Part shown: positions 1 through 64,000 of the stretch, piece by piece
How the letters are laid out: the number at the start of each line of letters is the position of its first letter
How positions within the stretch are numbered: position 1 is the stretch's first letter
Origin: Macrostomum lignano
Taxonomy: Eukaryota
Direction of reading: 5' to 3'
DNA: 64,000 nt
Assembly (NCBI GenBank): GCA_002269645.1
Contig: NIVC01000803.1
Coordinates: 1 to 64,000, forward strand
The notes under the pieces: model-generated
Database searches by the model: none
The model's input: only the letters and a program-made list of their open reading frames with translations
What the model was told of the DNA's origin: nothing
Position numbers and translations under genes: made by a program

Positions 1-857
1 TAGATTTAATAAGATAAAGCTATTTTATCTTATTTATCTTATCATAGAGAAAAATTTATCTATATTTATATTTATATTTATTTATATATTTATATTTATC
101 TATGGTTTAGTCGTTTAGTCTAAGAAATAGAATTTATAAACCAACTAACTTTTGAAAGAATCGAATTATTTGCTAACTACTTTAAATCCACTCATTTTTA
201 AGACAATGAATACGCAGCAGACATTGGAATGGTTTTATGTTAGTATCGTGTCAGTGCCAGTTTGGTCGATCTAATTATTGTTTGTAGATCAATATGTGTA
301 TATAGTATTTGTATTGAATTTAAGATTACTATATGCTTTATAAGCTTATACTCTATCTACTTTTAAAAATTGTGGGTAGAACAGAAGGGAATTTGTGTAG
401 ATTTTATAGAATTGAATATCAAAATCTTAATATTAGTTATTTATTTATATAATAAGCTTCTAAACTATAAATGAGCAGATACTAATTTCTGTTTGTTTTA
501 AAGTGAAAATTATCCATCATTGTACAAATAAACTGTATTGACAGTGGATTAAACTTTAAAAAATGAGACTATTTAATACATTTAATTTACAAAGATCTGA
601 ATTCTCATCCACTGCATACTGCTAACACATTAGTTTAAGAATACCAATAAGTAGCATTAACTGAGTATATTTGGCCTGTATCTAAATATCATCCAGATCT
701 TTTATTCTTTAAAGGGATTCATTTGTTAATTTGAATCAAGTGTCTTCGAACTTAGTTATTTATGATTTTTATGCTCTATTTAAAGCAGAAATATACTTTG
801 CAGAGTCGTTCATTGTGTGACTAATAGGAAAAATGCAGCGAGAAGAACGGACGTTAG

Positions 858-3800
858 CGAGCGGCATCGACCGACAGGACGCTGGAGCTTCAGTCAGCGA
901 CGCCGAGGCAGCAGCAGGCGAAGCCGAACGGAACTGCGCCCGATTCTGCCACCGCTGATGTCACCAGCGATGAGGAGAACGAAATCATCCAGGAGCTGAA
1001 GGAAGAAATTAAGCGCAAAGTTCGAGAGGATATCAAGGTAAAATCTACGTAAAGTGTGGCATCCAATAAGTATGCTTTAGTAGGTACTCTAATCAAGCTT
1101 TAACTTCGTATTTTAACACAATGAAATTAATGGCGATCACTCTAGTCTGTAAAAGTCTTCCTGTTTCTTGTGTACTATTAGTGCAGTCAGTAATCCAATC
1201 GCACAACTTTTTAATTGTCAGCTGCTGGCTATAGCTAGATATTGCAATGTGCTCGTAAAAATCCAGTTGTTCGTATTTGAAGCACTTAAACTGATGCATA
1301 AATTTGCTTATGTTTATTGTTCACATGTAATAACTGACCTGGCCGAATGAGCTGTGACCTGAACTGACCACCCAAAGGGGCAGAGCAGCACAGCCGTAAA
1401 CGCGTCCGAATCTCGCGCCACGAACCCTTGGTTCGATTCCGTGTGCAAACACATTATTTTGAAGGCCTGGCGCTAAAATTGGCATGGGAGGCTTTCGTGC
1501 GATTCACATCCATGAGGATCAGCCCCAAGGCACAGAGAGTGTACATGCCTGACGATCAGAAAGTCAGGGCCGCTGTACACCCTGTGTGAGCGCGCGTGCC
1601 TGCGTACAGTATTGGCGCACTTGTGTGTGCTCAGGAGTCAGCGGAATGGGCAGGATTGCGTCAGACCAGGGCAATTATCATTATCAAATCGAACACCCGC
1701 AGGATGAGCTGGCCAGGTACGATCTGAAGAATCTGTCCAGCCGGACTGAATCCGCGGCCTCCAGCGCCCGCGACCAGTCGGACCCCAACGGCCTGCTGCC
1801 GGAGCGGGACGCCAAGTACACCGAGGCCTACCAGCGGATGCTGAAGCTGGACAAGATTCTGCGGAAACGGATGGCCAAAGAGCGAGAGGTCAAGCGGCAG
1901 AGAATTATGCTGGAGAAAAGGTTGGAGACTCGCATTGGTGCAGTCCCTCTTCGATTCCGCATTCCATCCCTCTAATGCTGCTCCCAATCCGCTCTTCTTA
2001 GATTTCATCTCTAATGCGACCTAAAGTCCCCTCCGATTCCATTCTTAGTCCGCTCTGTACAACTCTCCGAATCCGCCCTCAATCCGCCCTTTTCCCCCCT
2101 ATTCCGCCCTCAATCCCCTCTCCATCCCCAATAGTCCGCCCTCAATCCCCTCTCCATCCCCAATAGTCCGCCCTCAATCCCCTCTCCATCCCCACTATTC
2201 CGCCCTCAATCCCCTCTCCATCCCCCATTCCGCCCTCAATCCCTTCTCCATCCCCACTATTCCGCCCTCAATCCCCTCTCCATCCCCCATTCCGCCCTTA
2301 ATCCGCTCTCCATCTCCCCCTATTCTGCCCTTAATCCACCCCCAAATCACCTGCCAACCGTCGCCTCTGCCTCGCCGCGCTCCCAGGATCAAGGAGGAGC
2401 TGGAGCAGCTGCGCACCGAGGCAACCTCCAGGCGGACAAACGACGAGATGAGCAACACCATGAAGTTCCTGGCGCTGACGCCCAGCGACGGCGGCACCAG
2501 ACGGGACGGGGATTCGGCCCTGCAGGATGAGTACAGCGATGAGCTGCCGCACGAGCCGGTGTTCCCCACCGAGTACCTGTTCGACGAGGCACAGGAGTCG
2601 GCTGGGGCCAACGAGGAAGGCACCGAAGTCGGTGGCGGAACCGCCCGGTCCGGAAAGACGAGCCGGAAGCAGCAGCAGCAAAAAGACGGCCGGAAGAAGC
2701 AGGCGGCCGGTTCGGGCGCGGCAGCGAGCGGCGACTCGTCGAAGGATTTTATAAAGCGAAACATTGAGGTTAGTAACAGAAGAGTAGTCGGATGCTTCCT
2801 TAGCAACAGAGACATGAGTAGTCGGACGCTGCCTTAGCAACAGAAGATGAGTAGTCGGTCGCTTTCTTAGCAACAGACAGATGAGTAGTCGGACGCTTTC
2901 TAAGCAACAGGGAGATGAGTAGTCGGATGCTTTCTTAGCTACAGTGAGATGAGTAGTCTGATGCTTCCTTGGAAACAGGAAGATGAGTAGTCGGATGCTG
3001 CCTTAGCAACAGGAAGATGAGTAGTCAGATGCTTCCTTAGCAACAGAAGATGAGTAGTCGGACGCTTCCTTAGCAACAGAAGATGAGTAGTCTGATGCTT
3101 CTTTAGCAACAGAAAATGAGTAGTCTGATGTTTCCTTAGCAACAGGAAGATGAGTAGTCGGATGCTTTCTTAGCTACAGGGAGATGAGTAGTCGGATGCT
3201 TCCTTAGCAACAGGAAGATAAGTAGTCGGACGCTTCCTTAGCAACAGAAGATGAGTAGTCGGACGCTTCCTTAGCAACAGAAGATGAGTAGTCTGATGCT
3301 TCCTTAGCTACAGGGAGATGAGTAGTCGGATGCTTCCTTAGCAACAGAAGATGAGTAGTCGGACGCTTCCTTAGCAACAGAAGATGAGTAATCTGATGCT
3401 TCCTTAGCAACAGGGACATAAGTAGTCAGACGCTTCCTTAGCAACAGGGACATGAGTAGTCGGATGCTTCCTTAGCAACAGGGAGATGAGTAGTCGGATG
3501 CTTTCTTAGCAACAGAGGATGAGTAGTCGGACGCTTCCTTAGCAACAGGGACATGAGTAGTCGGATGCTTCCTTAGCAACAGGAAGATGAGTAGTCGGAT
3601 TCTTTCTTAGCAACCGAATCAGCTTTTTTGCATTCGTCCTTATCAACAATAAGGTTGACAGATTAAAATAAATAAAATCATGGCCAAAAGCTTCACAATT
3701 CCTCAATCTAAATTTCACAGCTGGCAGCAGCTTCAAACGACGTCGTTGCCATGACGCCCGAGGAGAGAGAGCGGCTTGACTCGTTGCTGCGCGATTTGGA

Positions 3801-6800
3801 CAGCATTCCGGACCTGCCCGAGGAGTTTACGGTGCGTACTGAGTGCGCAAATTAGCCTACTTATATAAGTAGGCAGATGCGGAATCGCTTTTAATCAGAA
3901 ATTTATTCGCCTAAAAAGTACTTGCCATTTTCAGAGCTCAATGCTTCCAAGCAACACCAGTTAGTGGATAAAATATTGACACATGTGTCTTGCGCCTACT
4001 TAAAAATAGCAAGTATTGAATATGAAGGAAAAATTAATGATTTAGTGATAATACTACTAATTAGTAGCTAAAATTAGTTTCTAGAGCTCGAATTAGGCCC
4101 CTATCTAATATTGGGCGTCGAGGACACACAGACTCGCTCACCTGTTGTTGCTTTCAGCTGGACCCTGAGATGCTCAGCTTACCACCAACACCATCGACTG
4201 TTCTCAGCATTGGAATAGTTTGTTGCCAATTATGCTTTGTATTTTTTCATTTAGTTTGATTTTTTTTTATTCTTTATTGTTTGGTTTGGTGTCTGGGGAG
4301 CTGAGAGCGGTCTTGGCTTGTCACAGTGCTCTCTCGCATTTTACACAGATGTAACACATTCATATTGCTAACATGAGTTATGAAGGCCGACAAGTGGCTG
4401 TCACTGGAACGGCTAAAAATTGTTTCACAGCTGTTTACAATTATGTAAAGATTTAATTGGCACAAATTTCTAATAAAAAATGGTTCACACTGTTAATTTA
4501 AACATTGCTATGGAGCACAAAAATACGGTTGAATATCATTTTAACAAAATAATTATTTAATTAAGTCCAACAGAAGCCATGTAAGACCATTGTTCATTTT
4601 TTGATATTGGCTGTGCTTCTCATTCATTTTTGGCGTCTAAAAAGCAAATGTGCCTGAATGCTGCGCGTCTTTATTGATTTTGATGTCATGTTTATCGATT
4701 TTATTCGTGTGTTTATCGATTTGATTTGTTTGTTCATCAATTTGTTTCGTGTGTTTATCAGTTTGAGTAGTATGTTTATCAGTTTGATTCGTGTGTTTAT
4801 CAATTTGATTCGTGTGTTTATCAATTTGATTCGTGTGTTTATCGATTCGATTCGTGTGTTTATCGATTTGATTCGTGTGTTTATCGATTTGATTTGTGTG
4901 TTTATCGATTTGATTCGTGTGTTTATCGATTTTATTCCTGTGTTTATCGATTTGATTTGTGTGTTTATCGATTTGATTTGTTTGTTCATCAATTTGTTTC
5001 GTGTGTTTACCAATTTGATTTGTTTGTTGATCGCTTTGATTCGTGTATTTATCGATTTGGCTTGTGTGTTTATCGATTTGATTCGTGTGTTTATCGATTT
5101 GATTTGTGTGTTTATCGATTTGATTTGTTTGTTTATCGATTTGATTCGTGCGTTTATCGATTTGATTTGTGTGTTTATCGATTTTATTTGTTTGTTCATC
5201 AATTTGTTTCGTGTGTTTATCAATTTGATCTGTTTGTTGATCGCTTTGATTCGTGTATTTATCGATTTGGCTTGTGTGTTTATCGATTTGATTCGTGTGT
5301 TTATCAATTTGATTCGTGTGTTTATCGAGTCGAGCCATCGTGCATATTGAGTTAAATCAGCGTGGCTATCAAGTTGAATTTCATTTTTATCATGCCTTAT
5401 GCTTTATATGAATTGAATCAAGTTGCCATGGGTTCGTTGGCTGTGCACATCGCCTGTGGCGTGTTTTCATCGTAAGAAACTAAACAACACCGGAAAATTT
5501 CACTAGCGCCTCCCACCGCCGCTACTACGGCAGGATTCGAGCTCGGGCTACCAGCTGGCGGAGCTCAGCCCGGGCGAGGGCTACCGAGTCTCCGACGCCG
5601 ATTCGCGTCGACTACGCGAAATCGAAGCCAGCCTGGCCCGCCTCGGCTCCGTGCCGCCGCCAGCGCTGACCGCCTGGTCGGAGGAGTCGCCGTCGTCGGC
5701 AAGGCGACAGTCGGAGCTGAGCGACGCGTACAGAGCCACCGCGCTGCAGCGGGCTGCGGCCGGCCAGGACTGGGATCTGGACAGGCTCGGCGAGAAGGCG
5801 CTCGCCGAAGTCAAAGAGGAGCGACTGATGAGTCACCGGCTGGAGGAGCTGAACAGCCGGCTTTCTTTGATTAGCAATGAGGTGATTTCTGGCTTTGTGG
5901 ATTTGTTGGATTTGAGATGTTGGATTTGAGATGCTGGATTTGAGATGTTGGATTTGAGATGTTGGATTTGAGATGCTGGATTTGAGATGTTGGATTTGAG
6001 ATGTTGGATTTGAGATGTTGGATTTGAGATGTTGGATTTGAGATGTTGGATTTGAGATGCTGGATTTGAGATGTTGGATTTGAGATGCTGGATTTGAGAT
6101 GTTGGATTTGAGATGTTGGATTTGAGATGTTGGATTTGAGATGTTGGATTTGAGATGTTGGATTTGAGATGTCGGATTTGAGATGCTGGATTTGAGATGT
6201 CGGATTTGAGATGTTGGATTTGAGACGTCGAATTTGAGATTTTGGATTTGATATGTTAGATTTGATATGTTGGATTTGAGATGTTGGATTTGAGATGTTG
6301 GATTTGAGATGTTGGATTTGAGATGTTGGAATTGAGAAGTTAAATAAAGTTTTAGCATATGGACTTCGATCTCAGACTGTAGCTGCAAGTTGAACACACT
6401 CTAAGGACTGTATGAACTTTAATTAACGCCCCATCCCCTCACACCGGCAGTCGTCCCAGGGTCCACTCTCGGCCGAGGCCATGTCCGCCCTGCTGTCCGA
6501 CTGCTCCCGCTCTATCGCTGCCAGCCACAGTGTCCGGGACGCAAATTCCCAGCTGGGCAGCCACCGCAGCCTGCAGTCGACGGCATCTGCCGCTGGGCCG
6601 GCGAGCGCCGCCAGCGAGACCGGCGGCGACGTCGATTCGCTGTCCTCCGCCAGGCTGCCAGACGATGAGGCGAGCCGAGAACTGGCTATTCAGGTGCGCC
6701 CGTGATCTTCCTGTTGGCAATTGTTTTTAATAAACAGCGGGAGTAACTATCTAATACTTATTATCAGAGTCTGTTTACTCTATTAGTATCAATAGTTTTC

Positions 6801-7240
6801 TGCTATTGGCTAGATTAGCAATCCGTTCTACTCCTACATTTTAATTATCCGTGCTAGGATGCGCATTCTGTCTACTGTCAACATTAGTAGTATAAACCGC
6901 AACATATTGCATTCAGGTTCCGCCCCTGGATCGCGCAGTTCTCGACCGCTTGTTAGCCGACGCCAGGGCTGCCGGGATTGGCCAGAACTGGGCCAGGCCG
7001 GAGCCAATCACAGAAGAGGAGGAGGAGGAAGGCGAGGCGGACGCGCAGACAGTCAGAGGCTCCAGTAGTTTGAGAAACGGCGTCGGTCTCGACTCAAGCA
7101 GCGACGACGATGAGGCCTGCGACGATGAGGCCTGCGACGATGAGGACGGAGGCGAGAGGCTGGTGCTGCCGGACATCAGCCTGTACGCCAACATGAGCGC
7201 GCCGAAGACGCCCAATTCTGGTCGGTACTCCGCCGGCTGA
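858..7240 (+). CDS. FSIP1: Fibrous sheath-interacting protein 1 homolog, multi-exon, 5' end not resolved
   Basis: Phase-consistent GT-AG exons: 858-1037, 1703-1920, 2387-2768, 3721-3831, 5534-5881, 6451-6693, 6917-7240 (TGA). Motifs match human FSIP1 as recalled: MLKLDKILRKRMAKEREVK (MKKLDKILAKKQRREKEIK), NTMKFLALT (NTKKFLSLT), DFIKRNIEL (identical), ERERLDSLLRDLD (EKKRLVELLKDLD), GEKALAEVKEER (GEKILRNTKEQR), PLDRAVLDRLL (QLSRSIISKLL). Confidence 0.85.
1377..1680 (+). mobile_element. tRNA-derived SINE, family A copy 1
   Basis: tRNA-like head with B box GGTTCGATTCC. Body CCAAGGCACAGAGAGTGTACATGCC...GGGCCGCTGTACAC...CTGTGTGAG is shared with copies at 28.7, 29.7, 34.5 and 41.9 kb. Confidence 0.7.
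2070..2345. repeat. Intronic minisatellite, ~31-33 bp (CCGCCCTCAATCCCCTCTCCATCCCC...)
   Basis: Tandem units visible in FSIP1 intron. Confidence 0.85.
2770..3610. repeat. Intronic minisatellite, ~33-38 bp (TTAGCAACAGAAGATGAGTAGTCGGATGCTTCC)
   Basis: About 20 degenerate tandem units starting directly at the splice donor. Confidence 0.9.
4665..5330. repeat. 21-bp minisatellite (TTTATCGATTTGATTCGTGTG)
   Basis: Tandem units; accounts for the repetitive ORFs at 4624-5355. Confidence 0.9.
5898..6335. repeat. 14-bp minisatellite (GATTTGAGATGTTG)
   Basis: Tandem units just after the donor at 5882. Confidence 0.9.
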
Positions 7241-7407
7241 GGATATCCCGTCTGGCTGAGCATGAGCTCAGCAGCCATGCAGTTAGAGCTCCATCTCATA
7301 CGTGCGGTGTTTCCTGTTCGGAGGGGGAGATGAAGATGAAAGGACTCGAGTGAGGATTCTGATGGCAGTTAAAGGTGCTGTGAGATTTGGGAAGTAAACA
7401 GACAGAA

Positions 7408-8070
7408 TGGCACTGTTTGTGGCACTGTTTGTGGCACTGTTTGTGGCACTGTTTGTGGCACTGTTTGTGGCACTGTTTGTGGCACTGTTTGTGGCACTGT
7501 TTGTGGCACTGTTTGTGGCACTGTTTGTGGCACTGTTTGTGGCGCTGTTTGTGACACTGTTTGTGGCACTGTTTGTGGCACTGTTTGTGGCACTGTTTGT
7601 GGCACTGTTTGTGGCGCTGTTTGTGACACTGTTTGTGGCACTGTTTGTGGCACTGTTTGTGGCACAGTTTGTGACACTGTTTGTGACACTGTTTGTGGCA
7701 CTGTTTGTGACACTGTTTGTGGCACTGTTTGTGGCACTGTTTGTGGCACTGTTTGTGGCACTGTTTGTGGCACTGTTTGTGGCACTGTTTGTGGCACTGT
7801 TTGTGGCACTGTTTGTGGCACTGTTTGTGACACTGTTTGTGGCACTGTTTGTGACACTGTTTTTGGCACTGTTTGTGGCACTGTTTGTGGCACTGTTTGT
7901 GACACTGTTTGTGGCACTGTTTGTGACACTGTTTGTGGCTCTGTTTGTGGCTCTGTTTGTGGCACTGTTTGTGGCACTGTTTGTGGCACAGTTTGTGACA
8001 CTGTTTGTGGCTCTGTTTGTGGCTCTGTTTGTGGCACTGTTTGTGGCACTGTTTGTGGCACTGTTTGTGG
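7408..8070. repeat. 12-bp minisatellite (GTGGCACTGTTT)
   Basis: About 55 tandem units. Confidence 0.95.
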
Positions 8071-8649
8071 TCCTATTCTAAGGAAACGCTTTCCCAAATC
8101 CAATTGATGCTCTGCAGAAAATATTACTAAATTTCTTGTCAAGTCAGTTTTAGATTCAAACACCTATTTCACAATAGTGCTTGCTCTCGTTGATAAGCTT
8201 CAATGCTGAACTGTCTGGCACCTGTTCTTCTGGCACACAATCGCTTCTTCTTTCTGTGTTTGACAGCAAAATTGCATTTATTGCCTATGAACATATCTTC
8301 ATATCTTTGTACACTCCTATTGTACTGACTTTAATTGATTGACTGGTTCCCAAATATGCCAGCTACTCGTATATTTGAATCGGGCTGCTGGTGTTAATCC
8401 TAGCTTTTGTTTCCGTTCAATCAAGCTTTATAAATAAAATCACTGGCTGATTGAAGCCGCCGATTCTGCCTATTTTGACAAAAACACAGTTCTTGTAACT
8501 ACCTGATTACCTGCGTATTGCTACTTGAAGTAGACAAACTGAATATTTTCAACTTCAAAAATCATTTTCACTTCCAAAATTTAAATTTCGAAAAAGCTTT
8601 TGTTTGTGAGTTTTCTGAAACTATGAAGAAATTATGCATCGACCGAATT

Positions 8650-9370
8650 CTACCGGAAATTCCCCCAACCCAGGGAATTCTCTCTGAAATTACCCCACCC
8701 CGGAGAATTCCCCCAAAATCTCCATCCCAGTGAATTCCCCTCAAAATTACCCCAATGTCAGAGAATGCCCCTCAGAATTACCCTACTCATAGAATTACTC
8801 TCAAGGATACCCATCCCAGCGAATTCCCATCAAAGATACCCCACCCCAGAGAATTCCCCTCAAAGATACCTTACCCCAGAGAAGTTCCCTCAAAATTACC
8901 CCACCCCAGAGATTAGAGAATTCCCCTCAAAGATACCCTACCCCAGAGAAGTTCCCTCAAAATTACCCCACCTCAGAAAATTCCCCTCAAAGATACCCCA
9001 CCCCAGAGAATTCCTCTCAAAGATACCCTACCCCAGAGAAGTTCCCTCAAAATTAACCCACCCCAGAGAATTCCCCTCAAAGATACCCCACCCCAGAGAA
9101 GTTCCCTCAAAATTACCCCACCCCAGAGAATTCCCCTCAAGGATACCCTACCCCAGAAAAGTTCCCTCAAAATTACCCCACCCCAAATAATTCCCCTCAA
9201 AGATACCCCATCCCAGAGAAGTTCCCTCAAAATTACCCCTCCCCAGAGAATTCCCCTCAAAGATACCCTACCCCAGAGAATGTCCCTCAAAATTACCCTA
9301 CGCATAAAATTACCCTCAAGGATACCCATCGCAGAGAATTCTCCCCGAAATTTCCCCAGCACAATTCCCC
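8650..9370. repeat. Degenerate 21/42-bp minisatellite (CCCCAGAGAATTCCCCTCAAAGATACCCCA...)
   Basis: Tandem units with degenerate flanks. Confidence 0.85.
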
Positions 9371-9534
9371 CGATTAATTCCATCCTTAGAGATCCCCCCT
9401 CATTTTGGCCTCGTCACGCAGAATTTCACAAGCTCGAAGTTTCATGGGACTCAAAAAACGGTCGAAATTGTAGCCGGAATTTTCGACTATCTGAAACTCC
9501 GAAATTTGGAGCTTGTGAAAGCGAGATGTTCTGA

Positions 9535-12500
9535 CTTGACTTAGCTGCAGGGGGCGTCCGGCGGATGCAGCGAGGAGGCGGAGGAGACCGCCCTTTCCGC
9601 TAGCCCTTGGCGACCAAAGACTTCCATCGAAGTGATGTCGCTCAGGGGGACCCGTCGGTCTCGCCTGCAGCGCGGTCCTCCTCACCGGCGGTGGGGAAGA
9701 AATCAGCTCGTCCCGTGTCCCTGAGGTACCGGGCGAGCAGCGGGATGCTCTCGGGCCTGCAAACGTCGGAGAGAACCGGGTTTGGCCCGAGGTGAGTGAG
9801 CCTGGCCCTGGTGAAAACCGGGCAGTGGCAGATAAAGTGCTCGGCGTTTTCACTGCCTGAGCGGCAGAAGGGGCACCGCTCCTCGGGTACTTGGCCCTGA
9901 AGGAAACGGTGGCGAGAGAAGCAGCCATGCCCGGAGAGGGCCATGCTAACTGCTCTGAGGTCTCTGCGGTTGAGCCTGAGGAGGGCTCTACGCAGGAGAG
10001 GAGAGGGGCAGGTGACGGCCGCACGGGATTGCCTACAATTCCGGGTGTCGTGCCACCTGCGGAGATGCTCGGAGTCAGTCCAGCGCTTAACGCGGGAGTT
10101 GATCACCGAGGCGGGGATGGGGGCTCCCGGGCCCGGCCCCAGCAGCGCGCCGGCGGAGCCAGCCTTGGCCAGCAGGTCAGCGCGCTCGTTGCCGACGAAG
10201 CCGGCGTGGCCCGGGATCCATCTGAGCTCCACCTGGTTGCCTAGCGCAAGCCCGTTGAGCTGGGTGTTGCAGTCCAGGACGGACCTGGAGCTGGTGGTGC
10301 TGCGGCAGAGGGCCCGAAGGGCTGCTTGGCTGTCAGAGTGAAAAATAAATTTCCGACCGCTAAGCTGCCTTCGGCGCAGCTCTGCCGCGCAGGAGCTGAT
10401 GGCAAGCACCTCGCTCTGAAAAACACTGGAGTTGAGCCCAGTGTGCTGGGAGTAGCTCCACACCACTTCTCCCTTGAAGAAGACGCAAGCTCCGAAGCCT
10501 GAAAGACCATGCCTCATAGAGCCGTCAGTGTAACAGTGGACTTCAGAATCGCTCCAGCTGTCACTCGCCTCGTGTCGAGGCTGAATAGTGACCTTATACC
10601 TTTGGCTCAGGAGAAGGGTGGCTGAGATCGAGTCCGTGAGGATGTTAAGCCCGCCACACTCCTCGAGAGCCTTGAGGCAGAGGTCAGAGTGCGGGATAAG
10701 CGACCGCTTCTTAAAGGCCCGCACTTTTTTGAAGGCCACCCCAGCATCCAGAAGACGCCGGGTGCTCTTCGCCGCCTCTCCTTTGATATAAATATCCAGA
10801 GGAGGGGTGCAGAGGAAGGCATTCATGCCTTCAAAAGGAGTAGAGGGTGGAGCGCCCATAGTCATGCGGCAGGCTCTGCCCTGGATTTTGTAGAGAGCGT
10901 CAAGGTTGCTCTTGACGCTCAGGCCGCTGGCCCACACGAGGCTGGCGTAACTGATCGAGGGGCGGATGATGGCTGATGTGCGGAGTCCAGTTAAGCCTGT
11001 GGTCCAAAGTGAGGCCCAGGCAGCGGACCTGCTTCTCCATGGAAATATTCTTTCCATAGAGGGTGAGGGGCTTAATGGTCCAGAGCAGTTTGTTGGTAAA
11101 CATGACCGCTGTGGTTTTTCGACTCTGAGAGTCTAAGGCCACATTGGTTTGCCCAACGCTCCGCTCGTCCCAGAAAGCCCTGCAGAAGGTCTCTGATGGT
11201 ATCAACCGAGGGGCCCGCGCATATCGCGGTCACATCATCGGCATAGCCCACCTTGAGAATGGGGTCGTGGAGATCACTGCAAAGCAGCTCCTCCATGACC
11301 ATGTTCCAGAGAACGGGGGTGAGAACTCCGCCCTGGGGGCCCCCTTTCTGGACAGGCGCCGAAAGAGAGCTGCCGTTCAGGTAGGCCACAACAGTGCGGT
11401 TCCGGATCATGAACATGATCCACCGGACAATGTGAGGGTGCGTGGCCCTGGATTCCAGGGCTCTGCAAAAGGCCTCGAAGATGACGTTGTCGAAGGCCCC
11501 CTCAATGTCCAGAAAAAGCGAGAGGGCAAAGCCGCTGCCAAGAACGGCCCTCTCCAGGAAGTCAACAATGACATGGAGGGCACTCTCGGTAGACCTGCCC
11601 GCGCAAAAGGCGTGCTGGTTCTGCGAGAGTGGGAAGCGCTTCAGCTCGACCGAAAGCAGGCGCCAAAGCACCAGTCTCGAGGAGCTTGAGGCAGAAAGAA
11701 GTGAGGCTGATAGGCCTGAAGGCCTTCACCGATTGGTAATCGCTCTTTCCAGGCTTGGGGATAAAGACCACCCGGGCCTCTCTCCACGCAACTGGTACAT
11801 AGCCCAGCTCCACACAAGCTCGAAGGAGACGACAGAGCAGGTCCAGGAAGCGGTGGTTTTTCGCCGCCTCGTGCAAGAACGCTGGGTAGATGCCGTCGGG
11901 CCCAGGCGCCTTGAACGGGTTAAAGGACCTTGCCGCTCTAATAATGCGGTCTTTGGTGATCATAGACTTTGCTAGGCCTTGCCCTCCCACTGTGTTGTCA
12001 GGCGAACCCTGCTGAGTCGGGGATTTAGGGAAGAAACTGTTGAGCATTAGCTCTAGAGTCTCTTCCGAGCTCTCTGTGACCGAGCCATCAGGTCTCTTCA
12101 CAACAGAGAGTTTAGAAAAACGGTCATTAGTGAGTGCCTTAACCACGCGGGCTACGGGGCGAGAGCCCTCAAGCCCTTCGCAATATTGGCGCCACTTGGC
12201 CGTCTTGGCCCTTCTGACTTGGCCCTTAAACTCGTGGATCGCACGGGAATAGGCCTCTCTATCAGATGGGTCTTTGGTTTTGAGCGCTCGCCTTTGGAGG
12301 GTCCTGGCTCGGCGCCGAAGGACCCCGAGCTCTGGGTTCCACCAGGGAGCAGATTTCTTGCCATTGTAGGCTTTTAGAGGGCAGGCTGCTTCAAAGGCTG
12401 TGATGATCGCCCCGCCCAGGGAGGAGGCGAGATCATCCACTACCTGGCAGTCAGAGAGGTCACTGGGGGGGGGGTCAAGATCCCGAAGGCCGCGGTTCAG

Positions 12501-12760
12501 CTTCGAGCCAAAGGCGGCCCAATCGGTGTTCCTGACGTTCCGACTCCAAGTGACCTTAGGCTTTTGCTTGGTCGGCCCAATTGTCGTGCTTGCTTGTCGG
12601 TCCGAGAGCGAGTCCTCGTCCCACACTCGCCAGCCTGTGACTGCGGAAAGCGGCTTGACATGTTCTCCAGGCAAGATTCTCCTGGACCGATTCTCAGAGG
12701 CAAAGCTGTTTTGAAGTTGGCTCCTCGGCAACAATTAGCTCTGACATCAGTAGGCTAGTT
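9535..12760 (-). mobile_element. 5'-truncated, frameshifted non-LTR retrotransposon with RT + RNase H + CCHC knuckle (I group, LOA/R1-like)
   Basis: ORF2 pieces at 11562-12734 (endonuclease tail, WWNPEL, KAPGPDGI, RPISLTS), 11072-11671 (QGGVLTPVLWN, YADD) and 9642-11057 (RNase H YTDGS...SEVLAI...SDSQAAL...WIPGH..GNERAD; CPFC..E.AEHFICHC). Frameshifts near 11670 and 11110. Internal deletion between WTPHI and AIIRP. The 3' end terminates in CTGCAGCTAAGTCAAGTC. Confidence 0.9.
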
Positions 12761-12776
12761 TGATGATTGACAGCTG

Positions 12777-12837
<61 letters not shown>
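12777..12837. repeat. (TC)n microsatellite at the 5' junction of the LINE
   Basis: Direct reading. Confidence 0.95.
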
Positions 12838-12840
<3 letters not shown>

Positions 12841-13424
12841 CGCAACCGAGAAAACATTCTAACTCTCGAACAGCGCAGATTCGTCAGTCAGGTGATTTCC
12901 CGGGCTGTTGCAGGGGGGAGGGGCAGGCAGTGGGTGGCGGCAGCTGCCTTGAACCTCTGTCCATCTTCATCCTTCACCTTGTTCAAAAGTGCGCCATCGC
13001 TGGTGACGCAAGCCAGTAGCTAAAAATAGCCTCAGCTGTGGGATTACGCTCGTAGCGCCTGAAGAAAGCCAGCAGACCAAAGTTCTTTTCATTATTCTGT
13101 TTGTAAACAAATACAGAAGTTCCATAAGCGACCCTTAGCATGTCTACGGTAACTGAGAAACAGCACCTAAACCTTAGGCTATTTTCAAATCAACGACTGT
13201 CTTTGGCAGCCATATAATCTGCGCTGATGCGTACAGATTTCAAGGTGCTCTTGACGCACTGGGACTGGTTTTCTTAGAAAACCTTATAAAAAGGCTTGCA
13301 TTTTCTAGGAACGCATTGCCGGGATGAGAAGTTTCTACAATATAAAAAAACTGCGATGTTATCAGAATAAGGATGAAAAAATTGGTTTCCTAGGAAGTTT
13401 TTGAAGTCTCATTTTTTCCGTCCT

Positions 13425-14310
13425 GGGGCGCCACCTCGGCGGGGGCGCCGTTTTGGGAACACCTCTTAGATCTTAGGGGCGCCGTCGTGAGGGCGCCATC
13501 TGGGGGGCGCTTTTTTGGGACCACCATCTTAGAGGCGCCGTTTTGGGAACACCATCTTAGAGGCGCCGTTTTGGGAACACCATCTTAGAGGCGCCGTTTT
13601 GGAAACACCATCTTAGAGGCGCCGTTTTGGAAACACCATCTTAGAGGCGCCGTTTTGGGAACACCATCTTAGAGGCGCCGTTTTGGGAACACCATCTTAG
13701 AGGCGCCGTTTTGGGAACACCATCTTAGAGGCGCCGTTTTGGGAACACCATCTTAGAGGCGCCGTTTTGGGAACACCATCTTAGAGGCGCCGTTTTGGGA
13801 ACACCATCTTAGAGGCGCTGTTTTGGGAACACCATCTTAGAGGCGCCGTTTTGGGAACACCATCTTAGAGGCGCCGTTTTGGGAACACCATCTTAGGGGC
13901 GCCGTTTTGGGAACACCATCTTAGAGGCGCCGTTTTGGGAACACCATCTTAGAGGCGCCGTTTTGGGAACACCATCTTAGAGGCGCCGTTTTGGGAACAC
14001 CATCTTAGAGGCGCCGTTTTGGGAACACCATCTTAGAGGCGCCGTTTTGGGAACACCATCTTAGAGGCGCCGTTTTGGGAACACCATCTTAGGGGCGCCG
14101 TTTTGGGAACACCATCTTAGAGGCGCCGTTTTGGGAACACCATCTTAGGGGCGCCGTTTTGGGAACACCATCTTAGGGGCGCCGTTTTGGGAACACCATC
14201 TTAGGGGCGCCGTCGTGGGGGCGCTACCTCGGGGAGCGCCGTCTTGGGTGCGCCACCTGGGGGCGCTATTTTGGGAACACCATCTTAGGGGCGCCGTCGT
14301 GGGGACGCCA
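13425..14310. repeat. 28-bp minisatellite (TTTTGGGAACACCATCTTAGAGGCGCCG)
   Basis: About 25 near-perfect units with degenerate flanks. Confidence 0.95.
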
Positions 14311-14972
14311 GCAGCGTTAGAGGAACTGCTAAAATTATGTTAACATTTTTTCGGACATTTTCAATTGCCATTGACCCCTATTTTTGCGGCAACAAAAACA
14401 AGTGGAATTGAACTTCAACTGTTGGTTCGGAAAAATATGTTTTTGTTTTCTTGCCTCCCTCGATCCGTTCCGGGCGGGCGGGAGGCGCTGGGGCTGCCGG
14501 ACTGCACCGGTGCGGCCTTAGAGAACGAAAAACAGGCCGTCAGGTAACGCATCGGTGCGCCCTAAAGTTTTCCGGAACGAACCCTTCAGCTGGTCTAAGC
14601 GGACAAACATGTTTACTGGAAGTCAAACTGGAGTTCACCCTGCGGTGCATCCCAGCTGCCGGAGGCTGGATTCCCCATCTGAAAGCTGCAGGAATGGATC
14701 CAACCAGTTCCTGATTCGCCGGTCGGGATTCTCTGCACTCCTGCGCGCCTTGGCAGTCAAAACACGCACCGGAATGCGTTGTCAACAGAATTCCGAACTC
14801 TTAGATCGAACCGAAGCTGCTAAGGTGCAAAACAGATCGAAGAGTTCGAAAAATACCGCCAAGTCTATAAAAATGGCCTCGCCGGAGTCCCGTTCGACAT
14901 CAAATCTCCAAGGAGCTCATTCAGCGATAGAAAACTTTACAGTCCAAGCCAAGCAATCTCAGACAGTCCAGC

Positions 14973-16563
14973 ATGAACTTCATCAAGGATTCGATCTTCG
15001 GCCGGCCGGACGAGCCGGAGAAGCTCAAGAAGAAGATCCCGGGACCCGGAGTGGCGATTCTGGGCGACCTGCCGACCGCCACCAAGTGGACGCTGGCGAA
15101 CCCGGGCAAGCTGCCGATGCACCGCACCCTGGAGCTGCACGGCCAGTTCGGCCCGGTCTACTCCTTCGGCGTCGGCTCGGCCACCTTCGTGATCGTCGGC
15201 GACCCGGCCATGTTCCGCCAGGTGCTCACTCACGAGGACTTTCAGGAGCACATCAACCTGCCATTCCTCAAGACCTTCGGCGCCCGCAAAGGAATCTTCA
15301 TGGCCGACTACGAGCGCTGGAAGGTGCACCGCCGGTTCAGCCATCGCATCCTGCGAGACCTGGGCTTCGGCAAGATCCAGATGCAGGTGAGAGACGCAGC
15401 TGATCATGGTTGAGTTCAGGTACAGCCCATCCAATCATTCAGGCATTCCAAATCAAGCCCTGTTACTCCACTCTCCCCAATCAGGACAACATCCTCCGTG
15501 AGGCAACTCACCTGGTGGACGATCTCCGGTCGCGATGCTCGGAGCCGGTGGAGACGCGCGCTGCCATGTCCTGCGCCGTGTCCAACGTCATCAACCAGCT
15601 GGTGTTCGGCAAGCGGTTCGACTACAGCGAGCCGGAGTTCGCCAGGCAGCTGGACAGCGCCCGCATGGTCACCAACATCAGCCTGACTCTCGTGTTCTTC
15701 CCCATGATGTTCCCTGGCTGGAGGGCCACCCGGACGTCATGAAGGCCCTGCCGGGCTCCGCCAGCTTCGCCGAGGGCTACGCCTTCATCAAGGCCTTCTG
15801 CAAGCGCGAGATCGCCTGGCACAAGGAGAAGTTGGACTTCAACAATAACGAGGCCGACCAGCCCGAGGACTTCATCACCGCCTTCCTCCGCGAGCAGGTG
15901 CGCCAGGACCCCGACTCGGAGCACTACTTCACTGATGACGATCTGTGCGACATTGTGGCCGACTTCTTCGTGGCCGGCACCGACACCACGGCCGTGGCGC
16001 TCACCTGGGCCGCCCTGCTACTGGCCAAGCACCAGGACGTGCAGGACAAAGTCCGCGCCGAGCTCTTCTACCTCGGCGACACCATCCTGGAGAAGCAGGC
16101 CGGCCTGCACTACACCCGCGCCTTCTGGGACGAGGTGCTGCGCTTCTGCATGCTGGTGCCCCTCAACATGCGCCACTCAGTCCGAGAGACCAGCGTCGGC
16201 GGCTACCGTATCCCGGCCGACACGGTGGTCGGCGCCAACGCCTACGCGGTGTCGCGCAACGCCGAGCTGTTCCCCGAGCCGGAGACGTTCCGGCCGGCGC
16301 GGTTCCTGGACGCCGAGGGCTGCTACTGCCGCAGCCCGGCCATGGACGGCCTCGTGTTCGGCGCCGGCAAGCGGGGCTGCATGGGCGAGAGCCTCGCCCG
16401 CATGGAGATGCTGGTCTTCCTGGCCAGCCTGGTACAGAACTTCCAGCTGGAGCTGCCGGAGAAGGAGCGACCGAGGTTCAGAGAGATCTTCATCGGCGAG
16501 GATGGCGCGGTGCACCAGCCGAAGCAGCACCGGATTCTGTTCACCGAGCTGCCCAGGGACTGA
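14973..16563 (+). CDS. Cytochrome P450, CYP2 clan; two exons, one 1-nt frameshift
   Basis: Exons 14973-15386 and 15485-16563. Motifs PGP hinge, WKVHRRF (C helix), AGTDTT (I helix), EVLR (ExxR), PETFRPARF, FGAGKRGCMGESLA (heme). One C is missing in TTCCCTGG at 15712-15714; restoring it gives MMFPWLEGH. Confidence 0.92.
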
Positions 16564-16974
16564 GCCAGAGTTTGTCCTTGACTGAACCCGGGAGATCCCC
16601 ACCCGCCAGCTGGTTCTATTTTTGCATCAGTGTTTTGCCCATTGCAGTAGCGGGATTTTCCTCCCACCATCACCATGCCTTGCCTCGAATTCCTTCAGCA
16701 TGTACAGTTCGCGCGCATTTCGCATCTAAAATAAAACTTTAGTACAAAAGTACAAGAAAGGTCATATCCGTGCTTTGCCGAAGCGGCTGTCGAATAGCAA
16801 ACGTTACGCTATAATATCTGATTTATTTAAAACGATTTTAACAATGGAAACATAGAAAATCTGCTTGTCACAGCACTCTGCTCGCATATTTAACCATTGG
16901 ATCATCACAGCAGCGCTTTCTAAGAAACTTAAGAAATTCGTAGCTATGTATCAACATATTTTGCATTAAATATA

Positions 16975-17540
16975 TGCTCACTCACCCATTCACTCACCCA
17001 CTCACTCACCCACTTGCTCACTCACTCATTCACTCACTCACTCAATCACTCATTCACTCACTCACTCACTCACTCACTCACTCCCTCATTCACTCAATCA
17101 ATCACTCACTCACTCACTCACTCACTCACTCACTCACTCACTCACTCACTCACTCACTCATTCACTCACTCACTCCCTCCCTCATTCACTCAATCAATCA
17201 CTCACTCACTCACTCACTCACTCACTCACTCACTCACTCACTCACTCACTCACTCACTCACTCACTCACTCACTCACTCACTCACTCACTCACTCACTCA
17301 CTCACTCACTCACTCACTCACTCACTCATTCACTCACTTAACAACTTAATCAATCACCCACTCACTCACTCAATCACTTACTCACTTACTCACTCACTCA
17401 CTCACTCACTCACTCACTCACTCACTCACTCACTCACTCACTCACTCACTCACTCACTCACTCACTCACTCACTCACTCACTCACTCACTCACTCACTCA
17501 CTCACTCACTCACTCACTCACTCACTCACTCACTCAAACT
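16975..17540. repeat. (CTCA)n tetranucleotide microsatellite
   Basis: Direct reading. Confidence 0.95.
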
Positions 17541-17819
17541 CATAATCAAACTCATAATCAAAATCAAACTCATTAAAACTCAAATAGCGATGATTACAGA
17601 AGAATGTAAACAGAAAAACGAACTGTTCATGCAGTAATTTTAGGAAACAAAAATTTTCATGGAAAAATATTTATAGAATCTGGCGATGCCGTAAACAGCG
17701 CATAAAATAAGAGTACTGCATGAGTGTCATTCAGTACTCATAACAAACATGCAATTTACACGCATGCGAGTGTACAGTACAGCATGCCCCAGATCGCAGT
17801 CAGTCGAGCCTCTCTCTCT

Positions 17820-23152
<5,333 letters not shown>

Positions 23153-24544
23153 GATTCCTTAATAACCTTGAAATATTTGGTTATAGTTGGTTTATCAGGA
23201 ATATTTTAACAAGTTACCATTGTTAAACAACAATGGAGTCATGGGACTTTGCCAAACAAAAATAAGTTTGAAGATATAAATCCAGTATTTTTATTAAATA
23301 GTAGATCCAAATAAGAGCTAAAGCATATGTGTAGCATTTTTAAGACTTCGAAAATGTGAATTTTGTTTATTTAGGCAAAAACAAATTCGACGGGTTCGAT
23401 CATAAATACACGTGCAGTCGCAAATCCACTCACCTAATTCTAATTGTCTAATTTCCTGTTCGATATGAATTTCTAAAACCACTCAAGATAAGGCACGACG
23501 TGAAAATTCGACATATTCGGTTAAGCGATCAGGACGACCAAGTCAAGACGAAGACAAACAAACAACATAAAAAGAGTAGATCGTTTAAAACTCTAATGCG
23601 TCATCACACAAATTTTTATCTTAGTTTTGATCTTAATGATTTTAAAAAGGTTGCAGTATAAAATACATGACAATGTGCCGTCCAGTCGCAACTTATAAAC
23701 AATAACTGACAAAGTAATAATTGTCAGTCTTGTTACGGGCTCGTATTTCAAAATATCAATAACAATAGCATGAATATGCAGTATGCACAGTTATTTTTAT
23801 ATGTTGTTCCTTTCTCGATATCAGTCGGTCGTAGAGTATGGATTGGTTTATTTTGTTTGATCAGATACAAGCTAGTTTCAAAATCTTCAATGACAATGAT
23901 AATAAAAGGAGTAGAAAACTTTTACATGTAATTTGTGAATTGATCGATGAACTATACATGTACATGCACAGAATACTTGCACCTGGTGTACACATATGCA
24001 GTGTAGTGTATGCAGTAGCTACTTGCTAGAAAGTTCGTTTGAATAGAAACAGGGAGTTTTTGCTTATTTTACATAAAGGTCTGCTCAAACATTCACACAG
24101 AATAATCGAAAATAACAGCAGTTGAGTCCTACACTCACTGCACTCTGCAGTAGATCTCATATCCACGCTGAGCTACATTTCAGCGCAAACAGAAACTTTG
24201 TGCACAGTAGCCATTGGTAGCCAAAATTGCGGACCCAAGCGTCTCAGTTTCCGCTCAAACAGTGTTTAAGCCAACCCGGCAAGTGGAAAGCCTTTTGAGT
24301 TGAATAAATCGATTCCTGCCAGCACTCTGGTCAGGGGGCGGCTGCCGGCTGAAAAGATCCCCCACCTCCGCGCTGAACTTCCCACGCATTTTTTATTGGC
24401 AACACAGGAGCGCCGATCTCGTCTGCTCAGTGCTATGAATTTCTGCAACTTATTCAAATAAGAAGCTTCGAGAAAGAAGTTTGCGAGCTTGATTAAAAGA
24501 AGTTTCGAAACTGGACAGCCGACAGGATAATTGAAGGTCAAGAA

Positions 24545-27500
24545 ATGCCTGGCAGGGGAGATCCACTGCGAGCTGCAGCGATCCTCATTGCTCTGACTTT
24601 GCTACTCTGTACTGATGGAGTTCAAGGCTGGTATCAGCTAAGTGAGTATCTTTGTGCTGCTGTCATTATTGATTAATTATGAATCTGAATTATATTTTTA
24701 TGCTTCAAAATAAAATTTCGCAAGTTTAATGAATCATAATTCTAAAGGAAAATTTTAACTGTCATTAAGATTAGTGAGCGACTCAATCAGTGAGCGACTC
24801 AATCAGTGAGCGACTCAATCAGTGAGCGACTCAATCAGTGAGCGACTCAATCAGTGAGCGACTCAATCAGTGAGCGACTCAATTAGTGAGCGACTCAATC
24901 AGTGAGCGACTCAATCAGTGAGCGACTCAATCAATGAGCGACTCAATCAGTGAGCGACTCAATCAATGAGCGACTCAATCAGTGAGCGACTCAATCAGTG
25001 AGCGACTAAATCAGTGAGCGACTCAATTAGTGAGCGACTCAATCAGTGAGCGACTCAATTAGTGAGCGACTCAATCAGTGAGCGACTCAATCAGTGAGCG
25101 ACTCAATTAGTGAGCGACTCAATTAGTGAGCGACTCAATTAGTGAGCGACTCAATCAGTGAGCGACTCAATCAGTGAGCGACTCAATCAGTGAGCGACTC
25201 AATCAGTGAGCGACTCAATTAGTGAGCGACTCAATCAGTGAGCGACTCAATCAGTGAGCGACTCAATTAGTGAGCGACTCAATCAGTGAGCGACTCAATC
25301 AGTGAGCGACTCAATCAGTGAGCGACTCAATCAGTGAGCGACTCAATCAGTGAGCGACTCAATCAGTGAGCGACTCAATCAGTGAGCGGCTCAATCAGTG
25401 AGCGACTCAATCAGTGAGCGACTCAATTAGTGAGCGACTCAATTAGTGAGCGACTCAATCAGTGAGCGACTCAATTAGTGAGCGACTCAATTAGTGAGCG
25501 ACTCAATCAGTGAGCGACTCAATCAGTGAGCGACTCAATCAGTGAGCGACTCAATCAGTGAGCGACTCAATCAGTGAGCGACTCAATCAGTGAGCGACTC
25601 AATTAGTGAGCGACTCAATTAGTGAGCGACTCAATCAGTGAGCGACTCAATTAGTGAGCGACTCAATCAGTGAGCGACTCAATCAGTGAGCGACTCAATT
25701 AGTGAGCGACTCAATTAGTGAGCGACTCAATCAGTGAGCGACTCAATTAGTGAGCGACTCAATTAGTGAGCGACTCAATCAGTGAGCGACTCAATCAGTG
25801 AGCGACTCAATCAGTGAGCGACTCAATCAGTGAGCGACTCAATCAGTGAGCGACTCAATCAGTGAGCGACTCAATTAGTGAGCGACTCAATTAGTGAGCG
25901 ACTCAATCAATGAGCGACTCAATCAGTGAGCGACTCAATTAGTGAGCGACTCAATCAGTGAGCGACTCAATTAGTGAGCGACTCAATCAGTGAGCGACTC
26001 AATTAGTGAGCGACTCAATCAGTGAGCGACTCAATCAATGAGCGACTCAATCAGTGAGCGACTCAATCAGTGAGCGACTAAATCAGTGAGCGACTCAATT
26101 AGTGAGCGACTCAATCAGTGAGCGACTCAATTAGTGAGCGACTCAATCAGTGAGCGACTCAATCAGTGAGCGACTCAATCAGTGAGCGACTCAATCAGTG
26201 AGCGACTCAATCAGTGAGCGACTCAATCAGTGAGCGACTCAATTAGTGAGCGACTCAATCAGTGAGCGACTCAATCAGTGAGCGACTCAATTAGTGAGCG
26301 ACTCAATCAGTGAGCGACTCAATTAGTGAGCGACTCAATTAGTGAGCGACTCAATCAGTGAGCGACTCAATTAGTGAGCGACTCAATCAGTGAGCGACTC
26401 AATTAGTGAGCGACTCAATCAGTGAGCGACTCAATTAGTGAGCGACTCAATCAGTGAGCGACTCAATCAGTGAGCGACTCAATCAGTGAGCGACTCAATC
26501 AGTGAGCGACTCAATTAGTGAGCGACTCAATCAGTGAGCGACTCAATTAGTGAGCGACTCAATCAGTGAGCGACTCAATCAGTGAGCGACTCAATTAGTG
26601 AGCGACTCAATTAGTGAGCGACTCAATCAGTGAGCGACTCAATCAGTGAGCGACTCAATCAGTGAGCGACTCAATTAGTGAGCGACTCAATTAGTGAGCG
26701 ACTCAATCAGTGAGCGACTCAATTAGTGAGCGACTCAATCAGTGAGCGACTCAATCAGTGAGCGACTCAATCAGTGAGCGACTCAATTAGTGAGCGACTC
26801 AATCAGTGAGCGACTCAATCAGTGAGCGACTCAATCAGTGAGCGACTCAATCAGTGAGCGACTCAATTAGTGAGCGACTCAATCAGTGAGCGACTCAATT
26901 AGTGAGCGACTCAATCAGTGAGCGACTCAATCAGTGAGCGACTCAATTAGTGAGCGACTCAATTAGTGAGCGACTCAATCAGTGAGCGACTCAATTAGTG
27001 AGCGACTCAATCAGTGAGCGACTCAATTAGTGAGCGACTCAATTAGTGAGCGACTCAATTAGTGAGCGACTCAATCAGTGAGCGACTCAATCAGTGAGCG
27101 ACTCAATTAGTGAGCGACTCAATCAGTGAGCGACTCAATTAGTGAGCGACTCAATCAGTGAGCGACTCAATCAGTGAGCGACTCAATCAGTGAGCGACTC
27201 AATCAGTGAGCGACTCAATCAGTGAGCGACTCAATTAGTGAGCGACTCAATCAGTGAGCGACTCAATTAGTGAGCGACTCAATTAGTGAGCGACTCAATC
27301 AGTGAGCGACTCAATTAGTGAGCGACTCAATCAGTGAGCGACTCAATTAGTGAGCGACTCAATTAGTGAGCGACTCAATTAGTGAGCGACTCAATCAGTG
27401 AGCGACTCAATCAGTGAGCGACTCAATCAGTGAGCGACTCAATTAGTGAGCGACTCAATCAGTGAGCGACTCAATCAGTGAGCGACTCAATCAGTGAGCG

Positions 27501-30500
27501 ACTCAATCAGTGAGCGACTCAATCAGTGAGCGACTCAATCAGTGAGCGACTCAATCAGTGAGCGACTCAATCAGTGAGGCATTGAAATGTTAAATTGACG
27601 ACTTCAAGGAAGACGAAGCTCTTGGATACTCGGCGGTCAGCAGCGGCAGAGAAGCCACCAGCCAGCCGCCGCCGTCGCCGCCGTCCACCAGGCGACTCCA
27701 GACGCACCGCCAGGATTCCAATCGGCCGGCCGAGCAGCTGAGCTCCGCCCAGCCCAGCTCCAGCTCTGAGGCCGTGGATTTTCCTTCTTCAGCGCTGGCG
27801 TCGTCGCCGGCGGTGCCTGTCAGCCGGTAGGCGCGCAGTTTGAGCGCGCAAGTGTGCGCCGCGCCATGCGGCATGGCCAGCCGGGCGATGTCGCGCCACG
27901 AAGCCACTGGCGTCGGCAGACTGGAGGCTGGCGCCGGTTTCCAACGCAGGCGCCGTTGGCGCCGCTGCCGCAGAAGCGCCGGCCGGCTCCACCAGTCCGC
28001 CAGCAGCTCGCCGGTGGCGCGCAGCACGAGCTGCAGGCGGAGCTGCACTCGCTGCGCGGCTTCGCCGCCGTTTCGCCGCCAGAAGCGCAGCTGCCCGACC
28101 GACAGCCGGCCAGACCGGCGCCCGATGCGCAGCGCCAGGCGCAGGAGGTCCAGGCCGGCTGCTTCGTCGGCCTCGCTGTCCGCCTCCGCCGGCGCCTCCA
28201 AGTGGCGCCAGAACATGACGCCGTCGCCGCGGAGGCTGCCGGGCGGCAGGCGGCGCAGCGGCACGACAATCCGGCCGAGTAAGCGGCGCCGAGGCTCGGC
28301 GCCAGCGCTGTTGCATTCATCGCGCACCTCCAGCAGCAGCGCCAGATGCCGCTGATCAGCAGTGAGCAGCGACTCGTCGAATTTGTTGAACTCGAAGGCC
28401 TCCAGCCAGACCGGCCGGTTGGTGAGGATTCGAGCCCGGGTACGCAGCTGGTTGGTCTCGGCCTGGACCGGCAGGAACCGGAGAGTCACGTAGGGGCAGA
28501 GCTTGCCGTCGTTTGGCTGCAGTCCGACTGCCCTGAGCAGCTTCACCGTGAGCTTCCGCTGCGGCTTTGAGTAGTGAAAGCTGAGCAGCAGCTTGCCGAG
28601 CCCGGCGTCCTCGCCTGTACGGAGCGGCAAAGCTTGAGAATCTGTTGCGGTTGTCATTCTCTGGCTCTGCTCATGCAGTTAGCAAAACTTCATTGAATTT
28701 TGATATCAGTGTTCAGAGAGTGTACATGCCAGACAGGATTAGAAAGTCAAAGGGCCGTTGTAAACCCTGTGTGAGCGTGTGCATGAGTGCGTGCCTGAGT
28801 ACAGTATTGGCGCGCACAGAAAAGATTGTAATTTTTACCGCACAAAGACTCAAATCTTAACAAAAGCATTAGAGTATAACCAATCCATGGCACACGATGT
28901 CTCAGGACTCGATCGGACTGAAACAAAGACTCAAATCTTCACAAAAGCATTAGAGTATAACCAATCCATGTCACACGATGTCTCATGACTCGATCGGACT
29001 GAAACAAAGACTCAAATCTTCACAAAAGCATTAGAGTATAACCAATCCATGTCACACGATGTCTCAGGACTCGATCGGACTGAAACAAAGACTCAAATGT
29101 TAACAAAAGCATTAGAGTATAACCAATCCATGTCACACGATGTCTCAGGACTCGATCGGACTGAAACAAAGACTCAAATCTTAATAAAAGCATTAGAGTA
29201 TAACCAATCCATGTCACACGATGTCTCAGGACTCGATCGGACTGAAACAAAGACTCCAAGCGGCGCTCACCGAAAGTGTCAATCAGCTGCAATTCTTCCA
29301 GCTGACGCTGCATCGCCCCGTCCTGCCTGTTGGCTCCGGCTGAGCTGGCCAGGATGAAGCTGAAGATGCTGAGAGACGGGAAACAGTCGCACTACTGATA
29401 AATACTAGATTTTGGCAGCGGAGGAGCTTGAGCTGTCCCAGCTGCACTTGATGCACCGCGGGAGAGGTTGCGCCTCTACAAGCGTTTATATTATTCGAAT
29501 TTTTTAGCCGAGAGCAATGCTAAAGTAGCGAGGTCACATCGCTACACAGTTGAGATTACGTAATCGAGGTCAAATTCAGCACCCAAAGAGCCGTTTGGGG
29601 GGGGGGTTACAAAAACACAAGCTACCAGCTGTTTGTTGAAATTATAAGTTTTTCGAGAGATGAAACACTGTGCATGCTATCTTTGCAATGGTGCATGAGT
29701 CAAATATTTCTAAAACGTAAACTCTAGAAACATAATGGGGTAGGGCAGCTCAGCGGTGAACGCGTCGTCGGACTCTCGCGCCGCGACCCCTGGTTCGAAT
29801 CTGTGCGCAGCTTCATCAATTCGGGGCAATTCACAGCCATGAGAACCAACCGCCAAGGCGCAGAGAGTGTGCATGCTTAACATGGTTAGATAGTCAGTTA
29901 GATAGTACACTCCTGTGTGAGTGCGTGCCTGTGCGTATGACTGCGTACGTATCCGCGCGCTTGTGTGCCTGCTCAGGGCAGTAATGCCTCTCGCCGGTTG
30001 TGTGACAAAGTCGTGCTGCCTCTAATAACATAAAATCGTTCAGCTGAGCCCTTAACTGATTTTTCTTTCGTTGTTCCTTGAAGCCGATCTTCTCAACTCG
30101 TGCAGCGGCGTACCGGCGCCCACGGAGACGGGAATCGTCAGCGCGCAGGGATACACGGAGGGCCACCTGGCGGATTGCCACCTGCTGTTAGAGTCCATGC
30201 CTGGCAGGCAGCTGGTGCTCTCCATAGAGAATCTGCAGGTGCGAAATGTGCACCTGTTCCACAGGCGCTGCGACAACTACATACAGATTCTGGCAGGTTA
30301 GTTCACACGGACCTGTGTATCACTGTTCACTTGTTCCTCTCTCTTGTTAATTTTATCCTTGCTATCTTTCCCTTATTCTTTTCCTATTGCCTCAAATCCT
30401 GTCTGCTGATTCTCATAGACCTCTCTCCCCCCTCTCCTCCTCCCCTCTCTCCACCCTCCCTTCTCTCCTTACCTCTCTCCTTCCCTCTCTCCTCCTTCCC

Positions 30501-33500
30501 TCTCTCCTCCTCCCCCTCTCTCCTCCTTCCCTCTCTCCTCCTTCCCTCTCTCCTCCCTCCCTTCTCTCCTTTCCTCTCTCCTTCCCTCTCTCCTCCTTCC
30601 CTCTCTCCTCCTTCCCTCTCTCCTCCTTCCCTCTCTCCTCCTTCCCTCTCTCCTCCTCCCCCTCTCTCCTCCTCCCCCTCTCTCCTCCTTCCCTCTCTCC
30701 TCCTCTCTCTCCTCCCCCTCTCTCCTCCTTCCCTCTCTCCTCCTCCCCCTCTCTCCTCCTTCCCTCTCTCCTCCTTCCCTCTCTCCTCCTTCCCTCTCTC
30801 CTCCTCCCCCTCTCTCCTCCTTCCCTCTCTCCTCCTCCCCCTCTCTCCTCCTTCCCTCTCTCCTCCTCCCCCTCTCTCCTCCTTCCCTCTCTCCTCCTTC
30901 CCTCTCTCCTCCTTCCCTCTCTCCTCCTTCCCTCTCTCCTCCTCCCCCTCTCTCCACCTCCCCTCTCTCCTCCTCCCCTCTCTCCACCTCCCCTCTCTCC
31001 ACCTCCCCTCTCTCCACCTCCCCTCTCTCCACCTCCCCTCTCTCCTCCTCCCCTCTCTCCACCTCCCCTCTCTCCACCTCCCCCTCTCCTCCTCCCCTCT
31101 CTCTTCCTCCCCTCTCTCTTCCTCTCCTCCCCTCCCCCCTCCTTCCTTTGCTTCATGCTCTGCTCACTAATACACCAAATCAATTTGTTTCTTATCTCTT
31201 TCCTCTCTCCCACATTCTTCTCCAATATTCATTTCTCTCTCTCCTTTCGATTTCTTTCTCTCTTCTCGCGTTCTTGACTAACTTTTATTCCTCTAAGAAG
31301 TATCTGATATTGCAACAGAATGAGTACAAGCAGCACCCTAGCTATTTAAAGTGACTGGCGCCACTGACAGGCCAGCGGTCCAACAGCACCACCAAAGCCC
31401 TGAGCCGCAAGATCTGCTCGCACGTGCGCGACCAGCAAGTGTTCATCGTGTCCGAGAAATTCGTCCGGATTCAGCTGCACACAACCGGGCCTCGATATGT
31501 GCACTTCCGGTTGGTGTACACCAACGCTCTCCCGGGTGGGTGCCAGAATTCCGTGATTCATTAGAGAGACTTATGGAGAGTTAGAGTGACAGACTTATGT
31601 AGAGTTAGAGTGACAACCTTATGGAGAGTTAGAGTGACAGACTTATGGAGAGTTAGAGTGGCTGATTCAAAGCGGGTCAGAGAGTGTGACAGATTCAATG
31701 AGGGTCAGAGAGTGTGACAGATTCAATGAGGGTCAGAGAGTGTGACAGATTCAATGAGGGTTAGAGAGTGTGACAGATTCAATGAGGGTTAGAGAGTGTG
31801 ACAGATTCAATGAGGGTCAGAGAGTGTGACAGATTTAATGAGGGTCAGAGTGTGTGACAGATTTAATGAGGGTTAGAGAGTGTGACAGATTTAATGAAGG
31901 TCAGAGAGTGTGACAGATTCAATGAGGGTCAGAGAGTGTGACAGATTCAATGAGGGTCAGAGTGTGTGACAGATTTAATGAGGGTTAGCGTGTGACAGAT
32001 TTAATGAGGGTCAGAGAGTGTGACAGATTCAATGAGGGTCAGAGAGTGTGACAGATTCAATGAGGGTTAGAGAGTGTGACAGATTTAATGAGGGTCAGAG
32101 AGTGTGACAGATTCAATGAGGGTTAGAGAGTGTGACAGATTTAATGAAGGTCAGAGAGTGTGACAGATTCAATGAGGGTCAGAGAGTGTGACAGATTCAA
32201 TGAGGGTCAGAGTGTGTGACAGATTTAATGAGGGTTAGAGTGTGACAGATTTAATGAGGGTTAGAGTGTGACAGATTTAATGAGGGTTAGAGTGTGACAG
32301 ATTTAATGAGGGTCAGAGAGTGTGACAGATTCAATGAGGGTCAGAGAGTGTGACAGATTCAATGAGGGTCAGAGAGTGTGACAGATTCAATGAGGGTCAG
32401 AGAGTGTGACAGATTCAATGAGGGTTAGAGTGTGACAGATTCAATGAGGGTCAGAGAGTGTGACAGATTCAATGAGGGTCAGAGAGTGTGACAGATTCAA
32501 TGAGGGTCAGAGAGTGTGACAGATTCAATGAGGGTTAGAGAGTGTGACAGATTCAATGAGGGTTAGAGAGTGTGACAGATTCAATGAGGGTTAGAGAGTG
32601 TGACAGATTCAATGAGGGTTAGAGAGTGTGACAGATTCAATAGATTCAGTCGCTCCCCCACCGTCCACTGCAGCCTCGAAGTGCAAGCCGGACATGTTCA
32701 AATGCAAGAACAAGCGCCTGTGCGTAGGCAAGAGCCTGGTGTGCGATCGGCACAACAACTGCGGAGATTATAGCGACGAGAATCACGAGCTGAGACAGTG
32801 CCAGAGTGAGTCATTGATAAATTTTGTAAGAAATTCTAAGAAGTCTTGTAAAGATATGGGCAATATGATAACTCCCCATTGAGCCATAGCATCTCAGCAA
32901 CTCCCCATTGAGCCATGGCATCTCAGCAACTCACCATTGAGCCATGGTATCTCAGCAACTCCCCATTGAGCCATGGCATCTCAGCAACTCCCCATTGAGC
33001 CATGGTATCTCAGCAACTCACCATTGAGCCATGGTATCTCAGCAACTCACCATTGAGCCATGGTATCTCAGCAACTCCCCATTGAGCCATGGCATCTCAG
33101 CAACTCACCATTGAGCCATGGTATCTCAGCAACTCCCCATTGAGCCATGGTATCTCAGCAACTCCCCATTGAGCCATGGTATCTCAGCAACTCCCCATTG
33201 AGCCATGGTATCTCAGCAACTCCCCATTGAGCCATGGCATCTCAGCAACTCACCATTGAGCCATGGTATCTCAGCAACTCCTCATTGAGCCATGGTATCT
33301 CAGCAACTCCCCATTGAGCCATGGCATCTCAGCAACTCCCCATTGAGCCATGGCAGCTCAGCAACGCAAAATCTAGAACATACACATAGAAGGAATTTCT
33401 GCAGCAGTAATAACTTGCGCTCTTGACCTGCCCGCAGTTGTCACCTACTATCACGTGAACCTGGCCGTGTCCCTAGCTTGCAGTCTGATTGTCCTGCTGA

Positions 33501-33598
33501 CGTTGGGATTCGCCATTTTCTACTGCACAAGACCCCGCGAGCCGCGCTGGTATCGGCTGAGGAAAGCTGCGGCTGAGGAAGGGACGATGAAGGGCTGA
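24545..33598 (+). CDS. Type I membrane protein: signal peptide - CUB - LDL receptor class A - TM - short tail
   Basis: Exons 24545-24641 (MPGRGDPLRAAAILIALTLLLCTDGVQG), 30084-30296 and 31371-31535 (CUB: C...DCHLLLES.PGRQLVLSIENLQV...CDNYIQI...KIC...FRLVYT), 32674-32805 (LDLa CKPDMFKCKNKRLCVGKSLVCDRHNNCGDYSDE), 33438-33598 (TM LAVSLACSLIVLLTLGFAIFYC). All introns are phase 1. Confidence 0.85.
24771..27578. repeat. 16-bp minisatellite AGTGAGCGACTCAAT(C/T), about 175 units
   Basis: 2.8-kb near-perfect array with two interspersed variants. Confidence 0.97.
27590..28657 (-). CDS. Synaptotagmin-like C2-domain protein (clear C2A, degenerate second C2), nested antisense in an intron
   Basis: LGKLLLSFHYSKPQRKLTVKLLRAVGL...CPYVTLRFLP...TNRPVWLEAFEF...LLLEVRD...LLGRIVVPL follows the C2 strand pattern. 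A putative upstream exon at 29368-29271 has strong splice sites, but its phase join is unresolved. Confidence 0.7.
   Translation of the reverse strand: MTTATDSQALPLRTGEDAGLGKLLLSFHYSKPQRKLTVKLLRAVGLQPNDGKLCPYVTLRFLPVQAETNQLRTRARILTNRPVWLEAFEFNKFDESLLTADQRHLALLLEVRDECNSAGAEPRRRLLGRIVVPLRRLPPGSLRGDGVMFWRHLEAPAEADSEADEAAGLDLLRLALRIGRRSGRLSVGQLRFWRRNGGEAAQRVQLRLQLVLRATGELLADWWSRPALLRQRRQRRLRWKPAPASSLPTPVASWRDIARLAMPHGAAHTCALKLRAYRLTGTAGDDASAEEGKSTASELELGWAELSCSAGRLESWRCVWSRLVDGGDGGGWLVASLPLLTAEYPRASSSLKSSI
28710..28817 (+). mobile_element. SINE family A internal fragment
   Basis: CAGAGAGTGTACATGCC...AGGGCCG...CCCTGTGTGAGCG...GTACAGTATTGGCGC matches the 1.5-kb copy. Confidence 0.6.
28847..29256. 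repeat. 81-bp tandem repeat, about 5 copies
   Basis: GACTCAAATCTT... recurs with period 81. Confidence 0.9.
29737..30033 (+). mobile_element. tRNA-derived SINE, family A
   Basis: A-box-like AGCTCAGCGGTGAA and B-box GGTTCGAATC; shared body; tail TGCCTCTAATAA; possible 7-bp TSD AACATAA. Confidence 0.75.
30415..31145. repeat. CT-rich low-complexity repeat
   Basis: Direct reading. Confidence 0.9.
31560..32645. repeat. 28-bp minisatellite (GAGGGTCAGAGAGTGTGACAGATTCAAT)
   Basis: About 35 units. Confidence 0.95.
32870..33362. repeat. 29-bp minisatellite (ACTCCCCATTGAGCCATGGTATCTCAGCA)
   Basis: About 17 units. Confidence 0.95.
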
Positions 33599-33990
33599 TG
33601 AAGGGATGATGAAGGGACGATGAAGGGATGATGAAAGGATGGTTCATGGATGATGAATGGATGATGAAGGGACGATGAAGGGATGATGCATGGATGATGA
33701 AAGGACGAAAGGATGAAGAAAAGATGATGAAAGGATGATGAAGGGATGATGAAGGGACGATGAAGAGATGATGAAAGGAGGATGAAAGGATGATGAAGGG
33801 ATGATGCATGGATGATGAAAAAACGATAAAAGGATGATGAAGAGGTGATGAAAGGAGGATGAAAGGATGATGAAGGGATGATGCATGGATGATGAAAGGA
33901 CGATAAAAGGAGAATGAAGGGATGCTAAAGAGATGATGAAAGGTTTGATGAAGGGATCATGGAGGAATGATGAAGGGATGAAGAAAAGAC
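33580..33990. repeat. GATGA(A)-rich degenerate repeat overlapping the stop codon of the CUB-LDLa gene
   Basis: Direct reading. Confidence 0.85.
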
Positions 33991-34475
33991 AACTATATAA
34001 GGATTATGAATCATGGGCGGATGTAGTGGCGAGTTTTGAAGGGATGAAAGATCTTTAAAAAAACTTTGTACTCAGATTTTTCTGGTTTTTACTTTTTTCT
34101 TCAATTTTTCTCATCAATTATTCAATCAAAATTAGAATCTGCCTCTCAGTGCACAACATATCACATGTGTATACTTCGTATTATTTATATTGTTGTACTT
34201 TTATTTGGTCGAAATTTACTAAAAAAAAACTAGTAAACACATGCTTTGTCAACTATTGTGAATAAAAAATCGATAACGCTCTTCACTGTTGTTTCTAGTA
34301 TCTGGTGATATCCTCCAGATAATATACCGGTACATGGGGAACTAAGGATAGAGATTATACAGAGTCATTATCGTTATTTCAAATCAAATAACTGAAGGTT
34401 GATGATGATGAAGGGACTATGAAAGAATAGTGTATTATAGTGCCAGCACCACAGATATCAGCACTGTAAACATCA

Positions 34476-34640
34476 GCGTGTGAGTGTGTGCCTGTGCGTA
34501 TGACTTCGTACGTATCCGCGCGCTTGTGTGCCTGCTCAGGGGAGTCGGTGGAATGGGCTGCAATGCCTCTTGCTGGTTGTGTGAAAATGTCGCTGAAAGT
34601 GCACCAAGGTGCACACAGCCCCTGCCTCTAATGAAAATAG
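34476..34640 (+). mobile_element. SINE family A, 5'-truncated
   Basis: GTGTGAGTGTGTGCCTGTGCGTATGAC...GGAATGGGC...GGTGCACACAGCCCCTGCCTCTAAT matches the 41.9-kb copy. Confidence 0.75.
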
Positions 34641-34904
34641 CTAACGATACGTGTGCTTTTCTTCTGCGTGAAAGCTGGAAAGTATTGCCAATAGAGTCAA
34701 ATAAAAAAAAAACTGGTTACATTCCTAGCTTAGCGTGTCATACTAAAAGTGCGGAGCACGCGGATTTCAGAGTTACTAAAGTAAAAGTCAATGTGCGAAT
34801 AGCATGCTTTGCTAGTGTGCGCTCAGAGAGGAAGTGTAAGAAAGTGAGACATAAATGTTGAATTATTTAATTAAAAACATGAAAACGTATTTGCTTGTCT
34901 CCAA

Positions 34905-35418
34905 AACCATAGACAATCTACCATTATCTGCCTCCAGAACCATAGACACAATCTACCATTGTCTGCCTCCAGAACCATAGACACAATCTACCATTGTCTG
35001 CCTCCAAAACCATAGACACATTCTACCATTGTCTGCCTCCAAAACCATAGACACAATCTACCATTGTCTGCCTCCAAAACTATAGACACAATCTACCATT
35101 GTCTGCCTCCAAAACCATAGACACAATCTACCATTGTCTGCCTCCAAAACCATAGACACAATCGACCATTGTCTGCCTCCAAAACCATAGACACAATCGA
35201 CCATTGTCTGCCTCCAAAACCATAGACACAATCGACCATTGTCTGCCTCCAAAACCATAGACAAAATCGACCATTGTCTGCCTCCAAAACCATAGACACA
35301 ATCGACCATTGTCTGCCTCCAAAACCATAGACAAAATCGACCATTGTCTGCCTCCAAAACCATAGACAAAATCGACCATTGTCTGCCTCCAAAACCATAG
35401 ACAAAATCGACCATTGTT
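34905..35418. repeat. 35-bp minisatellite (AAAACCATAGACACAATCGACCATTGTCTGCCTCC); orphan units again at 36402-36470
   Basis: About 14 units, then roughly 1 kb of unrelated sequence, then the repeat resumes. Confidence 0.9.
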
Positions 35419-35619
35419 CCCTTTTGTCTATGGTTTCCGGCATTCATACTTGCGGTAACAATTTAATTGTTTGTCGGCTTTTTTCGATTGTTGCCGGATT
35501 TCAGACGAATGTATTTGGCTATCAAAACAAGGAACAACAATAGCAACACGGCGAAAGTGTTTCATAGTCACAAAAAGTTCTTAAGAACAAACCGATCGAA
35601 TCAATTGTTTTACTTTCCG

Positions 35620-35920
35620 TAAAAGTTGAATGTGCAGTTGTGGAACTGACCACCACAGAGGCTTCTCGGCAGGTCTTGGCCGCCCTCGGGTGCTTTCATC
35701 AGCTCGCCTCTATCAGACCCAGTTGTCACACTTTCGATGGTGGATTCCGCATCGTCGTCAATCTTGGTGACTTTGGACCCACGTGAAGCTTCCGTTGCGT
35801 CTCGGTCGATTTCGGCACTGAGTCACTCTCAAGTCGGTCCAACATTTCCAGATCTTCGCTACCTAGCTCAGGCAGCCCGTTGGAACTGGACGACGCATCC
35901 AGGTTGTCCATCTCCAGAAC
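35620..35920 (-). mobile_element. Probable internally deleted Crypton-like (DUF3504 tyrosine recombinase) remnant
   Basis: The N-terminal-like EDLEMLDRLESDSVPKSTETQRKLHV is joined in another frame to a C-terminus ending GGQFHNCTFNFYGK*. No catalytic region lies between them. Confidence 0.4.
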
Positions 35921-36939
35921 GTAGCGCGTGCTCGACTCTCGGGTGACAAAAGCCAACTCGTCCGTGGAGAGTCCACATATTTCTCCGCCAGGAATGTTTG
36001 CGTAGCGAATCATAGCTACTTTTCCTATTTGCACTCCGAATAGGAGAATTAATTCAAGCTCAAAATCAACTTTAGAATAAACTCATGGCAGCCAGGCTAG
36101 CTGTCTTCACTGTCCTTTAAATTTGCCATAAACGATTAATTATCTCTACAACCCTTTCATTTAGAGAGCAACTAAATTTGCCATAGACGATTGATTATCT
36201 CTACAACCCTTTCAAAGCGCATTCCGGCAACAATCGCATTTCATACTCAGCATCCGCACTATGTCTGGGCCATAGACAAGGGAAGTCAAAAGGGTACAAT
36301 AATGACATGTACCTAGCAATTGCGTAAGCTGAAGCCGCGGCTACAATCTACGCGGCTTCAGCTTACGCAATTGCTGCCGAAAAAAATCGGTATATATCGT
36401 TACATTGTCTGCCTCCAAAACCATAGACACAATCGACCATTGTCTGCCTCCAAAACTATGGACAATCTACAAACCATACCGTTTATGCATATGCTGTATA
36501 AATTATTATATATATTAATAAATTATCCGTGATTATTGGAGGCCAGGAAAAAAGCAAAATGACACATTTATTCATGAATTGATTAACTGCCCTTAATATA
36601 GGGAACCATTGATATTTTACGCGAGATGTGCATTTAAAAATGTAGCAATCTCAGCGATAAGTGATTGTTTTTCTTGCTCTCCGGTGTCAAAAATAATTAA
36701 ACGATTTTTCTAAGTGTTAATTAGAAGATTGCATGCAGTCGCGGTGCTTATCAACGAAAGTGATCTTTTGTGCATTGCTCTTAGCTATCACTGTTAATGG
36801 ATTACAGCAGCTAATAAAGAAATGTTCTGCATAGGGAGTGCCTAAGAAGTCAAACTACGGACGTTTTACTAAATTAGCTACGCAGAGCTTGCTAAAATCT
36901 GGCAGTTCAGTCGAGAGTTCAATAACCATCGATCCAATT

Positions 36940-38188
36940 CTATTGAAGCTTGGTATGAAAACACGATCTGTAACACTTTAGGATCAGTTGTTTTGTGTAG
37001 AACTCTCGCTGGTTGAGTGCAAAAATAATGCATATACAAAGCCTCTGATGACTCGGACATCCTGCTCCAGCGTACCAACCAAGCGCGATCATGTTTGCAG
37101 CCGTGAGCAGGATGTAGCTGATGAAGCAGATTGCATTCTTGTGACTCGCTATAAACCTTCCAAGTCTTCTGATCGTTGAGGGCGCATCCGAGGGCGCAGA
37201 TGAGGGAAGCGCTTTCAGAGCGGAAATGAAGGTGAACGCGATGAGGATGAGCATTTGTATCATGAGGAACAGACCGACTAGCGGGATCGTGTTCATGGAC
37301 TTCGGAGCCGACTGGGACGCGATCAGCACGTATAGAAGAATTATTAGTCATGGACATGATGATGGCAATGGACAGGTTCACCGGGTCGCTCTTGTCACCA
37401 GCCAGGAACATGATGCTTGCGAGCAGCGACAGCAGCTCGAACGGGACAATCACCAGCACAGCGTAGTACATCCACCTGCGCTTCAGGTGGAATTGTAAAT
37501 CCACCATATAAAAGTTGAAGTCAAGTGACTTTTCTTTGGACTGTTCACCAGTCACTTTCTCCAGATCCCACTCGCCGACCCGGGAAAGTTCCAGCCCATC
37601 GTACGTGGAGCTGTTGTAGTAAACAGACACCGATAGGTTAAAATGCGTGACGTCGGACGTTCCTGTGCTGACTTGAATGGCGCACAGCTGACTGTCGAAG
37701 GGGAAGTATCTCCCATCGATGGCGCATGCGAACTGCACCACTGCGAATGTGTAAATGCTAGCTTCTCCGGTTGGAAACAATAGAGCATCGGCGAACATTT
37801 CGCCCTTGGAGTTGAGGAACTCGACGTCCGGTAGCCAGAGGCTGTTTCTGTGGAGACGCAGCTGGTGCGGGCTGCCCGGCGATGACGAGTTCCAGGCGAG
37901 TCGAGGGTCAGTCCAGGAAATCCAAATCCAGCCAGAGAACTCCAGCAGCTCCTTTTCGTCCAGGCCGTAGATGGTGTTCAGATAAATCAACACCCTGACG
38001 TCTGTTTGGTAGCCGAAGTAGCTCGGAGACAGCAAGACGTGGCACTGCGGCAGCGCGTGCGGTCTGATGGACTCCGCCAGTGCGCGGCACGCAGGCACGT
38101 CAGCGTTTGTTGCCGGGTCGATGGCGCTTGAGCGCATGATACTGTGAACTAGTAGAAGCAGAGGCAGAATACATTTACAGGTTCGCAT
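36940..38188 (-). pseudogene. Cys-loop ligand-gated ion channel, array copy 1 (frameshifted)
   Basis: Signal peptide, WTDPRLAWN, WLPDV, Cys-loop CAIDGRYFPFDSQLC, M1-M4. A 10-nt insertion AAGAATTATT at 37336-37345 shifts the frame in M2. A 7-aa in-frame deletion follows GEMF. Confidence 0.85.
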
Positions 38189-38479
38189 CTTGCTGGCGCT
38201 CGTCTCGCAGTATGCAATAAAAATTTAGAAATTTGAGGCCTTCAGCCGCCAACAGAGTTCGACTAGCGTTTTTTACACTTACTCAGATTAATAATAATAT
38301 TGCTTGGTACAATTGCAGTTTATTTCATAGTTACTACTCATAGTAAGCCTAAAGACAACATCCATACAACATTAAAATAAATGACACTTTCCTGTCATTA
38401 AGCAATGTAATTGACAGCTTCTTATTATCTGAACACTCGGATAGCAAATGCAGAGTTTTCTGGTCCCGAAAATTGAGGA

Positions 38480-38910
38480 CGTTCTACATCTCTACCGATA
38501 GAAGAGTTCGAACCATGAACTGGGTTGCGACACAATGAGAACTGCGAGACCAAAGATCCCTTAGGAGAACAGCTGACCTGCTCAAAGTGCCATGTGGGGA
38601 GTAGAAAGTGAAGTTCAGTTACTTTTTAAGTGCAGTTGGAACTTTTACTGTATCGTGCTTCTCCGTGATAAACTTGAACAGGAAATCCCAGATAAAGTTC
38701 CGAATTAAAAAAACCTTACTGCAGAAGATTAAATATTTTACCTAATGACTCAAGAAGACATGATGGAAATGCTACCTAGAAAACTGCATCAAAGACATGA
38801 CACAAGCTAGAAAGCAACTTCATGAGGCTTCAGATTGTTACAGAAGAAAACAAGCATGAATAACACGAGATTTCACTCCCGTTAGGTCGAAAAGTATTTT
38901 TATTCACTAG
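38480..38910 (+). mobile_element. Decayed 3' fragment of an L2/CR1-like LINE
   Basis: Paralogous to 50440-50870 (GCGAGACCAAAGATCCCTTA...CAAAGTGCCAT...GTGAAGTTCA; terminal TTCACTCCC.GTTA.GTC). Confidence 0.65.
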
Positions 38911-39013
38911 CTTTTTGAATTTTTGCCTCGAGTAATATCATTAAATACCAGTACCCTCAGCGTGTTTTCAATAATAATCGTAGAAATAGTAATAATATTA
39001 GTATATTTAGATT

Positions 39014-39078
39014 TTGACTTAGCTGCAGGGCTGTCCCGGAGGGGACACAGCGGGAAGGCGCGGGCGCCCATTCCGCTA
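39014..39078 (-). mobile_element. 65-bp 3'-terminal LINE fragment with a 14-bp TSD
   Basis: Flanked by AGTATATTTAGATT at 39000-39013 and 39079-39092. The sequence matches the 3' end of the LINE at 9535-9605. Confidence 0.8.
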
Positions 39079-39349
39079 AGTATATTTAGATTAATAATAA
39101 GAATGTTAATGATGATGCTATTGTTACGTAAACTGCGCCCAACCTAGGATGGTGCATGCTTAAATACAAATTACCTCAAAAACTAGAGGTTCTAGTTGAT
39201 GGAATTTTCCAGAACGGCATCTGTGACACCCAGTTAAGCAAAAAACGATGAGGCTGCGAATGAAGGGCAATTTCTAGCTATGGTTAGCCTTAAATAGGCA
39301 GTTTGCTCTCCTGGCTACTATTTCTGTGTTTTTTGAAGGCTATTAGGCA

Positions 39350-39770
39350 CGGGTCTATGAGAGTTTCCTGCAGGAAGTTTTTCCGCGGAGGTTTTCCCGC
39401 AGGGTTTTTCCAATTGGATTTGAAATCTAGTCTTAGGCTAGTTCTAATCTAGTCCAGCATTGTCTATAGACTGGATTTGACTTGAGATTCCGACAGGAAA
39501 AACCCTGCGGGGAAATCTCGGCGGGGAAACCTCCAGCGGGGAAACCTCCAGCGGGGAAACCTCCAGCGGGGAAACCTCCAGCGGGGAAACCTCCAGCGGG
39601 AAACCTCCAGCGCGGACACCTCCAGCGGGGAAACCTCCAGCGGGAAACCTCCAGCGCGGAAACCTCCAGCGGGGAAACCTCCAGCGGGGAAACCTCCAGC
39701 GGGGAAATATCGGCGGGCAAGCCTCGGCGGGAAAACTTCCTGCGGGAAATTCTCGTGTTCCCTTAGGCAC
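39350..39770. mobile_element. Foldback/MITE-like element with a 15-bp repeat (GGGGAAACCTCCAGC) expanded in one arm
   Basis: GAGAGTTTCCTGCAGGAAGTTTTTCCGC is inverted against GCGGGAAAACTTCCTGCGGGAAATTCTC, and CCCGCAGGGTTTTTCC against GGAAAAACCCTGCGGG. Confidence 0.55.
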
Positions 39771-40154
39771 ATCTTTTAGACCCAGGGTCAGTTGACTTAT
39801 CTTCTCAACATACGCATTAGCGATAATAGCTGCTTTAATGAGGCTGCATTATTGCCTTGAAGCACAATCGTAGTAATGTGGAATCTCTACATAAATGTAC
39901 ACATGATGAATCTTTATGAAAATAAAAAAAATTAATTATATCACGTTCTACGAAATAAATGAGGAAGCATTGAGGAAAATAGCGTTGTGAGAAGAACCAT
40001 GGCATAGTAATCCAGCGCATAGTGAATCTTGGCTGAGGGATGAGATGTTTTTCTCTTAATTTCAAAGTCAAGAGATGTTGCAGCGTCTGATTCACAGCCA
40101 AACCATAGAACAATAAAACCAGTTGGTTCTTGCGCGCAAAGAAATGAATTGAAG

Positions 40155-41309
40155 TCAGATGTATACAAACACAATAATATTAATGATAGTAAGGCTGATG
40201 TAGCTTATAAAGCAGACAACATTTTTGTGCTTTGACAGAAACAAAATCAGTTTCTTCAGTTTAGATGGCGCCTCCGAGGTCGCAGACGAATAAGTGACTT
40301 TTAGAGCAGCGATGAAGGTGAACGCGATGAGAATGAGCATCTGAGCCATGAGGAACAGACCGACTAGCGGGATCGTGTTCATGGACTTCGGAGCCGACTG
40401 GGACGCGATCAGCACGTACAGAGTCATGGACATGATGATGGCGATGGACAGGTTCACCGGGTCGCTCTTGTCACCAGCCAGGAACATGATGCTTGCGAGC
40501 AGCGACAGCAGCTCGAACGGGACAATCACCAGCACAGCGTAGTACATCCACTTGCGCTTCAGGTGGAACTTGATGTTGGCGACATAAAGGCTGTCACCAG
40601 CGGCCACATATCGGGAAAGCGCATGAGTAACGCTTATCAGCTCCCACTCGCCGACCTGGTACAAATCCAGGCCCAGGTTCTCTGATTTGTTGTAGCTGAT
40701 AGACACCGACAATTTGAACCCGGAAGTGTCTGACGATACGGTGCCGAGTTGAGTGGCGCACAGCTGAGTGTCGAACGGGAAGTATCTCACATCGATGGCG
40801 CAGGCAAACTGAACAACTGCGAATGTGTAAATGCCGACTTCCCCAGTAGGAAAAATTACTGCGTCAGTGAACTTGGTGTTTCGGAGGTCAAACATCTCGC
40901 CCTTCGAATTAAGGAAGCCAACGTCTGGTAGCCACACGCTGCCCCGGTCGACTCGCAAGTACTGCGGGCTGCCTGGTGCTGAAGAATTCCAGGCCAGCCG
41001 AGGGTCAGTCCATGAAATCTGGAACCAAGCGGAGAACTCCAGCAGCTCCTTCTCGTCCAGGCCGTAGATAGTTTTCAGCAAGATGTGCACGCTGACGTTC
41101 GTTTGGTAGCCGAACTGGCTGGGGTACATCAACGTGTGGCACTGCGCCAGCGACTGCGGACCGATGGACTCCGACAGCGCTTGACACGCAGCAGTGGCCG
41201 CATCAGTGCTGGCTGCTGAGTTTGACTCTGAAACAGTCGCAAGCAAGAGCAGCACAGGCAGCAGTAATGTTGCTGTTGAAGACATTTTGTTGCCACCGGG
41301 ATGGTTCAT
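40155..41309 (-). CDS. Cys-loop ligand-gated ion channel subunit, array copy 2 (intact, intronless)
   Basis: 384-aa ORF: signal peptide, WTDPRLAWN, WLPDVGFLN, CAIDVRYFPFDTQLC, M1 YYAVLVIVPFELL, M2, M3, short loop, M4. Confidence 0.92.
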   Translation of the reverse strand: MNHPGGNKMSSTATLLLPVLLLLATVSESNSAASTDAATAACQALSESIGPQSLAQCHTLMYPSQFGYQTNVSVHILLKTIYGLDEKELLEFSAWFQISWTDPRLAWNSSAPGSPQYLRVDRGSVWLPDVGFLNSKGEMFDLRNTKFTDAVIFPTGEVGIYTFAVVQFACAIDVRYFPFDTQLCATQLGTVSSDTSGFKLSVSISYNKSENLGLDLYQVGEWELISVTHALSRYVAAGDSLYVANIKFHLKRKWMYYAVLVIVPFELLSLLASIMFLAGDKSDPVNLSIAIIMSMTLYVLIASQSAPKSMNTIPLVGLFLMAQMLILIAFTFIAALKVTYSSATSEAPSKLKKLILFLSKHKNVVCFISYISLTIINIIVFVYI

Positions 41310-41871
41310 ATGCTTATTAACGGTAGATAAGTATTGAACTCAAATATTTGCGTTTGTCGAGCTTTTATCTTGCGTCTTGTGAGAGTTTTTTGCTTTCCCG
41401 AGTTAATTCATGCTAAACTGCTCTGCTCTCAGTGCTATATATGGATAGAGATGAGGGATTAACGCGTTGGTTCTAAACTTTTATTTGCTGCATTTTCATC
41501 TCCACAAGCTTCCTCGAGAGGTTTGGCTTGGTAAAACATTTCCGCATTTCCATTTCAGAGCTGCAGATCTCGCTCTCGTTGTCAAGGTAAATAATTATCT
41601 GCATGCTGGTTGTTCTAGACTAGGGGGGGGGGCACTCAGCTCGTCACGGCTTGTTTCACCATCAATTAATGACATTTCTATTGGCAAATAATGAGTCCTT
41701 AGTTTTCGCAGTATTTTTTAGTCTGCTGAGTACATCTATCTCCATGAACATTAAAGGACGATTCTCTATGGAATAGCCTTTTTTTCGCAGTTGCAAACCA
41801 GTTTTGCCCAATTGTCCAAATATATGGAGAATATGATTACATTGGATCAAATTCTGTTAATTCCCGATAGT

Positions 41872-42202
41872 CAGTGGGCCGTAGCCTGGCCGTGTCAGCG
41901 GTCCAGGTTCGATTCCAAGTGCAGTCACATTAATTTGGGCTAAATTGAATCGCGGCTTGGCTTGCTCGTGCAATTAACGGCCTTGAGGGCCGACCCCAAG
42001 GCACAGTGAAGTGTACATGCCTAACGATAAATAAAGTTAGGGCCGCTGTACACTCCTGTGTGAGTGTGTGCCTGTGCGTATGACTGTGTACGTATCCGCG
42101 CTTGTGTGCCTGCTCAGGGGAGTCGGCGGAATGGGCAGCAATGCCTCTCGCCGGTTGTGTGACAATGTCACTTAGGTGCACACAGCGCCTGCCTCTAATA
42201 AA
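41872..42202 (+). mobile_element. tRNA-derived SINE family A, near full length
   Basis: B box GGTTCGATTCC; shared body; 3' hairpins and CCTGCCTCTAATAAAA; imperfect ~13-bp TSD (AATTCCCGATAGT / ATTTCCCAATAGT). Confidence 0.78.
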
Positions 42203-42299
42203 AATTTCCCAATAGTGGATAGTGGATTGAACTGAGTCTTCCCTATGGGGACAGGCGGGGCTGGTGTATGTTCATGTTATGTTAGTATAAATGACACGA

Positions 42300-43700
42300 G
42301 ATGATGAATTATGAACGGCGACAGAAAAGAGTTCGGCTTAACGATGAAGATCTGCTCAGGATGGCGCAGAGCTCATTCTCTCGTCATATATGATCCAGTG
42401 TCTTAGCAATATTTGCACTGGCATCGGGTTCTGCTCTCAAGACACTAAATGCATGACAGTGTCACAAGAATCCTGCTCAGATAAACGGTTCAAACCAATA
42501 CAGGTTTATTGTCGACACAACGCCGTCGGTAGGCTAGTTTTCTTTACGAGGCAAACTTACCTCTACAGAACAGTCCAGACCAATTTCAAGAAGTTCTTTT
42601 ATGATAACTGTTGATATTTCTTAATGAACAACTTTCCTCATGAAAAGACAAGTGAGTGACTTGAGTTACGTATGAATAGAAGATGCGTTAAAGGTGATCG
42701 AAAAAAGCCCTAGTGGACGTAATGTTGAGTAGTAGATGAAAGGATGAAAACAGCTATATTACTTAAAAGTATCTACTGAAAAGACGTGTTCCCAAGCCAA
42801 AACATGTACACTCAAAGTGGCCTATTTTTTAAAGCTTCCTACTCATTTGGTGAGTAGTATGGATTTAAAATTCAGAGCAAGTGCCGCTCATATGAACCCA
42901 GTCATCATGCAGTGCGTCTTCGCTTTTCTATAGCTTTTTTCAAATCTGATTAATTATTTTCTTGCAATCGCCACGTCGGCCGAATAGGTAAAAATATAAA
43001 GATAGCTATACACTGTAATTGATCGTACTACTGTGCTTTCATTTTATAAATAATCTAAAAGGTATTGCTCTATTGCCCACAGTGCCACCTGTTGAAGGTA
43101 CCGACGGCGTCGGGGTGATGACGGAATTCTGGAGAGACTAGCTGAGGATGTCCAGCAGTTGAGGCTTGCCTACTGCCGAGGCTTGATCAGCGAACTCAGA
43201 GAAATTTGCACAGGGTGTCCATAGTCACCGGGTGCCACCCTGGAAGGAAGGAACTTCTGGAAGGTCCAGAAGTTCCGCCTGAGTAAAGACCAGTGACCAA
43301 AGAAGTCAGAGCTGATGCAGAGACGTGCTGATGAAATTTTTGGAGGCTTGGCAAGGCTGTGCTGAGGCGCAGTGCTGGTTGGCGCACAGGGCTGTATTGA
43401 ATACACTGGCGCTTACGGGAAAAATCCGACGCTCTGGCAGAATTGTTGAATATCTCGATGGTCCGGAGGGTTGGTGACTTGATTATCGTTTGCGAAGGTG
43501 CGCAAGAAAAAGTTAGCCGATGGTCTTGACTTTTGACGCAGCAAAAACTCTTACGGCTCTTACGGCTTGTACATCTATTTCCACTGGATTCTGTTGCTAA
43601 GGTCCAAGCATAACGCTCGTATTTTTTAATCCATTTAGCTCGTACCATATGCCAATTATTCAATGTGCTGGTCAACAGTCAGCCTCATCCATAGCAGACT
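42300..43700. mobile_element. Possible decayed PIF/Harbinger-type transposon remnants
   Basis: Plus-strand YRTVQTNFKKFFYDNC resembles DDE_Tnp_4 transposases. Minus-strand WHMVRAKWIKKYERY...SG resembles a MADF/Myb-like partner ORF. Both are heavily degraded. Confidence 0.28.
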
Positions 43701-43922
43701 GCGCCAAAGCAAACCTACTGGTCAAACATGCAGCAGTTTTCAAACACACGCCCACAGACTACAGGGCCAGATCACATGTTACAAACATCAGAGCCACCAA
43801 GCTGAACAAGTGGGCAGAAGCTGAACTACTGTTGGATGATTTTCTACGGCAAACTTAATGAATAATGTGACAAATAGGAAATTTAAATATTTGACCAGCG
43901 AGCACTGTGAATATAATTATAG

Positions 43923-44753
43923 CAGGGGTTGGCAAACCTTTTAACCTCAAGGGCCAGATAGAGAACCTAGAGACTGACTGTGGGCCCGGAGGAGGGGAGA
44001 GAGGAAGAGAGAAGGGAGGTAAGAGAAAGGAGAGGTGAGATAATAAAGGAGAAGAGAGGAGTGGAGAAGGAGGAGAGAGAAAAGAGAGGAGAGGAGGAGA
44101 GAAAATGAGTGAAAAGAGAGGAGAGAGAGGAGAGAGAAGAGAGGAGAGAGAAGAGGAGGAGAGAGAAGAGGAGAGGAGGAGAGGAGATGAGGAAGGGAGG
44201 AGAGGAGATGAGGAGAGGAGGAGAGGAGATGAGAAGAGAGGAGAGGAGAGAAGATGAGAGGAGAGAGGAGAGGGAAGACGAGACGAGAGGAGAGGAGAGA
44301 GGAGAGAAGATATGATAGAGAAGAGAAGAGAGGTGGGGAGAGATGAGAGGAGAGAGAAGAGAACATAGGAGAGAGGAAGAGAGTAGAGAGGAGATTAGAG
44401 AGAAGAGTGCTGAGAAGCGATATAAACATTGGGTGGGCCGGATTGCTTGTGGGCCGGATTGCTTGTGGGCCGGATTGCTTGTGGGCCGGATTGCTTGTGA
44501 CGGATTTCTTGATTGCTTGTGAGCCGGATTGCTTGTGACGGATTGCTTGATTGCTTGTGGGCCGGATTGCTTGTGGGCCGGATTGCTTGTGACGGATTTC
44601 TTGATTGCTTGTGAGCCGGATTGCTTGTGACGGATTGCTTGATTGCTTGTGGGCCGGATGCAGCACATTGTGAAGTTTCAAAAGACCCCGAGGGTCGGAT
44701 AGAGATGCTCTGCGGGCCGCATGTTGCCCGCGGGCTAGAGTTTGCCGACCCTG
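43923..44753. mobile_element. hAT (Charlie-like) non-autonomous element filled with GA-rich and 16-bp repeats
   Basis: TIRs CAGGGGTTGGCAAAC and GTTTGCCGACCCTG, with subterminal GCGGGCCGCATGTTGCCCGCGGGC. No matching 8-bp TSD was found. Confidence 0.62.
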
Positions 44754-44836
44754 CATGAATTAGAGACTGGGAGAGTAATGGCTGGCGTACGTGTCATCTA
44801 TAAGCAGAACACCAGAATGAAAGTCTTTAACTTACC

Positions 44837-45930
44837 ATGTCTTCACTGGCGGAACTCCGGATTCTTCTGAGCCACACAGTCTTGCTGGTATCAGCCAGCA
44901 CTGAATGGGCTGCCGACGCTGAAGTGGCCGCCTGTCGCGCTCTGTCGGAGTCCATCGGTGCGCAGTCGCGTCAAGCTGTCACCGAAGCACTGTGGCTACG
45001 ATACAAATATTGAATTGTTGTCTTGATGCTCCATGTGAAGACTATATATATGTACGGCCAGGACGAGAAGGAGCTGGAGGAGTTCACTGGCTGGATTCAG
45101 ATGACCTGGACTGACCCCCCGGCTAGCCTGGAGCTCAACGGAAAGTCCACTGAAGCAGCTACGGGTGGAGAGGAACAGCTTGTGGTTGCCGGATGTTGGA
45201 TTCTGGAATACGCGGGAAAGCTGAGAGCTTTATGACGCACGAAATGCAAAGTTGTAGGACGCCACAATGTTCCCCACTGGTAAGGTTAAGATCTATATCT
45301 TCTTTGTAGTCCGATTTGCCTGCATCATACAAGTCGCCAAGTTTCCATTCGACGCGCAAGTCTGCTCAAGTTTCCAAGTCTGCTCCATTCAAATCGGCAC
45401 GATATCTTCGGACTTGACGGTGTTCAATATTACAGTGCAAAATATATTTAAAGAGAATATTGATTCGGTACAGTCTTTGTCAACTATCAGTGAATGGGAC
45501 TTGAAAAATATTTCTCAAACGGACATGATCGACTCTATTGGTGGACAGCAATTCAAAAGTGTGAGGCTTCTCCTTCACCTGGAGCGAAGGTTCATGTATT
45601 ATTGGTGATTGTCTCGTTCCAGCTGCTGTCGCTGCTCGCAAGCATCATGTTCCTGGCTGGTGACAAGAGCGACTCGGTGAACCTGTCCATCGCCATCATC
45701 ATGTCCATGACTCTGTACGTGCTGATCGCGTCCCAGTCGGCTCCGAAGTCCATCCTCATCGCGTTCACCTTCATCGCAGCCGCTCAGAACAAAACAGATA
45801 GATCAGCTGCTCACAAACCGGAGGCTGAGCATAGAAAGCGAGGCTGGAAGACAGTTCTATTGCAACACAGAAACGTGGCTGCTACATTGCAGCAAGTGTC
45901 TGCAATGCATGCGCATTTTTGTTTATATCA
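44837..45930 (+). pseudogene. Cys-loop ligand-gated ion channel, array copy 3 (pseudogene)
   Basis: MSSLAEL...ACRALSESIG start. Multiple frameshifts and stops, an 18-nt duplication in the Cys-loop, a 7-nt deletion in M1 and a 48-nt deletion in the M2-M3 region. Confidence 0.85.
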
Positions 45931-46827
45931 CCAAGTAGCTATTAAGGACAATTTTAACTCCAAAACTTTCTGCAATTAGTGGTGAATGTTTCAATGAGAA
46001 ATCATGGTGACAGAATTTTGCAAAACAAATGCTTCAACTCAGTCAACTCAATCTTTGAAGTTCGGAAATAATTTTTCGAATGCACGACTCCAATGGCTTA
46101 TTTATACTTTAGCTAATATGCTCGTAGTTAGCGCGCATCTCATTTGTACTGTTTCTTAACTTAGTACAAAGTCGAATAAAGCATTAACTAACTAATATTG
46201 CAATAATACACGTTTTAGTGATACGACCCCGATTAGTAAAATAAATCTAAAACTAATTCATGCAAGGACCCGTCAGAACCTGCTGCATGTTTTCTTATGT
46301 AACAGATAAAGTTTCTTTATTTGTTCGCGTAAAATGGTAGAGAGCTGCTTGTTTGAATATTTGCAGCAGTTTTTTAGATCAAAATAGATCAAGATCAAAA
46401 CACTATACTGTAATTGCAAACTTTGATTGGTTGATCGGACAGGTGGGCCATATTGAAACAATTGAAACAATATAACATGCAAAGAACCAGCTATTACAGC
46501 ACAGCAATGACAATCAACGTAGGTAGGATTTAGTGCACGCGGTGCATACTCTCGTAGTGTTGTATTTTTGGGTAAATGAACGAACCGAGAATTCAATTGT
46601 CGGTGCAATCAAGCTTAAAATTGTAGTGGTATAGTAGTACTCGTAGTAGTTGACGGCACAGTAGCAATACTTGCTAAATGGACTACTGTTGCTGAGAGTT
46701 CCTCAATAGTACTATTTCAAGTCAAACAGTTCGTTAAAAAAGTTAATATCGATATCCGATCTCACTTTTGTCAGAAATTGACAAACTTTTTGCTCTATTT
46801 AAGAAAAAATCGTGGCTAAGAGTGCAG

Positions 46828-47995
46828 CTACTTATCGGCGCTCAGGTGGGCGGGCCAGACATAGATGAAAACGAGCGCGTTCACCCCGCTGAGCAGCAGG
46901 TAGGCGCAGCTGCTCACAACAGCCCGGTGCGAAACAAGAAGGTCCAGCAGCTTTTCGTCACCTTTGCACTTTCACGGCTCGCAACCTGCTGTCTGCCAGG
47001 GAAAGCAGCGATGAAGGTGAACGCGATGAGGATGAGCATCTGAGCCATGAGGAACAGACCGACTAGCGGGATCGTGTTCATGGACTTCGGAGCCGACTGG
47101 GACGCGATCAGCACGTACAGAGTCATGGACATGATGATGGCGATGGACAGGTTCACCGGGTCGCTCTTGTCACCAGCCAGGAACATGATGCTTGCGAGCA
47201 GCGACAGCAGCTCGAACGGGACAATCACCAGCACAGCGTAGTACATCCACCTGCGCTTCAGGTGGAACTGGATGTTGACTACCGGGTAGATAGCGCCATT
47301 TGCAGTAAAAAAGTATGAGTTATGATCAACAGACTGCAGGATCCATTCGCCAACTTGGTACAGCTCGAGTCCACTGTCTTCCGAGTAGTTGTAGCTCACC
47401 CTTGCCGAAAAGTTGAGTGCAGCTACGTCAGATGTAACTGTGGCCAGTTGGGTTGCGCAAACCTGGCTGTCAAACGGGAAGGATCTCACATCAAGGGCGC
47501 ATGCGAATTGGACACGCAAAATGCGTAAATAAACGCTTCTCCTGATGCACTAAGAACTACGTCAGAGAATTTCGCGTTTCTAATGTCGAACATCTCGCCC
47601 TTGGAATTCAGAAAGCCGATGTCAGGAAGCCACAGACTGTTCCTGTCGATGCGCATGTACCGTGGACTGCCTCTAGCTGATGAGTTCCAGGCCAGCCGAG
47701 GGTCGGTCCATGTCAGCTCAATCCAGGCAGAGAACTCCAGCAGCTCCTTGTCGTCCAGACCGTAGATGGTCTTCAGTAGTATTTTAACAGCGACGCTGTT
47801 TTCGTGGCCGAAATGGCTCGGCGACAGCATGACGTGGCACTGCGGCAGCGACTGCGGTCCGATGGACTCGGCCAGTGAGCGGCACGCGGCTACGTTGACG
47901 TTCGAGGCCGGATCGATGGTGGCCGACGGCGGGGGGACGACAATCAGAAAACAGTGCAACAGAATGAATCTGGCTGGCTGAATCAGGTGCTGCAT
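46828..47995 (-). CDS. Cys-loop ligand-gated ion channel subunit, array copy 4 (two 1-nt frameshifts: assembly errors or young pseudogene)
   Basis: ORF halves 47995-47520 and 47519-46914 join if one G is restored (AFCVVQFAC). Restoring one A in ACGAAAAGCTG recovers M4 KLLDLLVSHRAVVSSCAYLLLSGVNALVFIYVW...*. Confidence 0.8.
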
Positions 47996-48571
47996 TCTAC
48001 AGTAAGTATCTTCAGAACGTCTGACAATTGGATTTCTCTAAATGGATCGAATGCAAAGCTGCTGGGAAGTGGGAAGCTTCGGTAGCTTTAAACGGTGACA
48101 AATATAGTTAAGAGTTTGCCGCCCAGCAGATTCGCACCAATCAGGAAACTTTGCCCTCCTCATCTTCTATTCAGTGCTTCGCTTTTATCAAGCGTTCTTA
48201 ATATGCTACTTAACTTAAACCATAAAAGTAGCTTCATCACTCTTCACCACTTGCATTGCTACTAATAGTAGTAGGAACTATTGTTTCAAAACTGTTCAAC
48301 AGCGTATTGTACAAAAAAATTAAAGCCTTCCATATTGCGAAAATCCCATATAAAGTGAGTTATAAGCTATACAACTGGAAGATTTGAGATTGGCTCTAAC
48401 CTCCTTTGCTAGATAGAAAGAAAAAGGATGCTGGATAGTTTTGCGTCAACTGGCTTCGCAGCGAATCAGAGCTAACGAATTTATACGAATAAAAATCAGG
48501 TCTCAAGGCAAGGAAACTCCAAGGTTATAAATTTTTTTAAAGTCGTGGATATTCAGTAACAAATCGTAGCC

Positions 48572-49732
48572 ATGCTCACCTGTCTTAGGTCTGTAATCTT
48601 TCGACTGTTGCTGGTAATGGGGAGCAGCGCTTTTTTACGCTTGATCGCCATCAGTCCAGCCTCCAACGCAGACAAGGCAGCATGCCGGGCTCTGGCGGAG
48701 TCCATCGGGCCGCAGTCGCTGCCGCAGTGCCACGTCATACTGTCTCCCAAAAACTTTGGCTACAATACGAACGTCGAGATAGTCATATCGATCAAGACCA
48801 TTTACGGACTGGGAGAGAACGAGCTGCTGGAGTGGTCCGGTTGGACCTTCATCAGCTGGACTGACCCAAGACTGGCTTGGAACGCATCCGAAAGCCAATT
48901 GGATCAACTGCGAGTGGAGCGGAACAGCCTGTGGCTGCCAGACATTGGCTTCTGGAACAGCAAGGAGGAGAGCTTGTACGACATTCGAAATTCTGGCCTC
49001 TTGGAAGTGACGGTGTTTCCCTCCGGCCTCGTGTACGCCTACGTGTACCTGGTGATTCGGTCTGCATGCGCAGTTGACATCAGACTATTTCCATTTGATC
49101 AGCAGCTTTGCACTATAGAGTTGGGAACCATCACTTCTGACTCGAGTGTCTTCAATTACACACTCTTAAGCACCTTATCGATCAACAAGATAGACGGAGT
49201 GTCCTACCAAGTTGGGGAGTGGAATTTGAACGAGCTATCGCAGCACAATCGCACTAATGTTATCAATGGTCAATCGTTTCCTTGCACCGAGATCAAGTTC
49301 CACCTGAAGCGCAGGTGGATGTACTACGCTGTGCTGGTGATTGTCCCGTTCGAGCTGCTGTCGCTGCTCGCAAGCATCATGTTCCTGGCTGGTGACAAGA
49401 GCGACCCGGTGAACCTGTCCATCGCCATCATCATGTCCATGACTCTGTACGTGCTGATCGCGTCCCAGTCGGCTCCGAAGTCCATGAACACGATCCCGCT
49501 AGTCGGTCTGTTCCTCATGGCTCAGATGCTCATCCTCATCGCGTTCACCTTCCTGACCGTTGTTTCTCCAAGGCAATCAAGGCGAAGTGAACGAAGCGCT
49601 AAGATCTTTTTCGACTGCGTTGAGTTCTGTATTAAACATAAAGATATTATTTGTTTTATCAGCTACCTTGTTGTCAGTGGACTTAACGCAGCAGTGTTTC
49701 TGTTTCTTCTACCATATCAAGACAGAAAATAA
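48572..49732 (+). CDS. Cys-loop ligand-gated ion channel subunit, array copy 5 (intact, intronless)
   Basis: 386-aa ORF with signal peptide, WLPDIGFWN, CAVDIRLFPFDQQLC and four TM segments. Confidence 0.92.
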   Translation: MLTCLRSVIFRLLLVMGSSAFLRLIAISPASNADKAACRALAESIGPQSLPQCHVILSPKNFGYNTNVEIVISIKTIYGLGENELLEWSGWTFISWTDPRLAWNASESQLDQLRVERNSLWLPDIGFWNSKEESLYDIRNSGLLEVTVFPSGLVYAYVYLVIRSACAVDIRLFPFDQQLCTIELGTITSDSSVFNYTLLSTLSINKIDGVSYQVGEWNLNELSQHNRTNVINGQSFPCTEIKFHLKRRWMYYAVLVIVPFELLSLLASIMFLAGDKSDPVNLSIAIIMSMTLYVLIASQSAPKSMNTIPLVGLFLMAQMLILIAFTFLTVVSPRQSRRSERSAKIFFDCVEFCIKHKDIICFISYLVVSGLNAAVFLFLLPYQDRK

Positions 49733-49999
49733 GATAACGAGAATGATTAATATCAACAGTAGCGCAACCAGAAATTTTTCAAATTCTGAGGGTAAAGTGG
49801 CGGCGGAGGGGTGGCTCTGTTTTTGGCGAAAATTCGCTTGGTCCCCCTTTGGTTTAAAGGGGGGGGCGACGCCACTGAATATCAAAGATTTGGTTTGGCA
49901 ACAAAATAAATTTGACCATCTCTAAATTTAAACGATAGATCTTGTGCACCTGTTAATCTAAACACGAAGAGGCCCATAGATGCCCACGTAGTTTCATAA

Positions 50000-50870
50000 T
50001 GCTTTTAGAAGAATTAGTTGGCCTTGGAATACAATAACTCACTCTTTAGTACAGTCGAAGTTGAAAGCATGTTCTTGACGCCTCTGAGGCCTGGGGGCTG
50101 TTGTTTCCTAGAACCTGGGCTCGAAGTCTAATCGAGAGGATCAATTTCAGATCTTGCAAATCATTCTCCAAGGCTGACTGCAATACCCAAAATTGAATTA
50201 TTCAGTACCGGGCCTCACTAGCAAATCACTCAGACTCCATCATCTCGAGACAGTGAGGTTGGCATTACAGCTAAAATGAATACTGAAATAATGCGAAATT
50301 TTCAAAATGGACGAGTAACGAAATCAATCAGAACACACAAAGCTACTCGAAGTAGTTTTGAACTAGAATTTACGAGGCACTGAAAGCAAAGAGTAGAGAA
50401 CTCTGAAAATTTAACTCACTACTCAGCCGAAAAGCGTCCTAGAAATTTGCAATCCAGAATTGAAGCGCACCCTGTCACAGTTAGATTAGCAAACCATAAA
50501 CTGGCCTGCGAAACAATGAGGATTGCGAGACCAAAGATCCCTTACGAGAACAGGACCTGCCCAAAGTGCCATATGGGGGTAGAATGTGAAGTTCACTTCC
50601 TGTTTAAGTGCTGTTGGAACTTTTTAGTGGCTCCCCGTGATAAACTTGAACAGTTGAAAGTCTCGGATAAAGTTTCGGATTTTAGAAACCATACGGCAGA
50701 AGAAAAAGTATTTTACCGAATGACTCAAGTAGATAGAGGCATAATGGAAATTTTTGCAAGATTATCAAAGACAAGCTAGAATGCAACTGCCCTGAGGCTT
50801 CAGATTGCCTTGATAAGAGTACTTTGTGCACTAGACTTCACTCCCCCGTTACGTCCAGAAAAATTATTGA
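50000..50870 (+). mobile_element. 3' fragment of an L2/CR1-like LINE
   Basis: RLANHKLACETMR...PYENRTCPKCHMGVECEVHFLFKC is typical of the C-terminal zinc-binding region after RT. A second copy lies at 38.5 kb. Confidence 0.7.
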
Positions 50871-51658
50871 CTGCTTTTTGCATTCATTATTTCGTTGTAT
50901 TTTGCAACTCAACGGTTTCACTACAAGTTGGACACACAAAGCAGCTCAATATTTGCCAATTGCATCCATGGATTTCTGAGAATGTTTGCTGCAGACAACG
51001 CTAGGCTAATGTTTAACAATCCACTTTCAGAATTAATCAATAAATGTATTTGTCGCTATACAGTCCAATTTATATTGTTGGCGAAGACCCCAGCTGTTCA
51101 GTGGTGAAATTCATAAAGAATTGCATCTCAAGATATTTACACTTGCACTAATCATTTGCTAGCTAAGCCGCCTTTAATGTGTTGATTAAATTGAATTGAA
51201 CTGTGTTGTCTGGCACTCTAGCAGCTTCATCAGTGAGTGCAGTTTCTATGGCGGCTGCTTAAATATTTAGTCACGCAGTTGCTAAGCCATTATTTGCTCG
51301 AGAAGCAACAAGTGTACTTCTGTTATTTGCTTTTTGTCAAGCGTTCGGTTATTACTGATAATCAAATTTAACACGAATGCAAAATAGCTATCAGCAAGTC
51401 AAAACCCGTTGCAATAAAGAATAATTTTATTTGAGAAACTACGAAAACATGATAACTTTTCAGAGTCGCTTTACTTTGAAGGAGGGTTACCATATTGAAT
51501 TCAATGTTTGTAGAACGTCAATTATATATACTCTATTCTATGCGAATAATCCCAGCACTATCAATGTGCCATCTTTCCCAAACATAAAGCCGTAAAATTA
51601 TTTGTGCATCTGCTCAAGCTGAAAGGCCAAATAATTAAAAGTTAGGGGGTTACGTATC

Positions 51659-51863
51659 AGATTAAACATGCCTTTTGAGGGAGTTATTTGTATAAATCAC
51701 GAGGGCCTGAGGCCCGAGGGATTTATGAAAATAACTCCCGAAAAAGGCATGTGTAATCTCGTATAAACCATAGACATAAAGACTTGACGGGATATTATTG
51801 AATATTACCAAATAAAATCCCGGGGAACGCAAATATTGTCACGGAAAGTCTTTATTTCTATGG
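51659..51863. repeat. Double-palindrome element (40-bp and 17-bp inverted arms)
   Basis: Arms 51659-51698 and 51720-51759 (5 mismatches) surround GGGCCTGAGGCCC. Arms 51768-51784 and 51847-51863 (1 mismatch) follow. Confidence 0.75.
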
Positions 51864-52003
51864 ATTATGAAAAATTTTTGTGTCGTGATGTCTGTGTTAT
51901 ACATCTTAAGAATCCGTCTTGCAGTGATTAAACGACTCAATGAAACTTTCTGAGATGCCAAGGCTCATGGCTACTCATGCGAAAGTAAATAACAGCAACG
52001 CTC

Positions 52004-53191
52004 TTAAGAGTCCAAATGAGGCCATAAAACCAAAAACGCGACAGAGTTTAGTCCGCTAGTCGACAGGTACAGAAATAAGAGGACTAGGTTCCTTTTTCCG
52101 TCAAGACCCTGCCAGTATTGGCTCAAAGTTGAGCTCGGCCTCGTCCCCTCATTGAAATTTATCAAACGCTTTTGATCGACGGCCGCGATGAAAGTGAAAA
52201 CGATGAGGATGAGCATTTGTATCATGAGGAACAGACCGACTAGCGGGATCGTATTCATGGACTTCGGAGCCGACTGGGACGCGATCAGCACGTACAGAGT
52301 CATGGACATGATGATGGCGATGGACAGGTTCACCGGGTCGCTCTTGTCACCAGCCAGGAACATGATGCTTGCGAGCAGCGACAGCAGCTCGAACGGGACA
52401 ATCACCAGCACAGCGTAGTACATCCACTTGCGCTTCAGGTGAATGTTTATTTTGTGAAAGGGAAAGCTCTCTTCAATACTGTGCAATACAGCCTGTTCTT
52501 GCTTAACTCCCTCCAGCTCCCATTCACCGACACCGAACAGTCCGATGTCATTGCTCATGAGACGGGCAGACAGCGATATGTTTAACTCGTCCGAATATGA
52601 CACAACCGTGCCGACTCCAACTGAACAGACCTGCCGGTCGAAAGGAAACTTTCGCACATTCAGGACGCATCCAAACTTTATCACCAGGTAAATCGGTAGA
52701 ACCACCGTTCCCGTGCTGTACACTGAAACCGAAATAAATTTCGAATTACGGAGATCAAACATATCGTTGTCCTTTCCATTCCAGAAACCAATGTCCGGCA
52801 GCCAGAGACTGTCTCTGTCGATAACTAGATGGTCTACGGCCTTGTCGGACGAGTTCCAGGCCAGCCGAGGGTCGGTCCACGTCAGATCAATCCATGCGGA
52901 CCACTCCAACAGCTCCTTCTCGTCCAAGCCGTACACAGCCATCAATTCGATTGTAACCGAGACGCTGGTGTCGTAGCCGAAACTCTTTGGCGATAGTATC
53001 GCGTGACACTGCGGCAGCGACTGCGGCCCGATGGACTCCGCCAGTGCGCGGCACGCGGCCACGTCAGCATTGGCTGCCGAGTCGATGGCGGCCGAGTGGG
53101 TAGCTGCGCTGGCTACCAGAAGCAGCACAGCTGACAGTGGCAACTGTCCAATGCAGCTCTGCCATGCTGCTGGAAGGGAAATTAGTAACAA
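52004..53191 (-). CDS. Cys-loop ligand-gated ion channel subunit, array copy 6 (start codon unresolved)
   Basis: 395-codon open frame with WLPDIGFWN, CVLNVRKFPFDRQVC and M1-M4. It begins at TTG with an in-frame TAG just upstream; the nearest ATG (53165) is out of frame. Confidence 0.85.
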   Translation of the reverse strand: MLLISLPAAWQSCIGQLPLSAVLLLVASAATHSAAIDSAANADVAACRALAESIGPQSLPQCHAILSPKSFGYDTSVSVTIELMAVYGLDEKELLEWSAWIDLTWTDPRLAWNSSDKAVDHLVIDRDSLWLPDIGFWNGKDNDMFDLRNSKFISVSVYSTGTVVLPIYLVIKFGCVLNVRKFPFDRQVCSVGVGTVVSYSDELNISLSARLMSNDIGLFGVGEWELEGVKQEQAVLHSIEESFPFHKINIHLKRKWMYYAVLVIVPFELLSLLASIMFLAGDKSDPVNLSIAIIMSMTLYVLIASQSAPKSMNTIPLVGLFLMIQMLILIVFTFIAAVDQKRLINFNEGTRPSSTLSQYWQGLDGKRNLVLLFLYLSTSGLNSVAFLVLWPHLDS

Positions 53192-54560
53192 GCACAGATA
53201 GTACAGCGGCTACAACTTTGCGATATTCCAGCAACTGAAAATCTCATTATTGTAGAGCTTACCGTAAATTTTGCTTCTCATAATTTCAAAAAACTTTTAA
53301 TGAATCAGATTCTCTTTCGGTTTTGGGTGCTTTTCATTTTATCGGCTCTTTGGTTTCCCTTTTATAATTTCCCAGATTTACATCCAATCGAAGATTGCAA
53401 TTTATTTTAAAAGTCCTACTTTTATAACTACTGAGAGTAGCTATGCATGTTTATATTAATCTGCATTGAATAGGACAAAACTCTCCTACAGTCTGCTTTT
53501 ACTGTGATCTCCTTGTCGTGCTGTAAGTCTCATGATTGAGGCAAGGAAATTAAGAACGGAAAATATCTGACGCGTTAAAGGCTAGCTCACACCGCGCCGT
53601 CATTGAACTACCAATGATGTACAGCATTGTATCGCAGTGTATCATTTTGAAGGGGCTTTAGGAGGTATATCAATCAGACCTGATTGTCTCTTGTCACTTA
53701 AACTTTCATCATGAAATTTGAGCTTGGCCCCAGCTGATAAACAGACTAACAAGAATCCCATAGAATAAGTAAAATGACTTAAGCACTGATTAAGTCATTT
53801 TAGGAGCACTAAGACAGACTGTATTGAAACAGCTAGGGGGAGAAAAAATGCTAGATGATTTTTCAATAGTGCACAATGTAGAAGAAAAGCGCTGGCAAGA
53901 GTGAAGGGCGTAGGCAGGGATGGAGAATAGCATACAGGCTCTGCTGAGTACAGTTCATGCAAGAGAAACCCAAAGTGCACAGTGACGACCACCTCAGCCC
54001 AACCACTATTATATAGCTAGTCTCTCTCTTCAAGCGTTGGCATTGAGGTGGCAAGGCGAGAGAGAGAGACAGAGACAGAAAAAGAGAAAGGAAAGTAAGG
54101 AGGTCTCCCCGTAGGCATCTCTCCGCCAGATTGGCAAGCGCGTACACGATCTCATCGTAGCCTGCAGCTCTTTAAAGCTATAGTCTGAGCCGCGCTAAGG
54201 ACCCCTCATCAGCGCTTAGCCCTGGTACACACGCATTGCCCACTATCTAACTGTGCAATTTACCGAGGCCAGTCGCAGACCTAAGTCTCTATCTTAAGCT
54301 ATCTACTTCAGTCTATAGTAAAACCTAACAAGGTAAAAAGGCCTTCAGTTTTCTTGCGCCGTGGTACGCTGTACGCTCGAGCCATAACTCTTAACTCTCT
54401 GCCCCCATTCGCTTTAAACAGCTATTCATAGGCGCAGTTCAGTTGCTAAGTGGCTTTTTCGCACCAATTGGACAGCCGCATATAAACGTGTAGCTCTATC
54501 AAGGCATTTTCAAGTTTAAAGCATATTCCCCAGCGAGGCAACCAGCTGAGCAGGCCGGAC

Positions 54561-57036
54561 ATGAGCAACGTACCTGGCAATGAGGAGTCGGAGGCTGGCT
54601 CCCTGTTGCAGAGTCTCATGCTGGCCATGCGGCAGCAGCAACTCATGGAGCTGCAGGAGGCACTAGCTGAGTCGCATCGAGACCAGCAGCCTGCACAACC
54701 GCAGCCGCAGCAGCAGCAACAGCGCGCGGCTGCTGCTGACTCGGCGTCGGAAGCTGGTGACGAAGTTTACGCAACAAAGCCGAACTGCAAGCCTGGCGGA
54801 TACGCCGAAGAAAGCTTTATTCACCTGTCCGAGGCGGACAAAGAAGAGTTCGGCTGCAGAATTTGGTGAGTCAACCATATTTTTGGAGCGAGCCTACCAG
54901 GCTGATACGAATGAATCGTGTGCCTATGAAGCTAAACACAGCCGCCATAAGAGAGCCTTCCGTTCAAAAGTTTTGAGCATTTTCTATTTTGAATCTTTTA
55001 CTCGCGAAGCTGTTGGCGGTGATGTGAACCGGCCTTTAGCTGGTATTGTGAATGATAAAAGTGAAGTTTACACTTTACTGCCGAAATTCCGAATTGTAAA
55101 TAAAGCAAGCATGCCTTTTCTCCGGGATACGAGTAGATGAACAAGTTTCTCAAGAAAGTTTTAAGGGAAGTTCCGGTAATCTCTTTAATGCTTTAATTCT
55201 AAACGGACTTTCTTGGCTGATTGTCTGCTTTAATCCGAAAAGTGAATCACAGCGAAATCCAACTCGTCCAGATAAAACTTGTCAATCAACCTCGGGTCGG
55301 AAGGTCAGACGTTGCAAGTTTTAGTGCTAAACAGTAGAAATACTCCTAAGTCAGTGTCTCAATCAAAACAAATCGACGTGTCAGAAGCTAGTAAACGTGG
55401 AATTTAACAATGGAAAGTCAATAAAACAAACCGGAAAGGAAAGATAATCGTATCGCTAGTCGACGGTGCTCGCAATATTAACACATACACATTGCCAGTG
55501 TCAAAGGGCGGCATGCAATGTGCTAAGCCCTGGACCAGTCTTGCGTAACTGCATGCATTCGGAAGTCATTCAGCGTTTTGGCCTCTGAAAAAAACGATTC
55601 AGACCTGTAACCATAGCAACGTCTCGTGTGCTTGATTTAATGAATGGGCTGCAATCTGTGCAGACTTAAATGCACCCTTGGCGCAAAGTTGGATTTCCAC
55701 ATGCATAGCGGCGACCCCGAAAGTTAGGTCAACCGAAAACTCTCACACTTCCACACCCGGCTTTTTGAGTTGCGTAGAGCAGACCGGTTTAGCAAACTTT
55801 CAACGTCTCTGTTAAGAGCACGCATGAGAGTCGTTCGTTTGGTTTTTCGACATAAATATTATTGCGCAGTTGGTTTCACCAGTGGCCTTTCATTCGCGTA
55901 TCATTTTAAATCGTTCATTATTATTCTGCCTTTGGGGCACGCTTGACGATATTAAACTCGCCTGATTATCCACCTTCGAACGCAGCTTCAACATCATCCG
56001 CGACTGCTACGAGTGCCGAAACGCGCACAGATTCTGCTACGCCTGCATCTATGAGTGGAGCGAGCAGTCGGGCCAGGGCTCGAATCTCTGTCCCGTGTGC
56101 CGCTGTCCGGGCGAGTACGCGCACAACGCATCACTAAACGAACGCCTCGGAAAGCGCCGGGTGCGCTGCACGGAGGCGCCGCCAGGCAAGTGCAATTGGC
56201 GCGGCTGTCTCAGCGACCTAGACGGTCATAAGCACCGGCAGTACGAGTTGCACGAGATCTACACCAGCTCGGAGCTGCCCAGCCTGCGACCCGAGCGCAC
56301 GGGTGAGACGGTAAGTGGCCAGCGACTGACAACCACGGAGCTAGTGAAACAGCACAGCGAGGCTAAAACGGCGGCTGCAGCGGCCACCACTCCGGTGGAA
56401 ACAACAGCAGCCTCGACCACAGCGGCTGGAGCAGACAGCAGCGGTGGGGCTCGTCTGCTGGGCCGAAGGCAGCAAGACTCGGCCAGGCGGCTACCCAGCG
56501 CCCAGCAGCGGCAGCAGCTGCAACAACAGGACTCGCAGCCCCAGCAATCGCAGCCACTGCAATACAAGCGGCTCGTCCGACCCCGACCGCCGCCGCCGAG
56601 TGCGGCTCAGCGGCTGCGCGAAAGTCGCGAGCAGCTGTCACTGCTCATGACGCTGCTCACTATTCAGATGCAGGAACGGCAGCAGGCGATGCAACAGGCC
56701 CAGCTAGAGGCGAGGCGGCGCGAGATCGAGCGACGCAGGCAGCTGGCCGAGATTGACAACCTGAACAGGCGGCTGGCGCAGGTGGCCGCAGACGTTAACC
56801 AACCGACGCCGCAGCAGCAGCAGCAGCAACAACAAAGACAGTTGGGACAGCAGCAGCAGCCGCTGCAACAACCGCAACAGCAAAGACAGTTGGCACAGCA
56901 GCAGCAGCCGCAGCAACAGGCCGCTCCACGGCTACCGGCTATTGGCGCAAGCGTTCGAAGCAACTCCACAACGACTCAGAGAGGTGGTACTAGCAGAACA
57001 GGTGGCGGAGGTGGAGGCAGCAATGGTCACGCCTGA
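54561..57036 (+). CDS. RING-finger (C3HC4) E3 ligase with a TRAF-type zinc-finger segment and Gln-rich coiled-coil tail
   Basis: Exons 54561-54865 and 55986-57036 join as CRICFNIIRDCYECRNAHRFCYACIYEW...CPVC, followed by VRC...CNWRGCLSDLDGH. Confidence 0.82.
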
Positions 57037-58477
57037 GACGCATGGCTGGTGCGAATGGCTAATGCAGCTGTCAGTGACCCAACTCGCACCCGAACTCGAG
57101 GATACGGTGTATTGAAAGACTTCGACTTGAATTTTTATATGCACCAAAAATCAGAATTTGTGCTTTTTTTCTGTGATCCCATGAAAACCGCTTTTGCAGA
57201 CAAATAGGCTGGTTCGACTGTTTTATAGTGCGACTCTCTCTCCACACACACACGTGCATGTATGTACAGCGATGCACTGCTATCTGCAGTGCAACAGTAG
57301 CTTTCCACTGCATAGATGATTAAGTTTGTTACCTTTCCGCATCGCATTGTCTTAATGCTTTCAAATCTGAAACTATTTGCTTGCTTAACCGCTGTCAAAG
57401 TGCTATGTATTTTAGTTTTATAAATTAGCCAGCTCTTTATATTTTCCCTATAATATTATATAGAGTCAAGCTTTCTATAATCGCTATCCAAAAATAGGCT
57501 GTCAATCGTGATTTTATTTCTGTAGAACGATAGATCGCATGTCCTAAATAAATGGACGTTCCGTCCACACAGATGGATAATATACGGTTTAAAAGCTTAA
57601 AAAAGGCAAAGTATGGAAGTCTTAAAAGTAGTCATGTATTTTAACTTCGTTAAAATTGTAACGCAGATAGAGAATTTAATTACACGCAAATATTTACTAC
57701 AAAGCTTTCATAGACAGACGGCTTCATTCTTAGCAGAATTTTTAAACCGTCAATTTTAACAAATGCAAGCGGTATTATACTACTGATTAGAATGAAAGTA
57801 GTATCGCTTTTGAATATTGACAGTCACTCTATTAGTCATTTGAGCTGTGGTGCTTTGGACATAGACTATAAAATAAACAAACAAAATTGGAAAATGACTG
57901 TCGATACGGGACTGGGAGCTAAGTGACATGTTTATCTGACCAGTTTTACTATCCATTTTATATTAGTCTATGGCACAAACGTGTTAGCATAAAATACTGT
58001 GTTTGTTATTGACTATAGTCAAGTTTGCTTGTCTAAAGTCCCGATCATCGTAAAAGCGAGATTTTTGCAGAGCCCATTTGGGCTTACACACATTGAGTTT
58101 AATCCAAGATATGTTTGCCAATTAGTAATGGAGCTTTTGTCTATGGTAGCAAAGGTGTGGTCCAACAATTTGGTCCATACCGGCATAACTGACAGGCAGT
58201 GAGGACGGAAGCACGAGAGCAAGATCAGCCCCAGAATCGTGGATAATACGCCAGACTGTTGAACAAACGCCATTGGCTTTTGATCGAAGCGCATTTTTGA
58301 CCATGCTAAATAAAATGCTCTTTTTGTTTTTGTTATAATTGAGCCAATTGAATTTTTTGACGTCACCCTCTTGGTACAAACTACAACTATAACTCACGAT
58401 TGGGTTTCAAATTGATGCTTATTGGACCAAATTAAACGTAATAGCAATTTTTCTAGCGAGTTCCGAGTTGCAGAGAC

Positions 58478-58852
58478 TCAAGGCGACTGCGGATCGGCCA
58501 CGGTATCCGACTCCTCCGTGACCTCCTCCTCGCTGATGCCCACCTCCTCCTCTTCGTCGTCCATCTCCTCATCTTCCTCCTCCTCTTCCTCGTCTTCTTC
58601 TTCCTCCTCATCTTCGTCGTTACCGCCGCCGTCCTCGGAGGAGGCGAGCGAGGCCGACCGGCTGGCACGGACGGCGGGTGCAGCCGGCCTGCACAGCTGC
58701 TTGGCAGCGGCGGAGAACTTGGCAGCCAGCTGGGCCTCGAGCCGGCTCAGCAGCTCCTCCTCGTTCACTGGCCTGTCCGGGTCAAACCAGCACCGGCTGG
58801 CGAGGGGCGGCAGAGTCTCAGAGAACAGCGTGGCAGTTGGCAAGCCGGCCAT
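58478..58852 (-). CDS. ANAPC15: Anaphase-promoting complex subunit 15 homolog
   Basis: TLFSETLPPLASRCWFDPDRPVNEEELL resembles human APC15 as recalled ([28 protein letters not shown]), followed by an acidic tail. A splice acceptor lies 3 nt before the ATG, with a candidate 5'UTR donor near 59746. Confidence 0.75.
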   Translation of the reverse strand: MAGLPTATLFSETLPPLASRCWFDPDRPVNEEELLSRLEAQLAAKFSAAAKQLCRPAAPAVRASRSASLASSEDGGGNDEDEEEEEDEEEEEEDEEMDDEEEEVGISEEEVTEESDTVADPQSP

Positions 58853-58894
58853 GGGCTGCAATTGGAAATTGATGAATTTCGCCTTGCAACTGTG

Positions 58895-59710
58895 AGCATC
58901 CTCTACTGAGCATCCTCTCTACTGAGCATCCTCTACTGAGCATCCTCTCTACTGAGCATCCTCTACTGAGCATCCTCTCTACTGAGCATCCTCTCTACTG
59001 AGCATCCTCTCTACTGAGCATCCTCTCTACTGAGCATCCTCTCTACTGAGCATCCTCTCTACTGAGCATCCTCTCTACTGAGCATCCTCTCTACTGAGCA
59101 TCCTCTCTACTGAGCATCCTCTCTACTGAGCATCCTCTCTACTGAGCATCCTCTCTACTGAGCATCCTCTCTACTGAGCATCCTCTCTACTGAGCATCCT
59201 CTCTACTGAGCATCCTCTCTACTGAGCATCCTCTCTACTGAGCATCATCTCTACTGAGCATCCTCTCTACTGAGCATCCTCTCTACTGAGCATCCTCTCT
59301 ACTGAGCATCCTCTCTACTGAGTATCATCTCTACTGAGTATCATCTCTACTGAGTATCATCTCTACTGAGTATCATCTTTACTATCATCTTTACTGAGCA
59401 TCATCTCTATTGAGTATCATCTTTACTGAGTATCATCTCTACTGAGTATCATCTCTACTGAGTATCATCTCTACTGAGTATCATCTCTACTGAGTATCAT
59501 CTTTACTGAGTATCATCTCTACTGAGTATCATCTTTACTATCATCTTTACTGAGTATCATCTCTACTGAGTATCATCTTTACTGAGTATCATCTCTACTG
59601 AGTATCATCTCTACTGAGTATCATCTCTACTGAGTATCATCTCTACTGAGTATCATCTTTACTATCATCTTTACTCAGCATCATCTCTATTGAGTATCAT
59701 CTCTACTAAG
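58895..59710. repeat. 16-bp minisatellite (ACTGAGCATCCTCTCT grading to ACTGAGTATCATCTCT)
   Basis: About 50 units showing a polar variant gradient. Confidence 0.95.
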
Positions 59711-60067
59711 TATTATCCTTAATAAATTCAAATCCCATGTACTTACAGCTAGAAAGATTAATATAGCTTAAAAAGTACTTATAGCAAATTATATAGAAAA
59801 GACAGGCAAAACATTGTAAGGCAACAATCAGGTCTCTTAATACGAGCCAATAGATCAACTATATAAATTTCGCATGCAGAGTGCAAATTTTCGCGGAAAA
59901 ATGCAGATCTCCTACTACATTTAAGAGCATAACTAACACGCTCAAAATATTGGTTGGTATGTAGTGTTAGACTCGTTTCTGTCTGTTACAATTGTTCTTA
60001 ATATCTCCAGCTGAAATTTCTATAAACATGCGAGTATTCCCTATCTTTCAAAGCACTGTGCACTTGC

Positions 60068-60655
60068 GACACCCTGCAGCACACGACTGACACTCCCAAT
60101 CCGACTTCATGACACCCTGCAGCACACGACTGACACTCCCAATCCGACTTCATGACACCCTGCAGCACACGACTGACACTCCCAATCCGACTTCATGACA
60201 CCCTGCAGCACACGACTGACACTCCCAATCCGACTTCATGACACCCTGCAGCACACGACTGACACTCCCAATCCGACTTCATGACACCCTGCAGCACACG
60301 ACTGACGCTCCCAATCCGACTTCATGACACCCTGCAGCACACGACTGACACTCCCAATCCGACTTCATGACACCCTGCAGCACACGACTGACACTCCCAA
60401 TCCGACTTCATGACACCCTGCAGCACACGACTGACGCTCCCAATCCGACTTCATGACACCCTGCAGCACACGACTGACACTCCCAATCCGACTTCATGAC
60501 ACCCTGCAGCACACGACTGACACTCCCAATCCGACTTCATGACACCCTGCAGCACACGACTGACACTCCCAATCCGACTTCATGACACCCTGCAGCACAC
60601 GACTGACACTCCCAATCCGACTTCATGACACCCTGCAGCACACGACTGACACCCC
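60068..60655. repeat. 43-bp minisatellite (GACACCCTGCAGCACACGACTGACACTCCCAATCCGACTTCAT)
   Basis: About 13 near-identical units. Confidence 0.95.
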
Positions 60656-60703
60656 AAACAGCTCTTTAACGCAAACACAAGCCAGCCAGCTGGCAATCGT
60701 GAA

Positions 60704-62262
60704 TCACAAGGCCTCTCGGCGGTTTTGCCTAGCCTTGGCCTGCTGCAGGAACTGGCCGTACTCGGAGTTCATGCCCTTGGCCCGCTGGCTCAACCGATTC
60801 GCTTCGTCGACGTCAGTCGGTCCGCCGTCGCCTCGCCGCATCATGACGGCCAACAGGCCGCAGCCGGCTCCGTCGCCGGCGTCGCACGCGGTGCCGGCCA
60901 GTTTGCGGGCCTCGGCAGCCTGGCCGGCCTGAAGGCATTCAACAGCAGCGCTGACGCAGGCGAGGCCGACGCCGTCGCGATCGCCGGGACCGAGGCAGGC
61001 GCGGCGGAGCAGAGCCATGCCGGCTTCCAAGCTGCCCGCGCTGCGGCCGCCGTCCAATAGACGGGAGCGGGCCAGGCAAATACAGGAGCGCCTGCGGATT
61101 CAAGATTTAGCGCTTGCAAATTATGCCTGTCTGTTAGCCTTGGTTTGTCTGCCTCCAGTGTTTGCGTCTCAGGTGCATTAGTGTCTGTCTGTCTGTGTCT
61201 CAGGTGCATTAGTGTCTGTCTGTCTGTGTCTCAGGTGTATTAGTGTCTGTCTGTCTGTCTGTGTCTCAGGTGTATTAGTGTCTGTCTGTCTGTGTCTCAG
61301 GTGTATTAGTGTCTGTCTGTCTGTGTCTCAGGTGTATTAGTGTCTGTACGTCTGTGTTTCAGGTGTATTAGTGTCTGTACGTCTGTGTTTCAGGTGTATT
61401 AGTGTCTGTCTGTCTGTGTTTCAGGTGTATTAGTGTCTGTACGTCTGTGTTTCAGGTGTATTAGTGTCTGTCTGTCTGTGTTTCAGGTGTATTAGTGCCG
61501 GTCTGTCTCGGTGTCCCAAGTGTCCTAGCGTCTGTCTGTCTCAGTGTCTCAAGTGTCCTGGTGTCTGTCTGTCTCAGTGTCTCAAATTTCCTAATCTCTG
61601 TCTTTCTCAGTGTCTCAAGTGTCCTAGTGTCTCGGTGTCTCAAATTTCCTAGTGTCTGTGTGTCTCTGTCTTAAGTGTTCCAGTGTCTCTGTGTTTCAAT
61701 ATCTGCCTGACTCGGTGTCTCAGCTCAAAGTCCCTATGTATCATTGTGTAAGTGGCTGTCTATGTACAAGCGTCTGACTACGCCTTAGTCTCAATAATCT
61801 CAATGTCTCTATGCCTCAGCCAGCCAGCAGAGGCTGCAGAGCTACGCACCGATGCAGCAGCCGGTTGCAGGCCCGGTCATAATAAGCATTAGCCTCGGCC
61901 GGGTCGCAGTCCGGATGCGCTGGAGCCCCAACCGGATGTCCGTGCGGCCCGTTCCGCTTATAGTTGGCGTACTTGAAGCAGCTCTCCGCGTGGCCGTGAA
62001 GATCGCAGTTGTGCTTGAACACGGCCGCGCCCTCGGCTGGCTGCTTCCGCCACATGGATAGCCACTGGCCGAGTGAGTGACAGGCGTCCTTGTTACCGTC
62101 TTGGTAGCAGGCGTAGCTGAACTGGAAGCCCCGTTCGCGCATCTGTTCAACTAGTTCAGACTCCGTCTTCAGCTCCATCAGGCCGTGATCGGGGTTGGCA
62201 GGATCGTAATCGGCCGCAGCCTCCAATATTGGGTCATCATCTTCTTCCGGCTTCTTCGACAT
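60704..62262 (-). CDS. COA7: Cytochrome c oxidase assembly factor 7 (Sel1-repeat protein)
   Basis: Exons 62262-61850 and 61091-60704. YACYQDGNKDACHSLG, AVFKHNCDLHGHAESCFKY, YYDRAC, ACDAGDGAGC...GDGGPTDVDEA and the Cys spacing parallel human COA7 as recalled. Confidence 0.82.
61160..61700. repeat. ~31-bp TG/TC-rich intronic minisatellite
   Basis: TGTGTCTCAGGTGTATTAGTGTCTGTCTG units. Confidence 0.85.
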
Positions 62263-62344
62263 TGTCTGATGGCGAAGTCGCTGAAGTTTTGCCGATTGGC
62301 CAAATACACAGCAATGCAGAATATGTAGGGACAGACGGAATAAA

Positions 62345-63720
62345 TTGCAGGTTGGTGACATGGCAGGTTGGTGAAATGGCAAGTTGGTGAAATGGCAAGT
62401 TGGTGAAATGACATGCTAGTGAAATGGCAAGTTGGTGAAATGGCAGGTTGGTAAATGGCAAGTTGGTGAAATGGCAGGTTGGTGAAATGGCAAGGTTGGT
62501 GAAATGGCAAGTTGGTGAAATGGCAAGTTGGTGAAATGGCAAGTTGGTGAAATGACATGCTAGTGAAATGGCAAGTTGGTGAAATGGCATGCTAGTGAAA
62601 TGGCAGGTTGGTGAAATGGCATGCTAGTGAAATGGCAAGTTGGTGAAATGGCAGGTTGGTGAAATGGCAAGTTGGTGAAATGGCATGCTAGTGAAATGGC
62701 AGGTTGGTGAAATGGCAAGTTGGTGAAATGGCAGGTTGGTGAAATGGCAAGAGGGTGAAATGGCAGGTTGGTGAAATGGCATGCTAGTGAAATGGCAGGT
62801 TGGTGAAATGGCATGCTAGTGAAATGGCAAGTTGGTGAAATGGCAGGTTGGTGAAATGGCAAGTTGGTGAAATGGCATGCTAGTGAAATGGCAGGTTGGT
62901 GAAATGGCAAGTTGGTGAAATGGCAGGTTGGTGAAATGGCAAGAGGGTGAAATGGCAGGTTGGTGAAATGGCAGGTTGGTGAAATGGCAAGTTGGTGAAA
63001 TGACATGCTAGTGAAATGGCAGGTTGGTGAAATGGCAGGTTGGTGAAATGGCAGGTTGGTGAAATGGCAAGTTGGTGAAATGGCATGTTGGTGAAATGGC
63101 AAGTTGGTGAAATGGCATGTTGGTGAAATGGCAGGTTGGTGAAATGGCAGGTTGGTGAAATGGCAAGTTGGTGAAATGGCAAGTTGGTGAAATGGCATGC
63201 TAGTGAAATGGCAGGTTGGTGAAATGGCAAGTTGGTGAAATGGCAAGTTGGTGAAATGGCATGCTAGTGAAATGGCAGGTTGATGAAATGGCATGCTAGT
63301 GAAATGGCAAGTTGGTGAAATGGCAGTTTGGTGAAATGGCAAGTTGGTGAAATGGCATGCTAGTGAAATGGCAGGTTGGTGAAATGGCAAGTTGGTGAAA
63401 TGGCAGGTTGGTGAAATGGCAAGAGGGTGAAATGGCAGGTTGGTGAAATGGCAGGTTGGTGAAATGGCAAGTTGGTGAAATGGCATGTTGGTGAAATGGC
63501 AGGTTGGTGAAATGGCAGGTTGGTGAAATGGCAAGTTGGTGAAATGGCAAGTTGGTGAAATGGCAAGTTGGTGAAATGGCAAGTTGGTGAAATGGCAAGT
63601 TGGTGAAATGGCATGTTGGTGAAATGGCAGGTTGGTGAAATGGCAAGTTGGTGAAATGGCAGGTTGGTGAAATGGCAAGTTGGTGAAATGGCAAGCTGGT
63701 GAAATGGCAGGTTGGTGAAA
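62345..63720. repeat. 16-bp minisatellite (GTTGGTGAAATGGCA(A/G)) with variant units
   Basis: About 85 units upstream of COA7. Confidence 0.95.
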
Positions 63721-64000
63721 AAGCAATCGCATGCTGTTTAAACAGAATGACATTGAATACAGTCTTCCGTTGTCTCATACTCTTAGAATACCTCTGCCAA
63801 AATAAGAAACAAAATTTTCAGTACAGCTACCAAATCACTTATGATAGAAAAGAATCAGTCTGAATTATTATTTAGAGCAAAGCAAAAAATATACATTCGG
63901 CGCCAATGCGAGTGATTACATTTTGGCAAAATCATTATTAGAGACATCACAGAATCCGTACAGAAAACAAACTGACTTTTTATTTATTCAAATTCGCCTT

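Follow-up and report, generated by a model that had tools for sequence, protein, structure and literature searches.

In the fugu and zebrafish protocadherin clusters, neural membrane-receptor paralogues lie in tandem, and a part of the variable exons shares >99% nucleotide identity, silent sites included, next to an adjoining recognition part that is diverged (PMC1852091). Raised GC3 was used as a signature of regional conversion in fugu (Yu et al. 2007, PMC1852091), regional conversion in protocadherins was also attributed to Noonan et al. 2004 as cited in PMC1852091, and the homogenised region was left out of gene trees. In the protocadherins the tract takes up the 3' portion of a large exon (hundreds of codons, from EC4-6 on) and its start varies by subcluster; truly shared constant exons are joined by splicing. 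Tandem arrays of single-exon Cys-loop genes with very diverse extracellular domains (ECDs) are known from the nicotinic-receptor-like expansions of lophotrochozoans, for which retroposition and then tandem duplication was proposed (Jiao et al. 2019, PMC6896357). That study mentions gene conversion zero times and left out flatworms, and in the literature searched we found none that treats gene conversion among arrayed pLGIC genes.

The window, a 64,000-nt stretch of Macrostomum lignano DNA, contained six intronless Cys-loop (pLGIC) copies in mixed orientations between 36.9 and 53.2 kb (Table 1). They resemble the lophotrochozoan genes in layout but differ in their very short M3-M4 loop and in an N-terminal C-x14-C motif specific to the family. 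They resemble the protocadherins in pairing a homogenised coding part with a diverged one, in another gene family and phylum. Unlike the protocadherin tract, the homogenised part is an island of 257 nt in the interior of the gene, bounded by two sharp edges common to all copies, and the array has no shared constant exon. The sequence-only reading had described six Cys-loop paralogs; all six are present, but as assembled no copies other than c2 and c5 are clearly intact. The frame-shifting insertion of c1 is 10 nt long, at about 37337-37346, and alignment also indicated eight codons deleted in frame from its ECD and a probable 1-nt deletion in M4. The frameshifts of c4, which lies head to head with c5 with their blocks 2 kb apart, fall in the ECD and in the M3-M4 loop and leave the block free. 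No in-frame ATG was found upstream of the signal peptide of c6, and a putative splice or trans-splice acceptor lies immediately upstream of its open frame. Judged by ECD silent sites near saturation and unalignable intergenic DNA, the array is old and its copies were duplicated long ago.

Table 1 Coordinates of the Cys-loop copies, their shared blocks and a second island of silent-site identity.
Feature	Position	Strand	Remarks
c1, pLGIC pseudogene as assembled	36940..38188	-	frame-shifting insertion in block
c1 block	37228..37492	-	blastn vs c5 94%, one indel; 97.3% without the insertion
c2, intact pLGIC subunit gene	40155..41309	-	384 aa, no intron
c2 block	40314..40570	-	blastn vs c5 99.2%, 2 differences
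c3, heavily degraded pseudogene	44840..45980	+	several ECD stops and frameshifts
c3 block	45576..45772	+	blastn vs c5 91%; 7-nt and 44-nt deletions
c4, pseudogene as assembled	46828..47995	-	two 1-nt frameshifts
c4 block	47013..47273	-	261/261 nt identical to c5
c5, intact pLGIC subunit gene	48572..49732	+	386 aa
c5, second small island of silent-site identity	48698..48733	+	peptide ESIGPQSLPQCH
c5 block, reference	49292..49552	+	least variable core 49353-49498
c6, open frame	52004..53191	-	395 codons; intact status uncertain
c6 block	52190..52441	-	blastn vs c5 96.4%; 95.3% identical with 10 differences

Pfam PF02931 (Neur_chan_LBD) matched c5, c2, and c6 above its curated cut-off (E=2e-29 to 3.6e-32); PF02932 scored 21-25 bits, below its 28.1-bit cut-off. 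The Cys-loop of c5 reads C-AVDIRLFPFDQQL-C, with cysteines 13 residues apart around FPFD, and both cysteines and P-F-D were invariant in the alignments. Residues 67-357 of c5 aligned to the human nAChR beta4 subunit with phmmer (E=1.8e-32), and the top Foldseek matches were full-length nAChR chains (E=1e-14). The AlphaFold model of c5 (mean pLDDT 66) placed M1 at residues 249-273, M2 at 279-300, M3 at 309-330, and M4 at 357-385. By sequence and model, with a ligand-binding domain, a Cys-loop, and four transmembrane helices, the copies are members of the pLGIC superfamily. Loop C and the pre-M1 stretch of c2, c5, and c6 had no Cys-Cys pair, which rules out the name nAChR alpha subunit. Cation selectivity is probable, based on an Asp at the alignment position where nicotinic receptors have the -1' Glu. 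The best relative was a Macrostomum lignano protein of 47% identity that is truncated within M1. A word-index protein search returned only insect and nematode receptors at about 25% identity, a profile search added nothing close, exact protein look-ups of c5 and c2 gave no match in the public collections searched, and metagenome contigs scanned with a degenerate 75-nt pattern also gave none.

The block, ~257 nt long, begins at the end of strand beta10, spans M1 and M2, and stops shortly before M3 ends, and its copies shared 92.6-100% nucleotide and 95-100% protein identity. In c5 it corresponds to residues 243-327 and ends three residues short of the end of M3 in the AlphaFold model. The base-for-base identity claimed between c4 (47013-47269, minus) and c5 (49296-49552, plus) held at 257/257 nt, and the perfect match extends to 261/261 nt over the spans in Table 1. 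About two differences had been estimated for c2, and two were counted against c4 and c5: one Arg to Lys change at the position matching c5 49314 and one silent change at that matching 49534.

Strong divergence around the block had also been claimed, and nucleotide identity between copies was indeed 54-72% in the ECD and 34-54% after M3. The 300 nt upstream and downstream of the copies shared 29-45%, no better than unalignable sequence. The ECD varied most from loop C to pre-M1, at 13-17% amino-acid identity. Synonymous divergence, which the sequence-only reading had proposed to compare, was unequal between the transmembrane block and the ECD: dS was 0-0.12 in the block, whereas the ECD and post-M3 regions gave values from 0.73 to saturation. 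Four-fold sites differed at 0-5% in the block and 43-58% in the ECD; for c4 and c5 the counts were 0/45 and 26/47 (Fisher p=2.6e-10). Given the ECD pS, the binomial probability of the block's silent differences was 1e-11 to 1e-32. The ECD motif WTDPRLAWN had 92% protein identity, yet 49% of its same-residue codon pairs differed, against 0-8% in the block. Where dS was measurable, ECD dN/dS was about 0.2-0.35, which indicates ordinary purifying selection on the ECD, with diversifying selection not demonstrable. The second island listed in Table 1 carries a motif present in the other copies as well and may represent another, short tract of conversion.

Breakpoints were located with a two-breakpoint maximum chi-square and permutation (200 per pair). 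All 10 pairs placed them at alignment codon columns 251-255 and 334-341, and 0/200 permutations reached the observed value in any pair. Across adjacent 30-nt windows, mean pairwise identity rose from 0.45 to 0.93 to 1.00 on entering the block and fell from 0.93 to 0.45 on leaving it. These edges are common to all copies within 3-10 nt, sharper than random conversion tracts alone predict. Separate trees, as had been suggested, conflicted in topology: the ECD and post-M3 trees both separated (c1,c2,c4) from (c3,c5,c6), while the block tree grouped (c4=c5,c2) and (c1,c6) on branches 20-30 times shorter. The mosaic pattern described from the sequence was recovered as well. At c5 49520-49525, c1 and c6 carry ATACAA (Ile-Gln) where c2, c4, and c5 carry GCTCAG (Ala-Gln), while at 49314 c2 and c6 stand against c1, c4, and c5, and the four-gamete test found all four allele combinations inside the block. 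Differences were also unevenly placed within single copies. The c3 block had 9/47 differences at its 5' edge and 1/130 in the core (p=2.8e-5), the core at 45603-45753 being 98% identical to the other copies; the c6 block had 7/54 in its last 54 nt at the 3' edge and 3/200 in the rest (p=0.001). GC3 was 0.82-0.88 in the block, against 0.63-0.70 in the ECD, with GC at codon positions 1-2 lower in the block than in the ECD and no high GC3 in the M4-containing tail. The GC3 excess was modest for the matched amino-acid set (p=0.01-0.08).

The homogenisation by gene conversion proposed from the sequence alone is borne out by silent identity confined to the block, the tree conflict, the mosaicism, and the sharing of the block with pseudogenes: c1, c3, and c4 all carry it, and that of c4 equals the block of the intact c5. 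The best explanation, and a probable one, is region-limited interlocus gene conversion between the copies. It is a known process in a new example, in unusually clean form. One continuous segment of ~257 nt, made up of the end of beta10, M1, M2, the M2-M3 loop, and most of M3, would have been copied repeatedly between array members by non-reciprocal homologous recombination, wiping out silent and replacement differences alike. This segment would be the longest uninterrupted run under strong protein constraint, which would have preserved the similarity needed to initiate recombination. The hypervariable pre-M1 segment (loop C to beta10) on one side and the M3-M4 loop on the other, both rich in indels, would block the spread of heteroduplex, so that the same two sharp edges would arise in every copy. 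Once begun, conversion would preserve the identity it needs and so sustain itself. The events probably differed in time and end points: c4 equals c5, c2 is at 99%, c1 and c6 are at 95-97%, and in c3 a core at 98% adjoins an older 5' edge. We infer both the recombination mechanism and the homology-limited edges. The participation of broken copies makes the process look like a mechanical side effect of how the array is laid out and not like a selected device.

Purifying selection alone was rejected as a cause, as conserved ECD motifs still differ at silent sites and so does an array in the nematode Mesorhabditis spiculigera (CATQJA010002634.1), which is alike in having about ten tandem pLGIC copies with diverged ECDs and a near-invariant pore-lining peptide. 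Among nine tandem copies there, the M2 peptide was 90-100% identical, yet same-residue codon pairs differed at 457/913 (50%) in M2 and 366/652 (56%) in the ECD. Protein-level selection is therefore insufficient for the flatworm block, and on these codon counts the Mesorhabditis pore is kept constant by purifying selection only. Codon bias alone was set aside, with about 50% of same-residue ECD codon pairs differing and the tail with M4 not GC3-rich, as was recent duplication with fast ECD divergence, given the four-fold differences in the ECD and the unalignable flanks. A second function at the DNA or RNA level, for instance as an embedded RNA, a target of small RNAs, a regulatory element, or an overlapping reading frame, could hold silent sites fixed in each copy independently and would suit the unusual sharpness of edges that all copies share. 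Such constraint is hardly credible here: Rfam gave no family match, the folding energy was no better than that of shuffled sequence (z=-0.23), no antisense ORF was common to the copies, and dead copies are not expected to retain such a function. Nor would independent constraint lead one to expect trees in conflict, the four-gamete pattern, or identities graded as 100/99/96/93%. An error of assembly is also quite improbable. Reads cross-mapped within the block could lead consensus polishing to overstate likeness; a perfect 261-nt identity at 2 kb distance is a pattern that polishing can create, and consensus errors could also underlie the 1-nt frameshifts of c1 and c4. However, cross-mapping presupposes high similarity of the blocks and so could explain only the last few percent of identity, and private block variants were kept: the insertion and 2 SNPs in c1, 2 SNPs in c2, the deletions in c3, and private substitutions among the 10 differences of c6. 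With a block of only 257 nt and unique flanks, most read types would span it, and the raised GC3 and edge-weighted differences look biological.

Another reading, an adaptive one that takes up the sequence-only proposal, accepts conversion and adds selection, which would maintain a constant pore and its sharp edges beneath a variable sensor. A uniform transmembrane module would let any mix of subunits form channels of equal conductance and selectivity, leaving the ECDs to explore new ligands. The block edges fall on the structural boundary between the ECD and the transmembrane part and recur identically in all copies, and both the near-uniform block protein and the concentration of ECD variation in loop C to pre-M1 fit this idea. 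We nevertheless consider it unlikely, as at least 3/6 copies are pseudogenes that share the block, the ECD dN/dS gives no sign of positive selection, homology-limited conversion accounts for the edges without selection, and the nematode array holds its pore peptide by purifying selection alone, so that conversion is not needed. The assembly of pLGIC subunits depends largely on ECD interfaces, so that it is not obvious how an identical transmembrane block would bring about co-assembly. That the block is a selected, interchangeable pore cassette, with conversion favoured, its edges policed by selection, and subunits with different ECDs mixing freely into channels of a single fixed conductance, is accordingly doubtful; were it true, the cassette would be a germline-encoded constant/variable logic for flatworm chemoreception made possible by the absence of introns. 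The resemblance to a constant-region/variable-region system drawn in the sequence-only reading stands as an analogy. It does not extend to gene structure, as immunoglobulin, T-cell receptor, protocadherin, and UGT1 clusters have one physically shared constant exon set to which splicing or DNA rearrangement joins alternative variable exons, whereas the flatworm array has none and the block of each copy lies inside one continuous frame.

In Mesorhabditis, unlike the flatworm, M1, M2, and M3 are each encoded by a short exon of their own (96 nt for M2), which leaves no long continuous homology. This contrast supports, but does not prove, that the absence of introns permits conversion in the flatworm array. 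Broken neighbour copies are known to exchange short tracts with functional ones at CYP21A2/CYP21A1P. By analogy, an intact gene might in principle receive a lesion such as the c1 insertion or the c3 deletions; no lesion transfer into an intact copy was seen in this window.

Within one reading frame these receptors follow two evolutionary modes, with birth, death, and divergence in the sensing domain and concerted evolution in the pore module. The switch between modes falls at the structural boundary of the ECD and the pore, the site that experimenters use for chimeras. Trees and orthology calls for these receptors must exclude the M1-M3 block, at which breaks or chimeras are also likely when such families are assembled from short reads or as transcripts. 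If the nematode contrast holds widely, the presence or absence of introns would decide whether paralogues can homogenise.

The six intronless Cys-loop receptor (pLGIC) gene copies, c1-c6, lay in mixed orientation at 36.9-53.2 kb of the window, and only c2 and c5 were clearly intact as assembled. c1 contained a 10-nt insertion at 37337-37346, reading TAATAATTCT on the gene strand, in the M2-coding part of the shared M1-M3 block, and by alignment had a probable 1-nt deletion in M4. c4 had two 1-nt frameshifts, both outside the block, and c3 had several stops and frameshifts along with 7-nt and 44-nt deletions inside it. c6 kept a frame of 395 codons with no in-frame ATG ahead of the signal peptide; the nearby ATG at 53165 was out of frame. 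At its upstream end (53165-53191, minus strand), immediately before the frame, came a branch-point-like tactaat and then a polypyrimidine stretch that ended in AG, tttcccttccag. Together with the missing ATG, these motifs suggest that c6 may have a 5' exon and intron, be trans-spliced at an acceptor here, or have a start that is damaged.

Receptor gene copies and other coding features in the window
Feature	Position	Strand	State as assembled
c1	36940-38188	-	broken
c2	40155-41309	-	intact
c3	~44840-45980	+	heavily degraded
c4	~46828-47995	-	broken
c5	48572-49732	+	intact
c6	52004-53191	-	open frame without in-frame ATG
RNase H retroelement ORF	9642-11057	-	
Cytochrome P450 ORF	15535-16563	+	
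C2-domain ORF	27590-28657	-	

Tandem minisatellites were extremely dense on both sides of the array, in 1-36000 and 54000-64000 (50 Tandem Repeats Finder rows), with the largest reaching 2.8 kb (24773-27578); such a density would be in keeping with flatworm DNA. Stretches of 62 and 50 nt were shared, at 88-89% identity, between the DNA upstream of c1 (38511-38646) and the interval from c5 to c6 (50492-50624). They fell within an ORF at 50447-50779 that had no Pfam match, and may represent a dispersed repeat or a mobile-element remnant.

The c5 protein resembled nicotinic receptors in both sequence (human nAChR beta4, E=1.8e-32) and predicted structure, where full-length nicotinic receptor chains were the best matches. 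An Asp of c5 aligned with the -1' Glu of cation-selective receptors in the beta4 alignment, so the channel is probably cationic. Loop C had no Cys-Cys pair, which ruled out alpha-type acetylcholine-binding subunits. The AlphaFold model of c5 (mean pLDDT 66, moderate confidence) placed M1 at residues 249-273, M2 at 279-300, M3 at 309-330, and M4 at 357-385. The block, residues 243-327, thus began in the last residues of strand beta10, took in M1, M2, and the M2-M3 loop, and stopped three residues short of the end of M3. The best relatives were three near-identical M. lignano proteins in UniRef (P0004, P0154, and P0155; 47% identity). All three had an identical end (...LLPFEM), which falls about 20 codons into M1 and within the region homologous to the block; speculatively, the repeated block may have caused truncation of their gene or transcript models.

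The sequence-only reading had reported base identity between the c4 and c5 blocks over 257 nt and about two differences in c2. Both observations held: all 257 nt matched, the perfect match in fact reached 261 nt (47013-47273 vs 49292-49552), and c2 had 2 differences from c5. By blastn, c6 was 96% identical to c5 over 252 aligned nt, c1 94% with one indel, and c3 91% with a large deletion. The reported switch between MIQM and MAQM corresponded to ATACAA in c1 and c6 vs GCTCAG at the same site in c2, c4, and c5. The strong divergence described for the rest of the gene was also recovered, with nucleotide identities among copies of 54-72% in the extracellular domain (ECD) and 34-54% in the M3-M4 loop and M4 (post-M3). 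The 300 nt flanking each side were 29-45% identical and effectively unalignable. Outside the block, therefore, the copies are old and divergent.

The edges of the block were sharp. Mean pairwise identity in successive 30-nt windows rose from 0.45 to 0.93 to 1.00 at the 5' edge, and at the 3' edge dropped back from 0.93 to 0.45. A two-breakpoint maximum chi-square test bracketed the low-divergence segment between alignment codon columns 251-255 and 334-341 for 10/10 pairs, the block itself having been delimited as columns 254-338. None of 200 permutations attained the observed value.

Silent sites separated the block from the rest of the gene. With the frameshifts in c1 and c4 repaired solely for codon alignment, Nei-Gojobori dS was 0-0.12 in the 85-codon block vs 0.73 up to saturation elsewhere (ECD and post-M3), so silent divergence in the block was far below that of the ECD; dN was 0-0.026 in the block vs 0.25-0.51 outside. 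Four-fold degenerate sites differed at 0-5% in the block vs 43-58% in the ECD, and for c4-c5 at 0/45 vs 26/47 (Fisher p=2.6e-10). Under the ECD pS of the respective pair, so few silent differences in the block had a probability of 1e-11 to 1e-32. As an internal control, the ECD motif WTDPRLAWN had 92% protein identity, yet 49% of its same-residue codon pairs differed, vs 0-8% in the block. The external control was an array from Mesorhabditis spiculigera (CATQJA010002634.1, 400-20700), with about ten tandem pLGIC genes at a period of ~2.2 kb that the annotation merges into two gene models (512 and 1215 aa). Its M2 pore-lining peptide was 90-100% identical between copies, while same-residue codons differed alike in M2 (457/913) and the ECD (366/652). 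These two controls show that protein-level constraint does not yield the block pattern. A second silent-site island of 36 nt occurred at 48698-48733 in c5 and the matching positions of c1-c6, over the N-terminal motif ESIGPQSLPQCH, which belongs to a C-x14-C motif specific to the family. There, 9/104 same-residue codon pairs differed, vs about 0.5 elsewhere in the ECD, and the island is below the size for ordinary conversion.

Trees built separately for each region conflicted. The ECD and post-M3 trees agreed on (c1,c2,c4) vs (c3,c5,c6), while the block tree joined identical c4 and c5 with c2, then c1 with c6, then c3, on branches 20-30 times shorter. Two variant positions within the block occurred in every one of the four combinations (c2 and c6 vs c1, c4, and c5 at 49314; c1 and c6 vs c2, c4, and c5 at 49520-25), which requires recombination or recurrent mutation. 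Differences in c3 were concentrated at the 5' edge (9/47 vs 1/130 in the core, p=2.8e-5) and in c6 at the 3' edge (7/54 vs 3/200 elsewhere, p=0.001), indicating that tract end points varied and that the core was most recently refreshed. The graded block identities (100, 99, 95-97, and 93%) indicate several events at different times. GC3 was 0.82-0.88 in the block vs 0.63-0.70 in the ECD, with GC at codon positions 1-2 lower in the block; with amino acids matched, the GC3 excess was modest (p=0.01-0.08). Raised GC3 was the criterion on which regional conversion was argued for the protocadherin clusters of fugu (PMC1852091).

Region-limited gene conversion among c1-c6, as the sequence-only reading proposed, is the best explanation and a probable one, and is well supported by the silent sites, tree conflict, within-block variant combinations, and edge-weighted differences. 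M1-M3 would be the longest unbroken stretch under strong protein constraint, and so would have stayed similar enough for homologous recombination to start. It appears bounded by the gene's two most variable, indel-rich parts, the M3-M4 loop and the segment from loop C to pre-M1 (13-17% amino-acid identity among copies). Heteroduplex DNA would be unable to spread into these parts, giving sharp edges, and conversion, by maintaining high identity, would sustain itself. In the M. spiculigera array, each of M1, M2, and M3 has a short exon of its own and there was no sign of conversion, which fits this homology limit without proving it.

An adaptive system pairing a constant pore with variable sensors is unlikely. 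None of the tests supported it, ECD dN/dS was 0.2-0.35 where measurable, and the nematode array keeps a constant pore without conversion. At least half of the copies are broken, and broken copies have the block, with c4 perfectly matching c5, so homogenisation is independent of selection on each copy's protein. Assembly or polishing error, which could explain the last few percent of identity, cannot explain a 257-nt island with copy-specific variants and unique flanks, and we consider it very improbable as the source of the pattern. We give still less credence to a nucleotide-level function of the block, for which Rfam gave no match, the RNA folding z-score was -0.23, and no antisense ORF was common to the copies.

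The likeness drawn to constant-region/variable-region receptors fails, since immunoglobulin and protocadherin clusters of that kind are defined by a physically shared constant exon and the c1-c6 array has none. Among described phenomena, regional gene conversion in the protocadherin clusters of teleosts comes closest; there, the 3' part of the variable exon is >99% identical among paralogues and the 5' recognition domains diverge (PMC1852091). Lophotrochozoans are known to have intronless, tandem expansions of nicotinic-like genes, from a study that does not mention conversion (PMC6896357), and the literature searched contained nothing relevant on concerted evolution or gene conversion among pLGIC/Cys-loop families. 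In principle, conversion among these copies could spread lesions such as the c1 10-nt insertion into intact copies. The array is a new and unusually clean example of an evolutionary process already known, now in a further gene family.

What the first reader, a model, noticed from the sequence alone, without database searches (positions are those of the whole stretch)
36940..53191. Tandem intronless nAChR-like array lacking the acetylcholine site: candidate chemosensory receptor family
Seen: six single-exon Cys-loop genes (C-x13-C with FPFD, WxPD, WTD) within 16 kb, while neighbouring genes are intron-rich. None has the vicinal Cys-Cys in loop C. The loop B Trp (nAChR GSW) is replaced (GTV, STG, ATV, GTI, GTV), and the loop A Tyr is replaced by Leu or Trp. 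Loop C is hypervariable: SRYVAAGDSLY, SKEKSLDFNFY, YFFTANGAIY, TNVINGQSF, VLHSIEESF, IDSIGGQQF. Established: cephalopod chemotactile receptors are tandemly arrayed nAChR-derived channels that lost the ACh site and detect environmental compounds. Inference: this may be an independent expansion of sensory pLGICs in a different lineage.
Basis: partly seen in the sequence, partly recalled or inferred. Interest (0 to 1): 0.85.

Follow-up and report, generated by a model that had tools for sequence, protein, structure and literature searches.

The report
Flatworm nicotinic-like channel gene cluster
A free-living flatworm (Macrostomum) carries six intronless, nicotinic-receptor-like channel genes, half of them broken, that have lost the acetylcholine-binding residues and the intracellular loop; their ligand-binding halves have diverged freely, while a 260-base pore segment is kept almost identical in all copies by gene conversion.

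Summary
There are six pentameric ligand-gated ion channel (pLGIC) loci. Only G2 and G5 are clearly intact. G6 is open throughout but has no in-frame ATG. G1, G3 and G4 are pseudogenes. The missing loop-C Cys-Cys, the replaced loop-B Trp and loop-A Tyr, and the hypervariable loop C are all confirmed.

The DNA is Macrostomum lignano or a very close relative. The genes belong to a flatworm-specific clade that also holds the schistosome 'AChR-related' subunits Smp_012000 and Smp_101990. Those relatives have introns, a long intracellular loop and, in the Smp_012000-type sequences, the loop-B Trp.

- The M3-M4 intracellular domain is almost absent.
- A ~263-nt block from pre-M1 to the end of M3 is 93-99.6% identical at DNA level in all six copies, pseudogenes included. 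Synonymous divergence there is 0.02-0.14, against 0.8 to saturation in the flanks. GC3 is raised and the shared variants conflict with the extracellular-domain tree. Together this points to domain-restricted gene conversion.

These are most likely cation-channel subunits gated by something other than acetylcholine at a canonical site. A chemosensory role fits the data but was not tested. Intronless tandem nAChR-like expansions are already known in molluscs, so this is a new variant of a known kind.

The parts
36940..38188 (-). G1: pLGIC pseudogene. It has a 10-bp insertion in M2 (37337-37346) that shifts the frame, and a 24-nt in-frame deletion in the extracellular domain.
40155..41309 (-). 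G2: intact single-ORF pLGIC subunit gene of 384 aa, with signal peptide, extracellular domain with Cys-loop, M1-M3, a ~25-aa linker and M4.
   Evidence: ATTAAA lies 316 nt downstream of the stop.
44837..45901 (+). G3: heavily degraded pLGIC pseudogene with frame changes, in-frame stops, an 18-nt insertion after the Cys-loop, and 7-nt and ~49-nt deletions in the block.
46837..47995 (-). G4: pLGIC pseudogene with a 1-nt deletion near 47513. The M4 region is readable only in another frame (46837-46938).
48572..49732 (+). G5: intact single-ORF pLGIC subunit gene of 386 aa. It sits head-to-head with G4, separated by a 576-bp spacer.
   Evidence: AF2 model pLDDT 80.7. Foldseek top hits are nAChR subunits. 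TATAAA-like motif upstream and AATAAA 173 nt downstream.
52004..53191 (-). G6: ORF open through all domains (395 codons) but with no in-frame ATG. It opens directly after a TAG at 53212-53210.
   Evidence: The M. lignano spliced leader ends in ATG (PMC8629364). Use of that ATG here is my inference.
37226..37492 (-). Homogenised pre-M1 to M3 block, G1 copy. 93% identical to G2 counting the 10-bp insertion.
40306..40568 (-). Homogenised pre-M1 to M3 block, G2 copy (reference, 263 nt).
45603..45780 (+). Homogenised block, G3 copy. 98% identical over 151 nt despite an otherwise decayed gene, with an internal ~49-nt deletion.
47005..47267 (-). Homogenised block, G4 copy. 99.2% identical to G2 and 99.6% to G5.
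49298..49552 (+). Homogenised block, G5 copy. 99.2% identical to G2.
52182..52441 (-). Homogenised block, G6 copy. 96.2% identical to G2, with differences concentrated at the 3' end.

Best explanation
This is a Macrostomum-lineage cluster of intronless subunit genes for pentameric ligand-gated ion channels (pLGICs). They derive from a flatworm-specific, nAChR-like clade whose schistosome members are Smp_012000 and Smp_101990, annotated 'AChR-related' and 'putative nAChR subunit'.

Two copies are intact (G2, G5). One is open but has no start codon (G6). Three are pseudogenes (G1, G3, G4). That mix is a birth-and-death pattern.

Each encoded subunit keeps the full gating apparatus: Cys-loop FPFD, the pre-M1 Arg, the M2-M3 Pro and TrpD. 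The M2 helix has acidic residues at -4' and -1', so the predicted product is a pentameric cation channel (inferred). The principal-face acetylcholine box has been dismantled: TrpB and TyrA are replaced and there is no Cys-Cys. The M3-M4 intracellular domain is reduced to about 13 disordered residues plus a short helix.

The extracellular ligand-binding domains have diverged to 40-60% identity, fastest in loops C and F. A ~263-nt segment from pre-M1 to the end of M3 is kept nearly identical in all six copies by repeated, GC-biased gene conversion. The result is a set of variable ligand-binding modules on one constant pore and gating module.

I infer that the channels respond to ligand(s) other than acetylcholine bound in the canonical way. 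I also infer that the shared pore module keeps conductance, gating and co-assembly uniform. The single most likely biological role is a peripheral or environmental chemoreceptor-like one. I put that at only about one in three, and it is inference rather than something shown here.
For: Family and fold:
- Pfam LBD hits.
- Best solved-structure matches by sequence are alpha7, beta4 and beta2 nAChR subunits, E ~1e-33.
- The AF2 model of G5 has pLDDT 80.7, a beta-sandwich and four TM helices.
- Foldseek top 48 hits are all nAChR subunits, E ~1e-22.

Organism: the neighbouring P450 ORF is 97-98% identical to M. lignano proteins (tblastn of those proteins back onto the window gives 96.5-97.6%).

Clade:
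- The exhaustive HMM search finds a truncated M. lignano protein as best hit (46-47% identity). Next come trematode and monogenean proteins and three short-ICD proteins from Logan assemblies, at about 28-36%.
- The NJ tree gives 100% bootstrap for this clade.
- The schistosome members were identified by exact motif matches in the supplement of PMC6151654.
- Smp_012000 is placed among nAChRs with a GDR filter in PMC9874803.

Lost ACh box and M2 residues: alpha7 alignment.

Missing ICD.

Intron loss: the Heterobilharzia orthologue spans 13.2 kb with at least 5 exons.

Gene conversion:
- The block is 93-99.6% identical while the flanks are 40-79%.
- Block dS is 0.016-0.14, against 0.77 to saturation in the extracellular domain. 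P < 1e-8 even with a conservative expectation.
- The block is 98% conserved even in the decayed pseudogene G3.
- GC3 is 0.83-0.89 in the block, 0.63-0.69 in the extracellular domain and 0.34-0.62 in the C-terminal part.
- Shared variants (G1+G6; G2+G6) contradict the extracellular-domain tree, where G1 groups with G2 and G4 at 97%.

Purifying selection on the extracellular domain: omega 0.2-0.45.
Against: - No expression, ligand or current data exist for any copy.
- The exact proteins are absent from the public protein collections searched. That could mean low expression or no function.
- Only two copies are unambiguously intact.
- The frameshifts in G4, and the missing ATG in G6, could partly be assembly errors, or the reverse.
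- dS outside the block is saturated, so omega values are rough and diversifying selection cannot be tested.
- The phylogeny is a 33-sequence NJ tree without cephalopod CR or SmACC sequences. The position of the flatworm clade relative to 5-HT3 and nAChR is unresolved (57% and 33% support).
- Cation selectivity is read from one acidic residue next to an unusual Pro at 0' and Met at 9'.
- TrpD, TyrC2 or Phe, and Trp at loop A in G3, G5 and G6 leave room for a cation-pi site, and so for an amine or even a cholinergic ligand.
Confidence: 0.7

Rival explanations
1. This is a dedicated chemosensory receptor family, convergent with cephalopod chemotactile receptors. It would be expressed in peripheral sensory cells and gated by environmental compounds.
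For: - Loss of the ACh signature residues.
- Intronless, clustered, half pseudogenes.
- Loop C evolves at a neutral rate and loop F close to it.
- Loss of the intracellular domain that synaptic receptors use for anchoring (the functional link is general knowledge).
- The genes are absent from transcriptome-based public protein sets, as expected for genes expressed in rare cells.
- Cephalopod CRs set the precedent: intronless and nAChR-derived (PMC11526382).
Against: - No expression or ligand evidence.
- Only six loci are seen and 2-3 look usable.
- Overall omega is below 0.5.
- Orphan nAChR-like expansions in molluscs and annelids have the same sequence hallmarks without a shown sensory role (PMC6896357; Alpo4, PMC10338036).
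- The neodermatan relatives sampled appear in low copy number with long intracellular loops. That looks more neuronal.
Confidence: 0.3
2. These are internal, neuronal or neuromuscular subunits. They would be either orphan transmitter or modulator receptors, or non-alpha accessory subunits that supply only the complementary face to ACh-binding alpha subunits encoded elsewhere.
For: - TrpD on the complementary face is invariant, and loops D and E are under moderate constraint.
- Lack of a loop-C Cys-Cys is the definition of non-alpha subunits (PMC10338036).
- Nearest solved relatives include beta2, beta4, delta, gamma and epsilon subunits.
- An identical M1-M3 would suit interchangeable partners in heteromers.
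Against: - The vertebrate non-alpha subunits I recall keep the loop-B Trp, which is lost here. The trematode Smp_012000-type relatives also keep it.
- Absence of the intracellular domain is atypical for synaptic receptors.
- Pseudogene turnover is high for a core neurotransmission component.
Confidence: 0.3
3. The whole cluster is a decaying retrogene family with no present function. The open ORFs are simply the youngest or luckiest copies.
For: - Three of six copies are broken and G6 lacks an ATG.
- No public protein or transcript-derived record of any copy.
Against: - Extracellular-domain omega is 0.2-0.45 across very old duplicates with dS above 0.8.
- 384-386-codon ORFs have been kept open.
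- All invariant gating residues of the superfamily are retained.
- Polyadenylation signals lie 148-368 nt downstream.
Confidence: 0.08
4. The near-identity of the M1-M3 block is not gene conversion. It would instead reflect extreme purifying selection, a nucleotide-level element such as an RNA structure or small-RNA target, or an assembly or polishing artefact.
For: M1-M3 is the most conserved protein segment in all pLGICs. All copies show the same sharp boundaries at domain borders.
Against: - Synonymous sites are also frozen, with dS 0.02-0.14 against more than 0.8 elsewhere.
- The block is conserved in pseudogenes G1 and G3, where protein-level selection is gone.
- The RNA fold z-score is +0.70 and there is no Rfam hit.
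- Copy-specific and incongruently shared variants exist, which argues against collapse during polishing.
- The paralogue P0082 from the same genus differs in M1.
Confidence: 0.05

Closest known systems
Schistosome/neodermatan 'AChR-related' subunits (Smp_012000, S. haematobium A_06497, Smp_101990; Fasciola THD26242 'putative nAChR subunit')
   Same: Same 100%-bootstrap clade. They share the M2-M3 motif AP(K/R)SM..P..G and an acidic -1' residue (GDR against GDKSD-P). They also lack the loop-C Cys-Cys and have no Tyr at loop A.
   Different: The trematode genes have introns (at least 5 exons) and a ~150-450-aa M3-M4 loop. The Smp_012000-type sequences keep the loop-B Trp and Leu 9'; Smp_101990 lacks that Trp. 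They appear in low copy number. The Macrostomum genes are intronless and clustered, lack the ICD and TrpB, and have Met 9'. No function has been reported for either group, as far as the papers read show.
Cephalopod chemotactile receptors (CRs; CRT1, CRB1)
   Same: Derived from nAChRs, intronless, locally expanded, lacking the ACh signature motifs, and cation channels that form homo- or heteropentamers (PMC11526382, PMC10338036).
   Different: The lineage and the parent clade differ (flatworm clade). No sensory expression or ligand is known here. The ICD is essentially absent. The pore module is homogenised by gene conversion. I found no such report for CRs, but I did not check specifically.
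Expanded intronless tandem nAChR genes of molluscs (Jiao et al. 2019, PMC6896357)
   Same: Lineage-specific expansion by presumed retroposition followed by local duplication, with divergent sequences and unknown ligands.
   Different: That study covered no flatworms and stated that, among the species it sampled, intronless nAChRs occur only in molluscs. The array here is small, and domain-restricted concerted evolution is not described there (one search found 0 occurrences of 'gene conversion').
Alpo4, orphan nAChR-like receptor of the annelid Alvinella (PDB 8BX5)
   Same: Lophotrochozoan orphan with no loop-C Cys-Cys and no response to ACh or 5-HT. It matches G2 over residues 56-366 at E ~2e-26 (PMC10338036).
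   Different: [quoted passage not shown] It is not in the flatworm clade.
Schistosome ACh-gated chloride channels (SmACC-1/2)
   Same: Flatworm-specific offshoot of the nAChR family.
   Different: SmACCs carry the PAR/PAK anion motif and are gated by cholinergic agonists (PMC6151654, PMC9874803). The window genes have D at -1' and lack the ACh box.
Segment-restricted gene conversion in clustered receptor genes (for example protocadherin clusters; recalled from memory, not checked here)
   Same: Variable recognition domains alongside homogenised constant segments within a tandem cluster.
   Different: A different protein family. Each gene here carries its own copy of the constant module inside a single exon.

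Membership tests
Cys-loop / pentameric ligand-gated ion channel superfamily | Neur_chan_LBD extracellular domain above the Pfam gathering score | tested here: met
   93-112 bits against a cut-off of 26 for G1, G2, G5 and G6. The two G4 fragments score 36 and 55 bits.
Cys-loop / pentameric ligand-gated ion channel superfamily | C-x13-C Cys-loop containing F/YPxD | tested here: met
   For example G2 CAIDVRYFPFDTQLC. Present in all six copies; G3 has a duplication just after it.
Cys-loop / pentameric ligand-gated ion channel superfamily | Four transmembrane helices M1-M4 following the beta-sandwich | tested here: met
   AF2 model of G5 has helices at 249-276, 279-300, 310-330 and 357-385. Foldseek hits to nAChR chains reach E ~1e-23. 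Pfam Neur_chan_memb alone is below its cut-off (21-25 against 28.1 bits) because the ICD part of the model is missing.
ACh-binding (alpha-type) nicotinic receptor subunit | Vicinal Cys-Cys at the tip of loop C | tested here: not met
   No copy has it.
ACh-binding (alpha-type) nicotinic receptor subunit | Aromatic box: TyrA, TrpB, TyrC1, TyrC2 (+TrpD) | tested here: not met
   TyrA is replaced by Leu or Trp. TrpB is replaced by Val, Gly or Ile. TyrC1 is variable. TyrC2 is Tyr or Phe. TrpD is kept.
ACh-binding (alpha-type) nicotinic receptor subunit | Currents gated by acetylcholine | not testable with these tools
   Needs heterologous expression.
Cation-selective nAChR/5-HT3 branch | Acidic residue at M2 -1' and no PAR/PAK anion motif | tested here: met
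   In G-D-K-S-D-P-V-N the second Asp aligns to alpha7 Glu -1'. Motif logic follows PMC9874803.
Flatworm 'AChR-related' clade (Smp_012000/Smp_101990 type) | Monophyly with the neodermatan sequences | tested here: met
   100% NJ bootstrap. These are the best non-Macrostomum hits in the exhaustive search.
Flatworm 'AChR-related' clade (Smp_012000/Smp_101990 type) | One-to-one orthology with a conserved single-copy subunit | tested here: not met
   The window copies and M. lignano A0A1I8I4U5 form their own subclade at 94%, with local duplication.
Cephalopod chemotactile receptors | Membership of the cephalopod CR clade | tested here: inconclusive
   No CR sequence was available to include. The flatworm clade excludes the two Mytilus nAChR-like sequences sampled, which makes shared origin unlikely.
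Cephalopod chemotactile receptors | Expression in a sensory epithelium and activation by environmental, poorly soluble compounds | not testable with these tools
   Needs in situ or single-cell data and electrophysiology.
Cephalopod chemotactile receptors | Intronless, clustered, ACh-site residues lost | tested here: met
   CR properties as described in PMC11526382.
Schistosome ACh-gated chloride channels (SmACC) | PAR/PAK anion-selectivity motif before M2 | tested here: not met
   The sequence is GDKSDPV.

The most novel reading that the evidence does not exclude
A second, independent conversion of a nicotinic-type neurotransmitter receptor into a peripheral chemoreceptor family, this time in free-living flatworms. 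The family would be built as a modular system: rapidly diversifying ligand-binding domains mounted on a single pore and gating cassette without an intracellular domain. That cassette is held identical across paralogues by gene conversion, so that any combination of subunits assembles into the same channel.
Probability: 0.25. Interest if true: 0.8.

Novelty: new variant of a known kind. Interest (0 to 1): 0.6.

Why it matters
If the genes are expressed and functional, they offer three things:
- A compact, naturally ICD-less metazoan Cys-loop receptor with an unknown non-cholinergic ligand.
- A test of whether the transition from neurotransmitter receptor to chemoreceptor seen in cephalopods has recurred in another phylum.
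- A clean natural example of domain-restricted concerted evolution in an ion-channel family, with a constant pore and variable sensor. This bears on how heteromeric channels stay compatible while their ligand sites diversify.

The relatives in schistosomes and liver flukes (Smp_012000 and Smp_101990 type) are uncharacterised and divergent from host receptors. Deorphanising the family in a tractable free-living model could therefore also inform parasite pharmacology.

Tried and rejected
- The first word-indexed homology search with G2 returned only distant nAChR and 5-HT3 proteins (up to 30% identity). A second, with a family alignment, returned just three proteins because of the candidate cap.
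- Exact-sequence look-ups of G2, G5 and the M. lignano relative P0082 found nothing.
- I could not name the organisms behind the three Logan homologues. An accession search showed only that ERR14224704 is cited in a coral-microbiome study.
- My first NJ and bootstrap script returned no answer, so I rewrote it.
- I suspected that the trematode relatives might be ShAR2beta (from memory). The supplement of PMC6151654 showed they are Smp_012000, A_06497 and Smp_101990 instead.
- An RNA-structure or known-RNA explanation for the conserved block found no support: z = +0.70 and no Rfam hit.
- Antisense ORFs overlapping the block (37226-37498, 52188-52418) are inconsistent between copies. I treated them as a by-product of GC3-rich codons.
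- Self-comparison found no extended duplication units or conserved promoters beyond the coding regions.
- The van Giesen 2020 paper was not held, so CR properties are cited from reviews.
- Positive selection could not be assessed because dS is saturated.

Full report
**What is there.** A tblastn of the intact proteins against the window finds exactly six related loci between 36.9 and 53.2 kb:
- G1 36940-38188 (-)
- G2 40155-41309 (-)
- G3 44837-45901 (+)
- G4 46837-47995 (-)
- G5 48572-49732 (+)
- G6 52004-53191 (-)

Pfam assigns the neurotransmitter-gated channel ligand-binding domain, at E = 2e-26 to 4e-32 for the near-full-length ORFs and 1e-14 and 7.5e-9 for the two G4 fragments. G2 and G5 are complete single ORFs of 384 and 386 aa, running from ATG through a signal peptide, an extracellular domain, M1-M3, a short linker and M4 to the stop. 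Polyadenylation signals follow 148-368 nt downstream of the G1, G2, G5 and G6 ORFs.

G6 is open for 395 codons but has no in-frame ATG. Its reading frame opens directly after a TAG at 53212-53210.

G1 carries a 10-bp insertion inside M2 (37337-37346) and a 24-nt in-frame deletion in the extracellular domain. G4 has a 1-nt deletion near 47513, and its M4 is readable only in another frame. G3 has several frame changes, in-frame stops, an 18-nt insertion after the Cys-loop and two deletions in the transmembrane part.

So 'six genes' is really two or three genes and three pseudogenes, in mixed orientation.

I aligned G2 to human alpha7 and the copies to each other.
- The Cys-loop is C-x13-C with FPFD.
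- Loop A reads WLPD(V/I)GF(L/W)N, so TyrA is replaced by Leu or Trp.
- Loop B reads GTV, STG, ATV, GTI, GTV, so TrpB is lost.
- Loop C has no Cys-Cys and is the most variable segment, with pN/pS 0.98.
- Loop F has pN/pS 0.79. Most of the rest of the extracellular domain lies between 0.17 and 0.55.
- TrpD is invariant, and the TyrC2 position is Tyr or Phe.

These claims are confirmed. Overall omega in the extracellular domain is 0.2-0.45 with dS from 0.77 to saturation. This shows purifying selection on old duplicates. It is no evidence for or against positive selection.

**Organism.** The P450 ORF at 15535-16560 is 97-98% identical to Macrostomum lignano UniProt proteins (96.5-97.6% when those proteins are run back onto the window). 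The window is therefore from this free-living flatworm or a very close relative.

**Relatives.** None of the window's channel proteins is in the public collections searched. The exhaustive profile search of 1.84 billion representatives gave these results:
- The best hit is a truncated 273-aa M. lignano protein (UniRef A0A1I8I4U5, 46-47% identity).
- Next come trematode and monogenean proteins, at about 31-36% identity.
- Three proteins of ~390 aa with short ICDs come from Logan assemblies of unknown organisms, at about 28-36%.
- Ordinary nAChR subunits follow at 25-30%.

An NJ tree puts the window genes, the M. lignano protein, the Logan proteins and the neodermatan proteins in one clade with 100% bootstrap. 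That clade is separate from the vertebrate, mollusc, annelid, insect and cnidarian nAChR-like sequences sampled. Its position relative to 5-HT3 receptors is unresolved.

Exact motif matches in the supplement of PMC6151654 identify the schistosome members as Smp_012000, S. haematobium A_06497 ('AChR-related') and Smp_101990 ('putative nAChR subunit'). PMC9874803 places Smp_012000 among the nAChRs with a GDR selectivity motif. I found no functional data for them.

The Smp_012000-type trematode sequences keep the loop-B Trp and Leu 9' and have intracellular loops of about 150-450 aa. Smp_101990 lacks that Trp. The Heterobilharzia gene spans 13.2 kb with at least five exons. The Macrostomum genes are thus a derived branch of this flatworm clade that is intronless, lacks the ICD and has lost TrpB.

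**Structure and pore.** AlphaFold2 on G5 gives pLDDT 80.7 and pTM 0.69. It predicts the N-terminal helix, the beta-sandwich, M1-M3, about 13 disordered residues, a short helix and M4. There is essentially no intracellular domain. Foldseek against the PDB returns nAChR subunits in the first 48 places, at E ~1e-22.

On the alpha7 numbering, M2 reads D-4', D-1', P0', N2', A6', M9', L13', L16', Q20'. The acidic -1' residue and the absence of a PAR motif predict cation selectivity. That is an inference, following the motif logic in PMC9874803. Residues invariant across the superfamily are all present in the intact copies: the Cys-loop FPFD, the pre-M1 Arg, the M1 Pro and the M2-M3 Pro.

A sliding-window comparison of the six loci shows about 40-70% nucleotide identity in most windows. 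The exception is a ~260-nt stretch at 95-99%. The alignment and blastn place the stretch from the FHLKR pre-M1 motif to the end of M3, at these coordinates:
- G1 37226-37492
- G2 40306-40568
- G3 45603-45780
- G4 47005-47267
- G5 49298-49552
- G6 52182-52441

Pairwise identities are 99.2-99.6% among G2, G4 and G5. G6 and G1 are 96% and 93% identical to these, counting the G1 insertion. The decayed pseudogene G3 is 98% identical over the part it retains.

Several lines point to repeated, GC-biased gene conversion confined to the pore module, rather than protein-level constraint:
- Nei-Gojobori dS in the block is 0.016-0.14, against 0.77 to saturation in the extracellular and C-terminal parts. 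At most 8 synonymous differences are seen where about 30-38 are expected (P < 1e-8).
- GC3 is 0.83-0.89 in the block, 0.63-0.69 in the extracellular domain and 0.34-0.62 in the C-terminal part.
- The few variants in the block are shared incongruently with the extracellular-domain tree. G1 and G6 share ATA..A at block positions 223-228. G2 and G6 share A at position 17. In the extracellular-domain tree G1 groups with G2 and G4 at 97%.
- The block RNA shows no unusual folding (z = +0.70) and no Rfam family matches the region.
- The M. lignano paralogue outside this window differs in M1: KPLYYAVLILLPFEM against KWMYYAVLVIVPFELL.

The sharp boundaries at the domain borders can arise in two ways. 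Selection may act against conversion tracts that erase extracellular-domain diversity. Alternatively, the flanks may now be too divergent to support heteroduplex extension. I cannot tell which applies.

**Mechanism proposed.**
- Shown: these are nAChR-type pLGIC subunit genes with variable ligand-binding domains and one shared pore and gating module. The canonical principal-face ACh determinants and the intracellular domain are gone.
- Inferred: the intact copies form pentameric cation channels. Ligand binds at extracellular-domain interfaces, with specificity set largely by loops C and F. Binding is coupled through the conserved Cys-loop, pre-M1 and M2-M3 elements to an identical M2 pore. The shared M1-M3 keeps conductance, gating and inter-subunit packing uniform, so paralogues could co-assemble freely.
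- Not shown: the ligand is probably not acetylcholine bound in the classical way, because the cation-pi Trp of loop B is absent.

A peripheral chemoreceptor-like role is the single most likely biological assignment, at about one in three. The points in its favour are the loss of the synaptic-anchoring loop, the birth-and-death turnover, the neutral loop C and the absence from transcript-based gene sets. An internal orphan or accessory-subunit role is about equally likely. TrpD is conserved, and lack of the Cys-Cys is simply the non-alpha condition.

**Comparison with what is known.** Intronless tandem expansions of nAChR-like genes are documented in molluscs (PMC6896357). Orphan nAChR-like receptors lacking signature motifs are known in annelids (Alpo4, PMC10338036). 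Cephalopod CRs are the proven case of a sensory offshoot (PMC11526382).

The flatworm cluster is a further, phylogenetically separate instance. Three traits are unusual here. The intracellular domain is nearly eliminated. TrpB has been lost within a clade whose trematode Smp_012000-type members keep it. And the pore module alone evolves in concert. A full-text search for 'pentameric ligand-gated ion channel' together with 'gene conversion' found nothing relevant.

**Verdict.** The feature is real, and richer than described in one respect and poorer in another, since half the copies are dead. The sensory interpretation is plausible but untested. I rate the cluster a new variant of a known kind, of moderate to good interest, mainly for the constant-pore, variable-sensor architecture and as a tractable entry to an uncharacterised flatworm channel clade.

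Noticed in passing
window 53190-53215 (- strand), upstream edge of G6: G6 has no in-frame ATG. Its ORF opens right after a TAG at 53212-53210. The M. lignano spliced leader ends in ...TTGCATG (PMC8629364). Trans-splicing to the AG of that TAG would therefore supply an in-frame AUG, giving MPLYYLCLLLISLPAAW.... This is speculative. The alternative is that the start codon has been lost.
   Followed up: partly
window, N-terminal helix region of all copies (e.g. G2 residues 40-57; about 41140-41190): A conserved motif ACRALAESIGPQSLPQCH with two invariant cysteines precedes the beta-sandwich in all window copies and in M. lignano A0A1I8I4U5. It is absent from the trematode and Logan relatives. It may be an extra disulfide specific to the genus. 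The AF2 model is of low confidence here (residues 48-54).
   Followed up: no
window 47996-48571: G4 (-) and G5 (+) sit head-to-head, separated by only 576 bp. A TATAAA-like motif lies about 45 nt before the G5 ATG. This may be a shared bidirectional promoter region.
   Followed up: no
window 37226-37498 (+) and 52188-52418 (+): ORFs of 76-90 codons run antisense across the homogenised block in G1 and G6, but not consistently in the other copies. They are probably a by-product of GC3-rich sense codons.
   Followed up: partly
window 9642-12734 (-): Fragments of a non-LTR retrotransposon: ORFs with RVT_1 (E = 1.6e-19) and RNase H (E = 2.9e-12) domains, in overlapping, broken frames.
   Followed up: partly
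window 14973-16560 (+): A cytochrome P450 gene read in three frames (two short introns or frameshifts). Its last part is 96.5-98% identical to M. lignano A0A1I8I3R8 and A0A1I8H312. This is what identified the organism.
   Followed up: yes
window 4600-8200, 16970-22010, 30100-31280, 33440-33810, 34899-35417, 39507-39746, 43989-44659, 62180-63780: The density of mini- and microsatellite arrays is very high. Examples are a 35-bp unit repeated 15 times at 34899-35417, a 15-bp unit repeated 16 times at 39507-39746, and a long trinucleotide run at 21529-22005. These arrays produce many spurious long ORFs.
   Followed up: partly
window 38511-38837 and 50492-50807; also 34478-34638 and 42058-42205: Dispersed repeats of about 150-330 bp, 78-85% identical, lie in the spacers of the cluster. 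They are probably a transposable-element family and not part of the gene duplication units.
   Followed up: no
window 27590-28657 (-) and 1586-1975 (+): A 355-codon GC-rich ORF has a C2 domain (E = 1.6e-9). A short ORF has an FSIP1-family match (E = 1.6e-8). These are likely exons of neighbouring genes.
   Followed up: partly
L001 (DRR639838), L002 (ERR14224704), L003 (DRR639055): Single-ORF homologues of ~390 aa with the same short M3-M4 linker and no loop-B Trp occur in three public read-set assemblies of unidentified organisms. One of these runs is cited in a coral-microbiome study (PMC13083261). The ICD-less subfamily therefore extends beyond this genome.
   Followed up: partly
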